Part shown: one piece after another, positions 1 through 64,000 of the stretch
How the letters are laid out: the number at the start of each line of letters is the position of its first letter
Numbering within the stretch: position 1 is the first letter of the stretch
Source of the DNA: Candidatus Competibacteraceae bacterium
Lineage (GTDB): Bacteria; Bacteroidota; Bacteroidia; CAIKAF01
Direction of reading: 5' to 3'
Assembly (NCBI GenBank): GCA_014879445.1
Contig: JACSSC010000026.1
Span: 2,033-66,032 of the forward strand
DNA: 64,000 nt
The notes under the pieces: generated by a model
Database searches by the model: none
What the model was told of the DNA's origin: nothing
Seen by the model: only the letters and a program-made list of their open reading frames with translations
Translations under genes and position numbers: made by a program

Positions 1-212
1 TTAGCTACAACAACATCCCAATTACTCCCGTTATGCACTTTGCCAATATGATAAATATTCCCTCCTGTCGTTTTCATATCAACCGAATACACAATTGTAC
101 TTGAAAATTCTGTTGATTCTTGTTTCCATGTTTGGGTAAACATGGTATGTTGAGAAAATGCAAAATTGAAAATCAATCCCAATGATACAATAAGCGAACT
201 TAAAACCTTCAT
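1..212 (-). CDS. Partial CDS (first ~70 codons; gene continues past the window start) encoding a signal-peptide protein of unknown function
   Basis: ATG at 212 on the minus strand. Translation MKVLSSLIVSLGLIFNFAFSQHTMFTQTWKQE... is a typical Sec signal peptide. The frame stays open to position 1. It is absent from the ORF track only because the window edge truncates it. Confidence 0.4.
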   Translation of the reverse strand, partial: MKVLSSLIVSLGLIFNFAFSQHTMFTQTWKQESTEFSSTIVYSVDMKTTGGNIYHIGKVHNGSNWDVVVA

Positions 213-414
213 GATAATTTGAATTTTTATTGCTCAAATTTCTAGCATATGGAATATCCAAAATGAAAAATGATATGAAAGAAGTTTAGAATGTTATAAA
301 AGGACAAAAAGATGTAACGAGCATTTCAAATGTCTTTAAAAAGCCCTGATTAGTTTTAAGTAATCTGAATTCTACAATTCAAATTTTCATGATAAATCAA
401 GTAATTATTGCCAC

Positions 415-1752
415 CTACAACAATTCATTCGCCACATTGGCCAATTCGCTTCTTTCACCTTTTTCGAGTGTAATATGAGCATGAATAGGATGGTGATGCA
501 TCCTATCAATTAAATAGCTAAGGCCATTACTTTGTGTATCAAGATACGGTGTGTCAATTTGATAAATGTCACCTGTAAAGATAATTTTAGTATTTTCTCC
601 GGCTCTGGTAATAATGGTTTTCACCTCGTGAGGTGTAAGATTTTGAGCTTCATCAACTATAAAAAAAATATTTGACAGAGAACGACCACGAATATAGGCA
701 AGTGGTGTAACAACAAGCTTTTCCGACTCAAGCATTTCTTGCACCTTCTTACCATCTTTATCTCTTTCCTCAAATGTATTTTGAATATATTTCAGGTTGT
801 CATATAACGGCTCCATATATGGGTTTAGTTTTGATTTAATGTCGCCAGGCAGATATCCGATATCTTTATTGCTAAGTGGCACAATAGGCCTGGCTAAATA
901 TATTTGTCTGAAATCACGACGTTGCTCCAGTGCGCCGGCAAGTGCAATCAGTGTTTTTCCTGTTCCTGCAACACCTTGTACTGTAACCAATTTTACATTC
1001 GGATTCATGATGGCATGAAAAGCAAATACTTGTTCTGCATTACGTGGTTTAATATTATATGCAGTACGTTTTTCCACCCTTTCTATCTTTCGTATGAAAG
1101 GGTTAAATGTGGCAAGAACTGAGGTTTTACTGTTTTTTAAAATAAAATAGTGGTTGGGAATAGGTGCTTCATCAAAAATCTCTTTCACTTCACAAAAACC
1201 CTCCTGATATATTTTTTCAATAATGTCATGATTTACACCTTCGATCGTACTTTTTCCTTTGTATAAATCATCAACATTTTTAACCTTTCCGGTTTCAAAA
1301 TCTTCTGCAAAAAGATTCAATGATTTAGCTTTAAGTCGGAGATTTACATCTTTGGTAACCAATATTACCTTCCGATCGTTATTTTCTTGCTGTAACCGTA
1401 TCGCTGCATTCAGTATTTTGTGATCAATTTTGTTATCACCAAAAACTTTTCTTGCATCCGGAGTACTATTTTCTTCCATAACTACACGAAAACGACCCAA
1501 GCCATTTCCGTTAAGCTGTATCCAGTCAGTGAGTGAGCGGCCTTCGGAATACCCGTCAATCACACGGATAAATTCTCTTGCTTCAAAATTTTTTGTATCA
1601 TTCCCTTTTTTAAAATTATCCAACTCTTCCAAAACGCTAATAGGAATAGCAACATCGTTTTCTGCAAAGCTTTCAAGAGCGGTATGATTGTATAAAATAA
1701 CGGAGGTGTCAAGGACAAAAATTTTGGGCTGTTGCTTTTTCTTTGGACTCAT
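415..1752 (-). CDS. PhoH-like ATPase with N-terminal PIN domain (YlaK/PhoH2-type)
   Basis: N-terminal PIN-like region (FVLDTSVIL...D residues), then Walker A GVAGTGKTLIALAG and a PhoH-type C-terminal domain. ATG at 1752. 445 aa. Confidence 0.85.
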   Translation of the reverse strand: MSPKKKQQPKIFVLDTSVILYNHTALESFAENDVAIPISVLEELDNFKKGNDTKNFEAREFIRVIDGYSEGRSLTDWIQLNGNGLGRFRVVMEENSTPDARKVFGDNKIDHKILNAAIRLQQENNDRKVILVTKDVNLRLKAKSLNLFAEDFETGKVKNVDDLYKGKSTIEGVNHDIIEKIYQEGFCEVKEIFDEAPIPNHYFILKNSKTSVLATFNPFIRKIERVEKRTAYNIKPRNAEQVFAFHAIMNPNVKLVTVQGVAGTGKTLIALAGALEQRRDFRQIYLARPIVPLSNKDIGYLPGDIKSKLNPYMEPLYDNLKYIQNTFEERDKDGKKVQEMLESEKLVVTPLAYIRGRSLSNIFFIVDEAQNLTPHEVKTIITRAGENTKIIFTGDIYQIDTPYLDTQSNGLSYLIDRMHHHPIHAHITLEKGERSELANVANELL

Positions 1753-1970
1753 GTGTTGAAATATTTAATAGTAAAATCAAATATGGGCATGAATAACGTG
1801 AATAAACATAAAGAATATAAATAACCTGAATGAAAGTTTTAAACCTATCCCCATACATAATTTATTCTTCTGTTTATCAGGTGCTTGAATTAATCACAAA
1901 TCCATATTGAAAACTTTTTCTACAATATGTATGGTTTGATTATTAAAAAAAAGAAATTTATCCTTTGATT

Positions 1971-2612
1971 ATGAATCAAGAAGAAATACGTAAACGAAAC
2001 CGTGAATTGCTGTCGCATTATTTTCCTGCTGGCACAAGCGAGATTGCATACGATTGGATACAGAAGTACAGATTTCGATTTCGAATTAGTAGAAGCAGGC
2101 AAACACGTTTTGGTGATTTTCAAGCATCCTTACGAGCGGATTTTCCACACAAAATATCGGTTAATCACGATCTAAACCCTTATGCATTTCTAATTACTTT
2201 TTTGCACGAAGTAGCACATCTGATTACCCATAACAAATACCGTGATAAAGTGCAGCCACACGGCCCTGAGTGGAAACAAGAATTTTCTGACTTATTACTT
2301 GTATTTATGAATAAGCAGGTTTTTCCTGAAGATATTGAGCAGGCGCTTAACAATACCATTCTTAACCCAAAAGCATCATCCTGCACCGATCACCAATTAT
2401 TTCGTGTATTAAAGAAATATGATCAAAAGCCGGTTGTGCACTTAGAAGAACTCCCGACAGATTCAATTTTTTCATTAGGCAAAAATGGAATTTACAAAAA
2501 AGGAATAAAGCGTAGAACTCGCTATTTGTGTCAACATATGGAGTCGAAAAAAACTTATCTAATCAGTGGTATTGCAGAAGTGCAAATTATCACTTCATCC
2601 ATTCCATTTTAG
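1971..2612 (+). CDS. SprT-like zinc metallopeptidase family protein
   Basis: HExxH motif in FLHEVAHLITH with an SprT-like surrounding pattern. The track start at 1965 is TTG; the first ATG is at 1971. Divergent from the PhoH-like gene. Confidence 0.65.
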   Translation: MNQEEIRKRNRELLSHYFPAGTSEIAYDWIQKYRFRFRISRSRQTRFGDFQASLRADFPHKISVNHDLNPYAFLITFLHEVAHLITHNKYRDKVQPHGPEWKQEFSDLLLVFMNKQVFPEDIEQALNNTILNPKASSCTDHQLFRVLKKYDQKPVVHLEELPTDSIFSLGKNGIYKKGIKRRTRYLCQHMESKKTYLISGIAEVQIITSSIPF

Positions 2613-2700
2613 ATTTTACAGAATAAGTTTTTCCTAACAATTATAATATCGTTTACGGGTATGCAAAGAAATTATCATCTTAGCAGTCAGATTAGCTATT

Positions 2701-4845
2701 ATGGGAAGAAATAAAAAAAAGGGTAATGTGCCCAACCGGATTGAGCAGGAAATTTTAGACATTTTAAAAGAAGATAGTCACATTTCGTTGAACTATAAGC
2801 AAATCGCTGCTCGCCTTAATATCAGCGACACAAAGGGTCGCAATCATGTTCAACAATGTCTTGTAAAACTTGAAGAACGAGGCCTAATTGATGAAGAAGA
2901 AACGGGCAAATACAAATTGCCCATTCATATCCAGTATATAGAAGGAAGAGTAGATATGTCGGGGTCAGGAAATGCTTATATCGTATGCGACTCCATTAAA
3001 GAAGATATATATGTTGTTTCGGGAAATCTAAAAAATGCATTGCATGGCGACAGGGTTAAAGTGTTTGTATATGCCCGAAAAAAAGGACAAAAATTTAAGG
3101 GCGAAGTAGTTGAAATTCTTGAACGTGCCAGAACTGAATTTGTGGGGACGCTGGAGGTTACGAATAAATTTGCATTTCTAAGCCCTGATAATGAAAAGAT
3201 GTTTCACGATATTTTCATACCGTTGAAAGATTTGAATGGAGGGAAAAATGGACAAAAAGCCATAGCCCGAATAAATGAATGGACTGAAAAATCAAAAAAT
3301 CCGGTAGGAGAGATCATCAAAGTATTAGGCAATCCAGGCGACAACGAAACTGAGATGCATGCTATCTTAGCTGAGTTTGGGCTTCCGATAGAATTTCCTG
3401 ATGAAGTGGAGGCCGTTGCCGAGCGTATCTCATTTGATGTGCTAGAAGATGAAATAAAAAAACGTCGCGATATGCGACAAGTGCCGACATTTACGATTGA
3501 TCCCGAGGATGCAAAAGATTTTGATGACGCCCTTTCAGTTTCGGTCCTTCCAAACGGCAATATTGAAGTAGGCGTTCACATCGCAGACGTTTCATACTAT
3601 GTACACGAAAACTCATTGCTTGACAATGAAGCATATCGCCGTGCCACTTCTGTTTATCTGGTTGATCGTGTAGTACCCATGTTGCCAGAAAAACTTTCTA
3701 ACGGAGTTTGCTCTCTTCGACCAAATGAAGATAAGCTTTGCTTCTCTGCAATTTTTGAGATGAATCATCAAGCAGAAGTAATACATTACTGGATAGGTCG
3801 TACAGTCATTCACTCCCAAAAACGTTTTAGTTATGAACAAGCACAAGAAGTGATTTTAACTAAAAAAGGAGACATGCAAGAACAAATAGCGATTCTAAAC
3901 CACTTGGCGGGAATACTTCGCAAAAAAAGATTTGAAAATGGTGCATTGCGTGTTGAACAAACAGAAGTAAAATTCAGGATAGACGAAAAGGGAAGACCAA
4001 CAGATGTATTTTTTAAAGAAAGTAAAGATGCCAATTGGCTCATTGAAGAATTTATGCTTTTGGCAAATAAACATGTAGCTATATTTATTGGATTAAAAGA
4101 CAAATCACAAAAAGAAATCAAGACCTTTGTGTACAGAATACACGACCAGCCAAAAGAAGAAAAGTTATCAGAGCTTAAAAGATTTGTTGCCAATTTTGGA
4201 TACAAGCTCGACCTCAATTCTCCCAAAACCATAAGCGCCAGCATCAATAAAATGCTAAGTGATGTAAAAGGCAAACCCGAGGCCGATATGATTGAAAATT
4301 TAACCATCCGCAGTATGGCCAAAGCCATTTACACAACCGACAATATTGGTCATTATGGGCTGTCGTTTGATTATTATACACACTTCACATCACCCATCCG
4401 AAGATATCCGGACGTGATGGCTCACCGGCTTTTACAACATTATATTGAGGGTGGCGCATCTGTTAAAAAAGAAGCACTTGATGCAAAATGCAAGCACTCC
4501 TCTGATATGGAAAAGCGTGCTGCTGAAGCAGAAAGAGCGTCTATCAAATACAAACAAGTTGAATATTTGTCGGAGCGCATTGGTAACCAATTCAAGGGCG
4601 TTATTACAGGAATCACCGAATGGGGGGTATATGTTGAAATTATTGAAAATAAATGTGAAGGTATGATTCGTCTGCGTGACCTAGAAGATGATTATTATTT
4701 TTTTGATGAACGAAATTATCAAATACGCGGCACCCGAACTGGGAACATATACCGACTAGGCGATAAAGTTATAATCCGGGTGAAACAAACCAATATAGAA
4801 AAACGTACCATTGACTTTGAAATGATTGGAATGACAGATGAATAA
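2701..4845 (+). CDS. rnr: Ribonuclease R (3'-5' exoribonuclease, RNB family, VacB)
   Basis: 714 aa. N-terminal HTH/cold-shock-like region, RNB catalytic core (DPEDAKDFDDALSV, LVDRVVPMLPE...) and a C-terminal S1 domain (GVITGITEWGVYVEI). Confidence 0.92.
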   Translation: MGRNKKKGNVPNRIEQEILDILKEDSHISLNYKQIAARLNISDTKGRNHVQQCLVKLEERGLIDEEETGKYKLPIHIQYIEGRVDMSGSGNAYIVCDSIKEDIYVVSGNLKNALHGDRVKVFVYARKKGQKFKGEVVEILERARTEFVGTLEVTNKFAFLSPDNEKMFHDIFIPLKDLNGGKNGQKAIARINEWTEKSKNPVGEIIKVLGNPGDNETEMHAILAEFGLPIEFPDEVEAVAERISFDVLEDEIKKRRDMRQVPTFTIDPEDAKDFDDALSVSVLPNGNIEVGVHIADVSYYVHENSLLDNEAYRRATSVYLVDRVVPMLPEKLSNGVCSLRPNEDKLCFSAIFEMNHQAEVIHYWIGRTVIHSQKRFSYEQAQEVILTKKGDMQEQIAILNHLAGILRKKRFENGALRVEQTEVKFRIDEKGRPTDVFFKESKDANWLIEEFMLLANKHVAIFIGLKDKSQKEIKTFVYRIHDQPKEEKLSELKRFVANFGYKLDLNSPKTISASINKMLSDVKGKPEADMIENLTIRSMAKAIYTTDNIGHYGLSFDYYTHFTSPIRRYPDVMAHRLLQHYIEGGASVKKEALDAKCKHSSDMEKRAAEAERASIKYKQVEYLSERIGNQFKGVITGITEWGVYVEIIENKCEGMIRLRDLEDDYYFFDERNYQIRGTRTGNIYRLGDKVIIRVKQTNIEKRTIDFEMIGMTDE

Positions 4846-5317
4846 TATGATAAAACACAAACTGCTATTTATATGCATCGTTTTGGGCTGGAGCTGTGGC
4901 TCGCCTGTAAAAAAGGAAAATGATAAAGACAAACAATTTGATTCTGAAACAGCTACACTATCCAACACCTATAATGTAGATACCGGACTGCATAACCGAA
5001 ATCAGGAATTACCCGAACCAGAAGGAAAAATTAAATCAACGGTAAACATTGCCAACACGCCTGTGTTTAAAGATCGAATAGCCACTCAAGATGATGTAAA
5101 AAATGGGCTTGCCATTTTCAGCATTGAAGGAAAAGGGAAGAAGCATACTCCGGCCAACATTAAGCTGCCGTTTTATGCTCTCATGACATATCAAAACGAA
5201 CAGGTAACAGCTATTATAGTTCAGGCAGAAGTACTAGATGGCGACACTTTGTATGGATATAAAAACGGAAAAGGAGTGATTGGCATGTGTACTTCATCCG
5301 AATTTTCGTTCAAATAA
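4838..5317 (+). CDS. Hypothetical lipoprotein
   Basis: Start overlaps the rnr stop by 8 nt. N-terminus MNNMIKHKLLFICIVLGWSCGS is a lipoprotein-type signal with Cys. No recognisable domain. Confidence 0.5.
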   Translation: MNNMIKHKLLFICIVLGWSCGSPVKKENDKDKQFDSETATLSNTYNVDTGLHNRNQELPEPEGKIKSTVNIANTPVFKDRIATQDDVKNGLAIFSIEGKGKKHTPANIKLPFYALMTYQNEQVTAIIVQAEVLDGDTLYGYKNGKGVIGMCTSSEFSFK

Positions 5318-5372
5318 GTTGTGTAATAAAAAAAAAAGATTATAAATTGCATACTTAATTAAACATTTTATT

Positions 5373-6419
5373 ATGAAAAAATCATTACTAACATTATTTG
5401 CATTGGGTATGGCTGTCGTAAGTTATTCTCAATTCACTATCGTAAGTGCTGATATGCCTAGTGTAGGTAATATCATCGTAAGACAATCAGACACACTCTC
5501 AGTATTTTTTCCCGGAGCTGCGGGTTCGGGTGTATTGTGGGATTTTACTGCGGCTATAGCGCATGAGCCAGAAACTACATTTGTGGTTGCTCCATCCACT
5601 ACGCCCTTTGCATCAGATTATCCAACATCCAATCTGGCATTTACAAGGGATAATAACAACTTTATGTTTCTTACTAATTCTCCTTCTGGTTTAACCGTGC
5701 AGGGTTTGGGTGGCAACTATATTACCGGAAACGATGTATTGGCTTTTAATCCAGAACTTACCATGTATGAGTTTCCGCTTGCATACAACGACAATATGAG
5801 TGACAACTATGCTGTTGAACTGGAAACCGATGGTTCGTCATTCGGTGTATATAAAATTAAATTCAAAAGGTCAGGCACAGTTGAAGATACAGTTGATGGA
5901 TACGGAACACTTAAAACTCCTTACGGCACATATGAAGCACTTCGGGTAAAAAGACACGAAGTGGCGATTGATTCTGTGTTCATCAAATATTTGAGTGATT
6001 TGGAGCCATGGTCGCTTTTTTATGATAGCAATGCCCCTATGATTACGTATTCTTGGCTCACTAAAGAAGAAAAATTGCCTACAGTAGAAATGACTATGAA
6101 TGCCACAGGTGATACTGCCGCCACATTTGTATTCTCAACTTCAATTGGTACTTTTTCAATCGAAGAAGAAAATTACACACAAGCCATTGTAGCACCCAAT
6201 CCGGCTAACGATTTAACTTCAATATATCTTCCATACTCTATAACGGTAGAAAAGACACAATTTCGCCTGACAGATATACATGGAAAAGTTGTACAAAGTC
6301 GCTTTGTAATGAGTGGGAACAGAATTGATGTGCACCTGGATGCATTGCCTTCAGGCGTTTATATTTACTATATTGAAGGCGGTCCGTTACCCATTACAGG
6401 CAAGCTGATTAAAAATTAA
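5373..6419 (+). CDS. Secreted protein with T9SS type-A C-terminal sorting domain (unknown function)
   Basis: Signal peptide MKKSLLTLFALGMAVVSYSQ. The C-terminal ~75 aa (VAPNPANDLTSIYLPY...GVYIYYIEG...KLIKN) match the Por_Secre_tail pattern. Confidence 0.75.
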   Translation: MKKSLLTLFALGMAVVSYSQFTIVSADMPSVGNIIVRQSDTLSVFFPGAAGSGVLWDFTAAIAHEPETTFVVAPSTTPFASDYPTSNLAFTRDNNNFMFLTNSPSGLTVQGLGGNYITGNDVLAFNPELTMYEFPLAYNDNMSDNYAVELETDGSSFGVYKIKFKRSGTVEDTVDGYGTLKTPYGTYEALRVKRHEVAIDSVFIKYLSDLEPWSLFYDSNAPMITYSWLTKEEKLPTVEMTMNATGDTAATFVFSTSIGTFSIEEENYTQAIVAPNPANDLTSIYLPYSITVEKTQFRLTDIHGKVVQSRFVMSGNRIDVHLDALPSGVYIYYIEGGPLPITGKLIKN

Positions 6420-6431
6420 AATCATAAAAAA

Positions 6432-6460
6432 ACAGCCGGACATGCCGGCTGTTTTTTTTT
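6432..6460 (+). terminator. Rho-independent terminator downstream of the 5373..6419 gene
   Basis: Perfect 8-bp stem acagccgg / ccggctgt with a 5-nt loop, followed by T9 (6452..6460). Sits 13 nt after the stop codon. Confidence 0.7.
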
Positions 6461-6598
6461 ATAATGTACATAATCTAAATTTTGATTAGCCCATATCCTA
6501 TTTATTGATGATTTGTTTTGTCGGAATAAAAAAGAAATCACTACCACATTCATCACTTCCAAAACTTCCCATTCTGGGTTCAGATTTTACACGCTCAA

Positions 6599-8242
6599 CT
6601 ACTGAAAAAAGCTCAGATGAAGTAAGAATTCCATCGTGTCCGCCCAACGAACGAAGCGCCTCCAATAATCTGGTGACGACTTCCCTTTATACCCATCTGG
6701 CACTTCTTCTTTGCCCCCGGATGTAAGAAAACGCCTCGTGATTTTTTTTAATTTCTTACTCATATATTCATCATGTTCCATCTGCTGATAGATATTGCTC
6801 CCAAAAGTTTCGTTACGATTTTGGCACAAACTAATCTGATTATTAAATGCGCCACCGAAACAGACATCAAATACAACAAAAATCTGTTTGGCAGGAATTT
6901 TATTTATCATTTTGCCAATCTTGCTAAATGGAATATATGAATGAAGATAAGGATCTGCGTTGGGAGATTTTGATTCTTTACATACTATATAGCCCTCGTC
7001 AAAATATGTATCATTGTAGTACCCATGCCCAGCAAAAAAAATAAATAATTGTGCATTGCTGTCTAGTGTTGATGCATAATTCATAATGTTACGATATATC
7101 GAATTAGCCGAACTATCAATTAGTATTTTAGTTTGAAACCCATATGAATCTCGCAACACATTGCCGATGCTAACAGCATCAAGAACCGGGTTTGAGAGTG
7201 TGCTCCAAACGCTTTTTGCATCATAATGATCCGTGGCAATAAGCAAAGCATGCTTCCCTGAAATAGTTTGTCTAATATTAGTATGCTGACTTACCATATC
7301 AGGCCCACGTGACAAATGCTGTATGTCAGGAACAATATAAAAAAGATCTTCATAAAAAGACTTTTCAGAAAAAAGCGTTGTATAAATTCCCGAAAACCTT
7401 TCTCCTTTTAATTCTTGGGTTAACAATTCCACATATACTCTTTGCGGGGTAGTAAAAACCTGCAATAAGTTTGTTGTTTGAGAAATAAAATACATCAGTG
7501 GACCATGTGGGATATTACCATATTGATCGAGCCCGATAGTTGAAGGCAATAAGAAAACGCGGTTTTTGCTTAATAATGAAGAAACCTGCATATTCGATCT
7601 CAAAACTTTTTTTACAAACAATTTTGGAAAATCTTTATTAAACCCTGACTCCGTTATAAAAAGCTGATTTCTTGCCTGAATCAACTCGAACAAATCCTTA
7701 ATTTCTTGAGTATTGATTGCATAGTTTTTTGAAGCGATTGCCCATCTTAATGAATCATTATAATCATCCTTGACAACACCCGAATGATTTATATCATAAG
7801 TTAAAAAATAATTTTCAGAGGGGTCGAATTTTGACTCTACCGAAACCCCAGCAAATGAGAAGATAAAATAATCTTCAGGCATAGCCAATTCAATCACATT
7901 ATTGATAGCGTTCAATATATTTTCTTTAGTTGCCTGCATCTCTGTTAGCAATTGTGCATGAAAAAAAACCGAATCGTTGTCAATTAGGTACGTGGGATTG
8001 TTTTTCCCGAATACAGTATTTGGATTAATTAAGTTAACCTTGTTTTGTTTAGCTATAGTTTGAATTAGAAGTTGGGCATCTGATATGCAGTTTCGAAATT
8101 CTCCGTAAAATCCATTTTGGTTTATGCCGACAGAGATAACAAATATCCTACCACGGGGAATAGTATCCACTCCACCATCAATTTGCTTTGCAAATATTAA
8201 ATGAGATAACAAGAGTAGTAAAAAAGTAAAATAATTTTTCAT
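6599..8242 (-). CDS. Secreted peptidase C14 (caspase-fold) protein with tandem caspase-like domains. The N-terminal copy lacks the catalytic His; the C-terminal copy keeps the His-Cys dyad.
   Basis: Signal peptide MKNYFTFLLLLLSHLIFA. Second domain: KHALLIATDHY...FIFFAGHGY (His codon at 7025..7027) and QIFVVFDVCFGG (Cys codon at 6860..6862). The first domain has the parallel pattern RIFVISVGINQ...YFIFSFAGVSV, with H replaced by V. Confidence 0.7.
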   Translation of the reverse strand: MKNYFTFLLLLLSHLIFAKQIDGGVDTIPRGRIFVISVGINQNGFYGEFRNCISDAQLLIQTIAKQNKVNLINPNTVFGKNNPTYLIDNDSVFFHAQLLTEMQATKENILNAINNVIELAMPEDYFIFSFAGVSVESKFDPSENYFLTYDINHSGVVKDDYNDSLRWAIASKNYAINTQEIKDLFELIQARNQLFITESGFNKDFPKLFVKKVLRSNMQVSSLLSKNRVFLLPSTIGLDQYGNIPHGPLMYFISQTTNLLQVFTTPQRVYVELLTQELKGERFSGIYTTLFSEKSFYEDLFYIVPDIQHLSRGPDMVSQHTNIRQTISGKHALLIATDHYDAKSVWSTLSNPVLDAVSIGNVLRDSYGFQTKILIDSSANSIYRNIMNYASTLDSNAQLFIFFAGHGYYNDTYFDEGYIVCKESKSPNADPYLHSYIPFSKIGKMINKIPAKQIFVVFDVCFGGAFNNQISLCQNRNETFGSNIYQQMEHDEYMSKKLKKITRRFLTSGGKEEVPDGYKGKSSPDYWRRFVRWADTMEFLLHLSFFQ

Positions 8243-8272
8243 ACAATTACAATATTGAACATGGGTTGTGTC

Positions 8273-9199
8273 CTATTTACTCATACTATTATCAGCTAAA
8301 AATTCTTCATACAACTTATGAATAATTCCATCCGAAAGACCTACTTTAGGAACAAAGATAGATTTGATATCGGCATTTTTGCATATGTGAAGATATATTT
8401 CGGCAGCCGGCACAATGACATCCGCTCTATCTGGATTTAAGCTATATTTTCTTATTCTTGAGGAAATAGATGTGTCTTTAAGTTTTTGATAAATGTCTTT
8501 CAATTGGCTTCGTGTAAATGGATTGCCTTCCGTTTCACCAGATAGTTTTTGTAATTTGATAATATTACCACCGCTTCCAATACCCATAATGTTGGGGTAT
8601 AATTCTTGCAACATCTGACATTGATATTTTAGGCGTTGCCATTCCTCTTTATCGATTTTATCATGTAACATCCGAACTGTGCCAATATTAAAGGACTCTG
8701 CATATCTCTTTTTTCCCTTGCTAAACAATGTAATTTCGGTACTTCCTCCACCCACATCAATATATAGATAGGCCCTGGAATGTGTCAATGCGTCGGCTAT
8801 ATGATTACTGTATATTAAATCCGCTTCCGTTTTACCATCAATAATAGCAATATCAATTCCTGATTGCTCTTTAATAGTGCGAATAATATCGCTTGCATTT
8901 TTGGCTTCACGCATAGCAGATGTTGCACATGCTCTATATCCTTTCACTTCATGAATTTCGATTAGATTACGAAATGCCAGCATTGCCTTTATCAGTTTAT
9001 CAATTTTGGCTTGCGAAACAATGCCATTCACAAATACATCTTCACCCAATCTGATTGGCACGCGGGTAAGCGCTACTTTTTTGAAAACCGAAATTCCCTC
9101 ATCATTATGATAAATATTATAAAACAGAAGACGAACAGCATTACTGCCAATATCTATTGCTGCAAATTTCACATATTCTGGGTCTTCAATCCATTCCAT
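8273..9199 (-). CDS. Ppx/GppA family phosphatase (exopolyphosphatase / guanosine pentaphosphate phosphohydrolase, short form)
   Basis: FAAIDIGSNAVRLL...YIDVGGGSTEITLF actin-like ATPase motifs of Ppx/GppA. The track start (9244) is TTG; an in-frame ATG at 9199 gives an MEWIEDPEY N-terminus. Confidence 0.8.
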   Translation of the reverse strand: MEWIEDPEYVKFAAIDIGSNAVRLLFYNIYHNDEGISVFKKVALTRVPIRLGEDVFVNGIVSQAKIDKLIKAMLAFRNLIEIHEVKGYRACATSAMREAKNASDIIRTIKEQSGIDIAIIDGKTEADLIYSNHIADALTHSRAYLYIDVGGGSTEITLFSKGKKRYAESFNIGTVRMLHDKIDKEEWQRLKYQCQMLQELYPNIMGIGSGGNIIKLQKLSGETEGNPFTRSQLKDIYQKLKDTSISSRIRKYSLNPDRADVIVPAAEIYLHICKNADIKSIFVPKVGLSDGIIHKLYEEFLADNSMSK

Positions 9200-10041
9200 T
9201 TTTGTTGATAATATTGTATTAATTGATTCATGGGATTTTTGCAAAAGTAGCCAACAGATATTTGCTGACTACACACTTTCCTCATTTCATTTTGAAAATA
9301 ATAAGCTACCGAACCGCTGAAATGTGCTGTATTGTGTAGAGGTGTCATGTTTTGATGTTGATAATATCTCAAATGACGGCTTATCAGCATTTGAAATGAA
9401 TGCATAATAGATTGCTGCATATCCGGATGCTGCCGATGTGTATGAATAAATGGTACAAAAGATGCCAAGTAGCGATTTGGAGATAATTCGCTATATACTT
9501 GTTGAATGATATCATCCATTGTGAGATGATATGTATCCCAGAATGCTTGTTGCAAATCTTTGGGCCATTCATTGCGCATATATGAAATTAAAAGTTGTTT
9601 GCCAAGCCATGAACCACTACCCTCATCGCCTAGGAGATATCCACCCGAGGGGGCAGAGGAAAGAATTTTTTGTCCATCCCATAAACATGACGCTGATCCT
9701 GTGCCAACAATAAAAATCAAGCTCTGTTGATTATTCGACAATGCATGAGCGACTGCCATGATATCGGGATAAACCTGTATGATAGAAGAAGGAAAGAAAT
9801 GAGATAAAACATCTTGCATAATTGGTGCAGAAGTAGTATTCACACCGGCACCGTAATAATGCACTTCATCGGGACATATTTTCAAAAAGTCCGCATCAAA
9901 AATCGGTGCAATGCGCCTATGAATATCGTCTTTCGACATTTGTATCGGATTGATTCCATCAGCATCTTTTGTAGAGATATAACCTGGGCTTAGGATAGCC
10001 CAGGTTGTTTTAGTTGAACCTGCATCTGCCAACAATATCAT
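9169..10041 (-). CDS. BadF/BadG/BcrA/BcrD-type ATPase (N-acetylglucosamine kinase family)
   Basis: N-terminal MILLADAGSTKTTWAIL and GTGSA motifs typical of COG2971 sugar kinases. The 3' end overlaps the ppx start by about 31 nt. Confidence 0.8.
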   Translation of the reverse strand: MILLADAGSTKTTWAILSPGYISTKDADGINPIQMSKDDIHRRIAPIFDADFLKICPDEVHYYGAGVNTTSAPIMQDVLSHFFPSSIIQVYPDIMAVAHALSNNQQSLIFIVGTGSASCLWDGQKILSSAPSGGYLLGDEGSGSWLGKQLLISYMRNEWPKDLQQAFWDTYHLTMDDIIQQVYSELSPNRYLASFVPFIHTHRQHPDMQQSIMHSFQMLISRHLRYYQHQNMTPLHNTAHFSGSVAYYFQNEMRKVCSQQISVGYFCKNPMNQLIQYYQQKWNGLKTQNM

Positions 10042-10146
10042 GGCTTAAAAATACGGGTTTCATTTCCTTACCAAGAAGAAAAACAGAGAATTTATTCAAA
10101 TCTTTTCACCATCCCTGTGATAAACAAGGAAAATTTATTCTCAAAA

Positions 10147-11148
10147 TCATTGTACAACCAGGCGAGCCGTATGCATAGTTATCCCTCTTTGCATGTGAAT
10201 AAAATAGATTCCTGATGGCCATGCCGTTAAATCTATTGTTTGGGTTGATGCCTGTGCACTAAACGACATTATTTCTCTTCCATCAGCAGAAAAAATCCTA
10301 ACAAACCCATCATCAATGCCTGATAAAATCACATGATTAGAGGAAGGATTAGGATACAAAGAAAACTCAGTATCAGTCACAAGATCGTTTATGCTCACTA
10401 AGCAAGGAGATTGACAAACCTGCACAGTGCCATGAATGGTACCCAGGTTCAAATCAACGGCATTAGAGCCAGACAAATCACACATATCAAGTGTTCCGGT
10501 AATAATCCCTAGATTTAAACTATTGCCATCAATGCAAATCTGTCCACCACCAAGAATCGTATCTGCATTGGTAAAATCAAGATTAACACGCATTGACCCT
10601 TCCATCTGCAAAACAGCATTCACGCCACTGATTAAGCTGTCACCATTGTAGAAATAATTTCGAATTACCAGTTCTTTAGAGGGGTCTGTAAGTTTAAAAG
10701 TGCCGGTGTTCCAGAAAGATTTTTCGATATAAACATTTCCTGTTGAGAGAAACCCACCGTTGAGAGTAACATTGCTAAACAAAGAATCTGCCTCAAAAGT
10801 GCCATGATTTGATACACGTCCACCAAATAAGGCAGTGCGCTTCACATTATAATACCCATTATTTTCGAGGATGGCCGACCCCCATACGGCAATAGCACGC
10901 ATTGGATTGTCGCCAATCAGTTTTCCTGTACTTGTGATAACTACTGCGCCTGAAGTGTAGCCAAAGTCAGTATCCAAAGTAATCTGGTGCTTAATGACAA
11001 TAGAATCACCGGGCAACGGAATACAAACACAATCCCAGATAAAAGGATTAAGGGCATTGCCATTGGCAACAGATTGTCTAACATTTTGGCTGAACACTGT
11101 TGCGGCAACAAGCATAAAACCTAAAAAAGCAAGTAAACGATTTTTCAT
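10147..11148 (-). CDS. Secreted protein with T9SS type-A C-terminal sorting domain (unknown function)
   Basis: Signal peptide MKNRLLAFLGFMLVAATVFSQ. C-terminus FSLYPNPSSNHVILSG...WPSGIYFIHM...RLVVQ is Por_Secre_tail-like. Confidence 0.7.
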   Translation of the reverse strand: MKNRLLAFLGFMLVAATVFSQNVRQSVANGNALNPFIWDCVCIPLPGDSIVIKHQITLDTDFGYTSGAVVITSTGKLIGDNPMRAIAVWGSAILENNGYYNVKRTALFGGRVSNHGTFEADSLFSNVTLNGGFLSTGNVYIEKSFWNTGTFKLTDPSKELVIRNYFYNGDSLISGVNAVLQMEGSMRVNLDFTNADTILGGGQICIDGNSLNLGIITGTLDMCDLSGSNAVDLNLGTIHGTVQVCQSPCLVSINDLVTDTEFSLYPNPSSNHVILSGIDDGFVRIFSADGREIMSFSAQASTQTIDLTAWPSGIYFIHMQRGITMHTARLVVQ

Positions 11149-11206
11149 AATTATTTATTAAAAATTGAGTATAAAGATATTTGTTTTAGAAATTAAAAAG
11201 AAAAAA

Positions 11207-11623
11207 CTATTCCAACATCTCGTAGTCATCGAAAGTGTCAGAATTTTCAGATTGTTTTGAGTCGGTGGGTGGTTTACGATGAACTTTGATTTCTGTTTTA
11301 AAGAGGGGCTCGGGTTTAAATTTAAGCAATTCGGCAATATCTACTTTCAATGCATGGGCAATTTCCATCAACGTATCAATGGTGAAATTATGTTTGCCAC
11401 TAAGCCATTTGCTGATTTCGGAAGGCGACTTACCCAAAATCGCTGCAAATTCAGATTTGCTTATGCCTTTATTTTTTAGAAAATTTTCGATGTTTTGGGC
11501 CAGGTTAAACTTTGTTTCAACCTGAACTTTCTCCACTTCCTTCATGCCTTCCAGCAAGGCCTTGAGTAAATTATCCCTAAACAAGGATTTTTTTGGTTGT
11601 TTGCTAAACATATCCGATTTCAC
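11207..11623 (-). CDS. XRE-family helix-turn-helix transcriptional regulator
   Basis: HTH_3-like segment ISKSEFAAILGKSPSEISKWLSGKHNFTIDTLMEIAHALKVDIAELL, with an acidic C-terminal tail. The track start is GTG at 11623; an alternative ATG lies at 11611. Confidence 0.7.
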   Translation of the reverse strand: MKSDMFSKQPKKSLFRDNLLKALLEGMKEVEKVQVETKFNLAQNIENFLKNKGISKSEFAAILGKSPSEISKWLSGKHNFTIDTLMEIAHALKVDIAELLKFKPEPLFKTEIKVHRKPPTDSKQSENSDTFDDYEMLE

Positions 11624-11658
11624 TATTCAATATTCAAAGTTAGCTAAAATCCTTTAAA

Positions 11659-12126
11659 TCATTTATCCTCGTTTTCTATTTGCCTAATCACTTCTGAAAT
11701 ATCATCATGCGAATACCCTTTTTGAAAAAGAAACATTCTAAGTTTATTTTTCTTTTCATAAGGATGAGCTGCTTTGATATTATCCCATTTTTTTGTTGCC
11801 AAATGATATAAAACATGGCGATAATTTTCATGTTCGATACTCTCTATGGCTTCTTTTATATAATCGGTATTAATAGCACGGCGCTTCAGCTCAATTTCAA
11901 TTTTTTTCTTTCCCCACTTTTTTAATGATGAACGGGCATGGGCATACATACGAGCAAATCGGCGATCGTCAACATAACCATCAGCAACCAACTTATTGGC
12001 GATTTCTTCAGCACGTATCTTATCAATTCCCGATTTTAGGCATTTTTCAATCACTTCCGAAAAACAGCGTTCGCGGTAAGCACACCATTTTGAAATTTTC
12101 TCATATCCATAATCTCTACTGCTCAT
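11659..12126 (-). CDS. recX: Recombination regulator RecX
   Basis: RecX-like pattern (DDRRFARMYAHARSSLKKWGKKKIEIELKRRAI), ~155 aa. ATG at 12126 overlaps the upstream gene's TGA (TGATG), which suggests translational coupling. Confidence 0.85.
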   Translation of the reverse strand: MSSRDYGYEKISKWCAYRERCFSEVIEKCLKSGIDKIRAEEIANKLVADGYVDDRRFARMYAHARSSLKKWGKKKIEIELKRRAINTDYIKEAIESIEHENYRHVLYHLATKKWDNIKAAHPYEKKNKLRMFLFQKGYSHDDISEVIRQIENEDK

Positions 12127-12572
12127 CAATTGTACACATATATCAATGCGCCGTCGAAACTAGTGCTGTATTGCTTAAGAGGATAAATGGCAGGGCCATC
12201 CACATTGCTTCCATTAATAAGATTAAATCGAGATCCACAACCTGACCCAGAGCAATCGTTATCCACGAGTAATAATCCGTTATCATCCACACTAACACGA
12301 CCACAGGGGTTCTCACTATCATACGGACAATGTCTTTCGTAGCAATTCACTTGATCAATAGAGGCCCTATACAATATTAATCCGCGTGATCCGCCATTCA
12401 AATATGCCCACCCTCCAACGGCCTGCAACGAAATAAATTGAGGTTCGAAAGTGCTTATTGTAACATTTATCGGCACATCAGGAATGTTGACCGGATACTG
12501 ATAGTTACAAGAAAACATAGAAGCCAAAACCAACATGAGAGAATAAATAGATACGCTCAGTTGCCATTTCAT
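12126..12572 (-). CDS. Hypothetical Cys-rich lipoprotein (148 aa) with Rieske box-2-like spacing
   Basis: N-terminus MKWQLSVSIYSLMLVLASMFSC is a lipoprotein signal. Motifs NCYERHCPY and DCSGSGCGSRFNLINGSNVDGP. Immediately upstream of recX and overlapping it by 1 nt. Confidence 0.5.
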   Translation of the reverse strand: MKWQLSVSIYSLMLVLASMFSCNYQYPVNIPDVPINVTISTFEPQFISLQAVGGWAYLNGGSRGLILYRASIDQVNCYERHCPYDSENPCGRVSVDDNGLLLVDNDCSGSGCGSRFNLINGSNVDGPAIYPLKQYSTSFDGALIYVYN

Positions 12573-12594
12573 TTTATACCTTTATACTGTGTTT

Positions 12595-14805
12595 ATGACA
12601 AAGATAACGAATTACACGGGCATTTGTGTATATCTTCTGCTGTTAACAGGGCAACATATCCCTATTTGGTCGCAACTATCCATACATCATGGGGTTACAC
12701 TACCTACACGCGATACTGTTCGGGCATTGATTATTTTTGCCGAAGTAGATTATATGGATGGGCCATGCCCCAAAGACCTTCCCGACGAATTTCAAGGACA
12801 ATGGACACGTCTGCCTGATGGTAGCAGAGGTCTGCCGGCAAATGCGGATATCTATTTAGATCCTATCATTTCTAACCAGCCCAAGGGTTATATTACAAGC
12901 TATTATTACGAAGCATCTTTTGGTCAATATGTACTCCTGGGCGATTATCTTCCTTTTGTGGTTCGTGTTCCCTGTCATCAGATTAAACAAGGGCTCAATC
13001 TTGAGCAAACCTTACGCATCATTGATCAGCGAGCTGATGGTCAACCTCTATCAACGGCTCATGGCATACCTCTCACTTCCTTTGATCTTTGGAGCGAAGC
13101 CCCCCCCGGCCATATCAAGCCCAAAATACCCGATGGAAAAATAGATTTGGTATATCTGATTTGGCGAAATAATCGATTCCTAAGTGGATATAATACATGG
13201 GACAATTCAGGATATGGCGTAACACAAGTCAAAGGTATTCCCTTTTGTGGTATGCAGGGCGTTAATAATGCAGCATCTTTCAACAACTCATGGGGTGATG
13301 AGCATGGGTTTCACATTACCATTGCCGAACATTTACATGCCATATTTGGAGGCAATCACTGGCATTCGGGCGGAGGAAGAGGTATTCATACTTTTTTGGC
13401 AATACCATACAATTATGGATTAACCGGGCAGCTCGAAGCTACTATGCAAGCCGTTTGCGGCTGGGATCGTTGGATGATGAAATGGAAAAATCCAAAAAAA
13501 AAATTCCTGATTTCTGTACTTGATTCTTCATTGATGGAAATAAATACAGAAGATTTTAATATAAAAACTCATCCAACAGGAGGAATGTTTTATTTACGCG
13601 ACCATGTTCAAACCGGCGATGCCATTCGTATTCGACTGCCATATTTCAATTGGGAAAAAGAAGGCGACATCAAAAACCAATATCTTTGGCTCGAATATAG
13701 AGATTTCGCCACCCGATTTGACCAGTACATGAAAACCGGTGAGGCAGAATGTAGCGATCATCATCCTGAATACCCTAATGGCACACCCGGATTATACGCA
13801 TACATTCAAGTTGGCAAGGATCAGCGAGAAGGTGAGCATATTTATCACGCCCGCCCCTCTCTTCCCAATGGATTAGCCAGTTGGCTTCTTCCCCTCACTG
13901 CTGAGGGCAATCATGACTTTCATTATCGGTATGACAAAATACCCGACCCTCTGCCCGGATGTGGCAGCTGGGGCAATAAAACGATTCCGGTTGAATTAGC
14001 AAAAAGTAAACCCAATCCATTCACAGGTCACTCCGACCTTTTTCGTATCACCGATTCCAATCAAGATGGGAAATTATATTCAGGCGACGATCTTCAGCCA
14101 GGGCTGGCAGATATGTGGGGTGATTCGGTTTGGTTTAATTATCATCGCAATGGAGATAAAGATGATGCCTTCTGTTTTAAAAATAAAAAAACCCGCCTTT
14201 CGATTAGTACCAATCCTGCGCCCGTTCCGGTTTACACCTATGCTACCGATTACGAATACAATCAATTTTATTTTACATCCGGTGCCCAGCAAAGTCGTTT
14301 TGAAAACCGCAGTATTGCGCTGAATGGGTTATCTATTGAAATCATAAGGGAAGATGATAACGGTCCGGTAGGCAAAGCTATATTGGTTCATATTAGATGG
14401 GATGATTATGTAGTCAATCAATCTGTACGATGGTGTGGCCATATTGAATTGCGTCCGCATGCATTTAATCCTGAGAAGCCCTCATTAATCTTAGAAAGAA
14501 ACAAAAGCATATTGCTTGACCGTAGCGAATCTCCGACTTATCACACAAACAAAGGGGTTAGTGATAGGGGGATATATTGGTTTTCTGACACTACTGTATT
14601 TGTCGGGCTTCCTGGTGCAAATATCCAACTACAAACAGGTGCAAGAATTGAATTAAAAAATGGAAGTCGGCTTGAACTTCGTGATGGAAGTCAACTGGAA
14701 ATGGGCAAAAAAAGTCGCATTATAATACATCGTGGCTCTGCACTGATACAACATACAGGCGCAAAAATCGTTAAAGCAAAAGGTGCAAAAATTATTTTCA
14801 AATAA
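12595..14805 (+). CDS. Large hypothetical secreted protein (737 aa)
   Basis: The track start (12589) is GTG; the first ATG is at 12595. N-terminal hydrophobic signal, His-rich segment GDEHGFHITIAEHLHAIFGGNHWHSGGG, EF-hand-like loop DSNQDGKLYSGDD, and C-terminal beta-strand-like repeats (GANIQLQTGARIELKNGSRLELRDGSQLEMG). No family recognised. Confidence 0.6.
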   Translation: MTKITNYTGICVYLLLLTGQHIPIWSQLSIHHGVTLPTRDTVRALIIFAEVDYMDGPCPKDLPDEFQGQWTRLPDGSRGLPANADIYLDPIISNQPKGYITSYYYEASFGQYVLLGDYLPFVVRVPCHQIKQGLNLEQTLRIIDQRADGQPLSTAHGIPLTSFDLWSEAPPGHIKPKIPDGKIDLVYLIWRNNRFLSGYNTWDNSGYGVTQVKGIPFCGMQGVNNAASFNNSWGDEHGFHITIAEHLHAIFGGNHWHSGGGRGIHTFLAIPYNYGLTGQLEATMQAVCGWDRWMMKWKNPKKKFLISVLDSSLMEINTEDFNIKTHPTGGMFYLRDHVQTGDAIRIRLPYFNWEKEGDIKNQYLWLEYRDFATRFDQYMKTGEAECSDHHPEYPNGTPGLYAYIQVGKDQREGEHIYHARPSLPNGLASWLLPLTAEGNHDFHYRYDKIPDPLPGCGSWGNKTIPVELAKSKPNPFTGHSDLFRITDSNQDGKLYSGDDLQPGLADMWGDSVWFNYHRNGDKDDAFCFKNKKTRLSISTNPAPVPVYTYATDYEYNQFYFTSGAQQSRFENRSIALNGLSIEIIREDDNGPVGKAILVHIRWDDYVVNQSVRWCGHIELRPHAFNPEKPSLILERNKSILLDRSESPTYHTNKGVSDRGIYWFSDTTVFVGLPGANIQLQTGARIELKNGSRLELRDGSQLEMGKKSRIIIHRGSALIQHTGAKIVKAKGAKIIFK

Positions 14806-15319
14806 TCACATTGTTGTTATAAGCTTCATACTTGCATGCCTTTGTGCAAGTGTGCAAAGCAACGTGCTATTTGCTCAAAAACGCAATCCCAAAATTGAGC
14901 GTACGACCGTAAAAGATGCTCCAGAAGAAACCAAGCACAATAAAAAAAACGTACGCCCTAAAAAAAGAAAAAAATTACAATCGCGTGACTTTATCAACCA
15001 CAAATACAGTATGCGAAAAAAAATGACGGCAAAAGAAAAAAGACAAGTTGATAAAATAGCCGGGGTGGATAGAAAAAAAGTGAGAAAAGAAAAAAAGAAA
15101 GAAAAGAAAACAGATAGGTATTTTAAAAAAGAAGAGCGAAAATTGCGTCGTAAACACATGCGATTGCAAGATCCTGACGTACGGAAAAGAATGCGAAAAA
15201 ACTTCCGTAAAACTAAAAAGGAGTTTATATCGCTTCAACAAAAAAAGAGAAAAAGCCCATTAAACAAAAAACCCGGAAAGCCCAAAAAACGCAAGCGACA
15301 TACGCTGCCTAAACCATAA
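14783..15319 (+). CDS. Hypothetical extremely basic (Lys/Arg-rich) low-complexity protein with a putative signal peptide
   Basis: GTG start at 14783, overlapping the previous stop. After MQKLFSNNHIVVISFILACLCASVQSNVLFAQ the protein is about 45% K/R. Strand is uncertain, because K-rich coding produces F/L-rich antisense ORFs. Confidence 0.4.
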   Translation: MQKLFSNNHIVVISFILACLCASVQSNVLFAQKRNPKIERTTVKDAPEETKHNKKNVRPKKRKKLQSRDFINHKYSMRKKMTAKEKRQVDKIAGVDRKKVRKEKKKEKKTDRYFKKEERKLRRKHMRLQDPDVRKRMRKNFRKTKKEFISLQQKKRKSPLNKKPGKPKKRKRHTLPKP

Positions 15320-15376
15320 AGCGCTACAACCGTTTTCTTTTTGTATTTTCGTTGCCTATTTGGAACGAACAATCTT

Positions 15377-16894
15377 ATGTCAAACGAACTTTCAGAACAA
15401 GAAATCATTCGCAGGCAGGGCCTGGAAGAATTAAGAAAGATGGGTATTAATCCCTATCCATCTGAACTTTTTCCGGTAAACGCATATGCGTCTCATATTA
15501 AATTATCATTTGACTCGCAGCCCGAGAATTTTGCTGAAGTATGTTTGGCCGGACGGCTAATGAGCAAACGCATAATGGGAAAGGCCTCTTTTGCAGAACT
15601 TAAAGACAGCAGTGGCCGCATACAATTATATATCAATCGTGATGAAATTTGCTCGGGTGATGACAAAGAATTGTATAATACAGTTTTCAAACGATTGCTC
15701 GATCTTGGTGATTATATTGGAGTAAAAGGGTATGTATTTAAAACCCAGGTAGGCGAAATTTCTGTACATGTTAAAGAGTTAATTGTTTTAGCTAAATCTT
15801 TGCGTCCGCTGCCCGTAGTAAAAACAGATGCCGACGGGAATATTTATGATGCATTTGCTGATCCCGAACTTCGCTTCCGCATGCGATATGTTGATCTTGT
15901 TGTAAATGACCATGTAAAAGATACATTTCTTAAGCGTAGTCGAATGATTCATTCCATTCGCGATTTTCTGAATGTACAAGGTGCTTTAGAAGTTGATACG
16001 CCGGTATTGCAGAGCATACCGGGAGGCGCTGCAGCCCGACCATTTATTACGCATCATAATGCGCTTGACATGCCATTATACCTTCGCATCGCCAATGAGC
16101 TTTACCTGAAACGACTCATTGTTGGCGGATTTGATTGGGTATATGAATTCAGTAGAAATTTCCGAAATGAAGGTATGGATCGTACTCATAATCCCGAATT
16201 TACAATTCTTGAATTTTATGTAGCATACAAAGATTATTATTGGATGATGGAGCAAACGGAACAAATGCTCGAAAAGGTTTGCATGGATGTAAATGGAACC
16301 ACCGAAATACCAAGTGGGACAGATACCCTCTCATTCAAAGCTCCTTTTCGCAGAATTTCTCTGTATGATGCCATTCAAGAACATACCGGTGTGGATGTAT
16401 CACAAATGAATGAAGACGCGCTTCGCAATCTTTGCAAAAAATTTCATATCGAAACTGATAATACAATGGGACGAGGCAAGCTCATTGATGAGTTGTTTAG
16501 TGAAACTTGCGAAAAGCATTTTATCCAACCTACATTTATTATTGATTATCCTATCGAAATGAGCCCGCTTACTAAAAAACACCGCCACAAAGAAGGATTG
16601 GTTGAACGATTTGAGTTGATGGTAAATGGCAAAGAAATAGCCAATGCATATTCGGAATTAAACGATCCGATAGACCAATACGAAAGATTTCTTGAACAGG
16701 TAAAGCTAATGGAGCGGGGTGATGATGAAGCCATGTTTATTGACCATGACTTCATCCGATCTATGGAATATGGTATGCCTCCCATGAGCGGAATAGGAAT
16801 CGGTATAGATCGCCTGGCCATGCTTATGACCAATCAATCAACCATACAGGAAGTTTTGTTCTTTCCACAAATGCGCCCCGAAAAGCCCGAATAA
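15377..16894 (+). CDS. lysS: Lysine--tRNA ligase (class II)
   Basis: N-terminal anticodon-binding OB fold and class II core motifs (FRNEGMDRTHNPEFT, GIGIGIDRLAMLMT). The track start at 15341 is TTG; ATG at 15377 gives MSNELSEQE. Confidence 0.93.
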   Translation: MSNELSEQEIIRRQGLEELRKMGINPYPSELFPVNAYASHIKLSFDSQPENFAEVCLAGRLMSKRIMGKASFAELKDSSGRIQLYINRDEICSGDDKELYNTVFKRLLDLGDYIGVKGYVFKTQVGEISVHVKELIVLAKSLRPLPVVKTDADGNIYDAFADPELRFRMRYVDLVVNDHVKDTFLKRSRMIHSIRDFLNVQGALEVDTPVLQSIPGGAAARPFITHHNALDMPLYLRIANELYLKRLIVGGFDWVYEFSRNFRNEGMDRTHNPEFTILEFYVAYKDYYWMMEQTEQMLEKVCMDVNGTTEIPSGTDTLSFKAPFRRISLYDAIQEHTGVDVSQMNEDALRNLCKKFHIETDNTMGRGKLIDELFSETCEKHFIQPTFIIDYPIEMSPLTKKHRHKEGLVERFELMVNGKEIANAYSELNDPIDQYERFLEQVKLMERGDDEAMFIDHDFIRSMEYGMPPMSGIGIGIDRLAMLMTNQSTIQEVLFFPQMRPEKPE

Positions 16895-16927
16895 ATTTGG
16901 ATGAAATTTCATTCATAGATAATAAGC

Positions 16928-17605
16928 ATGCAGATTGATATCATAAGTGTTCTGCCTGAAATGATGGAAAGCCCGCTTTCTCAATCCATCGTTCAACGAG
17001 CCCGACAGAAAGGTTTGGTTCAAATTAATCTGATTGGTCTTCGCGAATTTGGACTAGGTGCATATAAACAGCTTGACGATTATCCATATGGTGGCGGTGG
17101 TGGAATGGTTTTACGTGTTGAACCATTAGCAGCATGTATCGAACATTTGCTTCAACAACAAACCTATGATGAAATCATCTATCTCACTCCTGATGGCGAA
17201 CAACTCAATCAAAAAACAGTAAATTCATTAAGTACAAAAAATAATCTTCTGCTTATTTGCGGTCATTATAAAGGAATAGACCAAAGAATTCGCGACAAAT
17301 ATGTAACCTGCGAAATCAGCATCGGCGATTATGTGCTCAGTGGTGGCGAAATAGCTGCCTGTGTATTAGCCGACGCCATAGTGCGACTTATTCCTGGTGT
17401 GCTAAGTGATGAAATGTCGGCATTAAGTGATAGTTTTCAAGATGGATTGTTAGCACCACCTGTGTACACTCGTCCTGAAATTTGGGAAGGTCGTTCAGTG
17501 CCCGAAGTACTAATCAGCGGACACGAAAAACGCATTGCAGAATGGCGTTTAGAAGAATCCATTGCCAGAACACGCAAACGCAGACCCGACTTGCTCGACG
17601 AATAA
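16928..17605 (+). CDS. trmD: tRNA (guanine37-N1)-methyltransferase
   Basis: Hallmark TrmD motifs YPYGGGGGMV and IGDYVLSGGE. 225 aa. Confidence 0.92.
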   Translation: MQIDIISVLPEMMESPLSQSIVQRARQKGLVQINLIGLREFGLGAYKQLDDYPYGGGGGMVLRVEPLAACIEHLLQQQTYDEIIYLTPDGEQLNQKTVNSLSTKNNLLLICGHYKGIDQRIRDKYVTCEISIGDYVLSGGEIAACVLADAIVRLIPGVLSDEMSALSDSFQDGLLAPPVYTRPEIWEGRSVPEVLISGHEKRIAEWRLEESIARTRKRRPDLLDE

Positions 17606-17628
17606 AACGATCAGCGTTAACTCAAATT

Positions 17629-17660
17629 AAAAAGCCGTTTCAAAATAGAAACGGCTTTTT
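17629..17660. terminator. Bidirectional rho-independent terminator between trmD (+) and the convergent giant T9SS gene (-)
   Basis: 10-bp perfect stem aaagccgttt / aaacggcttt with an 8-nt loop, flanked by an A-run upstream and a T-run downstream. Confidence 0.7.
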
Positions 17661-17678
17661 AATATTAATTCTAAAAAG

Positions 17679-20600
17679 TTATTTAACCACAATGCGGGTA
17701 ATGGCATTATGCTTTCCGGCCACCACACGAACCAGATAAGTACCGGCTGCATATGAACTGAAATCAACATCTGCTACAAAATAAGCTTGATGTACGCCCA
17801 TATTACGCATCCAAATTACTTTGCCGGCAAGATCCATCACAGATACATATACTATTTCAGTTCCATCAAATGTAAATGAAATACGAGAAAACTCATCTGT
17901 TGGGTTAGGATATACCGTCAACAGCTCTTCTGACTCGCTTTCGATACCATTAAACTGAACATCAATTTCAACCGTTTGAGTAACCGTTGTTGTTCCACAA
18001 TCATTGGTAACGGTCAATGTAACTGTATAAATACCTTCATTGGCATAGATGTGTACCGGATTCATCTCCGTTGATGTATTGCTATCACCAAAATCCCAAA
18101 AATAACTAGTTGCATTGGTTGAAGTATTCGTAAAGGCAGCCGAGTAGAAGCTAACGGAAGACGTGAAACTACCAGAAGGATTAGGAAAATCCGTTACAAT
18201 TACTGTATCAATAGCTAGTCCGCAATTTGAAATTACCTGCACAAAATATGTGGCAGGAACCAATGCGGTAATAGATGGTGTATTTTGGAAGAATGGGCTC
18301 CAGTTGTAAGTTGATCCGGCAATTACAGGAGCAGCAATCAGAACAGAATCAGAAGGACATTTAATCAAATCCGGTCCGAGCGTAAAGCCCGCAACCGAAA
18401 CAAATTCATCAGCGCCAATATCAGGGGTAGATGCATGGCGAGGATCACCGTCAAAATCAACTGAAACGCCGGCTATAGGTGTTGCGGCACCATCCAACTC
18501 GGTACGACAAGTATGAAGATCTGATCCGTTGAAATTAGGATTTAAAGATAAAGAAGCAGCATCAAATCCGGTAGCATTTTGCCAGTCGGCTAATGTAGCA
18601 TAGGTTGTTGTACCTAATGCAACAACATCCGTTCCGGCAACAAACAAGTTGTTATGGTTTGAGTTGGAAATATAAAACGCTGATTCGGAAAGAATGGCCA
18701 ATCCTGCACCGGCATTCATTATATTGTTGTTGATAATATCAATACCATTTGAACTACCATTAAACAAACGCAAAGCGCCCGAAGAAGTTGAAGTGCTTGA
18801 TGAGTAGAGAGAATTAAATACAACCTGAGTATTGCTCACATCTTGCAATGCAATACATTCGCTATAGGTAGGATCAATATTGATTCCCATATACACCATA
18901 TTATTGGCTACTAAAGATGGATTTGAAGGGTTGGCATCTATATTTACCAAATTGATACCAAAACCACCTTGAATACCGCCAACATGATTGCCGGTAACAA
19001 CAGTTCCATCCATAACTTGTTCGAGGTCTATGTGAAAAATATTTCCAATTCCATTTGAGGCAGAAGACATTACTTGATTGTTTCTTATTTCCGGACGAAT
19101 TTGGTTAACCAAAACTATTCCGGCCTGATAATATTGAGATATCGTGTTGTTATAGATTTCCAAACCTGACTCCATTAATACATTGCTTTGGCCAAACAAC
19201 CAAATAGCTCTTGATCCGCCAAAGATTTGATTGTTGCGAATAATAAGGTTATTGTCGTTTCCATCAACAGAGTTGATCGTATGCTTGTTGGCATCTACGG
19301 CAGCAGCCATGGTGTCGCCCATCAGCACACAATTTTCAATGATGATATCCTCTGAACCATTTTTAAGAGAAACTACAGTTGAGAAAAATGCCATATTTTG
19401 CAATGTTATCTCGTTAAGGGTAACACGATCAGCACCATTAAAGCCCACCACAAAGTTATTCGCAGTAGAGAAAGGCATAAAATCAAAAGTTACGTCAGTA
19501 GCATTTTGTGTTTCAGATTGAATTGTCAATCGGTAATTGCCTGCGCCTACTTCAGGGAAGGTGGCGATTTCTACCTGTTCGGTATATGTGCCCGGACGAA
19601 CATTCAAAGTAACATCTCCACATATTCCACGCAGCTCAATCGCATCTATGGCATCATTAAGCGTCGCAAAATCTGGTATTGTGCCATACACGGTATATAT
19701 ACCACTCATAGCGTCATAAACCTGACGAGTAATGGTGTCGTTGCCATCGTATTCGTCAGGATTCCCATTGGGATTCTCTGTCCAGATTTTCACTATATCT
19801 CCATCATTAAAATTGAAATATCCCAAGTCAACTTGTGTCGTTTGGTTTGAAGTCAGCAGCCCAGTCCAGTTGTATGTCATTACTGTAGTATTATTCACAT
19901 TCACTACAATATCAGCGGATGTAAGATCATTAACACCAATGGTCGTCAACAGCACTTTAATCGTATCCTCTACTGAGCAAGAAAGCGAAGGCGAAACAGA
20001 AGGAGAGACGATGGTAGCTATACCGGCGTCATCATTGGGGAGAGGGCGAATATCAACCAAATAATCTTCAGTTTCGCCCCAAGTATAGGTGCCACAAGGA
20101 GTAACTGTAGAAGCACTTCCCGATTCTCTACAAACTACACGCATGCCTGTAACGCCCGTTAAAGCACCCGGCGGAATGGTAATATTACCCAAAACTGAGC
20201 TTTGAGTTAAGGCGCTGGCGGGTCCGCCCATCACCAATTCGGCTGGGTCAGCATAAACGCCATCCTGATTAAAATCAATATACACTTCAACATAGCGACT
20301 ATTAAAACCGGAATTTTCACAATCCCGTGTGCTGATAACTGATGGATAGGATTGAGTTTTGAAGAATGCCGGCACCGGCGTAAGGGTAGTAAAATTCTGA
20401 TATCCGGTACAAACACCAAAACTTTGATTTACAAAAGACCCGATACGTACTGTATCAATATATTCATCAGCAGTAGAAGTAGCATTGGATGCACAATAGC
20501 AATTATAGAATGGCGTAACCATAACCTGTAATGGAGCAGAAGAATCTGTTTGGGCGCTACATGTAGCCATTGCCCTAAAATAAGTACTAGCAGCTAAATT

Positions 20601-21428
20601 AGTACTATAAGTTGCGCTGGTTGCCCCGGGAATGTTTGTCCATGTAATCCCATCAGGCGAAGATTGCCATTGATAGGTTTGGCCTAATCCGCCAGTTCCT
20701 CCAGTAAGTGATAAATACAACATTTGAGAAGGGCAAACAGGATTAGCAGAAGCTGTCGTTACACCGGCTACAGGAGGAGCGGTACAAGGAAGAGCCGGCT
20801 CAACCGTAACAGACCCTGTAAAGTAACGTGGAGTAAGTGTTAATCCCGTACCTGATCCAGAATAACCTACATTAAACCCTGCAATTTGTTGAGTACCTAC
20901 CTTCAAATTTACACCTGCCCCAGAAAAAATATTATTATCTGGAGAAAGAGGAGACCCAGTTCCACTATATCTAACACTTCCCGGACCTTGATTTTCTAAG
21001 GCAAAACGATATTCTGTTGATGCTGGAATTGTGAAACTCAGGCCAACAAAATTAATCGGTGCAATTCCTGAAGCAATAGCTGGTGTTGGAGAAGATGTAG
21101 CAATCAAATTCCAGTTGCCACTTTCACAATTGGTCGTGGAATTAGATAATTCAGTAGCCGTATAAAAAAGACGCCAAACCGAATTATTATCAGCTGTAGT
21201 AAGATAGTTTCCTATTCCTGTGAGCAACATTGGAAAAGGATTAGTATTCTGTATAACAAAAGAAATTTGCCCTCCGGCACCTAGTGAGTTCGTTCCTGTA
21301 TATGGTGGGAAAGGACCTGTTGTAAGTGTTGTCTGTGCTATAGTTACAGATGTAAAAAGCATCATGGCCAGTGCCGATAGACACAAATTGCGTATGCTTT
21401 TATTGATTGTGTTGTAGATTCTATACAT
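17679..21428 (-). CDS. Giant secreted T9SS cargo protein (1249 aa): GEVED-like motif, right-handed beta-helix repeats, PKD domain, T9SS type-A C-terminal domain
   Basis: Signal peptide; CGTYTWGETEDY motif; beta-helix repeat region (NNNIMNAGAG...); PKD signature YFWDFGDSNTSTEMNPVHIYANEGIYTVTLTVTNDCG; C-terminal Por_Secre_tail (LLTVYPNPTDE...GTYLVRVVAG...RIVVK). Confidence 0.85.
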   Translation of the reverse strand: MYRIYNTINKSIRNLCLSALAMMLFTSVTIAQTTLTTGPFPPYTGTNSLGAGGQISFVIQNTNPFPMLLTGIGNYLTTADNNSVWRLFYTATELSNSTTNCESGNWNLIATSSPTPAIASGIAPINFVGLSFTIPASTEYRFALENQGPGSVRYSGTGSPLSPDNNIFSGAGVNLKVGTQQIAGFNVGYSGSGTGLTLTPRYFTGSVTVEPALPCTAPPVAGVTTASANPVCPSQMLYLSLTGGTGGLGQTYQWQSSPDGITWTNIPGATSATYSTNLAASTYFRAMATCSAQTDSSAPLQVMVTPFYNCYCASNATSTADEYIDTVRIGSFVNQSFGVCTGYQNFTTLTPVPAFFKTQSYPSVISTRDCENSGFNSRYVEVYIDFNQDGVYADPAELVMGGPASALTQSSVLGNITIPPGALTGVTGMRVVCRESGSASTVTPCGTYTWGETEDYLVDIRPLPNDDAGIATIVSPSVSPSLSCSVEDTIKVLLTTIGVNDLTSADIVVNVNNTTVMTYNWTGLLTSNQTTQVDLGYFNFNDGDIVKIWTENPNGNPDEYDGNDTITRQVYDAMSGIYTVYGTIPDFATLNDAIDAIELRGICGDVTLNVRPGTYTEQVEIATFPEVGAGNYRLTIQSETQNATDVTFDFMPFSTANNFVVGFNGADRVTLNEITLQNMAFFSTVVSLKNGSEDIIIENCVLMGDTMAAAVDANKHTINSVDGNDNNLIIRNNQIFGGSRAIWLFGQSNVLMESGLEIYNNTISQYYQAGIVLVNQIRPEIRNNQVMSSASNGIGNIFHIDLEQVMDGTVVTGNHVGGIQGGFGINLVNIDANPSNPSLVANNMVYMGINIDPTYSECIALQDVSNTQVVFNSLYSSSTSTSSGALRLFNGSSNGIDIINNNIMNAGAGLAILSESAFYISNSNHNNLFVAGTDVVALGTTTYATLADWQNATGFDAASLSLNPNFNGSDLHTCRTELDGAATPIAGVSVDFDGDPRHASTPDIGADEFVSVAGFTLGPDLIKCPSDSVLIAAPVIAGSTYNWSPFFQNTPSITALVPATYFVQVISNCGLAIDTVIVTDFPNPSGSFTSSVSFYSAAFTNTSTNATSYFWDFGDSNTSTEMNPVHIYANEGIYTVTLTVTNDCGTTTVTQTVEIDVQFNGIESESEELLTVYPNPTDEFSRISFTFDGTEIVYVSVMDLAGKVIWMRNMGVHQAYFVADVDFSSYAAGTYLVRVVAGKHNAITRIVVK

Positions 21429-21492
21429 ATTCTGAATATTAAGTTATTTAATGCAGGTTGTTAATCATACTGCCAATTTAATTTATTGAGAA

Positions 21493-24400
21493 TTATTTAA
21501 TAATAATACGTACTGTTCTTTGATAATCACCAGCCCGAACCTTCATCAAATAAGTTCCGGCAGCTTGTCCTGTAATATCCATCATGGTGCTCAATCCATT
21601 GGTTGCGCTTCCCATTACCGATTGATGTATCAATCGTCCTGACAAATCATAAATATCAATCCAAACCTGATTGCTCACAACAGGTGCTAAGGCAACTGCA
21701 AATAATCCTTCTGAAGGATTAGGATACACCTGAAGCTGCAATGCCTCTTCATCTTCTAGCCCCGCCACATTGGGATTAATCACAATTACTTGAGAAGTAA
21801 CAGATGAATCGCCACAGTCGCTGTAAGCTGTTAATGTTACAGTATATGTGCCATTGGTTGGGTAAATATGATTGGGATTTTCAACAGTTGATGTATTGCC
21901 ATCTCCAAAATCCCAAAAATATGATGTAGCTTGTGAGGAATTGTTGCTGAAAGCAGCAGTAAAGAAGTTTTGATTATATGTGAAAGTGGCTGAAGGTGTA
22001 GAATAATTGGCAACCACAATCGAGTCCACTGAAATACCGCAAGCATGTATAATCTGAACAATATATGTTCCTGGCTGAGTAGCATAAATACCCGGTGTAT
22101 TTTGGAAGTATGGGCTCCAATAATAGGATGCACTTTCGATTTGTTCGGCACCCAACCAAACACTATCTGACGGACATTTTATCAAATCAGCGCCAAGCGT
22201 AAAGTTGGCTGATGATAAAAATTCGTCAGCGCCGATATCTGGCGTTGAAGTATTGCGTGTATCCTGATCAAAGTCGTGAGTTACTCCGGCAACGGGGATA
22301 CCGGCATTATCAAGCTCCACACGACAGGTATGCAAATCAGCACCATTAAACATTGGATCAACAGATAAAGAATTCAGCTCTTTTCCTGTAGCTGTCTGAA
22401 GCGCCGACAAATCGGCCATATTGGTTCCTACCCTAACAAAATTAGCAGAAGAAGTAAAATAATTGTTATGATTAGCTATATCTAAATACAAGGCAGATTC
22501 GCTATTTAAAGCAAATCCACTTCCTGCATTTACAATATTATTATTAAGAAGCGTAATACCTGACGACTGTCCATTATATACTCGAATACCGGCAGCTGTA
22601 GCTGTGGTTGCACGTGTGTGAACAGAATTGAATACAATATTCACATTGGCACATTCCTGTACTGCAATACCATGGCTATTGGTTGGCGAACCGGTAGCTC
22701 CCATATATACAAAGTTGTTAGCAATCAAACTTGGAGAGCCGGGTTGGGCGTCCACATCCAATAGATTAATTCCAAAACCGCCTTGATCGCCGGAAATAAG
22801 ATTTCCGGTTACTTCAGCGCCATTCAATACATCCTCTAAACTAATGTGGAAAATATTAGTGTTTGTATTTGAAGAATGGGATTGAATATTATTTTGCTTG
22901 ATAGCTGGTCCTGTTTGGCGAAGACCCACAATCGCTGCCGCCCTATAACGGCGAAATGTGTTATAAGCAACCAACAAGCCCGATTCAACTTCGGTAACAC
23001 TTGGGCCTGCTAAATAAATACCATACGAGCCACCTATTATGATGTTATGCTCAATTCTAGTTCCATTGTCAAGCCCATCAACTGAGCCAATTGCTATTTT
23101 GTTGGTCGTAGTGGTGGTTGCCAAACTATCGCTATACACATTACAATATTGTACAGCAATATTATTGTTACCACCCAACAATCTAACTACTCCAGAAAAT
23201 GTTGTGGAAGTATTGGCTAAAGTAAGACGGTTCAGTATGATGTTTTGGGATTGATTAAATCCAAATACATAATTCAGAGCTGTCGAAGTGGCCATATATT
23301 CAAAACGCACATCACTGGCATTCAAAGATTCTGACTGAATAGTAACCGTATATGAGCCGGTAGATGGATAAGGACCAACCAGCACTTGCTCATTATAGGT
23401 GCCTGCACGTACATTAAAAAATACATCACCGCAAATACCACGCAACTCAAGTGCTTCAATGGCATCATTCATTGTAGCAAAGTCGGGAGTAGTACCATAT
23501 ACGGTATAAACACCATTAAGCGCATCATACCCGATTACACTCATGCTATCGTTGAAGGCAAATTCATCCGCAACACCATTCGGGTTAGTAACCCAAACCA
23601 AAACCGTATCGCCATCATTCAAGCTAACTGCTCCTAAATTAACAGTAGTAGTTTGCCCTGAGGTAATACTGCCGGCCCAATTGTATGATGTAATAGTTGT
23701 GCCATTTACCGAAACATGAATCGTAGCACTGGTAAGCGTTGCGGTGCCAATTGTTGTAAGTGATACTACAACAAAATCATCCACGCTACATCCTCCAGTA
23801 GGCGGGTTAGAAGGAGAAATAATTTCGGCAATACCTGCATCATTTGCCGGTTGTGGAGCAATATTTACCATATAATCTTCCGTCTCTCCCCAGGTATAAG
23901 TACCACAAGGCATAACTGAATTAGGGTCAGAGCTTTCGAGTAAAACTACACGCATGCGTGTAATACCGGTGCTAGCCGTAACAGGAATGTTAACCACACC
24001 CGTAAAATCTTCAGCCGGAGTGGATGCAGTGGTTGGGCCAAATGCAAATACGGCTTCCTGAGGCAAATCAAAAATACCATTTTGATTATAGTCAATAAAT
24101 ACTCTACCCACTCTTGTATAAGAGCCACCGCATGTGCCCGATCTTACCAAGATAGGGTAAGAAATACCCTGAAACATCACACCAACCGGAGAAGAAACAT
24201 TGGTATAAGTTTCACAAGCAGTTGGTGAAGAAATATTATCAATATTAGATATCTTAACCCTGTCTATCTTAGAATCAGCTGTACTGGTAGCATTTGAAGC
24301 GCAGTAGCAATTAAAAAATGGTTGAAGTGTTACATTCTCAATACTGGTTGTATCACTTTGAGCAGAGCAAGTAACTACTGCTCGGAAAAAGATGTTGGAA

Positions 24401-25215
24401 TTGATGGTCGCATTATAAGTTGAGTTTGTTGCGCCTGAGATGTCGGTAAAAGTAATACCATCAGGTGATGATTGCCACTGATACGTTTGGCCTGAACCCA
24501 TCGTACCTCCTGTAATTGACAGGGTTACATTTGTGCCCGGACAAACAGGATTAGCACTGGCAAGAGCCATGCCTGCGGTTGGGGGTGCCGTACAAGCCGA
24601 ACCCGAGATATAAGTGATTTGCATGGCAGGTCGGGTAAATCCGGGGCCACTTGTAAGTCCGGTTGTCATGCTACACCCAACTTGACCATCATCATACTGC
24701 CCTGCATAGGCATTAAATGCATAATCATCTGACTGCACGGTGCTGCTACCATTCCAAGATGCATTATCAAAACAAACCTCTACAACAATATTATCTGAGC
24801 CATTCCAAATAAAGCTAGTGGCGAATGTGTATGTATTCCATCCCAAAGTTGGAGCAGACACGGCTTGAGAAAAACAAGTTGTAGAAGTTGGCAAAACCCC
24901 ACCAGGGTGAGCGCCCAATGCCGTATGGCCCATCTTAATCGAAAATCCGTTTAGGGGGTCGCCACTTGAAGATGTTACATTAAATCCCAATGCAGTAATA
25001 TTGCTGCTGGGAGTAAGGCCGGCTGACGATAATTCTGATGCTAAAATAATATATTGCACCCTGCCATCCTCCCAAAGTGTACCATAAGGAGTAATGCCTG
25101 ATGAGCCGGTAGTAGATAATCCCGCTCCTATTTGAACGGTTTGCGATAAAGCCGAAACCGATAAAAGTATCGCCAATCCGATTGACATTGATAAACAACG
25201 TAAGATTTTATTCAT
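21493..25215 (-). CDS. Giant secreted T9SS cargo protein (1240 aa), paralog of 17679..21428 with the same domain order
   Basis: Shares blocks with the neighbour: TYQWQSSPDGITF, CGTYTWGETEDY, YTVYGTTPDFATMNDAIEALELRGICGDV, PKD YFWDFGDGNTSTVENPNHIY, and a C-terminal Por_Secre_tail (LQVYPNPSEG...GTYLMKVRAG...RIIIK). Confidence 0.85.
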   Translation of the reverse strand: MNKILRCLSMSIGLAILLSVSALSQTVQIGAGLSTTGSSGITPYGTLWEDGRVQYIILASELSSAGLTPSSNITALGFNVTSSSGDPLNGFSIKMGHTALGAHPGGVLPTSTTCFSQAVSAPTLGWNTYTFATSFIWNGSDNIVVEVCFDNASWNGSSTVQSDDYAFNAYAGQYDDGQVGCSMTTGLTSGPGFTRPAMQITYISGSACTAPPTAGMALASANPVCPGTNVTLSITGGTMGSGQTYQWQSSPDGITFTDISGATNSTYNATINSNIFFRAVVTCSAQSDTTSIENVTLQPFFNCYCASNATSTADSKIDRVKISNIDNISSPTACETYTNVSSPVGVMFQGISYPILVRSGTCGGSYTRVGRVFIDYNQNGIFDLPQEAVFAFGPTTASTPAEDFTGVVNIPVTASTGITRMRVVLLESSDPNSVMPCGTYTWGETEDYMVNIAPQPANDAGIAEIISPSNPPTGGCSVDDFVVVSLTTIGTATLTSATIHVSVNGTTITSYNWAGSITSGQTTTVNLGAVSLNDGDTVLVWVTNPNGVADEFAFNDSMSVIGYDALNGVYTVYGTTPDFATMNDAIEALELRGICGDVFFNVRAGTYNEQVLVGPYPSTGSYTVTIQSESLNASDVRFEYMATSTALNYVFGFNQSQNIILNRLTLANTSTTFSGVVRLLGGNNNIAVQYCNVYSDSLATTTTTNKIAIGSVDGLDNGTRIEHNIIIGGSYGIYLAGPSVTEVESGLLVAYNTFRRYRAAAIVGLRQTGPAIKQNNIQSHSSNTNTNIFHISLEDVLNGAEVTGNLISGDQGGFGINLLDVDAQPGSPSLIANNFVYMGATGSPTNSHGIAVQECANVNIVFNSVHTRATTATAAGIRVYNGQSSGITLLNNNIVNAGSGFALNSESALYLDIANHNNYFTSSANFVRVGTNMADLSALQTATGKELNSLSVDPMFNGADLHTCRVELDNAGIPVAGVTHDFDQDTRNTSTPDIGADEFLSSANFTLGADLIKCPSDSVWLGAEQIESASYYWSPYFQNTPGIYATQPGTYIVQIIHACGISVDSIVVANYSTPSATFTYNQNFFTAAFSNNSSQATSYFWDFGDGNTSTVENPNHIYPTNGTYTVTLTAYSDCGDSSVTSQVIVINPNVAGLEDEEALQLQVYPNPSEGLFAVALAPVVSNQVWIDIYDLSGRLIHQSVMGSATNGLSTMMDITGQAAGTYLMKVRAGDYQRTVRIIIK

Positions 25216-25430
25216 GGTTTAATTATTTTGCTTGAGTTACGAGATGTCAAAATTAGATAAGTTTAGTTAATATCGAATTGTTTTATCATAGATTTTTTGT
25301 TATTGTACTCAATTTTACTTCAATAAACCTGTATCTTTCAGAAATATCATATAACTATACGTCGTATGAAACCATTTTTATAAAAACATTGCACTTGTCA
25401 TCCCGCCCGAATGCATTACCTTTGTACAGT

Positions 25431-26216
25431 ATGTCGGGATATCATTCGATGCAATCGTCTTCTTTTCAAACCTTTCTACAAATGGTTTGGGCGCTTGCTT
25501 GGAAAAACATTAGGGTTAAATACAAAAACTCAATCTTAGGTTTGTTATGGTCGCTCATTAACCCATTGCTATTTTTGCTGATATTTTCGTATGTGTTCGG
25601 ACATGCCTTCCCTGATATCGAGAATTACACATTGTTCGCCCTTACCGGATTGGTTATATGGTCAATCTTTCCTTTAGCCACATCGCAAAGTGCGCAGTCG
25701 CTGATTGAAGGTGGCCCCATTTTGAAAGCTCTAGCTGTACCTCCCATTGTTTTTCCAATTTCATCCCTGCTTGCCTCTGCATTTCAATTTTTTTTCACGC
25801 TGATTCCATTTGCTGCTATCATGGCCATTCTTGGCTACCAACCTAGCATTCATTTAATTGCCATTGTGCCTTTATTGATATTTTTCTTTCTCTTCATTGC
25901 CGGACTTTCTTTAATTATATGCTCTGTTCATGTTTTTTTCAGAGATGTTGGATTGCTTTGGAACACCTTGTTGCCGGCTATATTTTATTTCACACCTATA
26001 GCATATCCCCCAACATTAATACCCGAACATATTCGATGGGCCATGCAACTAAATCCTGTTTATCATTTTATCTCTCCATTCAGAATGTTAATATACGAAA
26101 AGCATTGGCCGGCATTATCAGATTGGATTCTGCTCAGTACCACTGGTACACTTTTCTTTGTCGTGAGTATTTTTGTATTTCGGGCCTTACAAAAACATTT
26201 TATTTCGCATTATTAA
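25431..26216 (+). CDS. wzm: ABC-2 type polysaccharide exporter permease (Wzm/TagG/KpsM family)
   Basis: Six predicted TM segments and the ABC-2 signature region. The track start (25278) is TTG; ATG at 25431 gives a typical Wzm N-terminus (MSGYHSMQ...WALAWKNIRVKYKNSILGLLWSLINP). Confidence 0.8.
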   Translation: MSGYHSMQSSSFQTFLQMVWALAWKNIRVKYKNSILGLLWSLINPLLFLLIFSYVFGHAFPDIENYTLFALTGLVIWSIFPLATSQSAQSLIEGGPILKALAVPPIVFPISSLLASAFQFFFTLIPFAAIMAILGYQPSIHLIAIVPLLIFFFLFIAGLSLIICSVHVFFRDVGLLWNTLLPAIFYFTPIAYPPTLIPEHIRWAMQLNPVYHFISPFRMLIYEKHWPALSDWILLSTTGTLFFVVSIFVFRALQKHFISHY

Positions 26217-26217
26217 A

Positions 26218-26955
26218 ATGAGCAAGCCGGCAATACAAATTACAGATGTTTCATTCAGTTTTCGCGTTAGTGATTCAGGGATTAACTCACTTCGTGAATG
26301 GTTAATGCGTGGTAGTAGAGGTCTTTTTCCAGCCAAACCCGTATTGAAACATATCGATCTGCAAATAGAAAAAGGCAGTTGTTTTGCCATACTAGGTCGT
26401 AATGGCTCAGGAAAAAGCACATTATTGCGTGTCATTTCAGGCATTATTACACCCGATAATGGGAAAGTGGAGGTTCAGGGGCGAATTGCACCCGTGTTAT
26501 CATTAGGAGCCGGACTTGAGCCCGAATTGACAGGATATGACAATATACGGCTACTATGCACGTTGATGGGCTTCAGGCCAAAAGAAATTCGATTTTTTAT
26601 GCCTCAGATAGCACAGTTCTCCGAATTAAGCGAATCAGACCTGCGCATGCAAGTTAAAAGATATTCCACCGGCATGATGGCGCGACTCACGTTCTCAATT
26701 GCTGTTGCTTCGCAGCCCGATATCTTAATCATTGATGAGGTGCTGGCAGTAGGCGATGCAGGGTTTCAAGAAAAATGCTACCGTCGTATTCGCGAAATCA
26801 ATCAGCAAGGGGCCACCATAATTTTTGTTTCTCACAGCATTCATGATGTTCTCATGCTATGCAATCAAGCTTGTGTAATGAACGATGGCCGGATTACTTT
26901 TTTCGGCGATGTGAAAGATTCATGTGATATTTATACCCGGCAATTTCAAACCTGA
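26218..26955 (+). CDS. wzt: ABC polysaccharide exporter ATP-binding protein (Wzt/TagH/KpsT family) without a C-terminal carbohydrate-binding domain
   Basis: Walker A GRNGSGKST, signature YSTGMMARL and Walker B ILIIDE. 245 aa. ATG at 26218 immediately follows the wzm stop. Confidence 0.85.
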   Translation: MSKPAIQITDVSFSFRVSDSGINSLREWLMRGSRGLFPAKPVLKHIDLQIEKGSCFAILGRNGSGKSTLLRVISGIITPDNGKVEVQGRIAPVLSLGAGLEPELTGYDNIRLLCTLMGFRPKEIRFFMPQIAQFSELSESDLRMQVKRYSTGMMARLTFSIAVASQPDILIIDEVLAVGDAGFQEKCYRRIREINQQGATIIFVSHSIHDVLMLCNQACVMNDGRITFFGDVKDSCDIYTRQFQT

Positions 26956-26963
26956 ACAACTGC

Positions 26964-29900
26964 ATGAGCTCAAAATCTGTCCCCGACATATCAATTATCA
27001 TTCCCTGTTACAACGATGGCATTCACCTGCCCGAACTCATTAGCAGCATTCCTCCTTCCATTCCGGGAAGGGAAATAGAAATAGTAATTGTTGATGATGG
27101 ATCAACAGACGAGAGAACGCTTTCCATACTAAAAGAAATATCGGGTTTTGCTAAGGTAATATACCAAGCTAATACTGGCGTATCTTCGGCACGCAACAAC
27201 GGAATTCGAAATGCCACCGCCAACTATATTTTGCCGGTAGATGCAGACAACAAAATAACATCCGACCTGATAGACCAATCACTTTGTATTCTAAAAGAGA
27301 ACCCTGCGATTCATATTGTTTATACCGATGCTTATCTATTTGGTAGAGAATCAGGGATAAGAAATACAGGCGATTTTTGCATTCATAAACTTAAACAAGG
27401 AAATTACATAGATACATGTGCCGTGTATCGTCGTAATGTTTGGCTGGAGACAGGAGGTTATGATGAGGCGTTGAACCGCTATACATATGAAGATTGGGAG
27501 TTCTGGCTTCATGCAGCTTCCAAAGGATTTGGATTTTATTATCTCAAACAGCCCCTCTATTATTACCGAATTAAAAACGATACACGAAATGATGCAGGGC
27601 TCGATCCAGACAAAAGAACTTTTATAGTAAAGCACATTATAAAAAAGCATCATACGCTTTTTGAAGAAGATTTTCCTGACACAATAGCTGCCCTTCATGG
27701 CATTATAGCTCTTTGGGAAGGTCCTAATCAAACAAAGTGGGAAGAAGAAAAAAAATTAATACAACAGGCATGCGTTTCTCAGATCAATCAAGTGATTCTC
27801 CAATACGAATCAGAAATTAAAAAACTCGAAAAAGATTTTCAGCATAGAACGGAAGAAAACAAAAACCAATTTGAACTACAGTTAGCAGAAGAAAAAAAAT
27901 CGTCTCAAGAAAAAATCAAAAAAATTGAAGACGAAAACGACAAGCAACTCACTCGACTAACCCATGAATTAGAGTTTGAAAAAACAACAGCCACTAATCA
28001 ACAAATCGTTATAAGAAAATTTGAAGAGCGCATCAGAAGCATGGAAAGTACGCGAACATGGCGATTGCGAAGAGCGTATTACAAAATGCGTAATGTGCTA
28101 AAACAGCCAAAGCGCAAAAAATGGCGTATTCCCGGTTTGGGATGGATTAAAAAAATCATCTTTTTTACACTAGGAAAAGGGCGAATTATGACGAGAAGAT
28201 TATTTAAAAAAATCTTCAAAAGTATGTATCTATGGCTTGAAGAATTTCCTGTTCGCATTGTGCCTGTTAGCCAACTCCCCTATATGTCCATTCCATCTGA
28301 TCCATACGGGCAATGGCGACTTCTAAACGCACCACGTGAAGCTGAATTCAAACAATACAAACAAGCGATTGAAACTTTTTCACACAAACCACTTATTAGT
28401 ATTTTACTCCCTGTTTACAACACGCCCATTCATTTTCTCAAGGCCTGTATTAATTCTGTTGCAGGGCAATTATACGAAAATTGGGAACTCTGTATTGCCG
28501 ATGACGCCTCTACAAATCAAGAAGTACATAAAACGCTTAATGATTATGCCGAAAACGATTATCGCATCCGCGTAACATTTCGTGCCGAAAATGGCCATAT
28601 ATCAGAAAGCAGCAATACCGCACTAAATATGGCGAAGGGAGAATATGTGCTTCTGCTCGACCACGATGATGAATTATCGCATGATTGCCTTTATCATATA
28701 GTAGAACGCATAAATAAAGATGCCAACCTTGACCTAATATATTCTGACGAAGATAAAATAGATGAAAACGGATCACACAGCATGCCACATTTCAAGCCCC
28801 AGTGGTGTCCTGATAGTTTTATGTCTAGAAATTACATTGGCCATGTAGTAGTTTGCCGAACAAATTTGCTGAAAGAGATTGGAGGATTTAGAACAGGTTT
28901 TGAAGGCAGTCAGGATTACGATATGTTATTGCGATTTACAGAACGCACTCAACAGATCGGGCACATTCCAAAAATTTTATACCATTGGCGCATTCATGCT
29001 GCATCAACAGCCAGCTTGGAGGATGCCAAGCCATACGCATACGAAGCAGCAAGAAAAGCCCTGACAGAAGCATGTGAGCGACGCAACGAACCTGCCGAAG
29101 TGCGATTTATCTCCATACTTCGAGGATATTATGCGCCACGTTATCAAATCAAAGACAAACCTAAAGTTTCGATTATTATTCCGACTAAAGACCAAGCACA
29201 TATTCTCGAAACTGCCCTTCGGTCCATTTTTGAAACTAGTTCTTGGAAGAATTTTGAAGTCATAGTGGTTTCAAACAACAGTTCCGAAAAATCACTTTTT
29301 CAACTCCTCAACCTATATAGCCAGAACTATCCCGAGCAATTCAAGTGGTTTAGCTGTGATATTCCTTTCAATTTTTCGCGACTGGTGAATGAAGGTGTTA
29401 AGCAGGCAACCGGCGACTATCTTTTGCTGCTGAATAACGATATTGAAGTTGTAACCACCGATTGGCTCGAAGCTATGATAGAACAGGCGCAAAGAAAATC
29501 AATCGGTGCTGTTGGCGTAAAGCTTCTGTATTACAACGGAAACATACAACACGCCGGAGTAATAATAGGGTTGGGTGGTGTTGCCGGTCATGCCTTTGTT
29601 GGGCTTCACCGCGATGATCCGGGATATTTCAATTATCTGCAATGCATCAATAATTTCAGCGCAGTAACAGCCGCCTGCTTAATGGTAAGCAAAGAGAAAT
29701 TTATTCAAGTCGGCGGATTTGATGAGATGTTTGAAATCGAATTCAACGACGTGGATTTTTGCCTCCGACTTCACAATGCCGGATACAATAATGTGTACCT
29801 ACCACACGTTGAACTTTTCCATTATGAATCATTAACACGTGGGCATCCGCATCTTAGCAAAGAATCATACGACAGGCATGTTCGCGAACTCACCCTCTTT

Positions 29901-29990
29901 ACTTCGCGCTGGAAACACATTGTAGAAAACGATCCCTGCTACAGCCCCAATCTCACTCGTGGCAATCATGATTTTTCACTTGCCTTGTAA
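26964..29990 (+). CDS. Multidomain glycosyltransferase (1008 aa): GT2 domain, ~120-residue coiled coil, then two more GT2 domains
   Basis: Three GT2-A N-terminal signatures: ISIIIPCYNDG... (aa ~10), ISILLPVYNTP... (aa ~475), VSIIIPTKDQA... (aa ~730), each followed by DxD-type motifs (VDAD, DHDDE, NNDIE). Between domains 1 and 2 lies a heptad-rich, charged region (KKLEKDFQHRTEENKNQFELQLAEEKKSSQEKIKKIEDENDKQLTRLTHELEFEK). Confidence 0.85.
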   Translation: MSSKSVPDISIIIPCYNDGIHLPELISSIPPSIPGREIEIVIVDDGSTDERTLSILKEISGFAKVIYQANTGVSSARNNGIRNATANYILPVDADNKITSDLIDQSLCILKENPAIHIVYTDAYLFGRESGIRNTGDFCIHKLKQGNYIDTCAVYRRNVWLETGGYDEALNRYTYEDWEFWLHAASKGFGFYYLKQPLYYYRIKNDTRNDAGLDPDKRTFIVKHIIKKHHTLFEEDFPDTIAALHGIIALWEGPNQTKWEEEKKLIQQACVSQINQVILQYESEIKKLEKDFQHRTEENKNQFELQLAEEKKSSQEKIKKIEDENDKQLTRLTHELEFEKTTATNQQIVIRKFEERIRSMESTRTWRLRRAYYKMRNVLKQPKRKKWRIPGLGWIKKIIFFTLGKGRIMTRRLFKKIFKSMYLWLEEFPVRIVPVSQLPYMSIPSDPYGQWRLLNAPREAEFKQYKQAIETFSHKPLISILLPVYNTPIHFLKACINSVAGQLYENWELCIADDASTNQEVHKTLNDYAENDYRIRVTFRAENGHISESSNTALNMAKGEYVLLLDHDDELSHDCLYHIVERINKDANLDLIYSDEDKIDENGSHSMPHFKPQWCPDSFMSRNYIGHVVVCRTNLLKEIGGFRTGFEGSQDYDMLLRFTERTQQIGHIPKILYHWRIHAASTASLEDAKPYAYEAARKALTEACERRNEPAEVRFISILRGYYAPRYQIKDKPKVSIIIPTKDQAHILETALRSIFETSSWKNFEVIVVSNNSSEKSLFQLLNLYSQNYPEQFKWFSCDIPFNFSRLVNEGVKQATGDYLLLLNNDIEVVTTDWLEAMIEQAQRKSIGAVGVKLLYYNGNIQHAGVIIGLGGVAGHAFVGLHRDDPGYFNYLQCINNFSAVTAACLMVSKEKFIQVGGFDEMFEIEFNDVDFCLRLHNAGYNNVYLPHVELFHYESLTRGHPHLSKESYDRHVRELTLFTSRWKHIVENDPCYSPNLTRGNHDFSLAL

Positions 29991-29994
29991 CCTG

Positions 29995-30696
29995 TCAAAA
30001 AGCAGCTTCCATGCCTAGTTTTACAATGGGCATATCAGGATATCCATATGGGGTTCTGAATAATGGAGTAAAACGAACTGTAGTGACAGCTGCTATATGT
30101 GTCCACCCAAACTTAACATAGGCCTCGCCATAATTTGGCAGAGTATATGCAAGATTATGGGTGCGTGTCTGCTGAGATTCTCCACCAGGTAATTCTTCAT
30201 TATACACATGAAAAAATCGGATAGCCCAAACATGGTTCACGCCTGTTTCAATGTATATTCCATAACTACTTATTCGTTGTTTACCCAAATTAAAACGCAA
30301 AAAACCTCCACTAACAAAGCTCTGTAAATTAAACCATTCCGATTGGTGCAATATTGTGTCGGGCACTACTTTATGATAATCCTGCACCAAACGAAAAGTT
30401 TCGGTTGCGTATTGCAGTTTCACTCCGATATGAAACCATCTGGTAATTTTTCTTTTATAATCCAAGCCCAAGCGGAAATTCACACTATGACCCAAATGCA
30501 CGCGTGCACCATCGCTTTGAGGCCCCAATGCCCAATTGAGCTGCACGTACGGAAAGAGCATGTTAGGTGCATTTCGCCCCCATTTCTTCACACGTGGCGT
30601 ATAAGATACCGAATCTCTCCTGAAAATCATTCGTTGCGAAAAAGCGGAAAATGATATCAGAACTAATAATATTGTAATGAGGTTTTTCTTTATCAT
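29995..30696 (-). CDS. Hypothetical outer-membrane beta-barrel protein
   Basis: Signal peptide MIKKNLITILLVLISFSAFSQ, alternating amphipathic strands, and a C-terminal aromatic residue (...LGMEAAF). Overlaps the upstream S8 protease gene by 4 nt. Confidence 0.5.
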   Translation of the reverse strand: MIKKNLITILLVLISFSAFSQRMIFRRDSVSYTPRVKKWGRNAPNMLFPYVQLNWALGPQSDGARVHLGHSVNFRLGLDYKRKITRWFHIGVKLQYATETFRLVQDYHKVVPDTILHQSEWFNLQSFVSGGFLRFNLGKQRISSYGIYIETGVNHVWAIRFFHVYNEELPGGESQQTRTHNLAYTLPNYGEAYVKFGWTHIAAVTTVRFTPLFRTPYGYPDMPIVKLGMEAAF

Positions 30697-32297
30697 GGTA
30701 TCGTAATTTCAGCGGTATATCCACTCATGTGTAAACGAATGATATCTCCCGATTGAACAAATAAATGGTAAGAGTTTGATTTTTTTATTAAAGATAAATC
30801 ACGAGATAGTGTAAAATTTACCAAATGAGAATTCTCTATCTCTATCAAGCCATATGTCCGCAAAATACCCGATTGGGACTGCACATGAAAATATAGCAAA
30901 GGATTAACATCTGCTGAATGAACAAACAAGCTGTCAGGAAATATTAACAAGTCATCAGCAACAAGTTCTGTTTTGAAACACGGAAAAGGGCGAGGTAGTG
31001 CAAAAAATCTTGCTGCATGCGGAACGCCATAACCATGTGCATAATCAAAATAAGGATACAAATGCGAGGCCTGTTCAATGCGATTAATAATATCAATCGG
31101 TCGCAACGTATCGCCAAGTGCCTGCCATACACAAGCAGCAAGGCCTGCCACAAGTGGCGCCGCAAATGAAGTGCCTTCGGCTGCATATAAAGAAGAGCGT
31201 CCAAATACTGTTACCCATCCCGGGGCACAAACATTGGGCTTAAGACGGCCATCCGCAGTAGGCCCAACAGAACTATAAGACGTTTGAAAATCCGTTTCGG
31301 GCTCCACCGCTCCAACCGTCAGAATATTATCTGCATCAGCAGGAATTATCAATGACTTCCACATACCATTATACTCATTGCCGGCAGCATTCACCAACAA
31401 CATTCCCTTATCAGCGGCCATTGATGCCACACGGCTTAATCTCGATTGCCCATTTAACTCATGTCGTTCAAATCGAGGACTTGCATAGCCCAAAGAGCTG
31501 TTTACAATGTTTGCACCATGCATATCAGCCCATTCTAATGCTGCAATCCAACGATCTTCTTCCTTGCGATTTTCACTAAATACCGATTCGGTGCGTGCCA
31601 GCAGATAAGTAGCCCCTGTTGCAAGGCCGGTTTGTAAAGTATCATTCATACCTGCCAAACATGACAACACCATAGTGCCATGAGTAGCACCTCGATACAC
31701 ATGATTATCTTTTTTTATAAAATCCCAGGTTTTTTCGATACGATTATTTTGAAATAAGTGCGCAAAACCTGACGATTGGGGCACCCCCAAAAATCCTGCA
31801 TCAATGACACATATACGAACGCCTTTGCCTGTGTAATTTTGTTGTTGCAAAAAAGGAAGTCCAATTCTATTAAGCTGATGTTCAGAAAGCGCTTTCAACA
31901 ATGGTACCTTTCTTCCGGATGTAGTGCATATTGCAGTATATTCTTCATCATTTATTTTTTCAATTTGCATCACAAAAGGCAATGTTTTTAACTCTTCTAT
32001 TTGCTTTGCATCAGCATACACCTTAACAGCATTTAACCATCTGCTGCTATAACCCATCGAATCAACATAAAAAGAAACTTGCTGTAAATAGTTGGCACAT
32101 ACCGGATAATCGGAATAATCAAAATCAATGTGCATCAACTCTCTTCGCTGAATAGAATGCGCCGAAAAAAATGAAGAAAGTTGTACCTGAGATGTGTCTC
32201 CTTTGTCGGTCAAATAAACCCACCAAACATCCTGGGCGTACATGCCTGAATAGAAAAGCAAAAATACAATCAGAATAAAAAACCTCAAGACACTCAT
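30693..32297 (-). CDS. Subtilisin-like serine protease (peptidase S8)
   Basis: Asp-His-Ser catalytic triad motifs VRICVIDAGF, GATHGTMVLSCLAG and GTSFAAPLVAGLAAC. Signal peptide present. Confidence 0.85.
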   Translation of the reverse strand: MSVLRFFILIVFLLFYSGMYAQDVWWVYLTDKGDTSQVQLSSFFSAHSIQRRELMHIDFDYSDYPVCANYLQQVSFYVDSMGYSSRWLNAVKVYADAKQIEELKTLPFVMQIEKINDEEYTAICTTSGRKVPLLKALSEHQLNRIGLPFLQQQNYTGKGVRICVIDAGFLGVPQSSGFAHLFQNNRIEKTWDFIKKDNHVYRGATHGTMVLSCLAGMNDTLQTGLATGATYLLARTESVFSENRKEEDRWIAALEWADMHGANIVNSSLGYASPRFERHELNGQSRLSRVASMAADKGMLLVNAAGNEYNGMWKSLIIPADADNILTVGAVEPETDFQTSYSSVGPTADGRLKPNVCAPGWVTVFGRSSLYAAEGTSFAAPLVAGLAACVWQALGDTLRPIDIINRIEQASHLYPYFDYAHGYGVPHAARFFALPRPFPCFKTELVADDLLIFPDSLFVHSADVNPLLYFHVQSQSGILRTYGLIEIENSHLVNFTLSRDLSLIKKSNSYHLFVQSGDIIRLHMSGYTAEITIP

Positions 32298-32348
32298 GAT
32301 GCAATATTAAACAATAAAATATTTTAGCGATCATTTAAGGTAAAGAGT

Positions 32349-32702
32349 ATGTTGAGCAATGCATATATTTGCACTATGAAATGTCGGTATATTCTATCCG
32401 TGGGCATCTTTTTCATGTTTTCATGCAACTATTATTCCGTCAATACAGAAAATAATAATACTTCACACGTTAAAACAGGCAAAGTCATCTATCAAAATGA
32501 ATGTATGATGTGTCATGGCGAAAACGGAAAGAAAAGAGTTTTAGGTGCCGGTGATCTCAGCCAGTCCGTATTAACGATTAGCGAACGAATTGAAATCATA
32601 ACATACGGAAAAAAAAGCATGCCTTCATTTGAACAGCGATTGAAATCAGAACAAATTAGAGAAGTAGCAGAATATTTAGAATCACTGAAGCCACATGATT
32701 GA
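32349..32702 (+). CDS. Class I c-type cytochrome (mono-haem)
   Basis: CxxCH haem-binding motif CMMCHG and distal Met region (KKSMPSF). N-terminal signal/lipobox-like sequence. The stop overlaps the hflX start by 8 nt. Confidence 0.7.
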   Translation: MLSNAYICTMKCRYILSVGIFFMFSCNYYSVNTENNNTSHVKTGKVIYQNECMMCHGENGKKRVLGAGDLSQSVLTISERIEIITYGKKSMPSFEQRLKSEQIREVAEYLESLKPHD

Positions 32703-33906
32703 AATACAAAAAATAGCCGACCGTCCGATGCAATGTGTGCTGGTTGGCATAGCCAATACCAAACAACCGGAAGATAAACTAACTGAATATCTTGACGAAC
32801 TTTCATTTCTTGCCGAAACAGCCGGCATACAAGCAATAAGAAGGTTTACACAACGCCTCGACAAACCATTACCCGGTACATTTATAGGTAGTGGAAAACT
32901 AGAAGAGTTAAAACAATTTGTTGAGGATAATCAAATAGCATGTGTTATTTTTGATGACGAACTTTCGCCTGCCCAATTGCGCAATATAGATAACATTTTC
33001 AACCCCAAAGAACACGATAAAAAAGTTCGGGTTCTTGACCGCACAAATCTGATACTTGACATTTTTGCACAACGAGCACGCACGGCACATGCTCGTACAC
33101 AGGTTGATTTGGCCTATTACAAATATATGTTGCCACGATTAAAAGGGATGTGGACACACCTTGAACGACAGCGTGGAGGAACAGGCACAAGGGGCGGATC
33201 GGGCGAAAAAGAAATTGAAACCGACAGCCGTATTATTCGCGAACGCATTGCCCTGCTCACTGCCAAACTAAAAGAAATTGACAAACAGATGCTCACCCAA
33301 AGAAAAAATCGAGGGGAAATGGTACGTGTGGCTTTAGTTGGATACACCAATGCCGGCAAAAGCACGCTTATGAACATGCTAAGCAAAAGTGACGTGTTTG
33401 CCGAAGATAAACTGTTTGCCACCCTAGACACAACCGTACGAAAAGTAGTAATCGGGAACCTCCCTTTTCTTCTTAGTGACACCGTTGGGTTTATTCGAAA
33501 ATTACCTACCCAACTCATCGAATCTTTTAAATCAACCCTAGATGAACTTCGCGAATCTGATCTATTGCTGCATGTTGTAGATATTTCGCATCCCCAATTT
33601 ACAGACCACTATGCCGTAGTTAACCAAACTTTGGCCGAAATTAACGCTGCAGACAAGCCCACGATTGTTGTTTTCAATAAAGTTGATAATTATATCAATC
33701 CATCATTTGACCCTGACGATATGACCAACAAAAAGGAGCCCACACTTGACGACTGGAAAAAAACCTGGATGTCGAAACTTGGCGACGACTGCATTTTTAT
33801 CTCAGCCACCCAAAAAACCAATATGGAGGCCTTCAGGCAAAAAGTTTACGATCGGATTGCCGAAATTTACAAAATCAGATATCCATACCATCATTTTCTA
33901 TACTGA
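32695..33906 (+). CDS. hflX: GTPase HflX
   Basis: HflX N-terminal domain plus G-domain motifs G1 GYTNAGKST, G3 DTVGF and G4 NKVD. Confidence 0.9.
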   Translation: MIEIQKIADRPMQCVLVGIANTKQPEDKLTEYLDELSFLAETAGIQAIRRFTQRLDKPLPGTFIGSGKLEELKQFVEDNQIACVIFDDELSPAQLRNIDNIFNPKEHDKKVRVLDRTNLILDIFAQRARTAHARTQVDLAYYKYMLPRLKGMWTHLERQRGGTGTRGGSGEKEIETDSRIIRERIALLTAKLKEIDKQMLTQRKNRGEMVRVALVGYTNAGKSTLMNMLSKSDVFAEDKLFATLDTTVRKVVIGNLPFLLSDTVGFIRKLPTQLIESFKSTLDELRESDLLLHVVDISHPQFTDHYAVVNQTLAEINAADKPTIVVFNKVDNYINPSFDPDDMTNKKEPTLDDWKKTWMSKLGDDCIFISATQKTNMEAFRQKVYDRIAEIYKIRYPYHHFLY

Positions 33907-34080
33907 CAGGCCTTTCGAATCAAGCTTAATCCTCTATAAATCAGTTTCTATTGAAAAAATATAATAATTTTTTTTCACGGGTTTGGCAGATAGAAGATGA
34001 TTTCTATATTTTTGCAGCCCTAAAAAAGAAACTGTTTTAGAATTGTTGCGTACTAAACCAATTATTAAACCTAGAATATT

Positions 34081-34302
34081 ATGTACTGGACACTGGAACT
34101 TGCCTCGTATTTAGAAGACGCCCCTTGGCCCGCCACAAAAGACGAACTCATTGATTTCGCCCTGCGAAGTGGTGCACCTATGGAAGTAATCGAAAATTTA
34201 CAGGAGCTCGAAGACGAAAGCGAACCCTTTGAATCCATAGAAGACATTTGGCCTGATTATCCCACCAAAGACGACTTTTTCTTTAATGAAGATGAATACT
34301 GA
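34081..34302 (+). CDS. DUF2795-like small acidic protein
   Basis: 73 aa, MYWTLELASYLEDAPWPATKDELIDFALRSGAP..., matching the conserved small-protein family seen in Bacteroidota. Family name given from memory. Confidence 0.55.
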   Translation: MYWTLELASYLEDAPWPATKDELIDFALRSGAPMEVIENLQELEDESEPFESIEDIWPDYPTKDDFFFNEDEY

Positions 34303-34379
34303 TTTCAGGATTTTCATCTCATTTTCAGCTATCTGAGTTAACTTACTCAATACCGTTGTCCTATTTTCATCAAAAATGC

Positions 34380-34387
34380 TATTTTTG
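34380..34387 (+). promoter_or_regulatory. Candidate Bacteroidota sigma-A -7 box (TAttTTTG), with a TTG -33-like element 21 bp upstream, in front of the TatT/TRAP operon
   Basis: TATTTTTG at 34380..34387, 22 nt upstream of ATG 34410; TTG at 34356..34358. Matches the TAnnTTTG consensus. Confidence 0.3.
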
Positions 34388-34409
34388 TAGCAAACTAAAC
34401 ATTTCGTAC

Positions 34410-35222
34410 ATGAAAAATTTCATTATTGCATTGCTCATGGTTTCGTCATTGCAATCATTCTCACAAGGAAAGATTGATGAAATAAAATCATTGTTTGCTC
34501 AGCGCTCACAGGCCGACAAGCTCAATGAGTGTATTCGCATAGGTGAGGAAGAATTGAGCCGAGAAATAAATCGTGAAGTGGCCGTTTATGTTGCCCGAGC
34601 ATATTATTTCAAGGGCGAAACCGAAGCTGACAAGAATGCCAAATTAGAGATTTATCTCAAAGGCGTATCGGCCGGTGAAAAAGCGCTGAGTACAGTTCCC
34701 AGCTATAATGAGGCAATAAGCAAAACAAAAAAAGAAGAAGAAGCCATTAAATCAGTAGCAAAAGAAGACATCGAGGCCATGTACTGGATAGCAGCCAATC
34801 TGGCACGCTATGCCAAGTTTGCGCCATTTGGAAAAAAACTTTCTGTAAAAGGTCGTGTTCGCTATTTGTGGGACCATGTTTTGGCTGTTGATCCTGATTT
34901 TAATTATGGAGGCGTATATCGTTTCTTTGGTGGATATTTTTCTTTAGTGCCTAGCATTACAGGCGAACAAGACCCAACCAAGTCGAAAGAAATGTTTGAC
35001 AAAGGCGTTGCTTCTGCACCTCATTATCTCGAAACAAAAGTACTGTATGCTGAAGCATATTGCACACACGCCAAAATCAAAAACCGCGAATTATTTAACA
35101 AACTACTAGAAGAAGTATTGGCTGAAGACATTTCTAAATATCCCGATATATTTCCAGAAAACGATTCGGCACAAAAAAAAGCAAAAGACCTATTAGCGCA
35201 AGCAAACGAACTTTTTGAATAA
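34410..35222 (+). CDS. TatT-like TPR lipoprotein (TRAP transporter TatT component family)
   Basis: Signal peptide MKNFIIALLMVSSLQSFSQ, helical repeat-rich protein, positioned directly upstream of dctP/Q/M as in TPAT systems. ATG at 34410 chosen over the longer track ORF. Confidence 0.55.
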   Translation: MKNFIIALLMVSSLQSFSQGKIDEIKSLFAQRSQADKLNECIRIGEEELSREINREVAVYVARAYYFKGETEADKNAKLEIYLKGVSAGEKALSTVPSYNEAISKTKKEEEAIKSVAKEDIEAMYWIAANLARYAKFAPFGKKLSVKGRVRYLWDHVLAVDPDFNYGGVYRFFGGYFSLVPSITGEQDPTKSKEMFDKGVASAPHYLETKVLYAEAYCTHAKIKNRELFNKLLEEVLAEDISKYPDIFPENDSAQKKAKDLLAQANELFE

Positions 35223-35243
35223 TTGATGCTTAAAATAACCCGT

Positions 35244-36254
35244 ATGAAAAAAATTGTTGTTTCATTATGTGTCGGCTTGCTGTTTATTCTTCAGTCCGAA
35301 TCACAAACAAATTATAAATTTCGCTTTGGTAGTGTTATACCTCCCGACAGTCCTTGGGAAGAAGGCATCAATGAATATGTCAAAAAGGTAGAGAACAAAT
35401 CCGGCGGTCAGATTACTTTCAAAAAGTATTTGGGAGGTCAGTTAGGAGGTGAGGTGGAAATGATTAAAAGTATTGCCATGGGATCGCTTGACGGTGGGGC
35501 CTTTTCAACTGCTGCCCTCGCCGAAGCGCTCAATATACCAGAACTTGAAACACTCGAACTACCTTTTCTTTTTGAATCCGACAAAGAAGCTGATTATGTA
35601 ATGGATAATCTCTTTGATGTGATTGGAAAATATTTTGAAGACAAAGGCGTAATACTCATTATGTGGGGAACCAACGGTTGGCGAAGTTTTGGTGTTAAAA
35701 ACAAGCCCATTCAAGGCCCAAATGATCTAAAAGGGTTGAAAATGCGCTCTCAGGAATCAAGTGTGTATATCAACTTTTATAAGACCATGGGCTCAACGGC
35801 AGTGCCTTTAGCCATTCCAGATGTGCTGATGTCGCTAAAAACAGGTATGGTTGACGGATACGATCAAACTCCTATTTTTTCCTATTCTACCGGATGGATT
35901 AATAGCGTAAGTTATTTTTCTGTTACTCGACACATTTACCAGCCAGGAGCCATAGTGGTTTCAAAAAAATTCTACGACAAATTAGACGACAACCTCAAAC
36001 AAGCGCTAATAGTGAAATCTGAACGCGCTACCTTGCAAGCCAAATCACGCTCGTTGGTTCGAGCTGAAGACCAAGCAACACTTGAAGGATTTCCTGCGTT
36101 GGGCGTAAAAGTTAATACCCTTACTAAAGCCCAGCGCGACGAATTCAAAAAGGCCTCCGAACCTGTATATAAACAATTAGAATCAAAAGTCGGTTCGCAT
36201 ATCATCAAATTGGTTCGAAACAAAATCAAGGAGTATCAATCATCATCTAAGTAG
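35244..36254 (+). CDS. TRAP transporter substrate-binding protein (DctP family)
   Basis: Signal peptide MKKIVVSLCVGLLFILQS and DctP-family pattern. The track start is TTG at 35223; ATG at 35244. Confidence 0.8.
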   Translation: MKKIVVSLCVGLLFILQSESQTNYKFRFGSVIPPDSPWEEGINEYVKKVENKSGGQITFKKYLGGQLGGEVEMIKSIAMGSLDGGAFSTAALAEALNIPELETLELPFLFESDKEADYVMDNLFDVIGKYFEDKGVILIMWGTNGWRSFGVKNKPIQGPNDLKGLKMRSQESSVYINFYKTMGSTAVPLAIPDVLMSLKTGMVDGYDQTPIFSYSTGWINSVSYFSVTRHIYQPGAIVVSKKFYDKLDDNLKQALIVKSERATLQAKSRSLVRAEDQATLEGFPALGVKVNTLTKAQRDEFKKASEPVYKQLESKVGSHIIKLVRNKIKEYQSSSK

Positions 36255-36263
36255 TATTCGTTC

Positions 36264-36797
36264 ATGAAACTTACTACCGCTTATTTAAAAATCAATTCAG
36301 TTTTCGAAAAAGTTGAGAAAGTCATCGCTGTTCTACTCATTTTATCTATCGTTGTTGTCGTATTTGCGGGTACTGTTTCTCGGTACATATGGAACATCCC
36401 CATTTTTGGCATTGACCGTCTAGGCACATATCTGATGGTTTGGTTAGGTTTTGTGGGATTTCAGATTGCCACATCCAAGATCCGGCACATAGAAGTTGAA
36501 TTTGTAAAAGCCCGCGTAAAACCTGCCACCAAATACCTGCTCAATATCATATCAAGTTTTACTGCCGCCATCGTAATTTTTATTTTTGGAATACTGAGCT
36601 ACCGTTACACAAAAATCAGTTTTGAATTTAAAGATATTGATACAGTACTTAACTTGCCGATGTGGGTTGTGATTGCTATCATTCCCGTTAGCTTTTTCAT
36701 TTCATCCATTCGCTTTCTATTTATTGCATTGCTATGGAATGATATTAGAATGGGAAAACGCGTTGAAGCAGATATTATAAAAAAACAACTCCTCTGA
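36264..36797 (+). CDS. TRAP transporter small permease (DctQ family)
   Basis: 177 aa with four TM segments. Positioned between dctP and dctM, 2 nt before the dctM start. Confidence 0.75.
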   Translation: MKLTTAYLKINSVFEKVEKVIAVLLILSIVVVVFAGTVSRYIWNIPIFGIDRLGTYLMVWLGFVGFQIATSKIRHIEVEFVKARVKPATKYLLNIISSFTAAIVIFIFGILSYRYTKISFEFKDIDTVLNLPMWVVIAIIPVSFFISSIRFLFIALLWNDIRMGKRVEADIIKKQLL

Positions 36798-36799
36798 TT

Positions 36800-38077
36800 A
36801 TGGAAGTTGCATTGGTTTTATTCCTGTTAATTATACTGGTCGCTACCGGGTCTCAACTGTTTCTGCTTATTGGCGCAATCAGCTTGGCATTGTTTGCACT
36901 ACTTGGCGATGTAGAACTTTTTTCGGTTACCAAAGACATGTTTGATACTGTAAATAAGCCGGCGCTATTATCAATACCCCTTTATGTTTTTGCCGGCGCC
37001 GTTATGGCTAAAGGCGAAATTGCAAAGCGACTAATTGACCTAATGATAGCTATGTTTGGATGGATTAAAGGCGGGCTTGCTATTGGCGCTATCCTTGCCT
37101 GTGTGGTCTTTGCGGCCATCTCAGGATCTTCTCCTGTTACATTATTAGCCATTGGCTCAGTCATGTTTCCAGCTATGCTTTCACACGGATACCCTGAAAA
37201 ATTAGCCATAGGAAGCATTACTGCTTCGGGTTCACTTGGCATCATCATTCCGCCAAGTATTCCTATGATTATCTTTTCGATTATGACAGGAGCAGATGTA
37301 AATAAATTATTTATTGCAGGCATTGTGCCCGGCCTAATCACGGCTGCATTACTCATTGCATTAGCTCTTATTATTGCCCGTCGCTATCCATTGCAAACCA
37401 TCCCTTTCTCAATGCGTAATCTAGGTAAAAACTTCATCAACAGTATTCCCGCTTTGATAATGCCATTTCTTATTATTGGCGGTATTTATGGTGGCATATA
37501 TAATGTAACTGAAGCTGCATCTGTTGGCGCTGTTTATGCAATTCTTATAGAGCTGTTTTATTTTCGCAAATCAGGATGGAAAGATATTGCCAATACATTA
37601 TACGACTCCGTTGTAATCTTAGGCACCATTTTTATTATCATCGCGATGGCAGCTGTTTTTAACCGCTTTCTGATTCTTCAAGATGTGCCCTTTTGGTTAT
37701 TGGAAAACCTTTCAGGATGGGTAACTTCTCAAACTAAATTTCTAATTGTTTCGGTATGCATGCTTCTGATAGTAGGATTATTTATGGATGCAATTTCTGC
37801 CATACTGATTATGGCTCCATTGTTGTTGCCAATGGCCCGCATGTATGATGTAAATCTCATTCACTTTGGGATTGTCTTTACTTTAGCTCTCGAAATCGGA
37901 TATCTGACACCACCAGTAGGAATCAATCTTTTTGTTTCTTCAGGCGTATTTAACCGTCCTTTTGGAAAAGTAGTAGCCGCCACATTACCGTACATGCTTA
38001 TTATTTTCCTTTCGCTGGCTATTATCACTTTTGTACCCGAACTCATCCTATGGGTTGAAGGCAACAATGCAAACTAA
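36800..38077 (+). CDS. TRAP transporter large permease (DctM family)
   Basis: 425 aa polytopic membrane protein with a DctM-like pattern (…GIIIPPSIPMIIFS…, GINLFVSSGV). Confidence 0.85.
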   Translation: MEVALVLFLLIILVATGSQLFLLIGAISLALFALLGDVELFSVTKDMFDTVNKPALLSIPLYVFAGAVMAKGEIAKRLIDLMIAMFGWIKGGLAIGAILACVVFAAISGSSPVTLLAIGSVMFPAMLSHGYPEKLAIGSITASGSLGIIIPPSIPMIIFSIMTGADVNKLFIAGIVPGLITAALLIALALIIARRYPLQTIPFSMRNLGKNFINSIPALIMPFLIIGGIYGGIYNVTEAASVGAVYAILIELFYFRKSGWKDIANTLYDSVVILGTIFIIIAMAAVFNRFLILQDVPFWLLENLSGWVTSQTKFLIVSVCMLLIVGLFMDAISAILIMAPLLLPMARMYDVNLIHFGIVFTLALEIGYLTPPVGINLFVSSGVFNRPFGKVVAATLPYMLIIFLSLAIITFVPELILWVEGNNAN

Positions 38078-39618
38078 TCTAGATTTGCCAACAACTTTGT
38101 AATAGACGTTTTATCCCTTACTTCTGAAACCAACCGATCAATACTGATTCGTTCCTGCACCATAGAATCACGTTCACGCAATGTAACAGTATTGTCTTGC
38201 AGAGTGTCTTGATCAATGGTAATGCAAAATGGTGTGCCAATGGCATCTTGCCGGCGATAACGACGACCAATTGCATCCTTATCATCAAACTGACAATTCA
38301 CCTCTAATTTAAGTTTGTGATATACCTCCATGGCTTTTTCAGGCATGCCATCTTTTTTGACTAAAGGCAATACAGCCACCTTAACTGGTGCTAATTGAGC
38401 AGGAATGCGTAACAGGGTGCGTTCAGAACCATCAGGCAACTTTTCATCTGTATAAGATGCTGAAAGAACCGACATAAACATACGATCCAATCCAATGGCT
38501 GTCTCTACCACATACGGAATATAATTTTGATTCAGTTCGGCATCAAAATATTGTTGTTTACGACTGCTAAATTTTTCGTGTGCCTTGAGATCAAAATCTG
38601 TTCGACTGTGAATCCCTTCCATCTCTTTAAAACCCATAGGAAAATCAAACTCAATATCACATGCTGCATTAGCATAATGTGCTAATTTGATATGATCATG
38701 AAACCGATAACGGGCATCACCCATCCCCAAATTGCGATGCCATTTCATGCGAGTTGATTTCCAATACTCATACCATTCCATTTCGTCGCCGGGTCTAACA
38801 AAAAACTGCATTTCCATCTGCTCAAATTCACGCATGCGAAAAATAAACTGGCGGGCAATTATTTCATTTCGAAATGCTTTGCCGATTTGACAAATTCCGA
38901 ATGGAATTTTCATACGACCGGAGCGTTGCACATTAAGAAAATTGACGTAAGAACCCTGGGCGGTTTCAGGACGCAAATAAATGACACTTGATTCGCCGCT
39001 AACCGACCCCAATTCTGTAGCAAACATCAGATTAAATTGTCGCACATCCGTCCAATTACGAGTTCCTGAAACTGGATCTACAATCTCCAAATCCAAAATC
39101 AATTGTTTAACTGCCTGTAAATCGTTTTCTTCGAGCGCATTTTTCATTCTTGATTCAATCACTTCAATCTGTTTGCTGTATTCAACAACACGAGGATGTG
39201 TAGCAACAAACTGATTCATGTTAAAGTCATCACCAAAACGCTTGGCTGCCTTTTCTACTTCTTTATGAATTTTGGCACGCAACTTTTCGATATACTCCTC
39301 AATCAGCACATCGGCCCGATATCTTTTTTTAGAATCCTTATTATCAATAAGCGGATCATTAAAAGCATCAACGTGACCACTCGCTTTCCACACGGTAGGA
39401 TGCATAAATATCGCACTATCAATTCCCACAATATTGTCGTGCATACGCACCATAGCTTTCCACCAATACTCCTCAATATTGTTTTTCAACTCTTTTCCAT
39501 ACTGCCCATAATCATACGTAGCACTGAGCCCGTCATAAATTTCTGATGATGGAAAAATGAATCCATACTCTTTTGAGTGTGATATGATGTTCTTTAATAA
39601 GTCGTCGTGTGATGACAT
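38074..39618 (-). CDS. glyQS: Glycine--tRNA ligase (homodimeric class II form)
   Basis: 514 aa with a class II aaRS core and the typical GlyRS N-terminus ([30 protein letters not shown]). Confidence 0.92.
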
Positions 39619-39737
39619 GCCCTAAAATTTTGGCTTCAAAGATAGAAAATCAATGTATGAAAAAATCACTTTCAATCCATCCTCATCCACAGAATGTACA
39701 ACAAACTCAGATTGATTGTTACCTTTGCCTGTTCGTT

Positions 39738-41045
39738 ATGGGAAATATTGTAGCTATTGTAGGTCGCCCCAATGTGGGAAAATCAACCTTGTTCAACCGA
39801 ATTACGGAAACAAGAGATGCCATCGTTGATGAATTTAGCGGAGTTACACGCGACCGCCATTACGGAACCGGTGATTGGGGTGGTAAAACCTTTACGCTCA
39901 TTGATACCGGCGGCTATGTGAGCGGATCAAGCGATGTGTTTGAGCAGGAAATCCGAAAACAAGTACTGCTTGCCATTGATGAAGCCGACGTGATTTTGTT
40001 TGTAGCAGATACCACTACAGGCATTACTGATTACGACGAACAAGTAGCTGATTTGCTTCGCAAAACCCATAAGCCCGTTTTAGTAGTAGCCAATAAAGTA
40101 GATAATTTTGATAGAATTCCCGACACAGCCGTTTTTTATGCATTTGGGCTGCATGATGAGGTTTTTCCTGTCTGTTCAATTAGCGGTTCGGGTACCGGTG
40201 AGCTTCTTGACCGCATCGTAGAATTGCTCCCCAAAACATCTACAGAACCTCCTGAAAATATTCCTAAGATAGCCATTGTTGGTCGTCCTAACGTAGGCAA
40301 ATCATCACTCACAAATGCACTCCTCGGCGAAGAAAGAAACATCGTAACCCCCATTGCCGGAACTACACGCGATGCCATCTTCACCCGATTCAACTCTTTT
40401 GGTTTCGATTTTTATCTTATTGACACAGCAGGTTTGCGTAAAAAAACAAAAGTACACGAAGACCTGGAATTTTACTCTGTACTGCGAAGCATTCGAACCA
40501 TAGAAAGTAGCGATGTGTGCATACTTATGACAGACGCTACTGAAGATTTTGAAAGTCAGGACATGAATATTTTTCACCTGATAAAAAAAAATCATAAAGG
40601 ATGTGTTATTTTGGTAAACAAATGGGACCTTGTGCAAAAAGACCATAAAACCTCTGAGCACTATCAAAAAATCATTGAAAGAAAAATTGCTCCATTTACA
40701 GACGTTCCCATACTTTTTACATCAGTTCCCGAAAAACAACGCATCTTTAAAGCCCTTGAAACCACTCTTCGAGTTTATGAAAACCGTAAGAGGCGAATCC
40801 CTACACATCAACTTAATGAATTTATTTTGCCTATTATTGAAGAAACACCTCCACCGGCCATCAAAGGCAAATACATTAAAGTAAAATATGCCACCCAACT
40901 CCCGATTGCTTATCCGGCTTTTGTGTTTTTCTGTAATCTGCCACAATACGTCAAAGACCCTTATAAACGCTTTATTGAAAATAAAATCAGAAGCCATTAC
41001 GACTTTACAGGTGTGCCCATTGAAATTTTCTTCAGACAGAAATAA
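39738..41045 (+). CDS. der: Ribosome-associated GTPase Der (EngA), tandem G-domains plus KH-like domain
   Basis: Two G-domains ([12 protein letters not shown]... and [12 protein letters not shown]...). ATG at 39738 ([16 protein letters not shown]) chosen; the track start at 39609 is GTG and overlaps glyQS. Confidence 0.9.
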
Positions 41046-41077
41046 ACCATTTTCCTCTTTCTTTTATTTTATTCCTT

Positions 41078-41085
41078 TATATTTG
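41078..41085 (+). promoter_or_regulatory. Candidate -7 box TAtaTTTG upstream of pyrR
   Basis: TATATTTG at 41078..41085, 19 nt before the pyrR ATG. Matches the Bacteroidota TAnnTTTG consensus. Confidence 0.3.
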
Positions 41086-41104
41086 CATCAGCAAAAAACC
41101 CTTG

Positions 41105-41653
41105 ATGGATACAAAACTTTTGCTTGATAGCAGGCACTTTAACATTACCCTCGATCGCCTTTGCTATCAACTTATTGAGAACCATCATCAATTCGACCAT
41201 ACTGTTTTGATAGGCGTTCAGCCCCGCGGCATTTATCTTTCTGAACGAATTCATAAACGTCTAACAGAAATTATTGGGCGAAAAGATATTCGACATGGAA
41301 TATTAGATATTACATTTTTTCGCGATGATTTCAGACGAAGAGACGAGCCATTGGTGCCTAGCGCCACTCAAATTGATTTCATCATCGAAGAAAAAAATGT
41401 TGTGTTGATAGATGATGTACTGTATACTGGAAGAACCATCAGAGCTGCATTAGATGCCATTTTGGCTTTCGGCAGACCCCGCAATGTTGAATTACTGGTG
41501 CTGATAGATCGAAAATTCAGCAGGCAATTACCCGTACAGGCCGATTACATTGGCGCTACTGTTGATGCAATTACCAGTCAGAAAGTAAAAGTTGAATGGG
41601 CCGAACAAGAAGGGAAAGATCAAGTCATACTTTATACACCGGTTAAATCATAA
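41105..41653 (+). CDS. pyrR: Bifunctional pyrimidine operon regulator / uracil phosphoribosyltransferase PyrR
   Basis: PRTase motif VVLIDDVLYTGRTIRAAL and a PyrR-like N-terminus. ATG at 41105. Confidence 0.88.
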   Translation: MDTKLLLDSRHFNITLDRLCYQLIENHHQFDHTVLIGVQPRGIYLSERIHKRLTEIIGRKDIRHGILDITFFRDDFRRRDEPLVPSATQIDFIIEEKNVVLIDDVLYTGRTIRAALDAILAFGRPRNVELLVLIDRKFSRQLPVQADYIGATVDAITSQKVKVEWAEQEGKDQVILYTPVKS

Positions 41654-41655
41654 AC

Positions 41656-42606
41656 ATGGAAAGCTTAAGCACACGACATCTAACTGGCATAAAAAACCTA
41701 ACCCTTCAAGATGTTGAGCTTATTCTTTCAACTGCTCTTCAATTTAAAGAAATCATCAACCGCCCTATCAAAAAAGTGCCCTCGTTGCGTGATGTTACCG
41801 TTGCCAATCTTTTCTTCGAAAATTCTACACGTACCAAACTTTCCTTTGAGATAGCCGAAAAACGACTTTCTGCCGACATAATCAATTTCTCATCCTCTGG
41901 ATCTTCGGTTAGCAAGGGCGAAACTTTAGTTGACACCGCCAATAACATTTTGGCAATGAAGGTGGATATGATTGTGATGCGTCATCCCCATCCCGGTGCA
42001 GCAATTTTTCTTGCCAATCAGCTAAAAAAATATCCTAAAAGCGCTCACGCCCAAATCATCAATGCAGGAGATGGCACACACGAACATCCTACTCAAGCGC
42101 TGCTCGACGCATTCTCAATACAACAAAGCTGTGGAAGTATCACAGGGAAAAAAGTAGCTATTATAGGCGACATCATGCACTCCAGAGTTGCCCTATCTAA
42201 CATTTACTGCCTCCAAAAAATGGGTGCAGAAGTGTGTGTTTGTGGCCCACCCACACTCATTCCCAAACATATTTCATCGCTGGGTGTTGCCGTTTCACAC
42301 AACCTTATTGAAACCCTCCTTTGGTGCGACGTTGCCAATATGCTCCGCATACAATTCGAACGACAACAACTCAAATACTTCCCCTCTCTCAGAGAATACG
42401 CCTTACATTTCGGCCTTACTAAAAAGAAACTCGATACACTTAACAAGCCCATCACCATCATGCATCCCGGCCCCATCAACCGTGGTGTGGAAATTACAAG
42501 CGATGTAGCCGACTCCGGCCACTCTATCATTCTCGAACAGGTAGAAAACGGCGTGGCCGTCAGAATGGCTGTTTTATATCTGCTTGCAGGCAAACACCAG
42601 TCCTGA
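41656..42606 (+). CDS. pyrB: Aspartate carbamoyltransferase catalytic subunit
   Basis: STRTR motif (FFENSTRTKLSFE) and HPxQ (HEHPTQALLD) carbamoyl-phosphate binding motifs. 316 aa. Confidence 0.9.
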   Translation: MESLSTRHLTGIKNLTLQDVELILSTALQFKEIINRPIKKVPSLRDVTVANLFFENSTRTKLSFEIAEKRLSADIINFSSSGSSVSKGETLVDTANNILAMKVDMIVMRHPHPGAAIFLANQLKKYPKSAHAQIINAGDGTHEHPTQALLDAFSIQQSCGSITGKKVAIIGDIMHSRVALSNIYCLQKMGAEVCVCGPPTLIPKHISSLGVAVSHNLIETLLWCDVANMLRIQFERQQLKYFPSLREYALHFGLTKKKLDTLNKPITIMHPGPINRGVEITSDVADSGHSIILEQVENGVAVRMAVLYLLAGKHQS

Positions 42607-42685
42607 TTCCTTGTTATTAATATTTAACAATCAACTTCTTTTTTTGCACTGCAAATACTCATTACCTTTGAAAAAAAATACAACC

Positions 42686-43543
42686 ATGAAAAAACTAATG
42701 ATTTTACTTGCTCCTTTTATTTTGTTCTCTTGTGGCGGCGGCTCTCAAGCCAATACGGATCAAATGAAACGTGAGCTTGACAGCTTAAAAAATCTGCAGG
42801 CCGAATCATCAGCTGCCGTTGATACATACATCGGCGATTTGAACGAAATTTACGAATCGTTGGAAGAAGTAAAAAGAAAAGAAGGTGCCATTTCAAAATC
42901 CGCATCCATGAGTGGCGAAATTGCTGCTGACAAAAAAACCCTGATACAAGAAGACATCATGCTTATTGATCAAATGATGCAGGAAAACAGAGAAAAATTA
43001 GAATCGCTAAGAAAAAAAGTAAAGAAAAGCGACCAAAAAATGGTTGAATTGGAAAAACTCATTGCTACCCTGCAAAAACAAATCGAAGATAAAGACAAGG
43101 AAATTGCCGTACTTAAATTACAACTCGAAGGCCTGAATATTGAATTAGACAACCTGACCGCTTCATACGACAATTTGAGCAAAGAAAACGAAGACAACAA
43201 AGAGACCATCCTTAAACAAACAGAAGAACTGAATACCGTATATTTTGTTATGGGTACTTTTAAAGAACTGGTTGATAACAAAGTGTTGGATAAAGGGGGG
43301 GCGTTTTCTGTAAAAGCAGGAGCAAAACTTTCTGCCGACGTAAATCTCGATTACTTCACAAAAGGTGATTTGCGCAATCTCAAAGAAATTAAAACCGGTA
43401 ACCGGAAAATCACCATTAAATCTTCGCACCCATCTGGCTCATATAGCTTAGTGCCTTCTGAAGGAAAAATTGAAAAAATTGTAATTAATGATGCACAATC
43501 CTTTTGGAAAAACTCAAAATACTGTGTTATTCTATTCAATTAA
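42686..43543 (+). CDS. Hypothetical coiled-coil lipoprotein
   Basis: Lipoprotein signal MKKLMILLAPFILFSCGGGSQ (ATG at 42686), followed by a long heptad-rich charged region. Confidence 0.55.
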   Translation: MKKLMILLAPFILFSCGGGSQANTDQMKRELDSLKNLQAESSAAVDTYIGDLNEIYESLEEVKRKEGAISKSASMSGEIAADKKTLIQEDIMLIDQMMQENREKLESLRKKVKKSDQKMVELEKLIATLQKQIEDKDKEIAVLKLQLEGLNIELDNLTASYDNLSKENEDNKETILKQTEELNTVYFVMGTFKELVDNKVLDKGGAFSVKAGAKLSADVNLDYFTKGDLRNLKEIKTGNRKITIKSSHPSGSYSLVPSEGKIEKIVINDAQSFWKNSKYCVILFN

Positions 43544-43611
43544 TCCTTTTTAAGGCATATGGTAATATTCAGACAATGTGCTAATTGTTTTTGATAAAAA
43601 CTTCTTTATCC

Positions 43612-44751
43612 CTATCTAAGCTTCAATAAGTCGTAATACAAATTTTCGTATTGAGGCAAAATAGTATGAATATCAAAAAGGCCCGCTCTTTCTTTGGCAG
43701 CCCTACTACATCGAGCATGTAATAATGGGTCTTTAAGTAGAAGGATGGATTGACGTGCTAATGTTTCAAAATCGCCAATAGGGAAAAGGAATCCCGTTTC
43801 ACCATGTTTTTGCACTTCGGGCACTCCGCCCACATCTGAACTAATTACCGGAACGCCTGATGCCATGGCCTCCAACGCCGATACGCCAAAACTCTCTGCC
43901 TCAGAAGCCAACACAAATAAATCAGCACAGTGTAATATGTTTTCGGTTGATTTGAGTTTCCCCAAAAATAACACATCGTCTGCAACACCCAGCTCTGAAG
44001 CTAAATCTTCTACCGTCTGGCGGTCGGGCCCGTCGCCAATTAGAACCAAGCGCGACGACACCTGCTCTCGGATAATCGCAAAAGCACGAATAATATCAGG
44101 AATGCGTTTAACTGGACGGAAGTTTGAAACATGCATGATAATTTTTTCATCATTAGGGGCTGCAAATTTTCGAATACAATCCTGCTGCGAAGGGCGATAT
44201 AAAGCAACATCAATGAAATTGTAAATAACACGAATAGCTTTTGATACCTCAAAATGCTTATATGTATCCCGCTTCAAACTATCCGAAACAGCGGTCACTA
44301 TATCACAGTGATTGATGGAATAATTAATAACCGGCTTATATGAACTATCTTTCCCCACTAATGTAATATCGGTTCCGTGCAATGTGCAAACTAAAGGCAA
44401 CGACATCCCTTTATCGGCAAGAATATTTTTAGCCATGATAGCAGCCGAGGCGTGCGGAATGGCATAATGCACATGCAATAAATCCAACTTTTCGTGCAGG
44501 GCAACATTCACTATCTTGCTTGTTAGGGCCGTTTCATATGGATGATACTCAAAAAGAGGATATGCTGGGATGTTCACTTCATGATAAAACACATTCTGCA
44601 CAAACCTGTCTAACCTTACTGGCTGGCTATATGAAATAAAATGCACCTGATGTCCTTTTTTGGCAAGAGCCATACCCAATTCTGTCGCCACTACACCACT
44701 TCCCCCAAACGTAGGATAAAGAACGATGCCAATATTAAGAGATGCATTCAT
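43612..44751 (-). CDS. bshA: GT4 glycosyltransferase, BshA-like (N-acetyl-alpha-D-glucosaminyl L-malate synthase, bacillithiol biosynthesis)
   Basis: N-terminus IGIVLYPTFGGSGVVATELGMALAKKGHQVHFISYSQPVRL closely follows the BshA family N-terminal signature. C-terminal GT4 EX7E-like region. Confidence 0.65.
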   Translation of the reverse strand: MNASLNIGIVLYPTFGGSGVVATELGMALAKKGHQVHFISYSQPVRLDRFVQNVFYHEVNIPAYPLFEYHPYETALTSKIVNVALHEKLDLLHVHYAIPHASAAIMAKNILADKGMSLPLVCTLHGTDITLVGKDSSYKPVINYSINHCDIVTAVSDSLKRDTYKHFEVSKAIRVIYNFIDVALYRPSQQDCIRKFAAPNDEKIIMHVSNFRPVKRIPDIIRAFAIIREQVSSRLVLIGDGPDRQTVEDLASELGVADDVLFLGKLKSTENILHCADLFVLASEAESFGVSALEAMASGVPVISSDVGGVPEVQKHGETGFLFPIGDFETLARQSILLLKDPLLHARCSRAAKERAGLFDIHTILPQYENLYYDLLKLR

Positions 44752-44857
44752 GCTCTGAAAATTAATTAACGATAATCCAAACGACGAACTAAAGAAATGC
44801 GAAATTAAAGAAATGTATTACCTTTCGGTATTAATTTCAACATAAGAAATCAATTGC

Positions 44858-45520
44858 ATGGCAACATATGCCGAAGAAAATTATTTAAAAGCCATATTTA
44901 AATTGGGCGGCAAACACCAAAAACCCGTTTCAACAAATGCTTTAGCAGCAGAGATGAACACACGTGCATCTTCCGTTACTGACATGATGAAAAAACTGTC
45001 GGGAAAAAAATGGATTCGTTATAAAAAATATCAAGGAGCCACGCTTACAAAAAAAGGCAAACAAATAGCCCTATCAGTAGTTAGAAAACACCGACTTTGG
45101 GAAGTTTTTTTGGTTAATAAACTTCATTTTGCCTGGGACGAAATACACGAAATAGCAGAGCAATTAGAGCACATTCAATCAGAAACACTCATTCAGCGAC
45201 TCGATCAATTTTTAGGACATCCCAATCAAGATCCACACGGCGACCCCATTCCTGACAAAGACGGTAATATTTCTCCTGCTGATGGCGAAACGCTTAGCAA
45301 TTTAACGCCAGGTAATTATGCTTCGGTATTAAGTGTTTCTAATCACACTCCCGAATTTTTGAAATATATTGACAGTATCAAACTTACACCAGGTACTATA
45401 TTTAGAGTTATTAAACAATATGATTATGATTACAGCTTTGTGCTTGAAGTGCAAGGCAAAGAGCTTTTGCTTTCCGAACAAGTTGCCGAACAAATCATTG
45501 TTCAAAAACATTCAAAATAG
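44858..45520 (+). CDS. Metal-dependent transcriptional regulator, DtxR/MntR family, with C-terminal FeoA-like domain
   Basis: N-terminus MATYAEENYLKAIFKLGG is the DtxR-type HTH; a dimerisation/metal-binding domain and a C-terminal SH3-like FeoA domain follow. Confidence 0.8.
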   Translation: MATYAEENYLKAIFKLGGKHQKPVSTNALAAEMNTRASSVTDMMKKLSGKKWIRYKKYQGATLTKKGKQIALSVVRKHRLWEVFLVNKLHFAWDEIHEIAEQLEHIQSETLIQRLDQFLGHPNQDPHGDPIPDKDGNISPADGETLSNLTPGNYASVLSVSNHTPEFLKYIDSIKLTPGTIFRVIKQYDYDYSFVLEVQGKELLLSEQVAEQIIVQKHSK

Positions 45521-45597
45521 CCATATAGCTTAAATCTGACTGGAAATTACTTATGTTTTGAAGCAAAATTTATACCTTTGAAACAAGTAAAAAGAAT

Positions 45598-45858
45598 ATG
45601 TTTTTAACTCGCTTTTCATTATTTAAAACTGCCAGGCCTCGTAATTTCACATACAAGCCCATGTATTACAAGCCCGACGATGAGGGGACAGAAGGGCAAG
45701 AAAAATCGTCATACAAACCAGGCAACACCATTCGCAAGTACGCAGACGAAAAATGGGGTCGAGAAACATTTCATACTCGATACGAACAATCGCGCCGTAA
45801 AATATTTGTGTTATTAGCTGTCATTCTTCTCTCAGCACTCATTTGGTTCATGCTATAA
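45598..45858 (+). CDS. Hypothetical small protein with a C-terminal transmembrane anchor
   Basis: 86 aa ending in a single hydrophobic helix (IFVLLAVILLSALIWFML). Directly upstream of mutL. Confidence 0.4.
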   Translation: MFLTRFSLFKTARPRNFTYKPMYYKPDDEGTEGQEKSSYKPGNTIRKYADEKWGRETFHTRYEQSRRKIFVLLAVILLSALIWFML

Positions 45859-45929
45859 ACCTATTCGTATTTTTTGTTGTTGCGTTATAGCGTATGCACT
45901 AACTTTGTAGCAGAAAGAAGAATCCAAAC

Positions 45930-47735
45930 ATGGCCGATATTATACATATATTACCTGATTCAATTGCCAACCAAATAGCCGCCGGCGAGGTGATACAACG
46001 ACCGGCATCAGCCGTTAAAGAACTGATTGAAAATGCCGTTGATTCAGGTGCTACACGCATCATTGTTACTGTAAAAGACGGAGGAAAAAACTTTATTCAG
46101 GTTGCCGACAATGGCAAAGGAATGAGCGAAACAGATGCCCGCCTTTGTTTTGAACGACATGCCACATCAAAAATTAAACAAGCCGATGATTTGTTTGCGA
46201 TTCGCACTAAAGGGTTTAGAGGTGAAGCTCTGGCTTCCATTGCAGCCGTAGCAAAAGTTAACCTTAAAACTCGTAGGCCCGAAGATACAGTCGGGACACA
46301 AATCGAAATTGAAGCCAGTGAGCTTTTGATGCAAGAACCGTGCAGCACACCCTCAGGCACAGTGTTTACCGTAAAAAATCTATTCTACAACATCCCAGCT
46401 CGTCGCAAATTTCTCAAATCTGACACCGTCGAAATGCGACATATCCTCGACGAATTTCAACGTATTGCTTTAGCCCATCCAGAGATAGAAATGCAATTAT
46501 TCAATAATCAATCCAATGTATATCAACTTGAGTCCGGATCCTTTCGTCAGCGCATAGTGCAACTTATGGGTAATTCGTACAACAATCGACTTGTACCTGT
46601 AAACGAGCAAACCGAGCTAGTTGCCATTTCAGGATTTATTATTAAACCCGAATTTGCCAGGAAAACAAGAGGCGAACAATTTTATTTTGTAAACGACCGC
46701 TATATCAAAAGCACTTATCTGCACCATGCTGTTCAAAATGCTTTTGATGGGTTAATTTCATCCGATGCCTTTCCAGGTTACTTCATCAAGCTCGAAGTAC
46801 CTCCTGCACAACTGGATGTAAACATTCATCCTACTAAAACAGAAGTTAAGTTTGAAGATGAAAGATTTATTTATGCCATACTCCGCTCCAGCATACGCAA
46901 TGCCCTAGGGAAATACAACATTGCTCCTAGCTTAGATTTTGAAAATGAGCCGGCATTTACACCTCCGCTCAAAAAAAACATAACTGAAATCAAAATTCCA
47001 GGTGTAACACTTACGCCCGGATACAACCCTTTTTCGGAAAGGCCTCCACAGGGATTTAGCAGTTTGGGTAAAGACAAAACCACTACACCCGACTTAAACC
47101 AAATTGAGTACATACAGCATAAACAAGATACACATCCCAATCTCCAATTTCCTGTCGAACCCACAACGCTACCTTTTTTTCAATGGTCAAACCAATATGT
47201 TGTTTGTGCTAATGAGGAGGGCTTGTGGATAATTGATCAGCATCGTGCACATGAACGCATTCTATACGAACGCATCATTCATGCAATTGCACAAAACAAA
47301 GTAGTTTCGCAAATGGAACTCTTCCCGGAAACAGTAACACTAACACCGGCTGATTATGCTATCTTTACGGAGTTACAAAATGATTTTTCTGCGCTTGGTT
47401 TTAACATCGAACCATTTGGCACACAAACCATTCTCATACGTGGCATTCCGGCTGATGCCATAGGACAGCAACCCTCAACGATGATTGAAGAATTGATAGA
47501 GCATTTCAGACAATCTAACCAGTTTTCAGCATCCGAAAAACGTAATCAAATGGCCATGCATCTTGCTTCACGCATGGCCATTAAATCAGGCATCATACTT
47601 AACCGCAATGAAATATCACAGCTAATCAAGGATTTGTTTGAATGCGAAATGCCCTACGCTACACCTTCAGGCAAATCCATCATGATGCATATGTCGCCCT
47701 ATGAAGTAGATAAACAATTCTCAAAAAATAGATAA
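45930..47735 (+). CDS. mutL: DNA mismatch repair protein MutL
   Basis: GHKL ATPase N-terminus (IANQIAAGEVIQRPASAVKELIENAVDSGAT) and a MutL C-terminal dimerisation domain. Confidence 0.93.
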   Translation: MADIIHILPDSIANQIAAGEVIQRPASAVKELIENAVDSGATRIIVTVKDGGKNFIQVADNGKGMSETDARLCFERHATSKIKQADDLFAIRTKGFRGEALASIAAVAKVNLKTRRPEDTVGTQIEIEASELLMQEPCSTPSGTVFTVKNLFYNIPARRKFLKSDTVEMRHILDEFQRIALAHPEIEMQLFNNQSNVYQLESGSFRQRIVQLMGNSYNNRLVPVNEQTELVAISGFIIKPEFARKTRGEQFYFVNDRYIKSTYLHHAVQNAFDGLISSDAFPGYFIKLEVPPAQLDVNIHPTKTEVKFEDERFIYAILRSSIRNALGKYNIAPSLDFENEPAFTPPLKKNITEIKIPGVTLTPGYNPFSERPPQGFSSLGKDKTTTPDLNQIEYIQHKQDTHPNLQFPVEPTTLPFFQWSNQYVVCANEEGLWIIDQHRAHERILYERIIHAIAQNKVVSQMELFPETVTLTPADYAIFTELQNDFSALGFNIEPFGTQTILIRGIPADAIGQQPSTMIEELIEHFRQSNQFSASEKRNQMAMHLASRMAIKSGIILNRNEISQLIKDLFECEMPYATPSGKSIMMHMSPYEVDKQFSKNR

Positions 47736-47736
47736 A

Positions 47737-48408
47737 ATGAGTTATTTCAGACCTTCCGGATTCTCCTCCCTGCCCCCTGTTGTAAAAAATTTGCTAATCA
47801 TAAACGGCTTGATTTTCTTATTCCTCTTTGCCGGAACAGAAATTCGTATATGGATGATGAAATATTTGGCACTATGGATGCCAGGTTCCGATTTTTTTAT
47901 CCCTACGCAATATGTTACCTATCAGTTTATGCACTCATTTGCTGGGCCCTTTCATTTGTTGTTTAATATGTTTGCTCTTTGGATGTTTGGTACCATGATT
48001 GAAAATATTTGGGGTGCTCGTCGATTTTTAACTTATTATTTGCTTTGTGGAATTGGCGCCGGCCTTACACAAACATTAGCCCAGCTTATTGCCATGCACG
48101 AATTCATCGGCATATATCCATGGGCTGAAATAGCAAAAGCCATACCGCCAACAGTAGGCGCCTCGGGTTCTATTTATGGCCTTTTAGTGGCATATGCCTT
48201 TCTTTTTCCTGATGCCCGGATTTATATCTATTTTCTTATTCCCATGAAAGCAAAATATTTTGTCATCCTGCTCATCGCCATTTCTCTCTTCTCTGGATTA
48301 GGTGGAAGCCCTGGTGATAATGTTGCTCATTTTGCACACCTTGGCGGGGCACTCACCGGTATTTTGCTTATATTTGGCAAACGACTATTTAAACGGCGAC
48401 GCTATTAA
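47737..48408 (+). CDS. Rhomboid family intramembrane serine protease
   Basis: GxSG motif (GASGSIYGLL) and catalytic His context (AHFAHLGGALTG) in a six-TM protein. Starts 2 nt after the mutL stop. Confidence 0.8.
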   Translation: MSYFRPSGFSSLPPVVKNLLIINGLIFLFLFAGTEIRIWMMKYLALWMPGSDFFIPTQYVTYQFMHSFAGPFHLLFNMFALWMFGTMIENIWGARRFLTYYLLCGIGAGLTQTLAQLIAMHEFIGIYPWAEIAKAIPPTVGASGSIYGLLVAYAFLFPDARIYIYFLIPMKAKYFVILLIAISLFSGLGGSPGDNVAHFAHLGGALTGILLIFGKRLFKRRRY

Positions 48409-48409
48409 G

Positions 48410-49321
48410 ATGAAACGGAACGAATCAATAGATATGCGAAGAGCATTTATGGGGGGCAATCCATTGCATCAACTCATTGCAATGCTTGTAAGCGTATTTT
48501 TTCTTCTGCAATTTGCACGTTTGGTGGTTTATCTCGCCTCCGGATCTTCGCCTGATTACATGATGGGTTTTCAATCTGCTATGCTTTGGATGGGAACTCC
48601 TCTTTCATTTCCCGATTTCTTTATCAAATCCTATACACTACTCACAGGCATTTTTGTTCATCTGCAAATTTTGCCATTGATTTTTAACCTCCTTTCTCTC
48701 TATATTTTTGGAAGAATCTTCATCGAGTTTTTAGGTCGCAAACGATTATTGCCCCTCTTTCTCTATGCAGGCATATTTGCCACATTTGCTACGGTATTGA
48801 TTTGGCAAATCCCATACTTGCAAATTAATCACAGCCACACCATGATTACCGGATCCTCTGCCTCCATACTAGGCATCATGGCTGCCACAACGGTATTGTA
48901 TCCTAACCTGCCACTAAATCTGGTATTTTTAGGCCCTGTTCGACTTAAATACATTGCCCTGTTTTATGTTTCAATCCATGCGCTTTTGCATACCCCTGAC
49001 ATGCAATGGGCTGGATATGCCACTCATATTCTGGGAATTTTGTTTGGATTATCTTATGCCATTTTATTTAAAAAAGGATTTGACCTTACTTCGGGCTGGG
49101 TGCGAATCAACGATCAGGTTTTTGGAAAAAAAGTTCGGGTTCGAGCTAAAATGAAAGTTTACCAAAATAAACGCCCTCTTTCAGACGACCAATATAATAG
49201 CATCAAACGGGAAAGGGAGGCCACTTTAGATGAAATTTTAGACAAAATCAATGCATCAGGTATTCAAAGTTTAACACAAGTCGAAAAAGAATTGCTTAAC
49301 AGATATAGCCGCGAAAATTAG
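48410..49321 (+). CDS. Rhomboid family protein with C-terminal soluble extension (second, tandem copy)
   Basis: GSSASILGIMAA (Gly-x-Ser) and YATHILGILFG (His) in TM helices. ATG at 48410 directly follows the first rhomboid's stop; the longer track ORF starts inside the upstream gene. Confidence 0.7.
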   Translation: MKRNESIDMRRAFMGGNPLHQLIAMLVSVFFLLQFARLVVYLASGSSPDYMMGFQSAMLWMGTPLSFPDFFIKSYTLLTGIFVHLQILPLIFNLLSLYIFGRIFIEFLGRKRLLPLFLYAGIFATFATVLIWQIPYLQINHSHTMITGSSASILGIMAATTVLYPNLPLNLVFLGPVRLKYIALFYVSIHALLHTPDMQWAGYATHILGILFGLSYAILFKKGFDLTSGWVRINDQVFGKKVRVRAKMKVYQNKRPLSDDQYNSIKREREATLDEILDKINASGIQSLTQVEKELLNRYSREN

Positions 49322-50085
49322 CCCAATCTATAAGTATGAAGCTGCATACACGCTCCATCAAAGGTTGCATAAGTTTGATATCGAATCCAATCGCCTAAAT
49401 TGATATACGTACTTCCCTTGATTTCAATATTAATTGGTAAATGACGATGCCCAAATACCATGTAATCATAATGTGTAGTTGCTAAAACCGATTGACAATA
49501 TTGCACCAACCATTCCTTATCATCACCTAAATATGATTGATTAGCATCAAAATTGGCTTTTCTACTTTGCCTGCTTAGATATTGAGCTATACCAAAAGCC
49601 AAATTGGGATGCAGTCGGGCATAACACCATTGAAAAAATGAATTTCTAAAAATTCGCTTGATAATTTTATAGCTATAATCACCTGGTCCTAATCCATCAC
49701 CGTGTGATATATACACTTTCTTCCCATCCCATATTCTTACCTGTGGCTGATGATGCACAATGATGCCAATTTCCTGTTCAAGATAACCAAACATCCACAT
49801 ATCATGATTGCCGGTATGCAAATGCACCTGAATACCATTGTCGGTAAGCTGAGCCAATGACGCCAACAAACGAATAAACCCTTTGGGTGCCACGTGGCGA
49901 TATTCAAACCAAAAATCAAAAACATCACCAACCAAATGTAATTCAAGCGCATCTTGTTTAATAGTGTGTATCCATGACACTATAATATCTTCTCTCAACC
50001 TGCTTTGCCTGTAATCAGGTATGCCAAGATGAAAGTCGCTGGCAAAATATATGCGCTTCCCGTTCAGGATCGCATTCTGCATCAT
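49318..50085 (-). CDS. lpxH: UDP-2,3-diacylglucosamine diphosphatase (LpxH, calcineurin-like phosphoesterase)
   Basis: Metallophosphoesterase motifs SDFHLG, GDVFDFW and GNHD in LpxH-like order. Its ATG overlaps the upstream TlpA-like gene's TAA (TAATG). Confidence 0.75.
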   Translation of the reverse strand: MMQNAILNGKRIYFASDFHLGIPDYRQSRLREDIIVSWIHTIKQDALELHLVGDVFDFWFEYRHVAPKGFIRLLASLAQLTDNGIQVHLHTGNHDMWMFGYLEQEIGIIVHHQPQVRIWDGKKVYISHGDGLGPGDYSYKIIKRIFRNSFFQWCYARLHPNLAFGIAQYLSRQSRKANFDANQSYLGDDKEWLVQYCQSVLATTHYDYMVFGHRHLPINIEIKGSTYINLGDWIRYQTYATFDGACMQLHTYRLG

Positions 50086-51227
50086 TACATGGGTTTGGAA
50101 TTAAGCAACGCATTCAACTTAGCATCAAGTGAGCTACCGGTAAGATTTTTTGCAATAATCGTTCCATCGGGGCCAACCAAAAAGTTGAAAGGAATATACT
50201 GCACATCGTAAAGTTTGGCAGGCGCTGCATTCCAATATTGCAAGTCGCTTCCGTGCGCCCAAGTGAGTTTGTCATCCGCAATGGCTTGCACCCAGGCCTC
50301 CTTGTTTTGGTCTAAACTTACACCAAAAATTTCGAAGTTTTTTCCCTTGTACTTCTTATACAATTCTACCAGTTCAGGATTCTGCATACGACAAGGCCTG
50401 CACCATGATGCCCAAAAATCAATCAAAACATATTTGCCTTTAAATTGGCTTAGTCCAATGGGATTGCCATCTGGTGTTGTAACTGAAAAATCAGGAGCCG
50501 ATGTGCCAGGTGCTAATCGTGTGGATTTATCTACAATGGTAACAAAATTGTTTACAAAAACATTATCCGGAAATTTTGATCCCAACAATTGGGCTGTTTC
50601 ATTAAATAGGTCAGGATTGTCTTCAGGTTTTAACATGGCAACAGCTTGCAAACTAATGAATTTGCCCTTGTGTAATTCTGCAAATTCTTTCATTTTATGG
50701 GCCTGATTTACTTGGATTTCAACCAACAACTGATTCGCTGCCTTTTCATTAAAATTGTCTGGGTCTTGCTGATAGGCGGCATTCAAAGAATCGAGACGCA
50801 ACTGCCCCTCCATCATAATATGATTGATCTCTTGCAATAAATTGGTTTCTTCACTTCCCTCTACTTGATATGTCGAACTACACTCAGGATACTTTGCTGT
50901 AATCTTTAATATTTCAGTTGAATCTGTTACCAGTACCATGATATTTGAACTGGGTGCTACATTGCTATTGGGTTTAATTTTTCCAACCCGCAACTGATAA
51001 AAGGTTTTGCCTGCCGCTTTTTTATAAAGCGCAAAACTTCCATCCTTGCCAATTTTTGCACTATCAATTATCGTTGCTTTATTGGGCTCCAACAATTCAA
51101 AATAAATGGTTTCGCCGGCACCCCCCTCAATTTGACCGGTTATCACCGGGTTGCCTTTAGGGCGTGAACATCCCGCCACTATCATCAAAACCCATATCAC
51201 TACATATATTTTCTTCATTCTTTTCAT
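50085..51227 (-). CDS. TlpA-like thiol:disulfide oxidoreductase lipoprotein (thioredoxin fold, with N-terminal domain of unknown function)
   Basis: Signal/lipobox MKKIYVVIWVLMIVAGCS, and a C-terminal thioredoxin domain with WCRPC (CxxC) in YVLIDFWASWCRPCR. Confidence 0.8.
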   Translation of the reverse strand: MKRMKKIYVVIWVLMIVAGCSRPKGNPVITGQIEGGAGETIYFELLEPNKATIIDSAKIGKDGSFALYKKAAGKTFYQLRVGKIKPNSNVAPSSNIMVLVTDSTEILKITAKYPECSSTYQVEGSEETNLLQEINHIMMEGQLRLDSLNAAYQQDPDNFNEKAANQLLVEIQVNQAHKMKEFAELHKGKFISLQAVAMLKPEDNPDLFNETAQLLGSKFPDNVFVNNFVTIVDKSTRLAPGTSAPDFSVTTPDGNPIGLSQFKGKYVLIDFWASWCRPCRMQNPELVELYKKYKGKNFEIFGVSLDQNKEAWVQAIADDKLTWAHGSDLQYWNAAPAKLYDVQYIPFNFLVGPDGTIIAKNLTGSSLDAKLNALLNSKPM

Positions 51228-51256
51228 AGTTTCTACACATTAATATCCGCCTAATA

Positions 51257-51276
51257 TTGTAACCGGATGGTTACAA
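51257..51276. promoter_or_regulatory. Perfect inverted repeat TTGTAACC-N4-GGTTACAA in the divergent intergenic region upstream of mutA/mutB
   Basis: 8-bp arms with a 4-bp spacer (ggat), read directly at 51257..51276. Lies about 30 bp from the TlpA-like start and about 250 bp upstream of mutA. Confidence 0.3.
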
Positions 51277-51527
51277 AGATAAAAGATTTCTGTATGCAAA
51301 TCTCATCTTATATAGGTTTCAGCTTAATTTCAACCTTCTGACAATGCGTTATATGCGATTTATCAGAATTTCGTTTCCAAGTCATAACAAAATTCTCTTC
51401 ATATTTTTTATCCTACAAATCAGCTCTCATATCAACCAAGTCGGCATTGAAACATTTATATGATATCAACATGGGAATATACCCGATAATCAGCCATTAT
51501 TGTAACTTTGTGTCTTACCATATAGAT

Positions 51528-52967
51528 ATGGATACTATTTTTTCTGATTTTGAAGTTCCCCAACCAACACAGTGGTGGGAAGATGTAAAAAAAAGCTTAG
51601 GTACTGAGGATTCCGTGTCTTCACTTATTACTCATACGCCCGAAGATATTGATATACAACCCATCTACACACAAAAACAAGCACAACAGGACGCTACCAT
51701 ACCCTCTAATTTATCTCAGGCATTAATATTTCAACCCGTATATGCCGACAATGCCATTGCTGCAAATCAAACCCTGCTGGATGCCTTATCACAAGGAGCC
51801 AACTCAGCTTGGATTACCGGCTCTACTTTACCCGATATAGACGACTGGCAACAACTTATGCAACGGGTTTCGCTTGATACCTTTGCCCCAGCATTTGATA
51901 TGGGAGAATCAAATCCTTCTTTACTTTTTCAGCTTATCAATCATTACCAACAAGTGGGCATTGACGAAAACAAACGTGCCGGATCCGTTTGGTTTTCCCC
52001 TCTTTCAACCGCTTTAGCAACAGGCCACATTGATTATCCACGACTCTCCTCCGAATCATTTTATCGCTCAATCTTCGACGAAACCCAAACACATCTCTCT
52101 GGATATCGAATCATTCACGCTTTACCTTTCCGACTCCGCGAAGCAGGAGGAAATGCTGTGCAGGAAATTGCATTGGGCTTGTCTGAGTTGGCAGCTTATC
52201 TCGACTGGTTTACTGACTGGGGATATACTCCTCAATCCATCGTTTCGCGGATGCAACTAGTGTTCGGTATCGGCTCCGACTATTTTATGGAAATTGCCAA
52301 AATTAGAGCAGGTCGGGTCTTATTATCACGCCTCGTTCAGGCATGGGATGATGCTGCCGGAAATATTCCTGTCTTTTCTCTTTCCTTACTCCGAAACAAG
52401 TCCATGTTTGATATTCACACCAATATTCTTCGTAGTGCTAACGAAGCACTATCAGCCATGATTGGCGGATGTGATGCCCTCTGTATCAGACCCTATAATG
52501 AAACACAAAAAATTCCCGACGATCATGCACTGCGCTTGTCTCGCAATATTCCGCTTCTGCTCCGACATGAGGCATACGCTGATTTTGTTACTGACCCTGC
52601 TGCCGGATCATTTTATCTTAACGAACTAACTGAACAACTTATAGAAAAAAGCTGGAAGCTATTTTTAGACATCGAATCCGTCGGCGGATACGAACAAGCC
52701 ATGACAACTGGAAAGATACAAAGCATAATTAGTGCTAACGACAAAAAAGAAAAAGAGGCCTTTCAGAAAGGACAAAAAATAGTTGTAGGTACCAATAAAT
52801 ATCCCATTAAAGACGAAATCATTGATCCCAACACAACGCCTATTTCTACTAATATTTTTGTGCATAGCTCAACTGATTTTGAACCCCTCAAACCCGAAAG
52901 GTTAAGCCAAAAACTCGACGAATTGCGTGTACAAAAACAAATCTCCCACAACGAAAAAAATGCATAA
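51528..52967 (+). CDS. mutA: Methylmalonyl-CoA mutase small (beta) subunit
   Basis: Mutase TIM-barrel-like domain without the DxHxxG B12 motif, immediately upstream of the large subunit. ATG at 51528 (MDTIFSDFEVPQPTQWWEDVKK) preferred to the longer track ORF. Confidence 0.8.
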   Translation: MDTIFSDFEVPQPTQWWEDVKKSLGTEDSVSSLITHTPEDIDIQPIYTQKQAQQDATIPSNLSQALIFQPVYADNAIAANQTLLDALSQGANSAWITGSTLPDIDDWQQLMQRVSLDTFAPAFDMGESNPSLLFQLINHYQQVGIDENKRAGSVWFSPLSTALATGHIDYPRLSSESFYRSIFDETQTHLSGYRIIHALPFRLREAGGNAVQEIALGLSELAAYLDWFTDWGYTPQSIVSRMQLVFGIGSDYFMEIAKIRAGRVLLSRLVQAWDDAAGNIPVFSLSLLRNKSMFDIHTNILRSANEALSAMIGGCDALCIRPYNETQKIPDDHALRLSRNIPLLLRHEAYADFVTDPAAGSFYLNELTEQLIEKSWKLFLDIESVGGYEQAMTTGKIQSIISANDKKEKEAFQKGQKIVVGTNKYPIKDEIIDPNTTPISTNIFVHSSTDFEPLKPERLSQKLDELRVQKQISHNEKNA

Positions 52968-52970
52968 ATT

Positions 52971-55085
52971 ATGAAGCCCGATTTTCATAAAATAAAGCTC
53001 CATACTCATTCATCTCATAAGCCGACAACATTACATACTAAAATTTCATCTGAAGGCATTGAAATAAAAAATCAATATACTCGCCAAGATTTACAAGGCA
53101 TGCATCACTTGCCTTACCTGTCGGGAATACCTCCATTTGTTCGCGGCCCCTATCATACTATGTATGTACGAAAACCCTGGACCATCCGACAATATGCCGG
53201 ATTTAGCACAGCCGAAGAATCCAATGCCTTTTATCGTAGAAATTTGGCTGCCGGACAAAAAGGATTATCTGTGGCTTTCGACCTGCCCACACACCGTGGC
53301 TACGACTCTGACCATCCACGCGTTTCGGGCGACGTAGGGAAAGCTGGCGTTGCCATAGATACTGTGGAGGACATGAAACGACTTTTTGATGAAATTCCCC
53401 TCGACCAAATGTCCGTATCCATGACCATGAACGGCGCTGTTATCCCCATCATGGCTTTTTATATTGTTGCTGCCGAAGAACAAGGTGTGTCGCCTGAAAA
53501 ACTCAACGGCACAATCCAAAACGATATTCTCAAAGAATTTATGGTGCGCAATACCTATATCTATCCACCCTCTCCCTCCATGCGTATCATTGCCGACATC
53601 TTCGCCTACACCTCACGCCATATGCCCAAATTCAACTCAATCAGCATTTCAGGTTATCATATGCACGAAGCCGGCGCACCTGCCGATATCGAGTTGGCTT
53701 ATACTTTGGCCGACGGCCTGGAATATATCCGAACTGGACTTAGAGCCGGCTTGTCAATTGATGCTTTCGCTCCTCGTCTTTCCTTCTTCTTTGCTACCGG
53801 CATGAACCATTTTATGGAAATCGCCAAACTGCGTGCAGCACGATACATTTGGGCCTCTTTGATCAAATCTTTTCAACCCACAGATGTCCGCTCTCTTATG
53901 TTACGCACTCATTGCCAAACCTCTGGATATAGTTTGACCGAACAAGACCCCTTCAATAATGTTACCCGAACTTATGTTGAAGCCATGGCAGCTGTTCTTG
54001 GTGGCACTCAATCATTACATACTAATTCGCTTGATGAAGCCATTGCCCTGCCTACCGATTTTTCTGCCCGCATTGCACGCAACACACAACTTGTTATTGC
54101 AGAAGAAACAGGCGTAACTCGTACTGTGGACCCATGGGCCGGCTCCTTTTATGTTGAACATCTTACCGGCAAACTCATTGAAAAAACATACGAGCATATA
54201 CGCGAAATTGAAGCACTCGGAGGTATGGCTAAAGCCATTGAAAACGGACTCCCAAAACTCCGAATTGAAGAAGCTGCTGCACGCAAACAAGCCCGTATCG
54301 ATGCCGGATTGGAAAAAATATTGGGTGTTAATGTGTATCAAACACACAATGAACCAAAAATTGATTTGCTGGAAGTTGATAATGAAAAAGTGCGTCGTCA
54401 GCAAATAACACAAATACTTCAGGTTAAAGAAAAACGTAGCCCTGAACGTGTACAAAAAGCCCTGGAAACTTTAACAAACGCATGTAGCGACAACCAGCTA
54501 AACCTACTTGAAGCCGCCATAATTGCTGCCAGAGAACGTGCCACTTTAGGCGAAATTAGCGATGCCATGGAAAAGGTTTTTGGCAGATATAAGGCGCAAA
54601 TTCAAACCATTTCTGGTGTATATTCAAACGAAATTCGTATGGATAATTCTTTTGCAAAAGCTATTCAACTCAGCCAAACATTTGCCGAAAAAAAAGGCCG
54701 CCGACCTCGGCTGCTCGTTGCCAAAATGGGCCAAGACGGACATGATCGTGGCGCTAAAGTCATTGCTACTGCTTTTGCCGATATCGGCTTTGATGTAGAT
54801 GTGGGTCCGCTTTTTCAAACCCCCGATGAAGTAGCTCTTATGGCTATTGAAAACGATGTGCATGTCGTTGGCATATCTTCTTTGGCTGCCGGTCATAAAA
54901 CATTAGTTCCTCAACTCATTGATGCACTCCGAAAAAAAGGTCGCGATGATATCCTGGTGATTGTTGGCGGTGTAATCCCTCAGCAAGATTATCCTTTTCT
55001 TTTTAATCACGGCGTTGCTGCCGTTTTTGGCCCCGGCACACATATCCCTTCTGCCGCTATGCAAGTCATAAAACTGCTTCTTTAA
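52971..55085 (+). CDS. mutB: Methylmalonyl-CoA mutase large (alpha) subunit, adenosylcobalamin-dependent
   Basis: Conserved N-terminal substrate-binding barrel ([59 protein letters not shown]) and a C-terminal B12-binding domain with DxHxxG ([11 protein letters not shown]). Confidence 0.93.
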
Positions 55086-55367
55086 AAAAATTTTGCTTTG
55101 CCTCTCTCTAAATGGAAAATACTGAATTATAAAAACAATATATCTCTTTCGATAAAAAAATCACGCTTCCTCATAATAAATAAACGCAAATGTTTTTGGG
55201 CGTGCCCCTTCGGGTCAGGCTATCCGCTACAAGTCCTCGCTACGCTGTGGGCTTTTCGCTCCTATCCTTCACGCAACTTCAATGACAAGTTCTGCCAACT
55301 TGCCTTCATTCATGTCTTTTCTGTTAACAGGAAATTTGTCAATATTGAAAATTAACCATGCGCTTGT

Positions 55368-56762
55368 CTATTGAAAAATAATCTTACCTGATTGTATGCC
55401 TTCTGCTTGGTTTCTAATTTGATAAAAATAAACGCCTTTGGCAAACCCCCTCAAATCAATATTTGTCAGTTCACCATCTAATTCTTTATAAAAAATCAAC
55501 ACGCCCTGCATGTTATACAAAAGAACAACACTCCCTTGCGTATATGATTTGATAGAAAAAATACCATTGCTCGGATTGGGATAAAAATTCGCACTGTTCT
55601 CTAAATCAAATTCGGAAACAGATAAAATAGCACAAATGCCCGACACTTGTATAGGTGTAGATCTGTCAACTGTTGTCGCATCAGCCAATTGTCCTTTATC
55701 ATTGCGACCACAAGCCCAAACAGTCCCGTCATTTTTCAAAAAAAGCGAATGATTATCTCCTGCTGCAATATCAACAATCTGATTTAAAGAGCTTATTAGT
55801 ACAGGTGATGATTTATCTATCATTGTGCCATCACCCAATTGCCCCTCGCTATTAAAACCACATGAATACACCGTGCCGTCATTTTTTAGATACAAAGAAA
55901 ACTCTGAACCTGCACAAATGGCTATAATATTATTTACTGTATTCACTTGCACGGGTGTTAGTTTGTTTAATGTTGTTCCGTCGCCAAGCTGCCCGTCACT
56001 ATTTAGGCCACATGCCCATACCGTGCCATCATTTTTTAAAAATAATGAATGGAATCCGTCTTTAGAGGCATCTATTGCAATAATGGAGTTTAACGAAGTA
56101 ATCTGTGTAGGAATATGTTTGTTAACCGTTGTTCCATCGCCAAGCTGCCCACTGAGATTGTATCCGCAAGCCCAAACAGATCCATCACTTCTTAAGAAAA
56201 GCGAATGGGCATCCCCTGCAGAAATAGCAATGATTCCACTAAGTGATTGAATTTGAAATGGTGTTGATTGGGCTATAATCGTACCATCTCCTAGCTGCCC
56301 ATCATCGTTATGACCACAGGCCCAAACAGTACTGTCGCTTTTCAAAAACAAGGTGTGACTTTGTCCTGCCGCAATGTCAATTACATCGCTAATGTTAACT
56401 TGAATGAGATTGGGCTGATGAGCAGTTGTCCCATTGCCTAATTCACCATCTCCATTATTGCCACACGCCCAAACGGTACCATCATTTTTTAAATAAATGG
56501 AGTGCGAACTTGCTGCATACACGGCTTTAATGTTGGTTAACGAAACGGCAACAGGATTTGGGTGTGCAGTGAAATCTGATGTACCATTTCCATGCTGCCC
56601 AAAAAGATTTGAACCGCTAATCATCGGCGTACTGTTGCTGCATAGAAAAATGGAGTGATTTGCTCCAGCTGCTATCGATTGTGCATTGACAAACGATGAA
56701 ATAACTGCATTGAGAAATAGTGAAAAACTGATTACTGAAATACTGCTAATTCTTGTTTTCAT
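55368..56762 (-). CDS. Secreted RCC1-repeat (seven-bladed beta-propeller) protein with T9SS type-A C-terminal domain
   Basis: Seven repeats of the form HSLFLKNDGTVWACGxNxDGQLGDGTT. Signal peptide. C-terminal Por_Secre_tail (NFYPNPSNGIFSIKS...GVYFYQIRN...KIIFQ). Confidence 0.8.
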   Translation of the reverse strand: MKTRISSISVISFSLFLNAVISSFVNAQSIAAGANHSIFLCSNSTPMISGSNLFGQHGNGTSDFTAHPNPVAVSLTNIKAVYAASSHSIYLKNDGTVWACGNNGDGELGNGTTAHQPNLIQVNISDVIDIAAGQSHTLFLKSDSTVWACGHNDDGQLGDGTIIAQSTPFQIQSLSGIIAISAGDAHSLFLRSDGSVWACGYNLSGQLGDGTTVNKHIPTQITSLNSIIAIDASKDGFHSLFLKNDGTVWACGLNSDGQLGDGTTLNKLTPVQVNTVNNIIAICAGSEFSLYLKNDGTVYSCGFNSEGQLGDGTMIDKSSPVLISSLNQIVDIAAGDNHSLFLKNDGTVWACGRNDKGQLADATTVDRSTPIQVSGICAILSVSEFDLENSANFYPNPSNGIFSIKSYTQGSVVLLYNMQGVLIFYKELDGELTNIDLRGFAKGVYFYQIRNQAEGIQSGKIIFQ

Positions 56763-56891
56763 TTTGATTTATGTTGAAATTAATTTATACGATATATGTT
56801 ATTCGTTTATATGAAATCATATTGAATGGCTTCATAAAATATCCCATTTATATAGATTATTATGTATAAAATAATAATACACCAAGTCAAT

Positions 56892-58961
56892 TTATGGGCA
56901 TTTAATAAATCTCTTAGATATTCCTTCCCCATTGATATCCAGTATTTGAATAAGATAAATCCCGGTTTCTAAATGACCGGTTTCTATAATAAAATCTGTG
57001 CCAGAAAATTTTTTAGAAAAAATCAATTTGCCTGATGTGTTATAAATGAAAACTTCCCCGTTAAATGATTCAGGTAATTGAGATATGTTAAGAATATGAC
57101 TTGTGGGATTGGGATAAATAGAAATTTGATAAGCAGAAATTTCCTCTATAACCAATGTTACCAATGATGAGTCAAAATAAAACTCTGAAGTATTTCCCAA
57201 CAAATCCGTAGCAGTAGCCGTAACCTTATCTGTGGGCAAAAGGCCTGCACAATCGAAAGACCAGTTGCCAAATGCATCTACTGATGTGAATCCGAGAAAT
57301 TCCTTCCCCTGTGCATTTTCAGATTTAAAAATCTCAACTTTAATACCCGCCGGGCCGCCACTCAGCGCAAAATCCATAATTCCTGAAATGGTTGTAACGC
57401 CCGAAATCGTATTATAAGAAACATTTTGTATTTCAGGGTAATTGAGCAAATCGTTGGGGCCTGTGTCAAAATCACCCGTATCGTTTAATGTTACACCGGC
57501 AGGGTACAAGTCAATTCCTATACCACCATTCCCGAAAATCGAATTTTCAGTAAATGAGTTATAGCGCTCCGCAGCCGTCATAACAGTAATTCCACTCCCG
57601 CCATTAAATGCAATAATGTTGCCCTCTCCAGGCCTTCCTACTAAGTTGTATCGAGGGCCTTCTCCCAAACGAACACCGTCAAAGCCATTGCCAATAGGGA
57701 AAACCCCGCTAATGTCTGTGCCAATTTTATTGCGCACCATCACATTATTATCAGTGCCCAAAAGATGCAACACTATACCATTTTGCAGATTGCCCGAAAT
57801 AACATTGCCATCAATAAAATGATTAAAGCTGGGCCCGTCAACTACTATGCCGTTGGCATTGGGCAGGGCTGTTGTTCCTGCAGCATTGGTGCCAATAAGA
57901 TTGCCTATAACACTGTCGCGCTGTGTGCCGGGATTGTAAAGAAAAACACCATAACCGGAATTGCCGGAAAGCAGGTTGCCTGCTCCCGACTGGTAACCCC
58001 CTAGCATATTATTGCTTGCCCCATCGTCAAACAGCACGCCGTATGTATTAGGAATAGAAATATTGCCTGTAATATCAGTTCCTACATAATTACCAATGAT
58101 TAAATTGTAATCACAACCTGCGCCAAAAACCGGTATCCCATATGCTATATTCCCGGAAACATAATTGCGATCTGCAACGGAATATCCGCCAACCGTATTA
58201 TACTTTGATGTGCCCTCTATGCTTATACCATCGTAGTTGCGTACAGCCGCATCACCCGTTCGATTTATACCTACATAATTACCCTTGATGATGTTATTGT
58301 TCGAATTTGCTATGCGAATGCCAACATGGTTATTGCCGGAAACAATGTTGCGATCAGATAATGTACTGCCTCCAATTGTGTTGCTGTGTGCAACCATGAT
58401 TTCAATGCCGTTGATGTTGCTTAACGTGTCAGTAGCATTATAATTACAACCTATATAATTACCTACTATGAAATTGTTGAAACAGCTACTGCCTGTAACT
58501 GAAATGCCAATCGTAAATCTGCCAATGATAAATCCCCTCACTGTAACATTGTTTACATTATAAAGATGAAAAGCAAAATCAGAACCGGGTTGATAATTCC
58601 CATCAAGCATGATTTCCGGTCCGTATGGATTGGTATCTCCTTGATTAGCCGATTGGGTTGTGCCATCTATAACCAAGTTGCTCCGCATAATAATGGGTAA
58701 CGTGGATGATGGTGTTATTTTCCAAACGCCCTGTGAGGTAATATAATTGGCATCACTTGTCGGAATATTAAACACAATGATATGGCTACCAGGCGTTATG
58801 TTAGCGTCAGTTATTGCCTTGCGTAATGAGCCACTTCCACTATCGTTCGTATTCGTTACGGTATAGGTTGCTGCTTTTGCAACTAAAGAAAATAAACTAA
58901 ATATGGTAAACCATAAAATTAATTTTGATAGATTCATTGCTTTGTTTGATACCGAATTCAT
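56892..58961 (-). CDS. Secreted choice-of-anchor-Q-like / right-handed parallel beta-helix repeat protein with T9SS C-terminal domain (689 aa)
   Basis: N-terminal ATYTVTNTNDSGSGSLRKAI motif after the signal peptide, many GNxIGxN beta-helix repeats, a DTGDFDTGPNDLLNYPEI segment, and a C-terminal Por_Secre_tail (ISIYPNPTSHILNI...GIYLIQILD...). Confidence 0.8.
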   Translation of the reverse strand: MNSVSNKAMNLSKLILWFTIFSLFSLVAKAATYTVTNTNDSGSGSLRKAITDANITPGSHIIVFNIPTSDANYITSQGVWKITPSSTLPIIMRSNLVIDGTTQSANQGDTNPYGPEIMLDGNYQPGSDFAFHLYNVNNVTVRGFIIGRFTIGISVTGSSCFNNFIVGNYIGCNYNATDTLSNINGIEIMVAHSNTIGGSTLSDRNIVSGNNHVGIRIANSNNNIIKGNYVGINRTGDAAVRNYDGISIEGTSKYNTVGGYSVADRNYVSGNIAYGIPVFGAGCDYNLIIGNYVGTDITGNISIPNTYGVLFDDGASNNMLGGYQSGAGNLLSGNSGYGVFLYNPGTQRDSVIGNLIGTNAAGTTALPNANGIVVDGPSFNHFIDGNVISGNLQNGIVLHLLGTDNNVMVRNKIGTDISGVFPIGNGFDGVRLGEGPRYNLVGRPGEGNIIAFNGGSGITVMTAAERYNSFTENSIFGNGGIGIDLYPAGVTLNDTGDFDTGPNDLLNYPEIQNVSYNTISGVTTISGIMDFALSGGPAGIKVEIFKSENAQGKEFLGFTSVDAFGNWSFDCAGLLPTDKVTATATDLLGNTSEFYFDSSLVTLVIEEISAYQISIYPNPTSHILNISQLPESFNGEVFIYNTSGKLIFSKKFSGTDFIIETGHLETGIYLIQILDINGEGISKRFIKCP

Positions 58962-58970
58962 TGCTAATTT

Positions 58971-59068
58971 TTTCTGCTTTACTAAGGTAATAAGGTACGT
59001 TTCGTGTTTTATTTCTACTTTACTAAGGTAATAAGGTACGTTTCGTGTTTTATTTCTACTTTACTAAG
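58971..59068. repeat. Tandem direct repeat, 41-bp unit x ~2.3 copies, in the intergenic region between the two beta-helix paralogs
   Basis: Unit ctttactaaggtaataaggtacgtttcgtgttttatttcta at 58977..59017 and 59018..59058 (identical), with a partial third copy at 59059..59068. It begins about 10-16 nt upstream of the start codon of the 56892..58961 gene. Confidence 0.85.
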
Positions 59069-59259
59069 ATATGTTGCTGTGTTTATTCGTACGCTTTGCT
59101 TCTTGATTTTATCTGATTTTAATTCCCTACTGCTCTATATAAATCATTGTTGCCGATTTATCCGTCATTTCAAACCTTATTACCTTCGTAAACGCAATAC
59201 TTCAATTTCTTTCTTTTCCTTATTAGCTTATTTCATCTCTCCTACACCTCAAAATCAAT

Positions 59260-62200
59260 TTATCTCATCATTACAATTTTCTTTCTGGCAATCAACCCTT
59301 CTTGGTCTGATAATGTAATCATGTAAAACCCAACAGCTAGCTGCGATAGGTTGTATAGCAGGACATGATCTCCAGAAGAGAAAATTTTGTTCTCCAATTG
59401 TGTGATCAGTTTTCCATCAAGCGAAAATATTTGTATGCAAATTTGTTTTTCTTGGTCAATAGAGAACTCCATTTTAATTTGATCGGATGCGGGATTGGGA
59501 TAAACTTTGAAAACATCATTAAGAAATTTTTCTTCAACCGAAATAACCATCCCAAAATTGGCAGCAAACTCCGAGGTATTGCCCATGATGTCGGTTGCAG
59601 TGGCAGTAATTTCATCGCCGGCATTTGCACCTGTACCCATGAAAGTCCATTCGCCCGAACTTCCTGAAAAAGTATGCCCGAGATATGTTATTGCGCCACC
59701 ATGATTAAACATGTTTGCAGCATCAGATTTAAAAAGCTCAATACGGATGCCGGCAGGCCCACCATATGAGTTACAATCTATGACACCGGTAATGAAGATA
59801 CCATTATTTGCAGTATCGTTTGTGGCGCTCATTATTACAGGATAATTCATGCCCTCATTGGGTCCGCCATCTGCATCTCCTCCATCATTGGCATTCACCC
59901 CAAAAGGTTCAAGGTCAATATCCATGATACCGTTGGCAAAAATGCGGTTGGCCGAAATGGTATTAAACAATGTTCCGTTGCCGGCCACCACAACACCCGC
60001 TGTATCGTTATATGCTATGATGTTTCCTTTGTCGGGCATACCGATTTGGTTGTGAGTAGCGTTAAGCGTTATAACCACACCGGCTCGGCGATTAGGCAAT
60101 GGCGTGATACTATCGGCTGCAACGCCTATCATATTGCTAAAAACTTGATTGCTATCACTGCTTTCGTAAATGATAATACCTATTTCGAGATTGCCACTAA
60201 TAAGGTTTTTCTCCACAAGATTGCTGCTTGGATTAGAAGCAAAGCCAATCCCATGTTTATTAGGGATAGCTGTAGTTCCGTTCACATCAGTGCCTATGTA
60301 ATTACCAATAATCTGATTGAAAGAAGTTCCTACATCAGCCAATTCAATTCCTGCAAAAACATTCCCTGAAATGATGTTTCTGTCGGTAGGGGTTGTGCCT
60401 CCAATGGTATTGTATTTGGTTCCCCCACCAAAAATAAAACCGATTTGATTGGGTACAGCGGCAGTACCAGAGGCATTAGTACCAATCCTGTTACCTTTCA
60501 GTTCGTTGTAATTGGAGCCGGTAGTAACGATAAACATCCCATAGGCCATGTTTCCTGAAAGCACATTATTAATAAAAGGATTATGATGAGAGCCCCCATC
60601 CACACAAATGCCCGTGGCGTTGGGCAGAGGGTTGTTGCCCGTAACGTCCACGCCGATATAATTGCCAATCGTATAATTATAAGATGAATTGCCGTAAATA
60701 TCATGACCATAAATGCGATTGCCGGAAATGATGTTACGCTCGCCAGCGGTATAGCCGCCCGCTATGTTGTGCTTTGACCCAGTATTAAACATCAGTCCGT
60801 TGGCCTGAATAAGCGTATCGTTGGCATATTTGAAAGCATTCATGCCGGTAATATCAGGGCCTATATAATTTCCGATGACAATATTACTGTCAGATGCTTC
60901 CACTATTAAACCCATTTCTATGTTTCCGGAAATAATGTTGCGCTCACCTGCTGTTGTTCCGCCAACCGTATTTTTGTTTGCGTTGCTTTTGATATAAATG
61001 CCTGTATGATTACTTAGCGATACTGTGCCTGAAGCATTTGTTCCTATCAGGTTTCCTTTGATGGTGTTCATTCGCGTGCCTGAGTATGTCAGCACCATGC
61101 CGGCCAAAGTATTTCCCGAAATCACGTTCCCCTCGCCTGCAGCACCACCGCCAATAGCGTTTTGCGAACCCCCACTAATTAGGATGCCATTTGCATTAGG
61201 TATGCTATCGCTGCCGGTAATGTTGGTGCCGATATAATTCCCTTTGATGCTGTTGTTTTTAACATCTGCCCCCAGCATGGCAATGCCTGCATCAATGTTT
61301 CCTGATATGATATTGCGCTCACCTGCTGTGGTACCACCGATGGTGTTGCCAGGGCTTTCGTTGATGGCTATGCCATAATAGTTTGAAATCGTATCGCTGC
61401 GCAACAAGCCATTGGCATTGATGCCAATATAATTTCCTTTGATACTGTTACCTGTAGAAAGATAAGAATTGATAGCGATACCGGCATAGCTATTTCCGCC
61501 AATGATATTGCGAAACGTGGCGCTGTTTCCACCAATGATATTGTTAGCAGATGAATCAATAGCAATACCATAATAATTAGAAATAGCGAACATCGCAGTA
61601 CGGTCGGTGCCAATTTTATTTCCACGTATGATATTATTGTTGGATTTGCGGAGGCCGATACCCGTTGTAATATTGCCTGACAAAATATTATCGCGAATGG
61701 TATTATTGCTTGCATCTAATATGGCGATACCTATATCATTTGCATCGGCCAATGTAGCATTATAGTTCACCCCGATATAGCAATCCGAAACCGTGCAACT
61801 ACCGTTGGGATAAGTAAGAAACTTAGTGATGGTAACAGCATAAAGAAAACCGTTGATGATAAAACCATTCAACGACCCGCCCGATAAAGGAAATGCAAAA
61901 CAATACGTATGACCGGCGGTACTTCTGACACGAATTTCAGGTCCAAATGGGTTGGTATTGCCTTGATTTATTGTTTGAGTAGAGCCGTCAATTGAAACAG
62001 AAATGCTGTTGATGGTAGGCAAAAGTGTAGAAAGAGTAATGGTGAAAACACCTGTTACTGCATCATAGTTGGGATCGCTTGTAGGAATATTAAACACGAT
62101 ATTATCTGCTTGCATGGGATTAACATTCACTTGATTAATGGCTTCGCGTAAAGAGCCGGGGCCACTATCGTTGGTATGCGTTACTGTAAAGGTAGCAGCA

Positions 62201-62271
62201 TTGTTTGTATGATAATATAAAACTGCTGAAACGAAAAATATCGCATGCAAAACGAGCCGTTGGTTTTTCAT
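59260..62271 (-). CDS. Secreted choice-of-anchor-Q-like / beta-helix repeat protein with T9SS C-terminal domain (1003 aa), paralog of 56892..58961
   Basis: N-terminal ATFTVTHTNDSGPGSLREAI motif, a long array of GNxIGxN parallel beta-helix repeats, NDGGDADGGPNEGMNYPVI, and a C-terminal Por_Secre_tail (FKVYPNPASDQIKM...GFYMITLSD...KIVMMR). Confidence 0.8.
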   Translation of the reverse strand: MKNQRLVLHAIFFVSAVLYYHTNNAATFTVTHTNDSGPGSLREAINQVNVNPMQADNIVFNIPTSDPNYDAVTGVFTITLSTLLPTINSISVSIDGSTQTINQGNTNPFGPEIRVRSTAGHTYCFAFPLSGGSLNGFIINGFLYAVTITKFLTYPNGSCTVSDCYIGVNYNATLADANDIGIAILDASNNTIRDNILSGNITTGIGLRKSNNNIIRGNKIGTDRTAMFAISNYYGIAIDSSANNIIGGNSATFRNIIGGNSYAGIAINSYLSTGNSIKGNYIGINANGLLRSDTISNYYGIAINESPGNTIGGTTAGERNIISGNIDAGIAMLGADVKNNSIKGNYIGTNITGSDSIPNANGILISGGSQNAIGGGAAGEGNVISGNTLAGMVLTYSGTRMNTIKGNLIGTNASGTVSLSNHTGIYIKSNANKNTVGGTTAGERNIISGNIEMGLIVEASDSNIVIGNYIGPDITGMNAFKYANDTLIQANGLMFNTGSKHNIAGGYTAGERNIISGNRIYGHDIYGNSSYNYTIGNYIGVDVTGNNPLPNATGICVDGGSHHNPFINNVLSGNMAYGMFIVTTGSNYNELKGNRIGTNASGTAAVPNQIGFIFGGGTKYNTIGGTTPTDRNIISGNVFAGIELADVGTSFNQIIGNYIGTDVNGTTAIPNKHGIGFASNPSSNLVEKNLISGNLEIGIIIYESSDSNQVFSNMIGVAADSITPLPNRRAGVVITLNATHNQIGMPDKGNIIAYNDTAGVVVAGNGTLFNTISANRIFANGIMDIDLEPFGVNANDGGDADGGPNEGMNYPVIMSATNDTANNGIFITGVIDCNSYGGPAGIRIELFKSDAANMFNHGGAITYLGHTFSGSSGEWTFMGTGANAGDEITATATDIMGNTSEFAANFGMVISVEEKFLNDVFKVYPNPASDQIKMEFSIDQEKQICIQIFSLDGKLITQLENKIFSSGDHVLLYNLSQLAVGFYMITLSDQEGLIARKKIVMMR

Positions 62272-62461
62272 ATTTCAATTAAAATAAAAATTTAAATATA
62301 CTCAATTTTTATGTTTCGGAAAAAAAATTTGTTAATGGTGATTTTTATTCTGCTCATTTTAATTATTTGTGTTTTTTGGCTGTTATTAACCAACTATGCC
62401 CGATGATGATGCAGCATTTTATCATGCTGCTGTCTTATCCTGAATGTCTTTTTGCCCATCC

Positions 62462-62508
62462 AAAAAAAAGCCGAAATAATTGAATTATTCCGGCTCCTTG
62501 TTTTTTTT
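62462..62508. terminator. Hairpin flanked by A8 and T8 runs; likely a terminator for the minus-strand gene ending at 62522, and possibly bidirectional
   Basis: 12-bp stem gccgaaataatt / aattattccggc with one mismatch and a 1-nt loop, at 62470..62494. A8 lies at 62462..62469 (reads as T8 on the minus strand) and T8 at 62501..62508. Confidence 0.55.
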
Positions 62509-62521
62509 ACTGAAAGGGGTG

Positions 62522-64000
62522 TTAATCCACTTTAATCATGCGTTTTGTTTCCACAATTTTTCCGTCCACCACCAAGCTATAATTGTATAAGCCGCTGCTG
62601 AGATCGTCGGCATATACTATCATACGGCCATGACCGGTTTCGCGTATATCAGTCATTTGGATAACCTGTCCTAAATTGTTGGTAAAGATGAGTTGGGCGC
62701 GTTGTATCCGTTCGGGCAAATACCAGCTAATGGTGGTTTGTTCTTTGAAAGGGTTGGGCGCATTTTGGTTGAGTACTATCATGTCGTCGTTGCGCAGGGT
62801 AACTTCCATTGTATATTCGTGTTGAATATAAGGCTGGGCGTTGTTGTTGACCGGTGTTTGCATGGGTTGCGCCTGATTACAGCAGTTGGTTATCATCCCT
62901 GTAAGTAGTTGCAATTGTTGTTGCATGGATTGCATGAGTGAATCCTGCTGGACAATTTTTTGCTGCTGCTCCTGAAATGCTTCAATCAGCAGAGGAATGA
63001 TTTCTATATAGTTGACACTTTTTACAGTTGTCGCCGCATGAATTACCTGTCCCAGCGAATCGTACACCGGAGCAACCCGGGTATTTTGTACCAGTTGAGG
63101 AAAAACCTGTTCTACCTGTTGTGCTATCAGCCCATAATGACTACCGGCACTAAGGTTTAGTTGTGGTACAGCAGCGTTGCTGTACTCAAATGAGATGGGT
63201 TGCAGTTGTTGTAATTGCTGAGATACATTATTCAGCGATTGAACATTGGTTTTAATCACTGCATCAGAAGGATTTGTGAAAGTACCGGTTACATGTACAT
63301 CTCCTTGAAACCAACCGGCATAGCTAAAACCGGAGTCAATGGGTGCTTCGGCATAAATACCGTATTGAGTAGCACCGGTAACGGCATTGCTTGTAAATTT
63401 TCCTGCATAGTAAGTACTGGAAGTTGACAAACCACTGGCACTCCCTTCAATACCGGTAGTGGTACTACTACCGTTCGAACCACTAAAAAATCCGCCTCGT
63501 GTATGAAAACCGTTGCTGGCAGTTCCATATACACCGATATTATAACTCATGTTTGCATTTGCACTCGCCTGAAAAAAACCACCATAATTGATATTACTAT
63601 TGGTAGGGTTCCCGGTATTTGCCAGGCCCATCACACCGTAATTTACTACCCCTCCGTCTGATGAAAAGTATCCACCGATATGCTTGTTTTTGTTTTCTGG
63701 CAGATCAACCCCATCCGCCATACCTGCTACACCAATATAATAATAAGGACCCTCTAATATAGGCGAAGCAGAAGAATTTCTCCCTAAAACACCGACTGTA
63801 TGATAGGCAACCGGTTGCCCGGGATTTTCCCATACGCTGAGCCGAGCCGGTAATTGAGCAACAGAGCTGGGATACCCGATGCCCACCGAATTGATGCCTT
63901 GCTGTGTAGGGTGTTGGCCTAAGAAATAAACATTATTGTCCATCATGGGAATTTCGCGGTTGTTGAGCAACTGGGCTGGATTGCCTGCTGCATTGATATC
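62522..64000 (-). CDS. Partial CDS (N-terminus beyond window end): secreted protein with a phage tail-fibre-like Gly-rich region, an intramolecular-chaperone (peptidase S74-like) domain and a T9SS C-terminal domain
   Basis: The frame is open from 64000, and the track's M at 63970 is a TTG. Gly/Ser-rich beta-rich middle region. Segment SDAVIKTNVQSL...ISFEYSNAAVPQLNLSAGSHYGLIAQQVEQVFPQLV resembles the tail-spike/endosialidase chaperone signature. C-terminal Por_Secre_tail (NAPNPFKEQTTISWYLP...GLYNYSLVVDG...KVD). Confidence 0.7.
   Translation of the reverse strand, partial: DINAAGNPAQLLNNREIPMMDNNVYFLGQHPTQQGINSVGIGYPSSVAQLPARLSVWENPGQPVAYHTVGVLGRNSSASPILEGPYYYIGVAGMADGVDLPENKNKHIGGYFSSDGGVVNYGVMGLANTGNPTNSNINYGGFFQASANANMSYNIGVYGTASNGFHTRGGFFSGSNGSSTTTGIEGSASGLSTSSTYYAGKFTSNAVTGATQYGIYAEAPIDSGFSYAGWFQGDVHVTGTFTNPSDAVIKTNVQSLNNVSQQLQQLQPISFEYSNAAVPQLNLSAGSHYGLIAQQVEQVFPQLVQNTRVAPVYDSLGQVIHAATTVKSVNYIEIIPLLIEAFQEQQQKIVQQDSLMQSMQQQLQLLTGMITNCCNQAQPMQTPVNNNAQPYIQHEYTMEVTLRNDDMIVLNQNAPNPFKEQTTISWYLPERIQRAQLIFTNNLGQVIQMTDIRETGHGRMIVYADDLSSGLYNYSLVVDGKIVETKRMIKVD

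Follow-up and report, generated by a model that had tools for sequence, protein, structure and literature searches.

The five consecutive, same-strand genes described here quite probably make up an ordinary cluster of T9SS cargo genes, a lineage-specific arrangement in which three independent units lie side by side rather than form one operon or one system. Unit A would consist of a small type B (CHU_C) protein and a tail-fibre-like type A protein, unit B of a long and a short beta-helix protein, each unit being a conserved pair, and unit C of a single RCC1 protein. An N-terminal signal peptide would direct each product to Sec export, after which the T9SS would recognise the C-terminal beta-sandwich and move the product across the outer membrane, for release or for attachment to the cell surface. 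The passengers (a seven-bladed RCC1 propeller, two beta-helices with an Ig-like domain, and a probably trimeric tail-fibre-like rod that an S74 chaperone would fold) point to binding or polysaccharide-acting surface proteins.

Gene layout and sorting signals

The initial annotation of the window (the whole 64-kb stretch of DNA analysed) had described four consecutive minus-strand genes with unrelated passenger domains, each encoding both a signal peptide and a T9SS sorting domain, separated by AT-rich spacers, one with a tandem repeat, and placed beside core metabolism genes. Much of this description holds. The four ORFs are present in the ORF listing (Table 1); their Pfam passengers are RCC1, NosD/Beta_helix (twice) and Peptidase_S74; mutA and mutB adjoin the cluster, convergent with g1; and the spacers of 129, 298 and 250 bp have GC contents of 0.19, 0.31 and 0.29 versus 0.397 for the whole window, the 298-bp spacer containing a 41-bp unit that TRF reports as a tandem repeat. 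The description went astray over the completeness of g4 and the end of the cluster. The g4 frame stays open up to base 64000, so that the gene continues past the window; the ‘TTG start’ at 63970 is an artefact of the ORF listing. Beyond base 64000 comes one more cargo gene, the fifth, whose product has a type B (CHU_C) domain, and a murC-like gene then closes the cluster; in full, it covers ~11 kb between the murC-like gene and mutB, and its five genes all lie on the same strand and all encode T9SS cargo.

Table 1 Features of the cluster in window coordinates
Feature	Position	Strand	Description
g1	55368–56762	−	464 aa, secreted RCC1 beta-propeller (predicted), type A T9SS sorting domain
g1 sorting domain	55371–55583	−	residues ~394–464; PF18962 40.7 bits, TIGR04183 41.5 bits
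g2–g1 spacer	56763–56891		129 bp, GC 0.19
g2	56892–58961	−	689 aa, ‘short’ right-handed parallel beta-helix protein, type A sorting domain
g2 sorting domain	56895–57119	−	type A, residues 615–687; PF18962 46.2 bits, TIGR04183 38.8 bits
41-bp tandem repeat	58971–59068		2.4 copies, 98% matches, TRF score 189
g3	59260–62271	−	1003 aa, ‘long’ parallel beta-helix protein, type A sorting domain
g3 sorting domain	59263–59505	−	residues 923–1003; PF18962 44.4 bits, TIGR04183 36.5 bits
49-bp duplication site in g3	60355–60404	−	tandem duplication in strains L085/L086
Intrinsic-terminator-like hairpin	62462–62499	−	16-bp stem then 8-T run, just after the g4 stop codon
g4	62522–64000	−	C-terminal 492 codons, tail-fibre-like protein; full gene 1018 codons
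g4 C-terminal sorting domain (family level)	62525–62758	−	PF18962 20.9 bits (cut-off 27), TIGR04183 22.3 bits (cut-off 23)
g4 Peptidase_S74 intramolecular chaperone domain	63089–63268	−	PF13884, residues 235–294 of the fragment
g4 Ser-Lys dyad motif	63251–63268	−	SDAVIK

Against the curated cut-offs for Por_Secre_tail (27 bits for PF18962 and 23 bits for TIGR04183), the sorting domains of g1–g3 clear both, with all matches ending at most 4 residues from the stop codon, whereas that of g4 falls slightly below both when scored alone. By a heuristic check of charge, hydropathy and A-x-A sites, the N-termini of g1–g3 have two K/R residues in the n-region and a hydrophobic core (KD10 2.36–2.40), followed by A-x-A-like sites; that of g1, MKTRISSISVISFSLFLNAVISSFVNA, resembles a signal peptide, and an identical g1 protein is titled ‘T9SS type A sorting domain-containing protein’ in NCBI. 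The product of the fifth gene combines a signal peptide with a type B domain above both cut-offs (PF13585 68.2 bits, cut-off 27; TIGR04131 45.2 bits, cut-off 35). The two signals thus occur together in g1–g3, as had been claimed for all four genes, but in g4 they are carried on two ORFs on either side of a stop codon, the N-terminus lying beyond the window.

The presence of a T9SS is suggested by the cargo, since no machinery gene (GldK/L/M/N, SprA/Sov, PorU or PorV) was found in the 64-kb window or in a 10-kb extension. Cargo itself is abundant: a Por_Secre_tail domain is encoded by 8 of the ~47 window ORFs of at least 150 aa (~17%), and a second tandem pair of cargo paralogs lies at 17679–25215. 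At this density runs of cargo genes are to be expected, and the clustering exceeds chance only mildly. If cargo makes up ~9% of the genes outside the cluster and the genome is assumed to hold 3500 genes, simple arithmetic predicts ~0.02 runs of five cargo genes and, when both pairs count as single units, ~3 runs of three. Because the five-gene run somewhat exceeds independent placement, some selection for co-location, or some shared regulation, of the five genes is conceivable. The host genome is that of a cargo-rich member of the Bacteroidota, probably of the Flavobacteriales, although the MAG that contains it bears the label Candidatus Competibacteraceae. Fluviicola taffensis has at least 230 T9SS cargo proteins (PMC10202324); gliding-type T9SS Bacteroidota encode up to hundreds, so adjacent cargo genes are expected in them.

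Passenger domains and the tail-fibre-like gene

The g1 product is matched by the RCC1 profiles PF25390 (the RCC1-like domain; 285 bits) and PF00415 (260 bits), the latter in six stretches, and by PF13540 in seven, as befits a seven-repeat propeller. In g2 a beta-helix (residues ~30–480; PF05048, 31.1 bits) is followed by an Ig-like domain (510–585) and the sorting domain. Its AlphaFold model (mean pLDDT 92.3) has regular three-strand rungs, and Foldseek matches it to beta-helix polysaccharide enzymes and tailspikes, every PDB match being a beta-helix protein; as these matches are generic, the fold search assigns g2 no specific function. The g2 family (~680 aa) is kept at 50–74% identity across many Bacteroidota. 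For g3, PF05048 scores 51.7 bits and PF13229 44.0 bits, and PF05048, PF13229 and TIGR03804 all match the g2/g3 pair. The two proteins are indeed paralogs (36–38% identity, E = 3e-86), as initially proposed; a recent local duplication was rejected as their origin in the light of this identity and of the same pair at other loci, and they are an old conserved gene pair. Fold class and repeat signatures are shared with the alginate epimerases AlgE4, AlgE6 and AlgG, phage tailspike depolymerases and the NosD family, but TM-scores to these carbohydrate-active proteins are only 0.3–0.45 and identities 9–19%, and no catalytic residue was identified in g2 or g3. The pair may be adhesins rather than enzymes. 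The 41-bp repeat sits 10–107 nt upstream of the g2 ATG; it has no further copy in the window and no notable RNA structure when its folding is compared with shuffles (z = +0.89).

Within the window no signal peptide is visible for g4, the highest ten-residue hydropathy of the visible N-terminus being only 0.48. The full gene is seen in the contigs L002 and L085. Contigs that match the window at 100% identity (L002; NCBI protein MBE2246530.1) show it split by an in-frame TAG into a 199-aa ORF with a signal peptide and an 816-aa ORF with the S74 and sorting domains but lacking a signal peptide. Because this stop separates the signal peptide from the rest, g4 is probably a pseudogene in the window’s strain. 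In sister strains, by contrast, a 1018-aa allele (P0001) has the signal peptide and the sorting domain on the same polypeptide. Both alleles are found across several samples, the short form in 4 cluster members and the full-length form in 5.

The S74 domain of g4 scores 46.0 bits with PF13884 (cut-off 22; E = 6e-12). In its Ser-Lys dyad motif, S771, D772 and K776 do not vary across 92 aligned homologs, and SDxxxK (defined after PMC10769870) is present in 119/119. The modelled fold matches the MyRF ICA domain (7dc3; TM ~0.7) and the endosialidase chaperone (3gw6); the sequence also aligns to 7dc3, with SDAVIK falling on the MyRF cleavage-site region. The domain is not at the C-terminus of the protein: ~160 residues extend beyond it, comprising a long helix (857–900) and the T9SS sorting domain. 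Among homologous g4-family C-termini, 31/35 match PF18962 (E ≤ 1e-3, best 1e-9), and a fold search pairs the g4 sorting-domain model with the CTD of RemZ from the SprA translocon complex (8gl8_D; probability 0.99), whilst a PDB profile search with the family alignment of this domain gave 0 matches. Family sequences and the model thus point to a sorting domain, at family level only. A fold search with the model of the N-terminal domain (50–430) returned no PDB match at E < 1e-3, the middle of the fibre is modelled with low confidence as a monomer, and PHROG tail-fibre families match g4 only at residues ~650–900.

Conserved pairs, strain alleles and competing explanations

Unit A recurs at other loci (L088, L089, L090, L096, L099, L100, L103 and L106), as does unit B (L091, L092 and L093), the latter in the same long-then-short order with gaps of 0–7 bp. 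Each occurs elsewhere in Bacteroidota without the other and without the RCC1 gene, which makes the originally suggested ‘accretion’ of surface genes at one locus a fair description. Across the conserved pairs at other loci the gaps are 0–28 bp, compared with the AT-rich spacers of 129–298 bp here, and the length of these spacers together with the hairpin after g4 argues against a single operon. This hairpin (−21.7 kcal/mol, z = −3.5, with 1/200 shuffles folding as well) falls between g4 and g3; no terminator was found between g3, g2 and g1. A sigma-70 promoter and terminator scan, with a model ill-suited to Bacteroidota, gave counts at shuffle level, the Bacteroidetes −7 motif TAnnTTTG has no exact match in the three spacers, and a GC-rich patch in the mutB–g1 spacer shows no RNA structure beyond that of shuffles.

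Comparison of near-identical strains (99.3–99.9% identical), proposed at the outset as a check on the variability of the locus, revealed the same gene content and differences in alleles only: the g4 nonsense allele; the 49-bp tandem duplication, which in L085/L086 causes a frameshift that leaves g3 as two ORFs of 658 and 360 aa; and the 41-bp repeat, which is one unit shorter in L001, L085 and L086 from the same population. These three disruptive or length polymorphisms lie within 11 kb, whereas the adjacent 6.4 kb (52530–58960: mutAB, g1 and g2) contains only 4 SNPs; SNPs cluster in the glycine-rich fibre repeats of g4 (63502–63571). As g4 carries a nonsense mutation in the window’s strain and g3 is frameshifted in sister strains, the surface-protein genes appear to be individually dispensable.

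The initial annotation had read the cluster as a dedicated secretion-cargo neighbourhood. A co-regulated adhesin or surface-coat locus, whose five cargo genes cooperate and are kept together by selection, would account for five T9SS cargo genes on one strand, for a run longer than independent placement predicts, and for the true conservation of two pairs within it. We nevertheless regard it as improbable: none of the other loci examined brings the pairs and the RCC1 gene together, a strong terminator follows g4, the spacers are long and AT-rich where conserved pairs elsewhere are tightly packed, strains differ in which member is knocked out, and the cluster includes no regulator or machinery gene. 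The cargo density of the window and its second tandem pair weigh in the same direction. Of the earlier interpretation, T9SS cargo and accretion survive, but neither the complete signals of all four genes nor the dedicated neighbourhood. The allelic differences could alternatively mark a contingency locus, in which reversible tandem duplications (49 bp in g3, 41 bp in the g2 leader) and nonsense alleles switch surface proteins under phage, predator or grazing pressure. Tandem duplications can revert by recombination between their copies, and three independent disruptive or length polymorphisms among such similar strains, the scarcity of SNPs in the neighbouring DNA, their concentration in the g4 repeats and the presence of both g4 alleles in several samples would all be in keeping with switching. 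However, just two or three haplotypes were seen, with no within-sample mixture demonstrated; there is no homopolymer or short-unit tract typical of phase variation; the TAG allele is irreversible by slippage; and the breaks of three Logan contigs within the 41-bp repeat, at 59039, could stem from the assembler alone. The same observations follow from simple relaxed selection on dispensable genes, and we consider switching to be a slightly less probable account than a dedicated locus.

A horizontally acquired island or a prophage remnant, hinted at by the tail-fibre-like gene, was considered and rejected as very improbable. The S74 region of g4 does match phage tail-fibre PHROGs (E = 7e-15), but a search of 50,697 phage genomes found matches to only ~13% of g4, IMG/VR yielded no full-length relative, and the g4 family is a cellular one, with hundreds of Bacteroidota members that have signal peptides and T9SS domains. 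The GC content of g4, 0.444, contrasts with 0.394 ± 0.026 for other genes (cluster genes, 0.39–0.44), yet codon usage correlates with that of the rest of the window (RSCU correlation 0.84 versus 0.92 for the control), GC3 also resembles the rest of the window, and the composition of the cluster shows no sign of recent acquisition. Homologs of g1–g4 are absent within 10 kb of mutAB at 80 loci (0/80) from other Bacteroidota, among the matches listed; this absence says little beyond ‘not conserved’, because gene order on the opposite flank of mutAB has not been kept either at this divergence (MutB at most 72% identical). In the genome-collection scan the best MutB match among the matches listed was only 71–72% identical, so no genus-level relative serves to define insertion boundaries. 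The flanks contain no integrase, transposase, tRNA, repeat or other phage gene, and tRNA and Rfam scans of the window gave 0 matches.

Relation to known systems and meaning

As an ordinary cargo cluster, the locus has the hallmarks of type A CTD cargo (PF18962/TIGR04183) such as P. gingivalis RgpB and the many predicted Flavobacteriales effectors (PMC10202324, PMC5445135, PMC4804311): a Sec signal peptide, a ~75-residue beta-sandwich at the extreme C-terminus, diverse passengers and a host genome rich in cargo genes. It differs in being predicted cargo throughout and in the sub-threshold score of the g4 domain by itself. In the model organism reviewed, cargo genes are described as lying away from the T9SS machinery genes (PMC10202324, PMC5445135, PMC4804311); we found no paper addressing either cargo–cargo gene clustering or S74 domains in T9SS cargo. 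The fifth gene, with its type B domain and signal peptide, resembles type B CTD cargo (CHU_C, PF13585/TIGR04131) that is paired with PorP/SprF-like anchors, as in SprB–SprF and PG1035–PorP (PMC9143113; PMC12618676). Unlike SprB–SprF, it lacks a PorP/SprF-like gene within 10 kb, as judged by the genes called on L085, and its conserved neighbour is instead the type A tail-fibre-like protein; an adjacent partner of this kind is frequent but not obligatory.

Close parallels to g4 are the mosaic adhesive trimer (MAT) fibres of Bdellovibrio bacteriovorus, of the S74 class (Bd3182/Bd2133; PMC10769870; PDB 8ond), which are likewise cell-encoded and share with the g4 family a signal peptide, a conserved beta-rich N-terminal domain, a fibre region and an S74 domain with SDxxxK; the g4 model matches 8ond. 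In MAT fibres, however, S74 forms the C-terminus, whereas the g4 family continues after it with a ~45-residue coiled-coil helix and the T9SS sorting domain. The two also belong to different phyla and use different export routes, and g4-family genes are usually preceded by a CHU_C gene. With the chaperones of phage endosialidase and the T5 L-shaped tail fibre (PF13884; 3gw6, 4uw8) and the eukaryotic MyRF ICA domain (7dc3), g4 shares the Pfam match above cut-off, the invariant dyad and the modelled fold, but it stands outside a phage context, continues into extra C-terminal modules after the chaperone, and its self-cleavage is only putative.

Tentatively, and with a probability well short of even, the CHU_C and tail-fibre pair may be a two-component, cell-encoded T9SS surface fibre. 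The S74 chaperone would trimerise the rod and, as the sorting domain comes after it in the chain, would by cutting itself also remove the export signal, replacing or supplementing the PorU sortase; the type B partner would then hold the freed fibre on the cell, much as a phage fibre is held on its baseplate; and the nonsense and duplication alleles would be on/off variants of exposed surface structures. If true, the Bacteroidota would possess an equivalent of the Bdellovibrio MAT fibres, with a new way of handling a T9SS signal.

Taken as the juxtaposition of cargo units that we favour, the cluster adds no new mechanism, and the finding in the form first submitted matters little. The apparent ‘island’ breaks down into smaller conserved gene pairs that move independently, and exposed surface-protein genes carry strain-specific inactivating mutations in a wastewater-type population. 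What emerges alongside is a large, uncharacterised family of tail-fibre-like T9SS proteins with a putative self-cleaving chaperone between passenger and export signal, a layout that raises the testable question of the order in which trimerisation, cleavage and export would take place.

Extent and sorting signals of the cargo cluster

Four consecutive minus-strand ORFs (g1–g4) occupy window positions 55368-64000, as the initial annotation had described, and the AT-rich spacers reported between them measure 129, 298 and 250 bp, with GC contents of 0.19, 0.31 and 0.29 against a window mean of 0.397. The tandem repeat noted in one spacer is present in the 298-bp one, where it stops 10 nt before the g2 ATG, and mutAB adjoins the cluster, convergent with g1. 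The AT-rich mutB–g1 spacer contains a GC-rich patch of ~80 nt (55195-55275), which is predicted to fold no better than shuffled sequence, occurs only once in the window and matches no Rfam family. The g4 reading frame is still open at base 64000, and the gene is thus cut by the window end. In L085, a contig from a sister strain, the locus order is a murC-like gene (opposite strand), a gene for a 318-aa CHU_C protein, g4, g3, g2, g1, and then mutB and mutA (opposite strand). With this CHU_C gene beyond g4, the count of four has to be revised: the cluster runs past the window and comprises five cargo genes over ~11 kb, bounded by housekeeping genes.

Features of the window and differences from the sister-strain contig L085
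Feature	Position	Strand	Description
Por_Secre_tail ORF	5373-6419	plus	348 aa; above cut-off; signal-peptide-like N-terminus
Por_Secre_tail ORF	10147-11148	minus	333 aa; above cut-off; signal-peptide-like N-terminus
Tandem cargo paralogs	17679-21428, 21493-25215	minus	1249 and 1240 aa; GEVED, PKD and Por_Secre_tail; 49% identical
mutA	51447-52967	plus	
mutB	52971-55085	plus	
g1	55368-56762	minus	464 aa; RCC1 propeller
g2	56892-58961	minus	689 aa; 'short' beta-helix
Tandem repeat	58971-59068		41-bp unit; 2.4 copies; 98% matches
g3	59260-62271	minus	1003 aa; 'long' beta-helix
g4	62522 to window end	minus	492 codons visible; tail-fibre-like; S74
Low-variation tract	52530-58960		Only 4 SNPs, window vs L085 (mutAB, g1, g2)
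Repeat expansion	59028-59068		One additional 41-bp unit in window vs L085
Tandem duplication	60355-60404 (L085 15175-15273)		49 bp, in L085/L086; frameshift, g3 becomes 658 + 360 aa
SNP cluster	62311-62320		7 SNPs within 10 bp, window vs L085; g4–g3 spacer
SNP cluster	63502-63571		13 SNPs within 70 bp, window vs L085; g4 glycine-rich fibre repeats
TAG allele	just outside window		In g4, window vs L085

The g1 product is an RCC1-like propeller (PF25390, 285 bits; PF00415, 260 bits; seven PF13540 stretches), g2 and g3 encode paralogs (36–38% identity, E 3e-86) that both carry NosD/Beta_helix repeats, and g4 matches the intramolecular chaperone domain Peptidase_S74 (46 bits, cut-off 22). Signal-peptide-like N-termini are found on g1, g2 and g3, in each of which the type A sorting domain exceeds both curated cut-offs (Por_Secre_tail, PF18962, and TIGR04183). 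The g4 domain falls just under them (20.9 vs 27 and 22.3 vs 23, respectively); among its homologs, PF18962 matches 31 of 35 C-termini (95 aa each) at E ≤ 1e-3 (best E 1e-9), and a modelled g4-family sorting domain matches the RemZ CTD in the SprA translocon complex (8gl8_D, probability 0.99). The assignment of sorting domains to all four proteins thus stands for g1–g3 on their own scores and for g4 only with family support, so that a failure of the C-terminal domains as sorting domains, the outcome named as refuting, did not arise. The fifth protein combines a signal peptide with a type B domain (CHU_C, PF13585, 68.2 vs 27; TIGR04131, 45.2 vs 35). NCBI names the cluster proteins 'T9SS type A sorting domain-containing protein' and 'tail fiber domain-containing protein', and every component is of an already known kind: type A or B T9SS cargo, RCC1 propeller, parallel beta-helix or S74 chaperone.

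Strain variation and the g4 nonsense allele

Contigs identical or near-identical to the window were located by exact protein look-up; in the strain comparison proposed initially, gene content at the locus proved equal in all near-identical contigs. The 41-bp repeat has 2.4 copies in the window vs 1.4 in L001, L085 and L086, and three Logan contigs end exactly within it; its single-unit form holds a ~16-nt imperfect direct repeat at 41-nt spacing, which could have seeded the duplication. The 49-bp duplication in g3 occurs in two ENA assemblies, and one Logan contig ends at that site. The tightness of the two SNP clusters suggests small recombination or conversion tracts, not scattered point mutations.

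Contig L002, 100% identical to the window across 4,962 nt, carries g4 at 1321-4377 with a stop codon at 1918-1920, beyond the window end. The gene reads there as a 199-aa ORF, an in-frame TAG, two sense codons and an 816-aa ORF; the signal peptide is on the former, and the fibre, S74 and sorting domain are on the latter, which has no signal peptide. The two export features that the initial annotation had placed together on g4 are therefore separated. The 816-aa form is MBE2246530.1, directly after MBE2246528.1 and MBE2246529.1, whose sequences equal those of g2 and g3 in the window; this adjacency indicates that the window's strain has the TAG allele. An intact 1018-aa g4 protein (P0001) is found in sister strains (ENA contigs L085 and L086, Logan contig L087), and the intact and split forms differ by TCG>TAG plus TGG>TGT 7 nt later. 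Four short and five full-length g4 cluster members were found, and both allele classes (intact, 1018/1021 aa; split, 816/817 aa) occur in several public samples. In another Flavobacteriales MAG (GCA_026418175.1; L088, 10001-13068), a g4 homolog with 70% identity is called as 678 + 336 aa, reflecting either a separate disruption or an assembly error.

Given the TAG in g4 here and the duplication in g3 of L085/L086, separate cargo genes are disabled in separate strains, a pattern that would fit dispensable, exposed surface proteins.

Conserved pairs, cargo density and origin

Comparison with other loci resolves the cluster into a mosaic whose smaller pieces are conserved. The g4 family (318 matches; a signal peptide and a length of ~1000 aa are typical, and 'tail fiber domain-containing protein' is a frequent annotation; Bacteroidia, Flavobacteriales, Crocinitomicaceae) has a CHU_C homolog directly upstream of g4 relatives (33–70% identity) in L088, L089, L090, L096, L099, L100, L103 and L106, encoding ~315–325 aa at a gap of 22–28 bp where genes are called; the pair spans 9016-13057 in L085. 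Around these other loci the genomic surroundings are unrelated and contain neither beta-helix nor RCC1 genes, and the CHU_C homolog is absent at three full-length g4-family loci (L095, L097 and L098). The g2 family is larger (5162 matches, ~680 aa, 50–74% identity), and a long-then-short beta-helix pair recurs in L091/L092 (6996-12040; 1001 + 679 aa, one-base overlap) and L093 (10001-15092; 1008 + 685 aa, 7-bp gap), in contexts that differ from the window's; L094 has a lone long gene. Because the same pair recurs in these contigs, a recent local duplication was rejected as the source of g2 and g3, which instead form an old conserved pair. Their AT-rich, repeat-bearing spacer (298 bp in the window, 257 bp in sister strains) appears unusual for such a pair, with gaps of 0–7 bp elsewhere. 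The g1 architecture (RCC1 plus sorting domain, ~460–480 aa) is very common. No g1–g4 homolog lies within 10 kb of mutAB at 80 listed loci of other Bacteroidota (MutB ≤72% identical), an identity at which the gene flanking mutAB on its opposite side is likewise unconserved.

Cargo is also frequent outside the cluster. Eight of the ~47 window ORFs that reach 150 aa or more carry Por_Secre_tail, g1–g4 being four of them; the passenger parts of the 348-aa and 333-aa proteins have no Pfam match. Fluviicola taffensis, of the group holding the nearest relatives of the window's organism, has at least 230 predicted T9SS effectors according to a review (PMC10202324). By our own arithmetic (~9% cargo outside the cluster, 3500 genes assumed, independent placement), ~0.02 runs of five cargo genes are expected, and ~3 runs of three once both conserved pairs are taken as single units. 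Clustering is thus largely accounted for by gene pairs and high cargo density. The initial observation was largely right; support for a special, dedicated island is only partial, and this is an ordinary cargo cluster.

Neither a single operon nor a foreign origin is indicated. Immediately past g4 (~62462-62499) sits a 16-bp hairpin with a trailing run of eight T (z = −3.5 vs shuffles); sigma-70 promoter and terminator scans, whose models are ill-suited to this phylum, stayed at shuffle level, and the exact TAnnTTTG motif was not found in the spacers. Cluster GC (0.39–0.44), GC3 and codon usage are similar to those of other window genes (RSCU correlation 0.84 between cluster and rest, 0.92 between halves of the remaining window). 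Window scans gave no tRNAs or Rfam families, the flanks hold no integrase or phage genes, and the likeness of g4 to phage proteins is confined to its S74-proximal part, with no full-length relative in phage collections. Two IMG/VR contigs classed as viral (L175, 460-1182; L176, 5001-5621) encode an S74, coiled-coil and T9SS sorting-domain portion, 26–29% identical to g4-family residues ~760–1015.

In NCBI, proteins identical to g1–g4 are assigned to a gammaproteobacterial MAG named 'Candidatus Competibacteraceae bacterium'. The genes themselves are those of a Bacteroidota genome (T9SS cargo; MutB nearest to Flavobacteriales/Crocinitomicaceae, 71–72% among the matches listed), so the contig has probably been mis-binned. 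Elsewhere in the window, a 319-aa protein (42584-43543, plus) matches NCBIfam Cbp1, a collagen-binding glycoprotein adhesin lipoprotein (214 bits, cut-off 90), and is a further surface adhesin candidate. A 547-aa caspase-domain protein (Peptidase_C14; 6599-8242, minus) and a 534-aa subtilase (30693-32297, minus) lie among housekeeping genes, no sorting domain being detected in either. A 738-aa ORF (12589-14805, plus) and the 178-aa ORF next to it (14783-15319) have no Pfam or NCBIfam match.

Likely functions of the beta-helix and fibre proteins

The g2 model (mean pLDDT 92.3) consists of a right-handed beta-helix (~30–480), an Ig-like sandwich (510–585), a flexible linker and the sorting domain. 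The PDB offers generic matches to it among beta-helix proteins active on polysaccharides and among tailspikes (TM ≤0.45); g2 may bind or modify carbohydrates at the surface or act as an adhesin, roles between which the data do not discriminate.

The P0001 model (mean pLDDT 68) is confident in a beta-rich N-terminal region (50–430) and in S74, which is followed by a 45-residue helix and the sorting domain; the glycine-rich middle is of low confidence, as would be expected if a trimeric rod is modelled as a monomer. In the PDB it most resembles the MyRF ICA domain (7dc3, TM ~0.7), the endosialidase chaperone (3gw6) and a Bdellovibrio MAT fibre (8ond). S771, D772 and K776 are invariant across 92 g4-family sequences, and SDxxxK in 119 of 119; this Ser-Lys dyad motif is the same as that of Bdellovibrio Bd3182, where it self-cleaves (PMC10769870). 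We infer that the T9SS exports intact g4-family members, which form surface fibres that are trimeric and process themselves.

In this family, the chaperone separates the fibre from the export signal, so that S74 self-cleavage would strip the signal from the fibre; this placement raises the question in which sequence the protein trimerises, is cleaved and is exported. PorP-like partners tether type B proteins to the cell surface (PMC9143113), and the conserved CHU_C neighbour could therefore act as an anchor. The conserved CHU_C and S74-fibre pair and the location of S74 ahead of the sorting domain are the only threads of some novelty, and both are traits of a widespread family, not of this locus.

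Follow-up and report, generated by a model that had tools for sequence, protein, structure and literature searches.

We have found that the window analysed here, a stretch of 64,000 nucleotides, carries at its edge the 3′ part of a gene whose product joins a tail-fibre-like, glycine-rich passenger to an S74 chaperone/autoprotease domain and, beyond a short linker, to a type IX secretion system (T9SS) C-terminal sorting domain (CTD). The open reading frame lies on the minus strand and comprises 493 open codons, running from position 64000 to the stop codon at 62522–62524, so that a fragment of 492 amino acids is encoded inside the window. This fragment is one complete fibre unit made up of a head motif, a Gly-rich β region and an S74 domain, followed by the linker and CTD (Table 1). 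The preliminary description had taken the gene to be cut by the window edge, and it is: an orthologue with 81% identity (L001) aligns from fragment residue 1 and extends further upstream until it reaches a signal peptide. The N-terminus of that orthologue is MNKMKIKYNFLIVGLITASTFQANSQ, whilst the window gene's own N-terminus lies beyond 64000. Most full-length homologues have a signal-peptide-like start; in the orthologue's protein (P0003), the first 500 residues gave no Pfam match. We consider with moderate confidence that the full-length product, about 1000 residues long, is a fibre protein that a bacterium of the Flavobacteriales secretes, and that the fragment represents its C-terminal 492 residues. 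Just past the stop codon, the RNA of 62450–62525 (minus strand) folds with −21.7 kcal/mol (z-score −3.35); the terminator-like hairpin was not picked up by a simple consensus terminator scan and was seen on folding the region.

Table 1. Features of the fibre gene and of the adjacent T9SS cargo genes, in window coordinates. The slash marks the predicted scissile bond.
Feature	Residues	Position	Strand	Basis or remark
Head motif, DINAAGNPAQLLNNREIPMMDNNVYFLGQ	1–31	63908..64000	-	Translation; first element of every fibre unit among the closest relatives
Gly/Ser/Tyr-rich β region, ending in YAGWFQGDVHVTGTFTNP	32–244	63269..63907	-	PHROG, family profile
Predicted autocleavage site and dyad, Pro244/Ser245-Asp-Ala-Val-Ile-Lys250	244–250	63251..63271	-	Alignment to MyRF
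S74 chaperone/autoprotease (CIMCD/ICA), core GLIAQQVEQVFP	245–375	62876..63268	-	Pfam, AF2, Foldseek
Q/N/P-rich disordered linker	376–405	62786..62875	-	AF2 pLDDT, composition
T9SS type-A-like C-terminal sorting domain, NQNAPNPF at start	406–492	62525..62785	-	β-sandwich
Terminator-like hairpin, then run of eight U		62458..62499	-	Just past the stop codon; RNA fold
RCC1 repeats + CTD		55368–56762	-	Por_Secre_tail 40.7 bits, above cut-off
NosD/β-helix + CTD		56892–58961	-	Por_Secre_tail 46.2 bits, above cut-off
β-helix + CTD		59260–62271	-	Por_Secre_tail 44.4 bits, above cut-off

An S74-type chaperone motif had been suspected in the stretch SDAVIKTNVQSL...GSHYGLIAQQVEQVFPQLV, which corresponds to fragment residues 245–303 (63092–63268, minus strand), and the Pfam check bore this out: PF13884 (Peptidase_S74) is matched with 46 bits, where the gathering score is 22, over residues 245–304 and profile positions 1–57 of 58 (E 6.5e-12), far outside what chance would give. 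The Ser-Lys dyad that was expected there is also in place, Ser245 and Lys250 aligning to S587 and K592 of MyRF, where the crystallised chain used in the alignment has Ala at the S587 position. Both the spacing of the dyad (Ser245-x4-Lys250) and the G-L-I-A-Q core are intact, and aromatic residues stand at the positions of MyRF Y615 and Y617. In a 64-sequence alignment of the family, Lys250 and Gly290 are invariant and Ser245 and Asp246 are at least 90% conserved. For MyRF, cleavage occurs at the P586-S587 bond with S587/K592 as the dyad, equivalent to S911/K916 of endoNF, and S74 cleavage both depends on and is triggered by trimerisation (PMC8326128); the bacterial S74 fibre Bd3182 likewise cleaves itself at the serine of an SDxxxK motif (PMC10769870). 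The AF2 monomer model has a pLDDT of about 90 over residues 245–375, with a 44-residue C-terminal helix (331–374), and Foldseek matched it to the MyRF ICA structure 7dc3 (E 2.9e-6, TM 0.77 on the target) and also to 3gw6 and 3gud. The family profile, over the same domain, found 6f45 at 3.7e-21 and 7dc3 at 5e-13. The chaperone helix ends in a Cys-Cys pair (residues 373–374), a motif present in 23 of 75 CTD-bearing matches; it occurs as well in P0059, a relative without S74.

Chaperone, linker and CTD are all on the C-terminal side of the predicted Pro244-Ser245 bond, so that self-cleavage would part the fibre from its sorting domain, just as the preliminary description had supposed. That description also placed the fibres at the cell surface; we regard this location as uncertain, since a fibre cut in this way would lose any anchor at the C-terminus.

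The linker that follows the S74 helix is 30 residues long, with a pLDDT below 50 at residues 385–400, and the CTD behind it comprises 87 residues. The window CTD itself scores just under the cut-offs (PF18962, 20.8 bits against 27; TIGR04183, 22.2 against 23), and the assignment of a T9SS-type sorting domain, which had been made from the sequence at the outset, holds on other grounds. P415, N416 and P417 of the PNPF motif are invariant in the 64-sequence alignment, and relatives with the same aligned CTD exceed the Pfam cut-off (P0010, 29.0; P0025, 30.2; P0062, 37.4 bits). A profile of the family CTDs matches two bona fide, above-threshold CTDs encoded within the window at 1e-7. Residues 406–492 are modelled by AF2 with a pLDDT of about 93 as a β-sandwich of seven or eight strands, for which Foldseek returned 8qb1 (E 3.9e-4, TM 0.65), the solved CTD of mirolase, a protease from T. 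forsythia, and also the PorU domain 6za2.

The Gly-rich region upstream of S74 had been likened to a tail-fibre shaft, and PHROG tail-fibre families do align there, the alignments beginning near residue 130 and extending across the S74 domain (best E 4.9e-17). The region is built of repeats of roughly 30 residues with the pattern GGxF ... YG[IV]xG. Searching the PDB with the single window sequence returned only MyRF 7dc3 (E 0.004); fibre structures were reached by the family profile alone, which was built with the window protein as its first row. This profile matches the phage fibre 8jov over profile positions 100–371 and the MAT fibre 8ond (Bd2133) at 1.6e-9 over positions 17–188, as well as other Bdellovibrio MAT fibres (8ojn, 3.9e-6; 8ol4, 7e-4; 8oml, 1.3e-3). 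For the Gly-rich region the AF2 monomer gave no usable model (pLDDT below 50), as would be expected of an intertwined trimer, and residues 32–244 are presumed to form a trimeric β-helix fibre shaft and tip. In P0017 the head motif (NNG...REIPM...YF.GQ) comes after the signal peptide, and in P0094 it comes after an upstream S74 module. It was considered as a general feature of the family and rejected as such, since it marks a subfamily only (29 of 213 proteins).

The fusion of S74 to a T9SS CTD is not peculiar to the source genome, and the window protein is a member of a large family. At E ≤ 1e-30 the matches amount to about 1060 clusters (50% identity), the architecture being common in metagenomes. 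Both domains are present in 144 of the 145 new best representatives, and in all 145 the CTD sits at the extreme C-terminus. The dyad, in the form S[DESN]xxxK, is kept in 218 of the 220 S74 modules of these representatives. At least two S74 units are found in 75 of the 145, such that two or three fibre+S74 units precede a single CTD (for example, P0094 and P0112). All contigs on which we found the architecture are of Bacteroidota type; non-Bacteroidota relatives stop right after the chaperone helix, without a CTD, so that the CTD is a lineage-specific addition. There is also a subfamily of proteins of about 400 residues in which the chaperone-like region and the CTD are kept and the dyad is lost, and cleavage is thus not obligatory for the S74-CTD architecture. 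The S74 and CTD domain pair is already present in the precomputed Pfam annotations of public proteins.

In the window, the gene stands in a chromosomal row of four T9SS cargo genes, the other three (Table 1) sharing its orientation, and further neighbours encode methylmalonyl-CoA mutase, MutL and rhomboids. Above-threshold CTDs occur in six other window proteins, implying that the genome has a T9SS, and no core components of the system were identified within the 64 kb. The contexts of the relatives are likewise chromosomal and rich in T9SS cargo; downstream of the gene, the order seen in the 81%-identical orthologue is not conserved.

Three groups of known proteins bear comparison with this family. 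The closest cellular counterparts are the MAT (mosaic adhesive trimer) fibres of Bdellovibrio bacteriovorus, in particular the S74 subgroup exemplified by Bd3182 (Caulton et al. 2024, PMC10769870), which are also signal-peptide-bearing proteins of about 1000 residues and share with the window family a trimeric β-helix (predicted from sequence in our case) and an S74 chaperone/protease with SDxxxK. The S74 proteins of the MAT group end in S74, whereas the window protein adds a linker and a T9SS CTD. In MAT fibres, the signal peptide is followed at once by a conserved β-rich domain of about 130 residues. The hosts (Bdellovibrionota for MAT, Flavobacteriales here) and the export routes differ, and many relatives of the window protein, unlike MAT fibres, are polyproteins of two or three fibre+S74 units. 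Neither T9SS nor Bacteroidetes is mentioned in the work on MAT fibres, supplements included (PMC10769870). Phage fibres with such chaperones, including endosialidase K1F/endoNF (3gw6), the GA-1 neck appendage (3gud), T5 pb1 and the S16 long tail fibre (6f45), have the same S74 fold and have in common with the window protein the Ser-Lys dyad, the GxIAQEV core and an upstream Gly-rich region. In contrast to these, the gene described here is not a phage gene, its homologues carry signal peptides and a sorting domain follows the chaperone; in sequence it is only marginally similar to deposited phage genomes. Among solved structures, the ICA domain of MYRF/MrfA (7dc3) matches best, and its cleavage site is nearly identical (HP/SDLRAK compared to NP/SDAVIK in the window protein). 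The topology is the same, in that a self-cleaving trimerisation domain separates a functional N-terminal portion from a C-terminal element for targeting or anchoring, and cleavage would therefore release an N-terminal trimer. MYRF, however, is a eukaryotic protein whose passenger binds DNA and whose anchor is a transmembrane helix, where the window protein has a fibre and a T9SS CTD.

On the side of the secretion system, type-A CTD cargo such as RgpB and mirolase (8qb1) likewise ends in a β-sandwich, about 85 residues long, that carries PNPF and has a flexible linker before it. GhpA of Aureispira illustrates that T9SS cargo can build extracellular oligomeric structures, in this case a heptamer (PMC12428579). 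Our survey of the literature on S74, intramolecular chaperones or tail fibres together with T9SS found no account of the fusion. We know of no characterised T9SS cargo with a self-cleaving module by which passenger and CTD are parted without recourse to the PorU sortase.

From homology we infer trimer formation, self-cleavage and secretion, and on balance we favour a scheme in which Sec export and S74-templated assembly of a trimer are followed by handover to the T9SS and by self-cleavage during or after export, freeing the fibre. Sec would carry the precursor over the inner membrane, as the signal peptides of orthologues and homologues suggest. The coiled-coil helix of S74 would then bring three chains into register and template the β-helix from its C-terminal end, in the manner of the endosialidase, T5 pb1, MyRF and Bd3182. 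The three CTDs would deliver this assembly to the T9SS, and the trimer-dependent Ser-Lys dyad would cut between Pro244 and Ser245, exposing the distal tip of the fibre and discarding the chaperone, linker and CTD (or a lipid-anchored remnant of the CTD). The mature product would be a short trimeric adhesive fibre, released unless held by its N-terminal part. We think that cleavage, or at least the dissociation of the pieces, takes place during or after export and not before, because the dyad is nearly universal in CTD-bearing relatives, including the polyproteins that share one CTD: were these cut before export, their upstream units would be left behind in the periplasm. The general view is that T9SS cargo folds in the periplasm; on that view the cut would precede export, which does not sit easily with the timing proposed here.

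That cargo is thought to be folded before transport speaks for another course of events, in which cleavage occurs in the periplasm as the trimer folds, and the fibre stays non-covalently bound to the chaperone-CTD trimer, which would take it across the T9SS pore, and dissociates from it outside the cell. Trimerisation is itself what sets off the S74 cut (PMC8326128), and both fragments of Bd3182 are present together after purification (PMC10769870). Three chaperone-CTD chains could furthermore be cross-linked into one handle by the conserved Cys-Cys pair in which the helix terminates. Yet the presence of this pair in P0059 means that it may belong to the linker/CTD module, and in multi-unit relatives several non-covalent joints would have to survive transport. 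The chaperones of endosialidase and T5 pb1, moreover, are described as being released after the cut, and on these grounds we regard periplasmic cleavage as rather unlikely. Still less probable is that the domain does not cut at all and serves as a permanent trimerisation base, the fibre being tethered via the processed C-terminus as type-A cargo is on anionic LPS. The non-cleaving S-to-A mutant of endoNF reportedly still folds, and the sister subfamily that lacks the dyad retains both the chaperone-like region and the CTD. Similarly, S-to-A mutants of other S74 proteins fold (PMC10769870). Against a non-cutting role, the window protein has the full SDxxxK, the GLIAQ core and the aromatics at the MyRF positions, and an invariant Lys250 together with a dyad retained in almost every module is hard to explain without catalysis.

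The identity of the C-terminal domain and the cellular nature of the protein may also be questioned. The C-terminal β-sandwich could be seen as a binding or capping domain comparable to the tips of non-S74 MAT fibres, its likeness to a CTD reflecting a generic Ig-like fold; the sub-threshold PF18962 and TIGR04183 scores and the many Ig-like folds among the weaker Foldseek matches would fit. We consider this very improbable, given that PNPF is invariant and the domain always occupies the extreme C-terminus, that relatives pass the Pfam cut-off and the family CTD profile matches window CTDs, and that the best fold match is a solved T9SS CTD. The restriction to Bacteroidota-type contigs, with relatives from other phyla lacking the β-sandwich, points the same way, and a tip located C-terminal to the cleavage site would be severed from its fibre. 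As for the protein as a whole, the PHROG matches might mean that it is a phage structural protein, the tail fibre of a prophage or of a phage remnant, and two distant relatives do lie on IMG/VR contigs. At one of these loci (L020), however, the neighbours encode Fic, FRG, papain-like and BspA-LRR proteins and not virion genes, and no S74+CTD arrangement was present among the INPHARED phages, which gave three marginal S74 matches only. Around the window gene there are housekeeping and T9SS cargo genes, and the window contains no phage structural genes, tRNA genes or compositional island near it, the GC content being 0.42 compared to about 0.40 for the window as a whole. With the chromosomal contexts of the relatives and the signal peptides of the homologues added to this, a phage origin is so improbable that we have rejected it.

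There is, finally, a more elaborate version of the scheme that we favour, in which S74 autoproteolysis is coupled to the T9SS itself: the precursor trimer, or polyprotein trimer, would be exported uncleaved, its cleavage held in check by the linker and CTD, and removal of the CTD would trigger the cut at the surface, so that one to three mature trimeric fibres would be freed from a lipid-anchored chaperone stub. Such a restraint would resemble the gating of MYRF in C. elegans, where cleavage is described as being controlled by the juxtamembrane region and PAN-1 (PMC12803276). We put forward this coupling tentatively, as a possibility that we do not expect to hold.

In conclusion, the finding in the window is a well-supported annotation and not the discovery of a new principle. 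The family to which the protein belongs probably constitutes a class of adhesive fibres, surface-located or released, that is widespread among the Bacteroidota, and it carries the concept of the Bdellovibrio MAT fibre into another phylum and another secretion route. Since trimer formation has to precede any cut by an S74 domain, such a domain placed between passenger and sorting signal makes for a cargo that would report its own folding state at export. The fusion thus offers a way to ask whether the T9SS moves pre-assembled oligomers, and poses the question of how a passenger severed from its own export signal still leaves the cell. If the coupling of self-cleavage to CTD removal were true, these fibres would have a self-timed release step that is independent of PorU, and would represent a bacterial counterpart of the MYRF logic—trimerise, then cut loose.

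The computed domain order of the 492-residue fragment is a fibre-like β region, a predicted cleavage site, a chaperone with a long helix, a linker and a T9SS C-terminal sorting domain (CTD). PF13884 (Peptidase_S74) matches residues 245–304 at 46 bits against a gathering score of 22 (E 6.5e-12), across nearly all of the 58-position profile; this bears out the S74-type motif noticed in the preliminary description, and the gene is the only S74 gene in the window. The Ser-Lys dyad named there as a check also aligns, with NP-S245-D-A-V-I-K250 falling on HP-(S587)-D-L-R-A-K592 of the eukaryotic transcription factor MyRF (the crystallised chain has Ala at 587). S587 and K592 form the catalytic dyad of MyRF, equivalent to S911 and K916 of endoNF; the scissile bond is P586|S587, and cleavage is switched on in the trimer only (PMC8326128). 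By this alignment the cut in the window protein is predicted at Pro244|Ser245, and Phe271 and Tyr273 stand where MyRF has Y615 and Y617, two residues lining its cleavage centre (PMC8326128). Across 64 aligned relatives no substitution occurs at K250 or G290 (of GLIAQ), and conservation is 90% or higher at S245 and D246. An AlphaFold2 monomer has a pLDDT of ~90 over residues 245–375, including a 44-residue helix (331–374), and its top PDB match by Foldseek is the intramolecular chaperone/autoprotease (ICA) domain of MyRF (7dc3; E 2.9e-6, target-normalised TM 0.77), with the chaperones of endosialidase (3gw6) and GA-1 (3gud) also recovered. With the family profile, E-values are 3.7e-21 for 6f45, the distal subunit of a phage long tail fibre, and 5e-13 for 7dc3.

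The Gly-rich passenger had been described as fibre-like, and this holds: alignments to PHROG tail-fibre families begin near residue 130 and extend across the chaperone (phrog_1980, E 4.9e-17; phrog_5668 and phrog_5481 similarly), so that its repeats, roughly GGxF...YG[IV]xG with a period of ~30 residues, are homologous to the segment preceding S74 in phage fibres. The family profile matches the phage 'putative tail fiber protein' 8jov from ~100 to 371 (4e-12) and, over 17–188, the crystallised trimeric β-helix of Bd2133 (8ond, 1.6e-9), one of the mosaic adhesive trimer (MAT) fibres of Bdellovibrio bacteriovorus, with three more MAT structures matched more weakly. By homology, a trimeric fibre is the presumed form of this region; the AlphaFold2 monomer is poor here (pLDDT <50), as expected if the chains intertwine. 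The fibre unit opens with a 'head' motif, NNG.S....[LF]GQ......G.P..LL.NREIPM..N.YF.GQ (63908–64000, minus strand), which had no match among known domains. It is limited to a subfamily of 29 of 213 proteins, including the relatives P0017, P0094, P0116, P0142 and P0180, and lies right behind the signal peptide in P0017 and right behind the upstream S74 module in P0094.

Identification of the sorting domain is less direct. The window protein itself scores below both cut-offs over residues 406–492 (PF18962, 20.8 bits against 27; TIGR04183, 22.2 against 23), a near miss when taken alone. The same residues are nevertheless modelled as a confident β-sandwich (pLDDT ~93) whose fold is closest to a solved T9SS CTD, that of mirolase (8qb1; E 3.9e-4, TM 0.65), a PNPF motif and several positions downstream are invariant or nearly so among the 64 relatives, relatives aligned on the same columns exceed the Pfam cut-off, and a profile built from these columns matches two bona fide CTDs elsewhere in the window at 1e-7. 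The assignment as a T9SS CTD is therefore supported despite the sub-threshold scores. The linker joining it to the helix comprises 30 disordered, Q/N/P-rich residues. Right at the end of the chaperone helix is a Cys373-Cys374 pair (ITNCCNQ; 62879–62884, minus strand), present in 23 of 75 CTD-bearing matches, which could tie three chaperone-CTD chains together by a knot of inter-chain disulphides; since P0059, a relative lacking S74, has the pair as well, the pair may instead be part of the linker/CTD module.

On the minus strand 493 codons are open between the window edge (64000) and a TAA at 62522–62524, 3′ of which RNA folding places a hairpin followed by eight U (−21.7 kcal/mol; z-score −3.35 against shuffles). 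The preliminary description was right that the gene is truncated: an orthologue at locus L001 (JAOABX010000001.1, Flavobacteriales MAG SKW189), 81% identical in amino acids, aligns from residue 1 of the fragment and continues ~530 residues further upstream to a signal-peptide-like N-terminus, MNKMKIKYNFLIVGLITASTFQANSQ. Of a ~1000-residue protein, the window thus includes the last 492 residues, and the TTG at 63970, the first in-window start in a mechanical listing, was rejected as the real start. The orthologue is split into two ORFs (8402–10447 and 10468–11478) inside the Gly-rich region, either by a frameshift error or as a pseudogene, in a low-coverage assembly (~5x). Its upstream neighbour (7440–8387) has a C-terminus that, judged by eye, resembles a putative type-B (gliding-motility) CTD. 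Downstream gene order is not conserved between this locus and the window.

Homology to phage tail-fibre C-termini raises the possibility of a prophage tail fibre, which we reject. The gene closes a run of four minus-strand genes for CTD proteins, next to which lie methylmalonyl-CoA mutase, MutL and rhomboid genes; aminoacyl-tRNA synthetases, RNase R and another three CTD proteins are encoded farther off. No tRNA genes were found in its context, and its GC content is 0.42 against ~0.40 window-wide. Relatives' loci are likewise chromosomal: one (L016) adjoins another CTD protein, and a JGI metagenome contig (L018) carries tandem S74-CTD paralogues of 487 and 504 aa (8001–9464 and 9595–11109). 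The S74-CTD gene is a cellular gene.

Other features of the window
Feature	Position	Strand
Small CTD protein	5373-6419	+
547-aa protein with caspase (Peptidase_C14) domain	6599-8242	-
738-aa ORF without Pfam match at E ≤ 1e-5	12589-14805	+
Two adjacent paralogues of ~1240 aa, GEVED + PKD + T9SS CTD	17679-21428, 21493-25215	-
RCC1-repeat β-propeller + CTD protein	55368-56762	-
NosD/right-handed β-helix + CTD protein, 689 aa	56892-58961	-
Right-handed β-helix + CTD protein (NosD/β-helix type), 1003 aa	59260-62271	-

A word-indexed search returned 92 homologues (best 61% identity), most with PF13884 and PF18962 precomputed together; the few at NCBI are named 'tail fiber domain-containing protein'. 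With residues 233–492 (S74, linker and CTD) as query, an exhaustive phmmer search of 1.84 billion cluster representatives yielded 19,616 matches at E ≤ 1e-3, 7,687 at 1e-10 and 1,060 at 1e-30. By custom HMMs made from the family alignment, 144 of the 145 best new representatives carry both S74 and CTD, the latter at the extreme C-terminus in all 145, and S[DESN]xxxK is kept in 218 of their 220 S74 modules. The window protein appears to have one fibre-S74 unit; two complete units precede a single CTD in 74 of these representatives and three in one, and each unit of these 75 polyproteins has an intact SDxxxK dyad, so that one precursor could release several fibre pieces. P0094 (S74 at 855–989 and 1141–1287, CTD at 1323–1407), P0002 and P0112, with three S74 modules, are examples. 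Where close relatives come from named genomes, these belong to the Flavobacteriales, Vicingus and Vicingaceae among them. In other phyla, for instance in a Chloracidobacterium MAG, relatives have the Gly-rich region and S74 and end right after the chaperone helix, so a fibre module widespread in bacteria seems to have gained the CTD in Bacteroidota specifically. In a sister group of ~400-residue proteins (P0062, P0063, P0065, P0070-72, P0076, P0077, P0082-88) the alignment covers the Gly-rich region, a chaperone-like region (e.g. YGLDAEQLKAVYPELV) and the CTD, and the dyad is lost; these are presumably non-cleaving forms of the same architecture; in P0045 cysteine replaces the dyad serine (CDIRLK). 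A further dyad-less relative with a CTD above threshold lies at 7695–8957 of a contig classed as viral (IMGVR_UViG_3300028888_002997), among genes for Fic, FRG, a papain-like protease, BspA-type LRR and DUF6734 proteins and no virion genes.

We envisage that the precursor would pass the inner membrane by Sec, that the chaperone helix would align three chains in register and template the β-helix, and that the CTDs would steer the assembly to the T9SS. Cleavage at the predicted site, upstream of chaperone, linker and CTD, would then shed all three and part the fibre from its CTD, as first suggested, leaving a mature trimer to serve as an adhesive fibre. Chaperone removal in characterised S74 fibres bares the distal binding tip (PMC10769870); by analogy the CTD-proximal end should be the functional, binding end, and C-terminal tethering of the fibre would be ruled out. 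If trimerisation and cleavage both took place in the periplasm, the passenger would be cut from its export signal before transport. That almost all CTD-bearing proteins keep the dyad argues against such severing, especially for polyproteins in which only the last unit contacts the CTD. Two possibilities are then left: cleavage waits until export, or the cut pieces stay non-covalently bound during transport. We weakly favour the former. Two precedents bear on this: regulated ICA cleavage is described for C. elegans MYRF (PMC12803276), and the Aureispira GhpA heptamer is a T9SS cargo forming an extracellular oligomer (PMC12428579).

Among characterised relatives, the S74 subgroup of MAT fibres is closest: these are cellular fibres with a signal peptide, a trimeric β-helix and SDxxxK, and self-cleavage has been demonstrated for Bd3182 (PMC10769870). 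The window family differs in its phylum, in the CTD that follows S74 and in its often multi-unit members. The topology of the window protein is also MYRF-like: in both, a self-cleaving trimeriser separates the functional part from a targeting or anchoring element at the C-terminus. Our literature search found no paper on the combination of S74 with T9SS; the MAT paper and its supplements mention neither T9SS nor Bacteroidetes (PMC10769870), and a T. forsythia 'tail fiber domain-containing protein' is an entry, without comment, in an outer-membrane-vesicle proteome (PMC10682907). The original observation is thus confirmed and its interpretation supported, with trimer, cleavage and secretion proposed from homology. 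The window protein belongs to a large, database-visible and apparently uncharacterised family, in which two known modules are joined in an order that raises a real mechanistic question.
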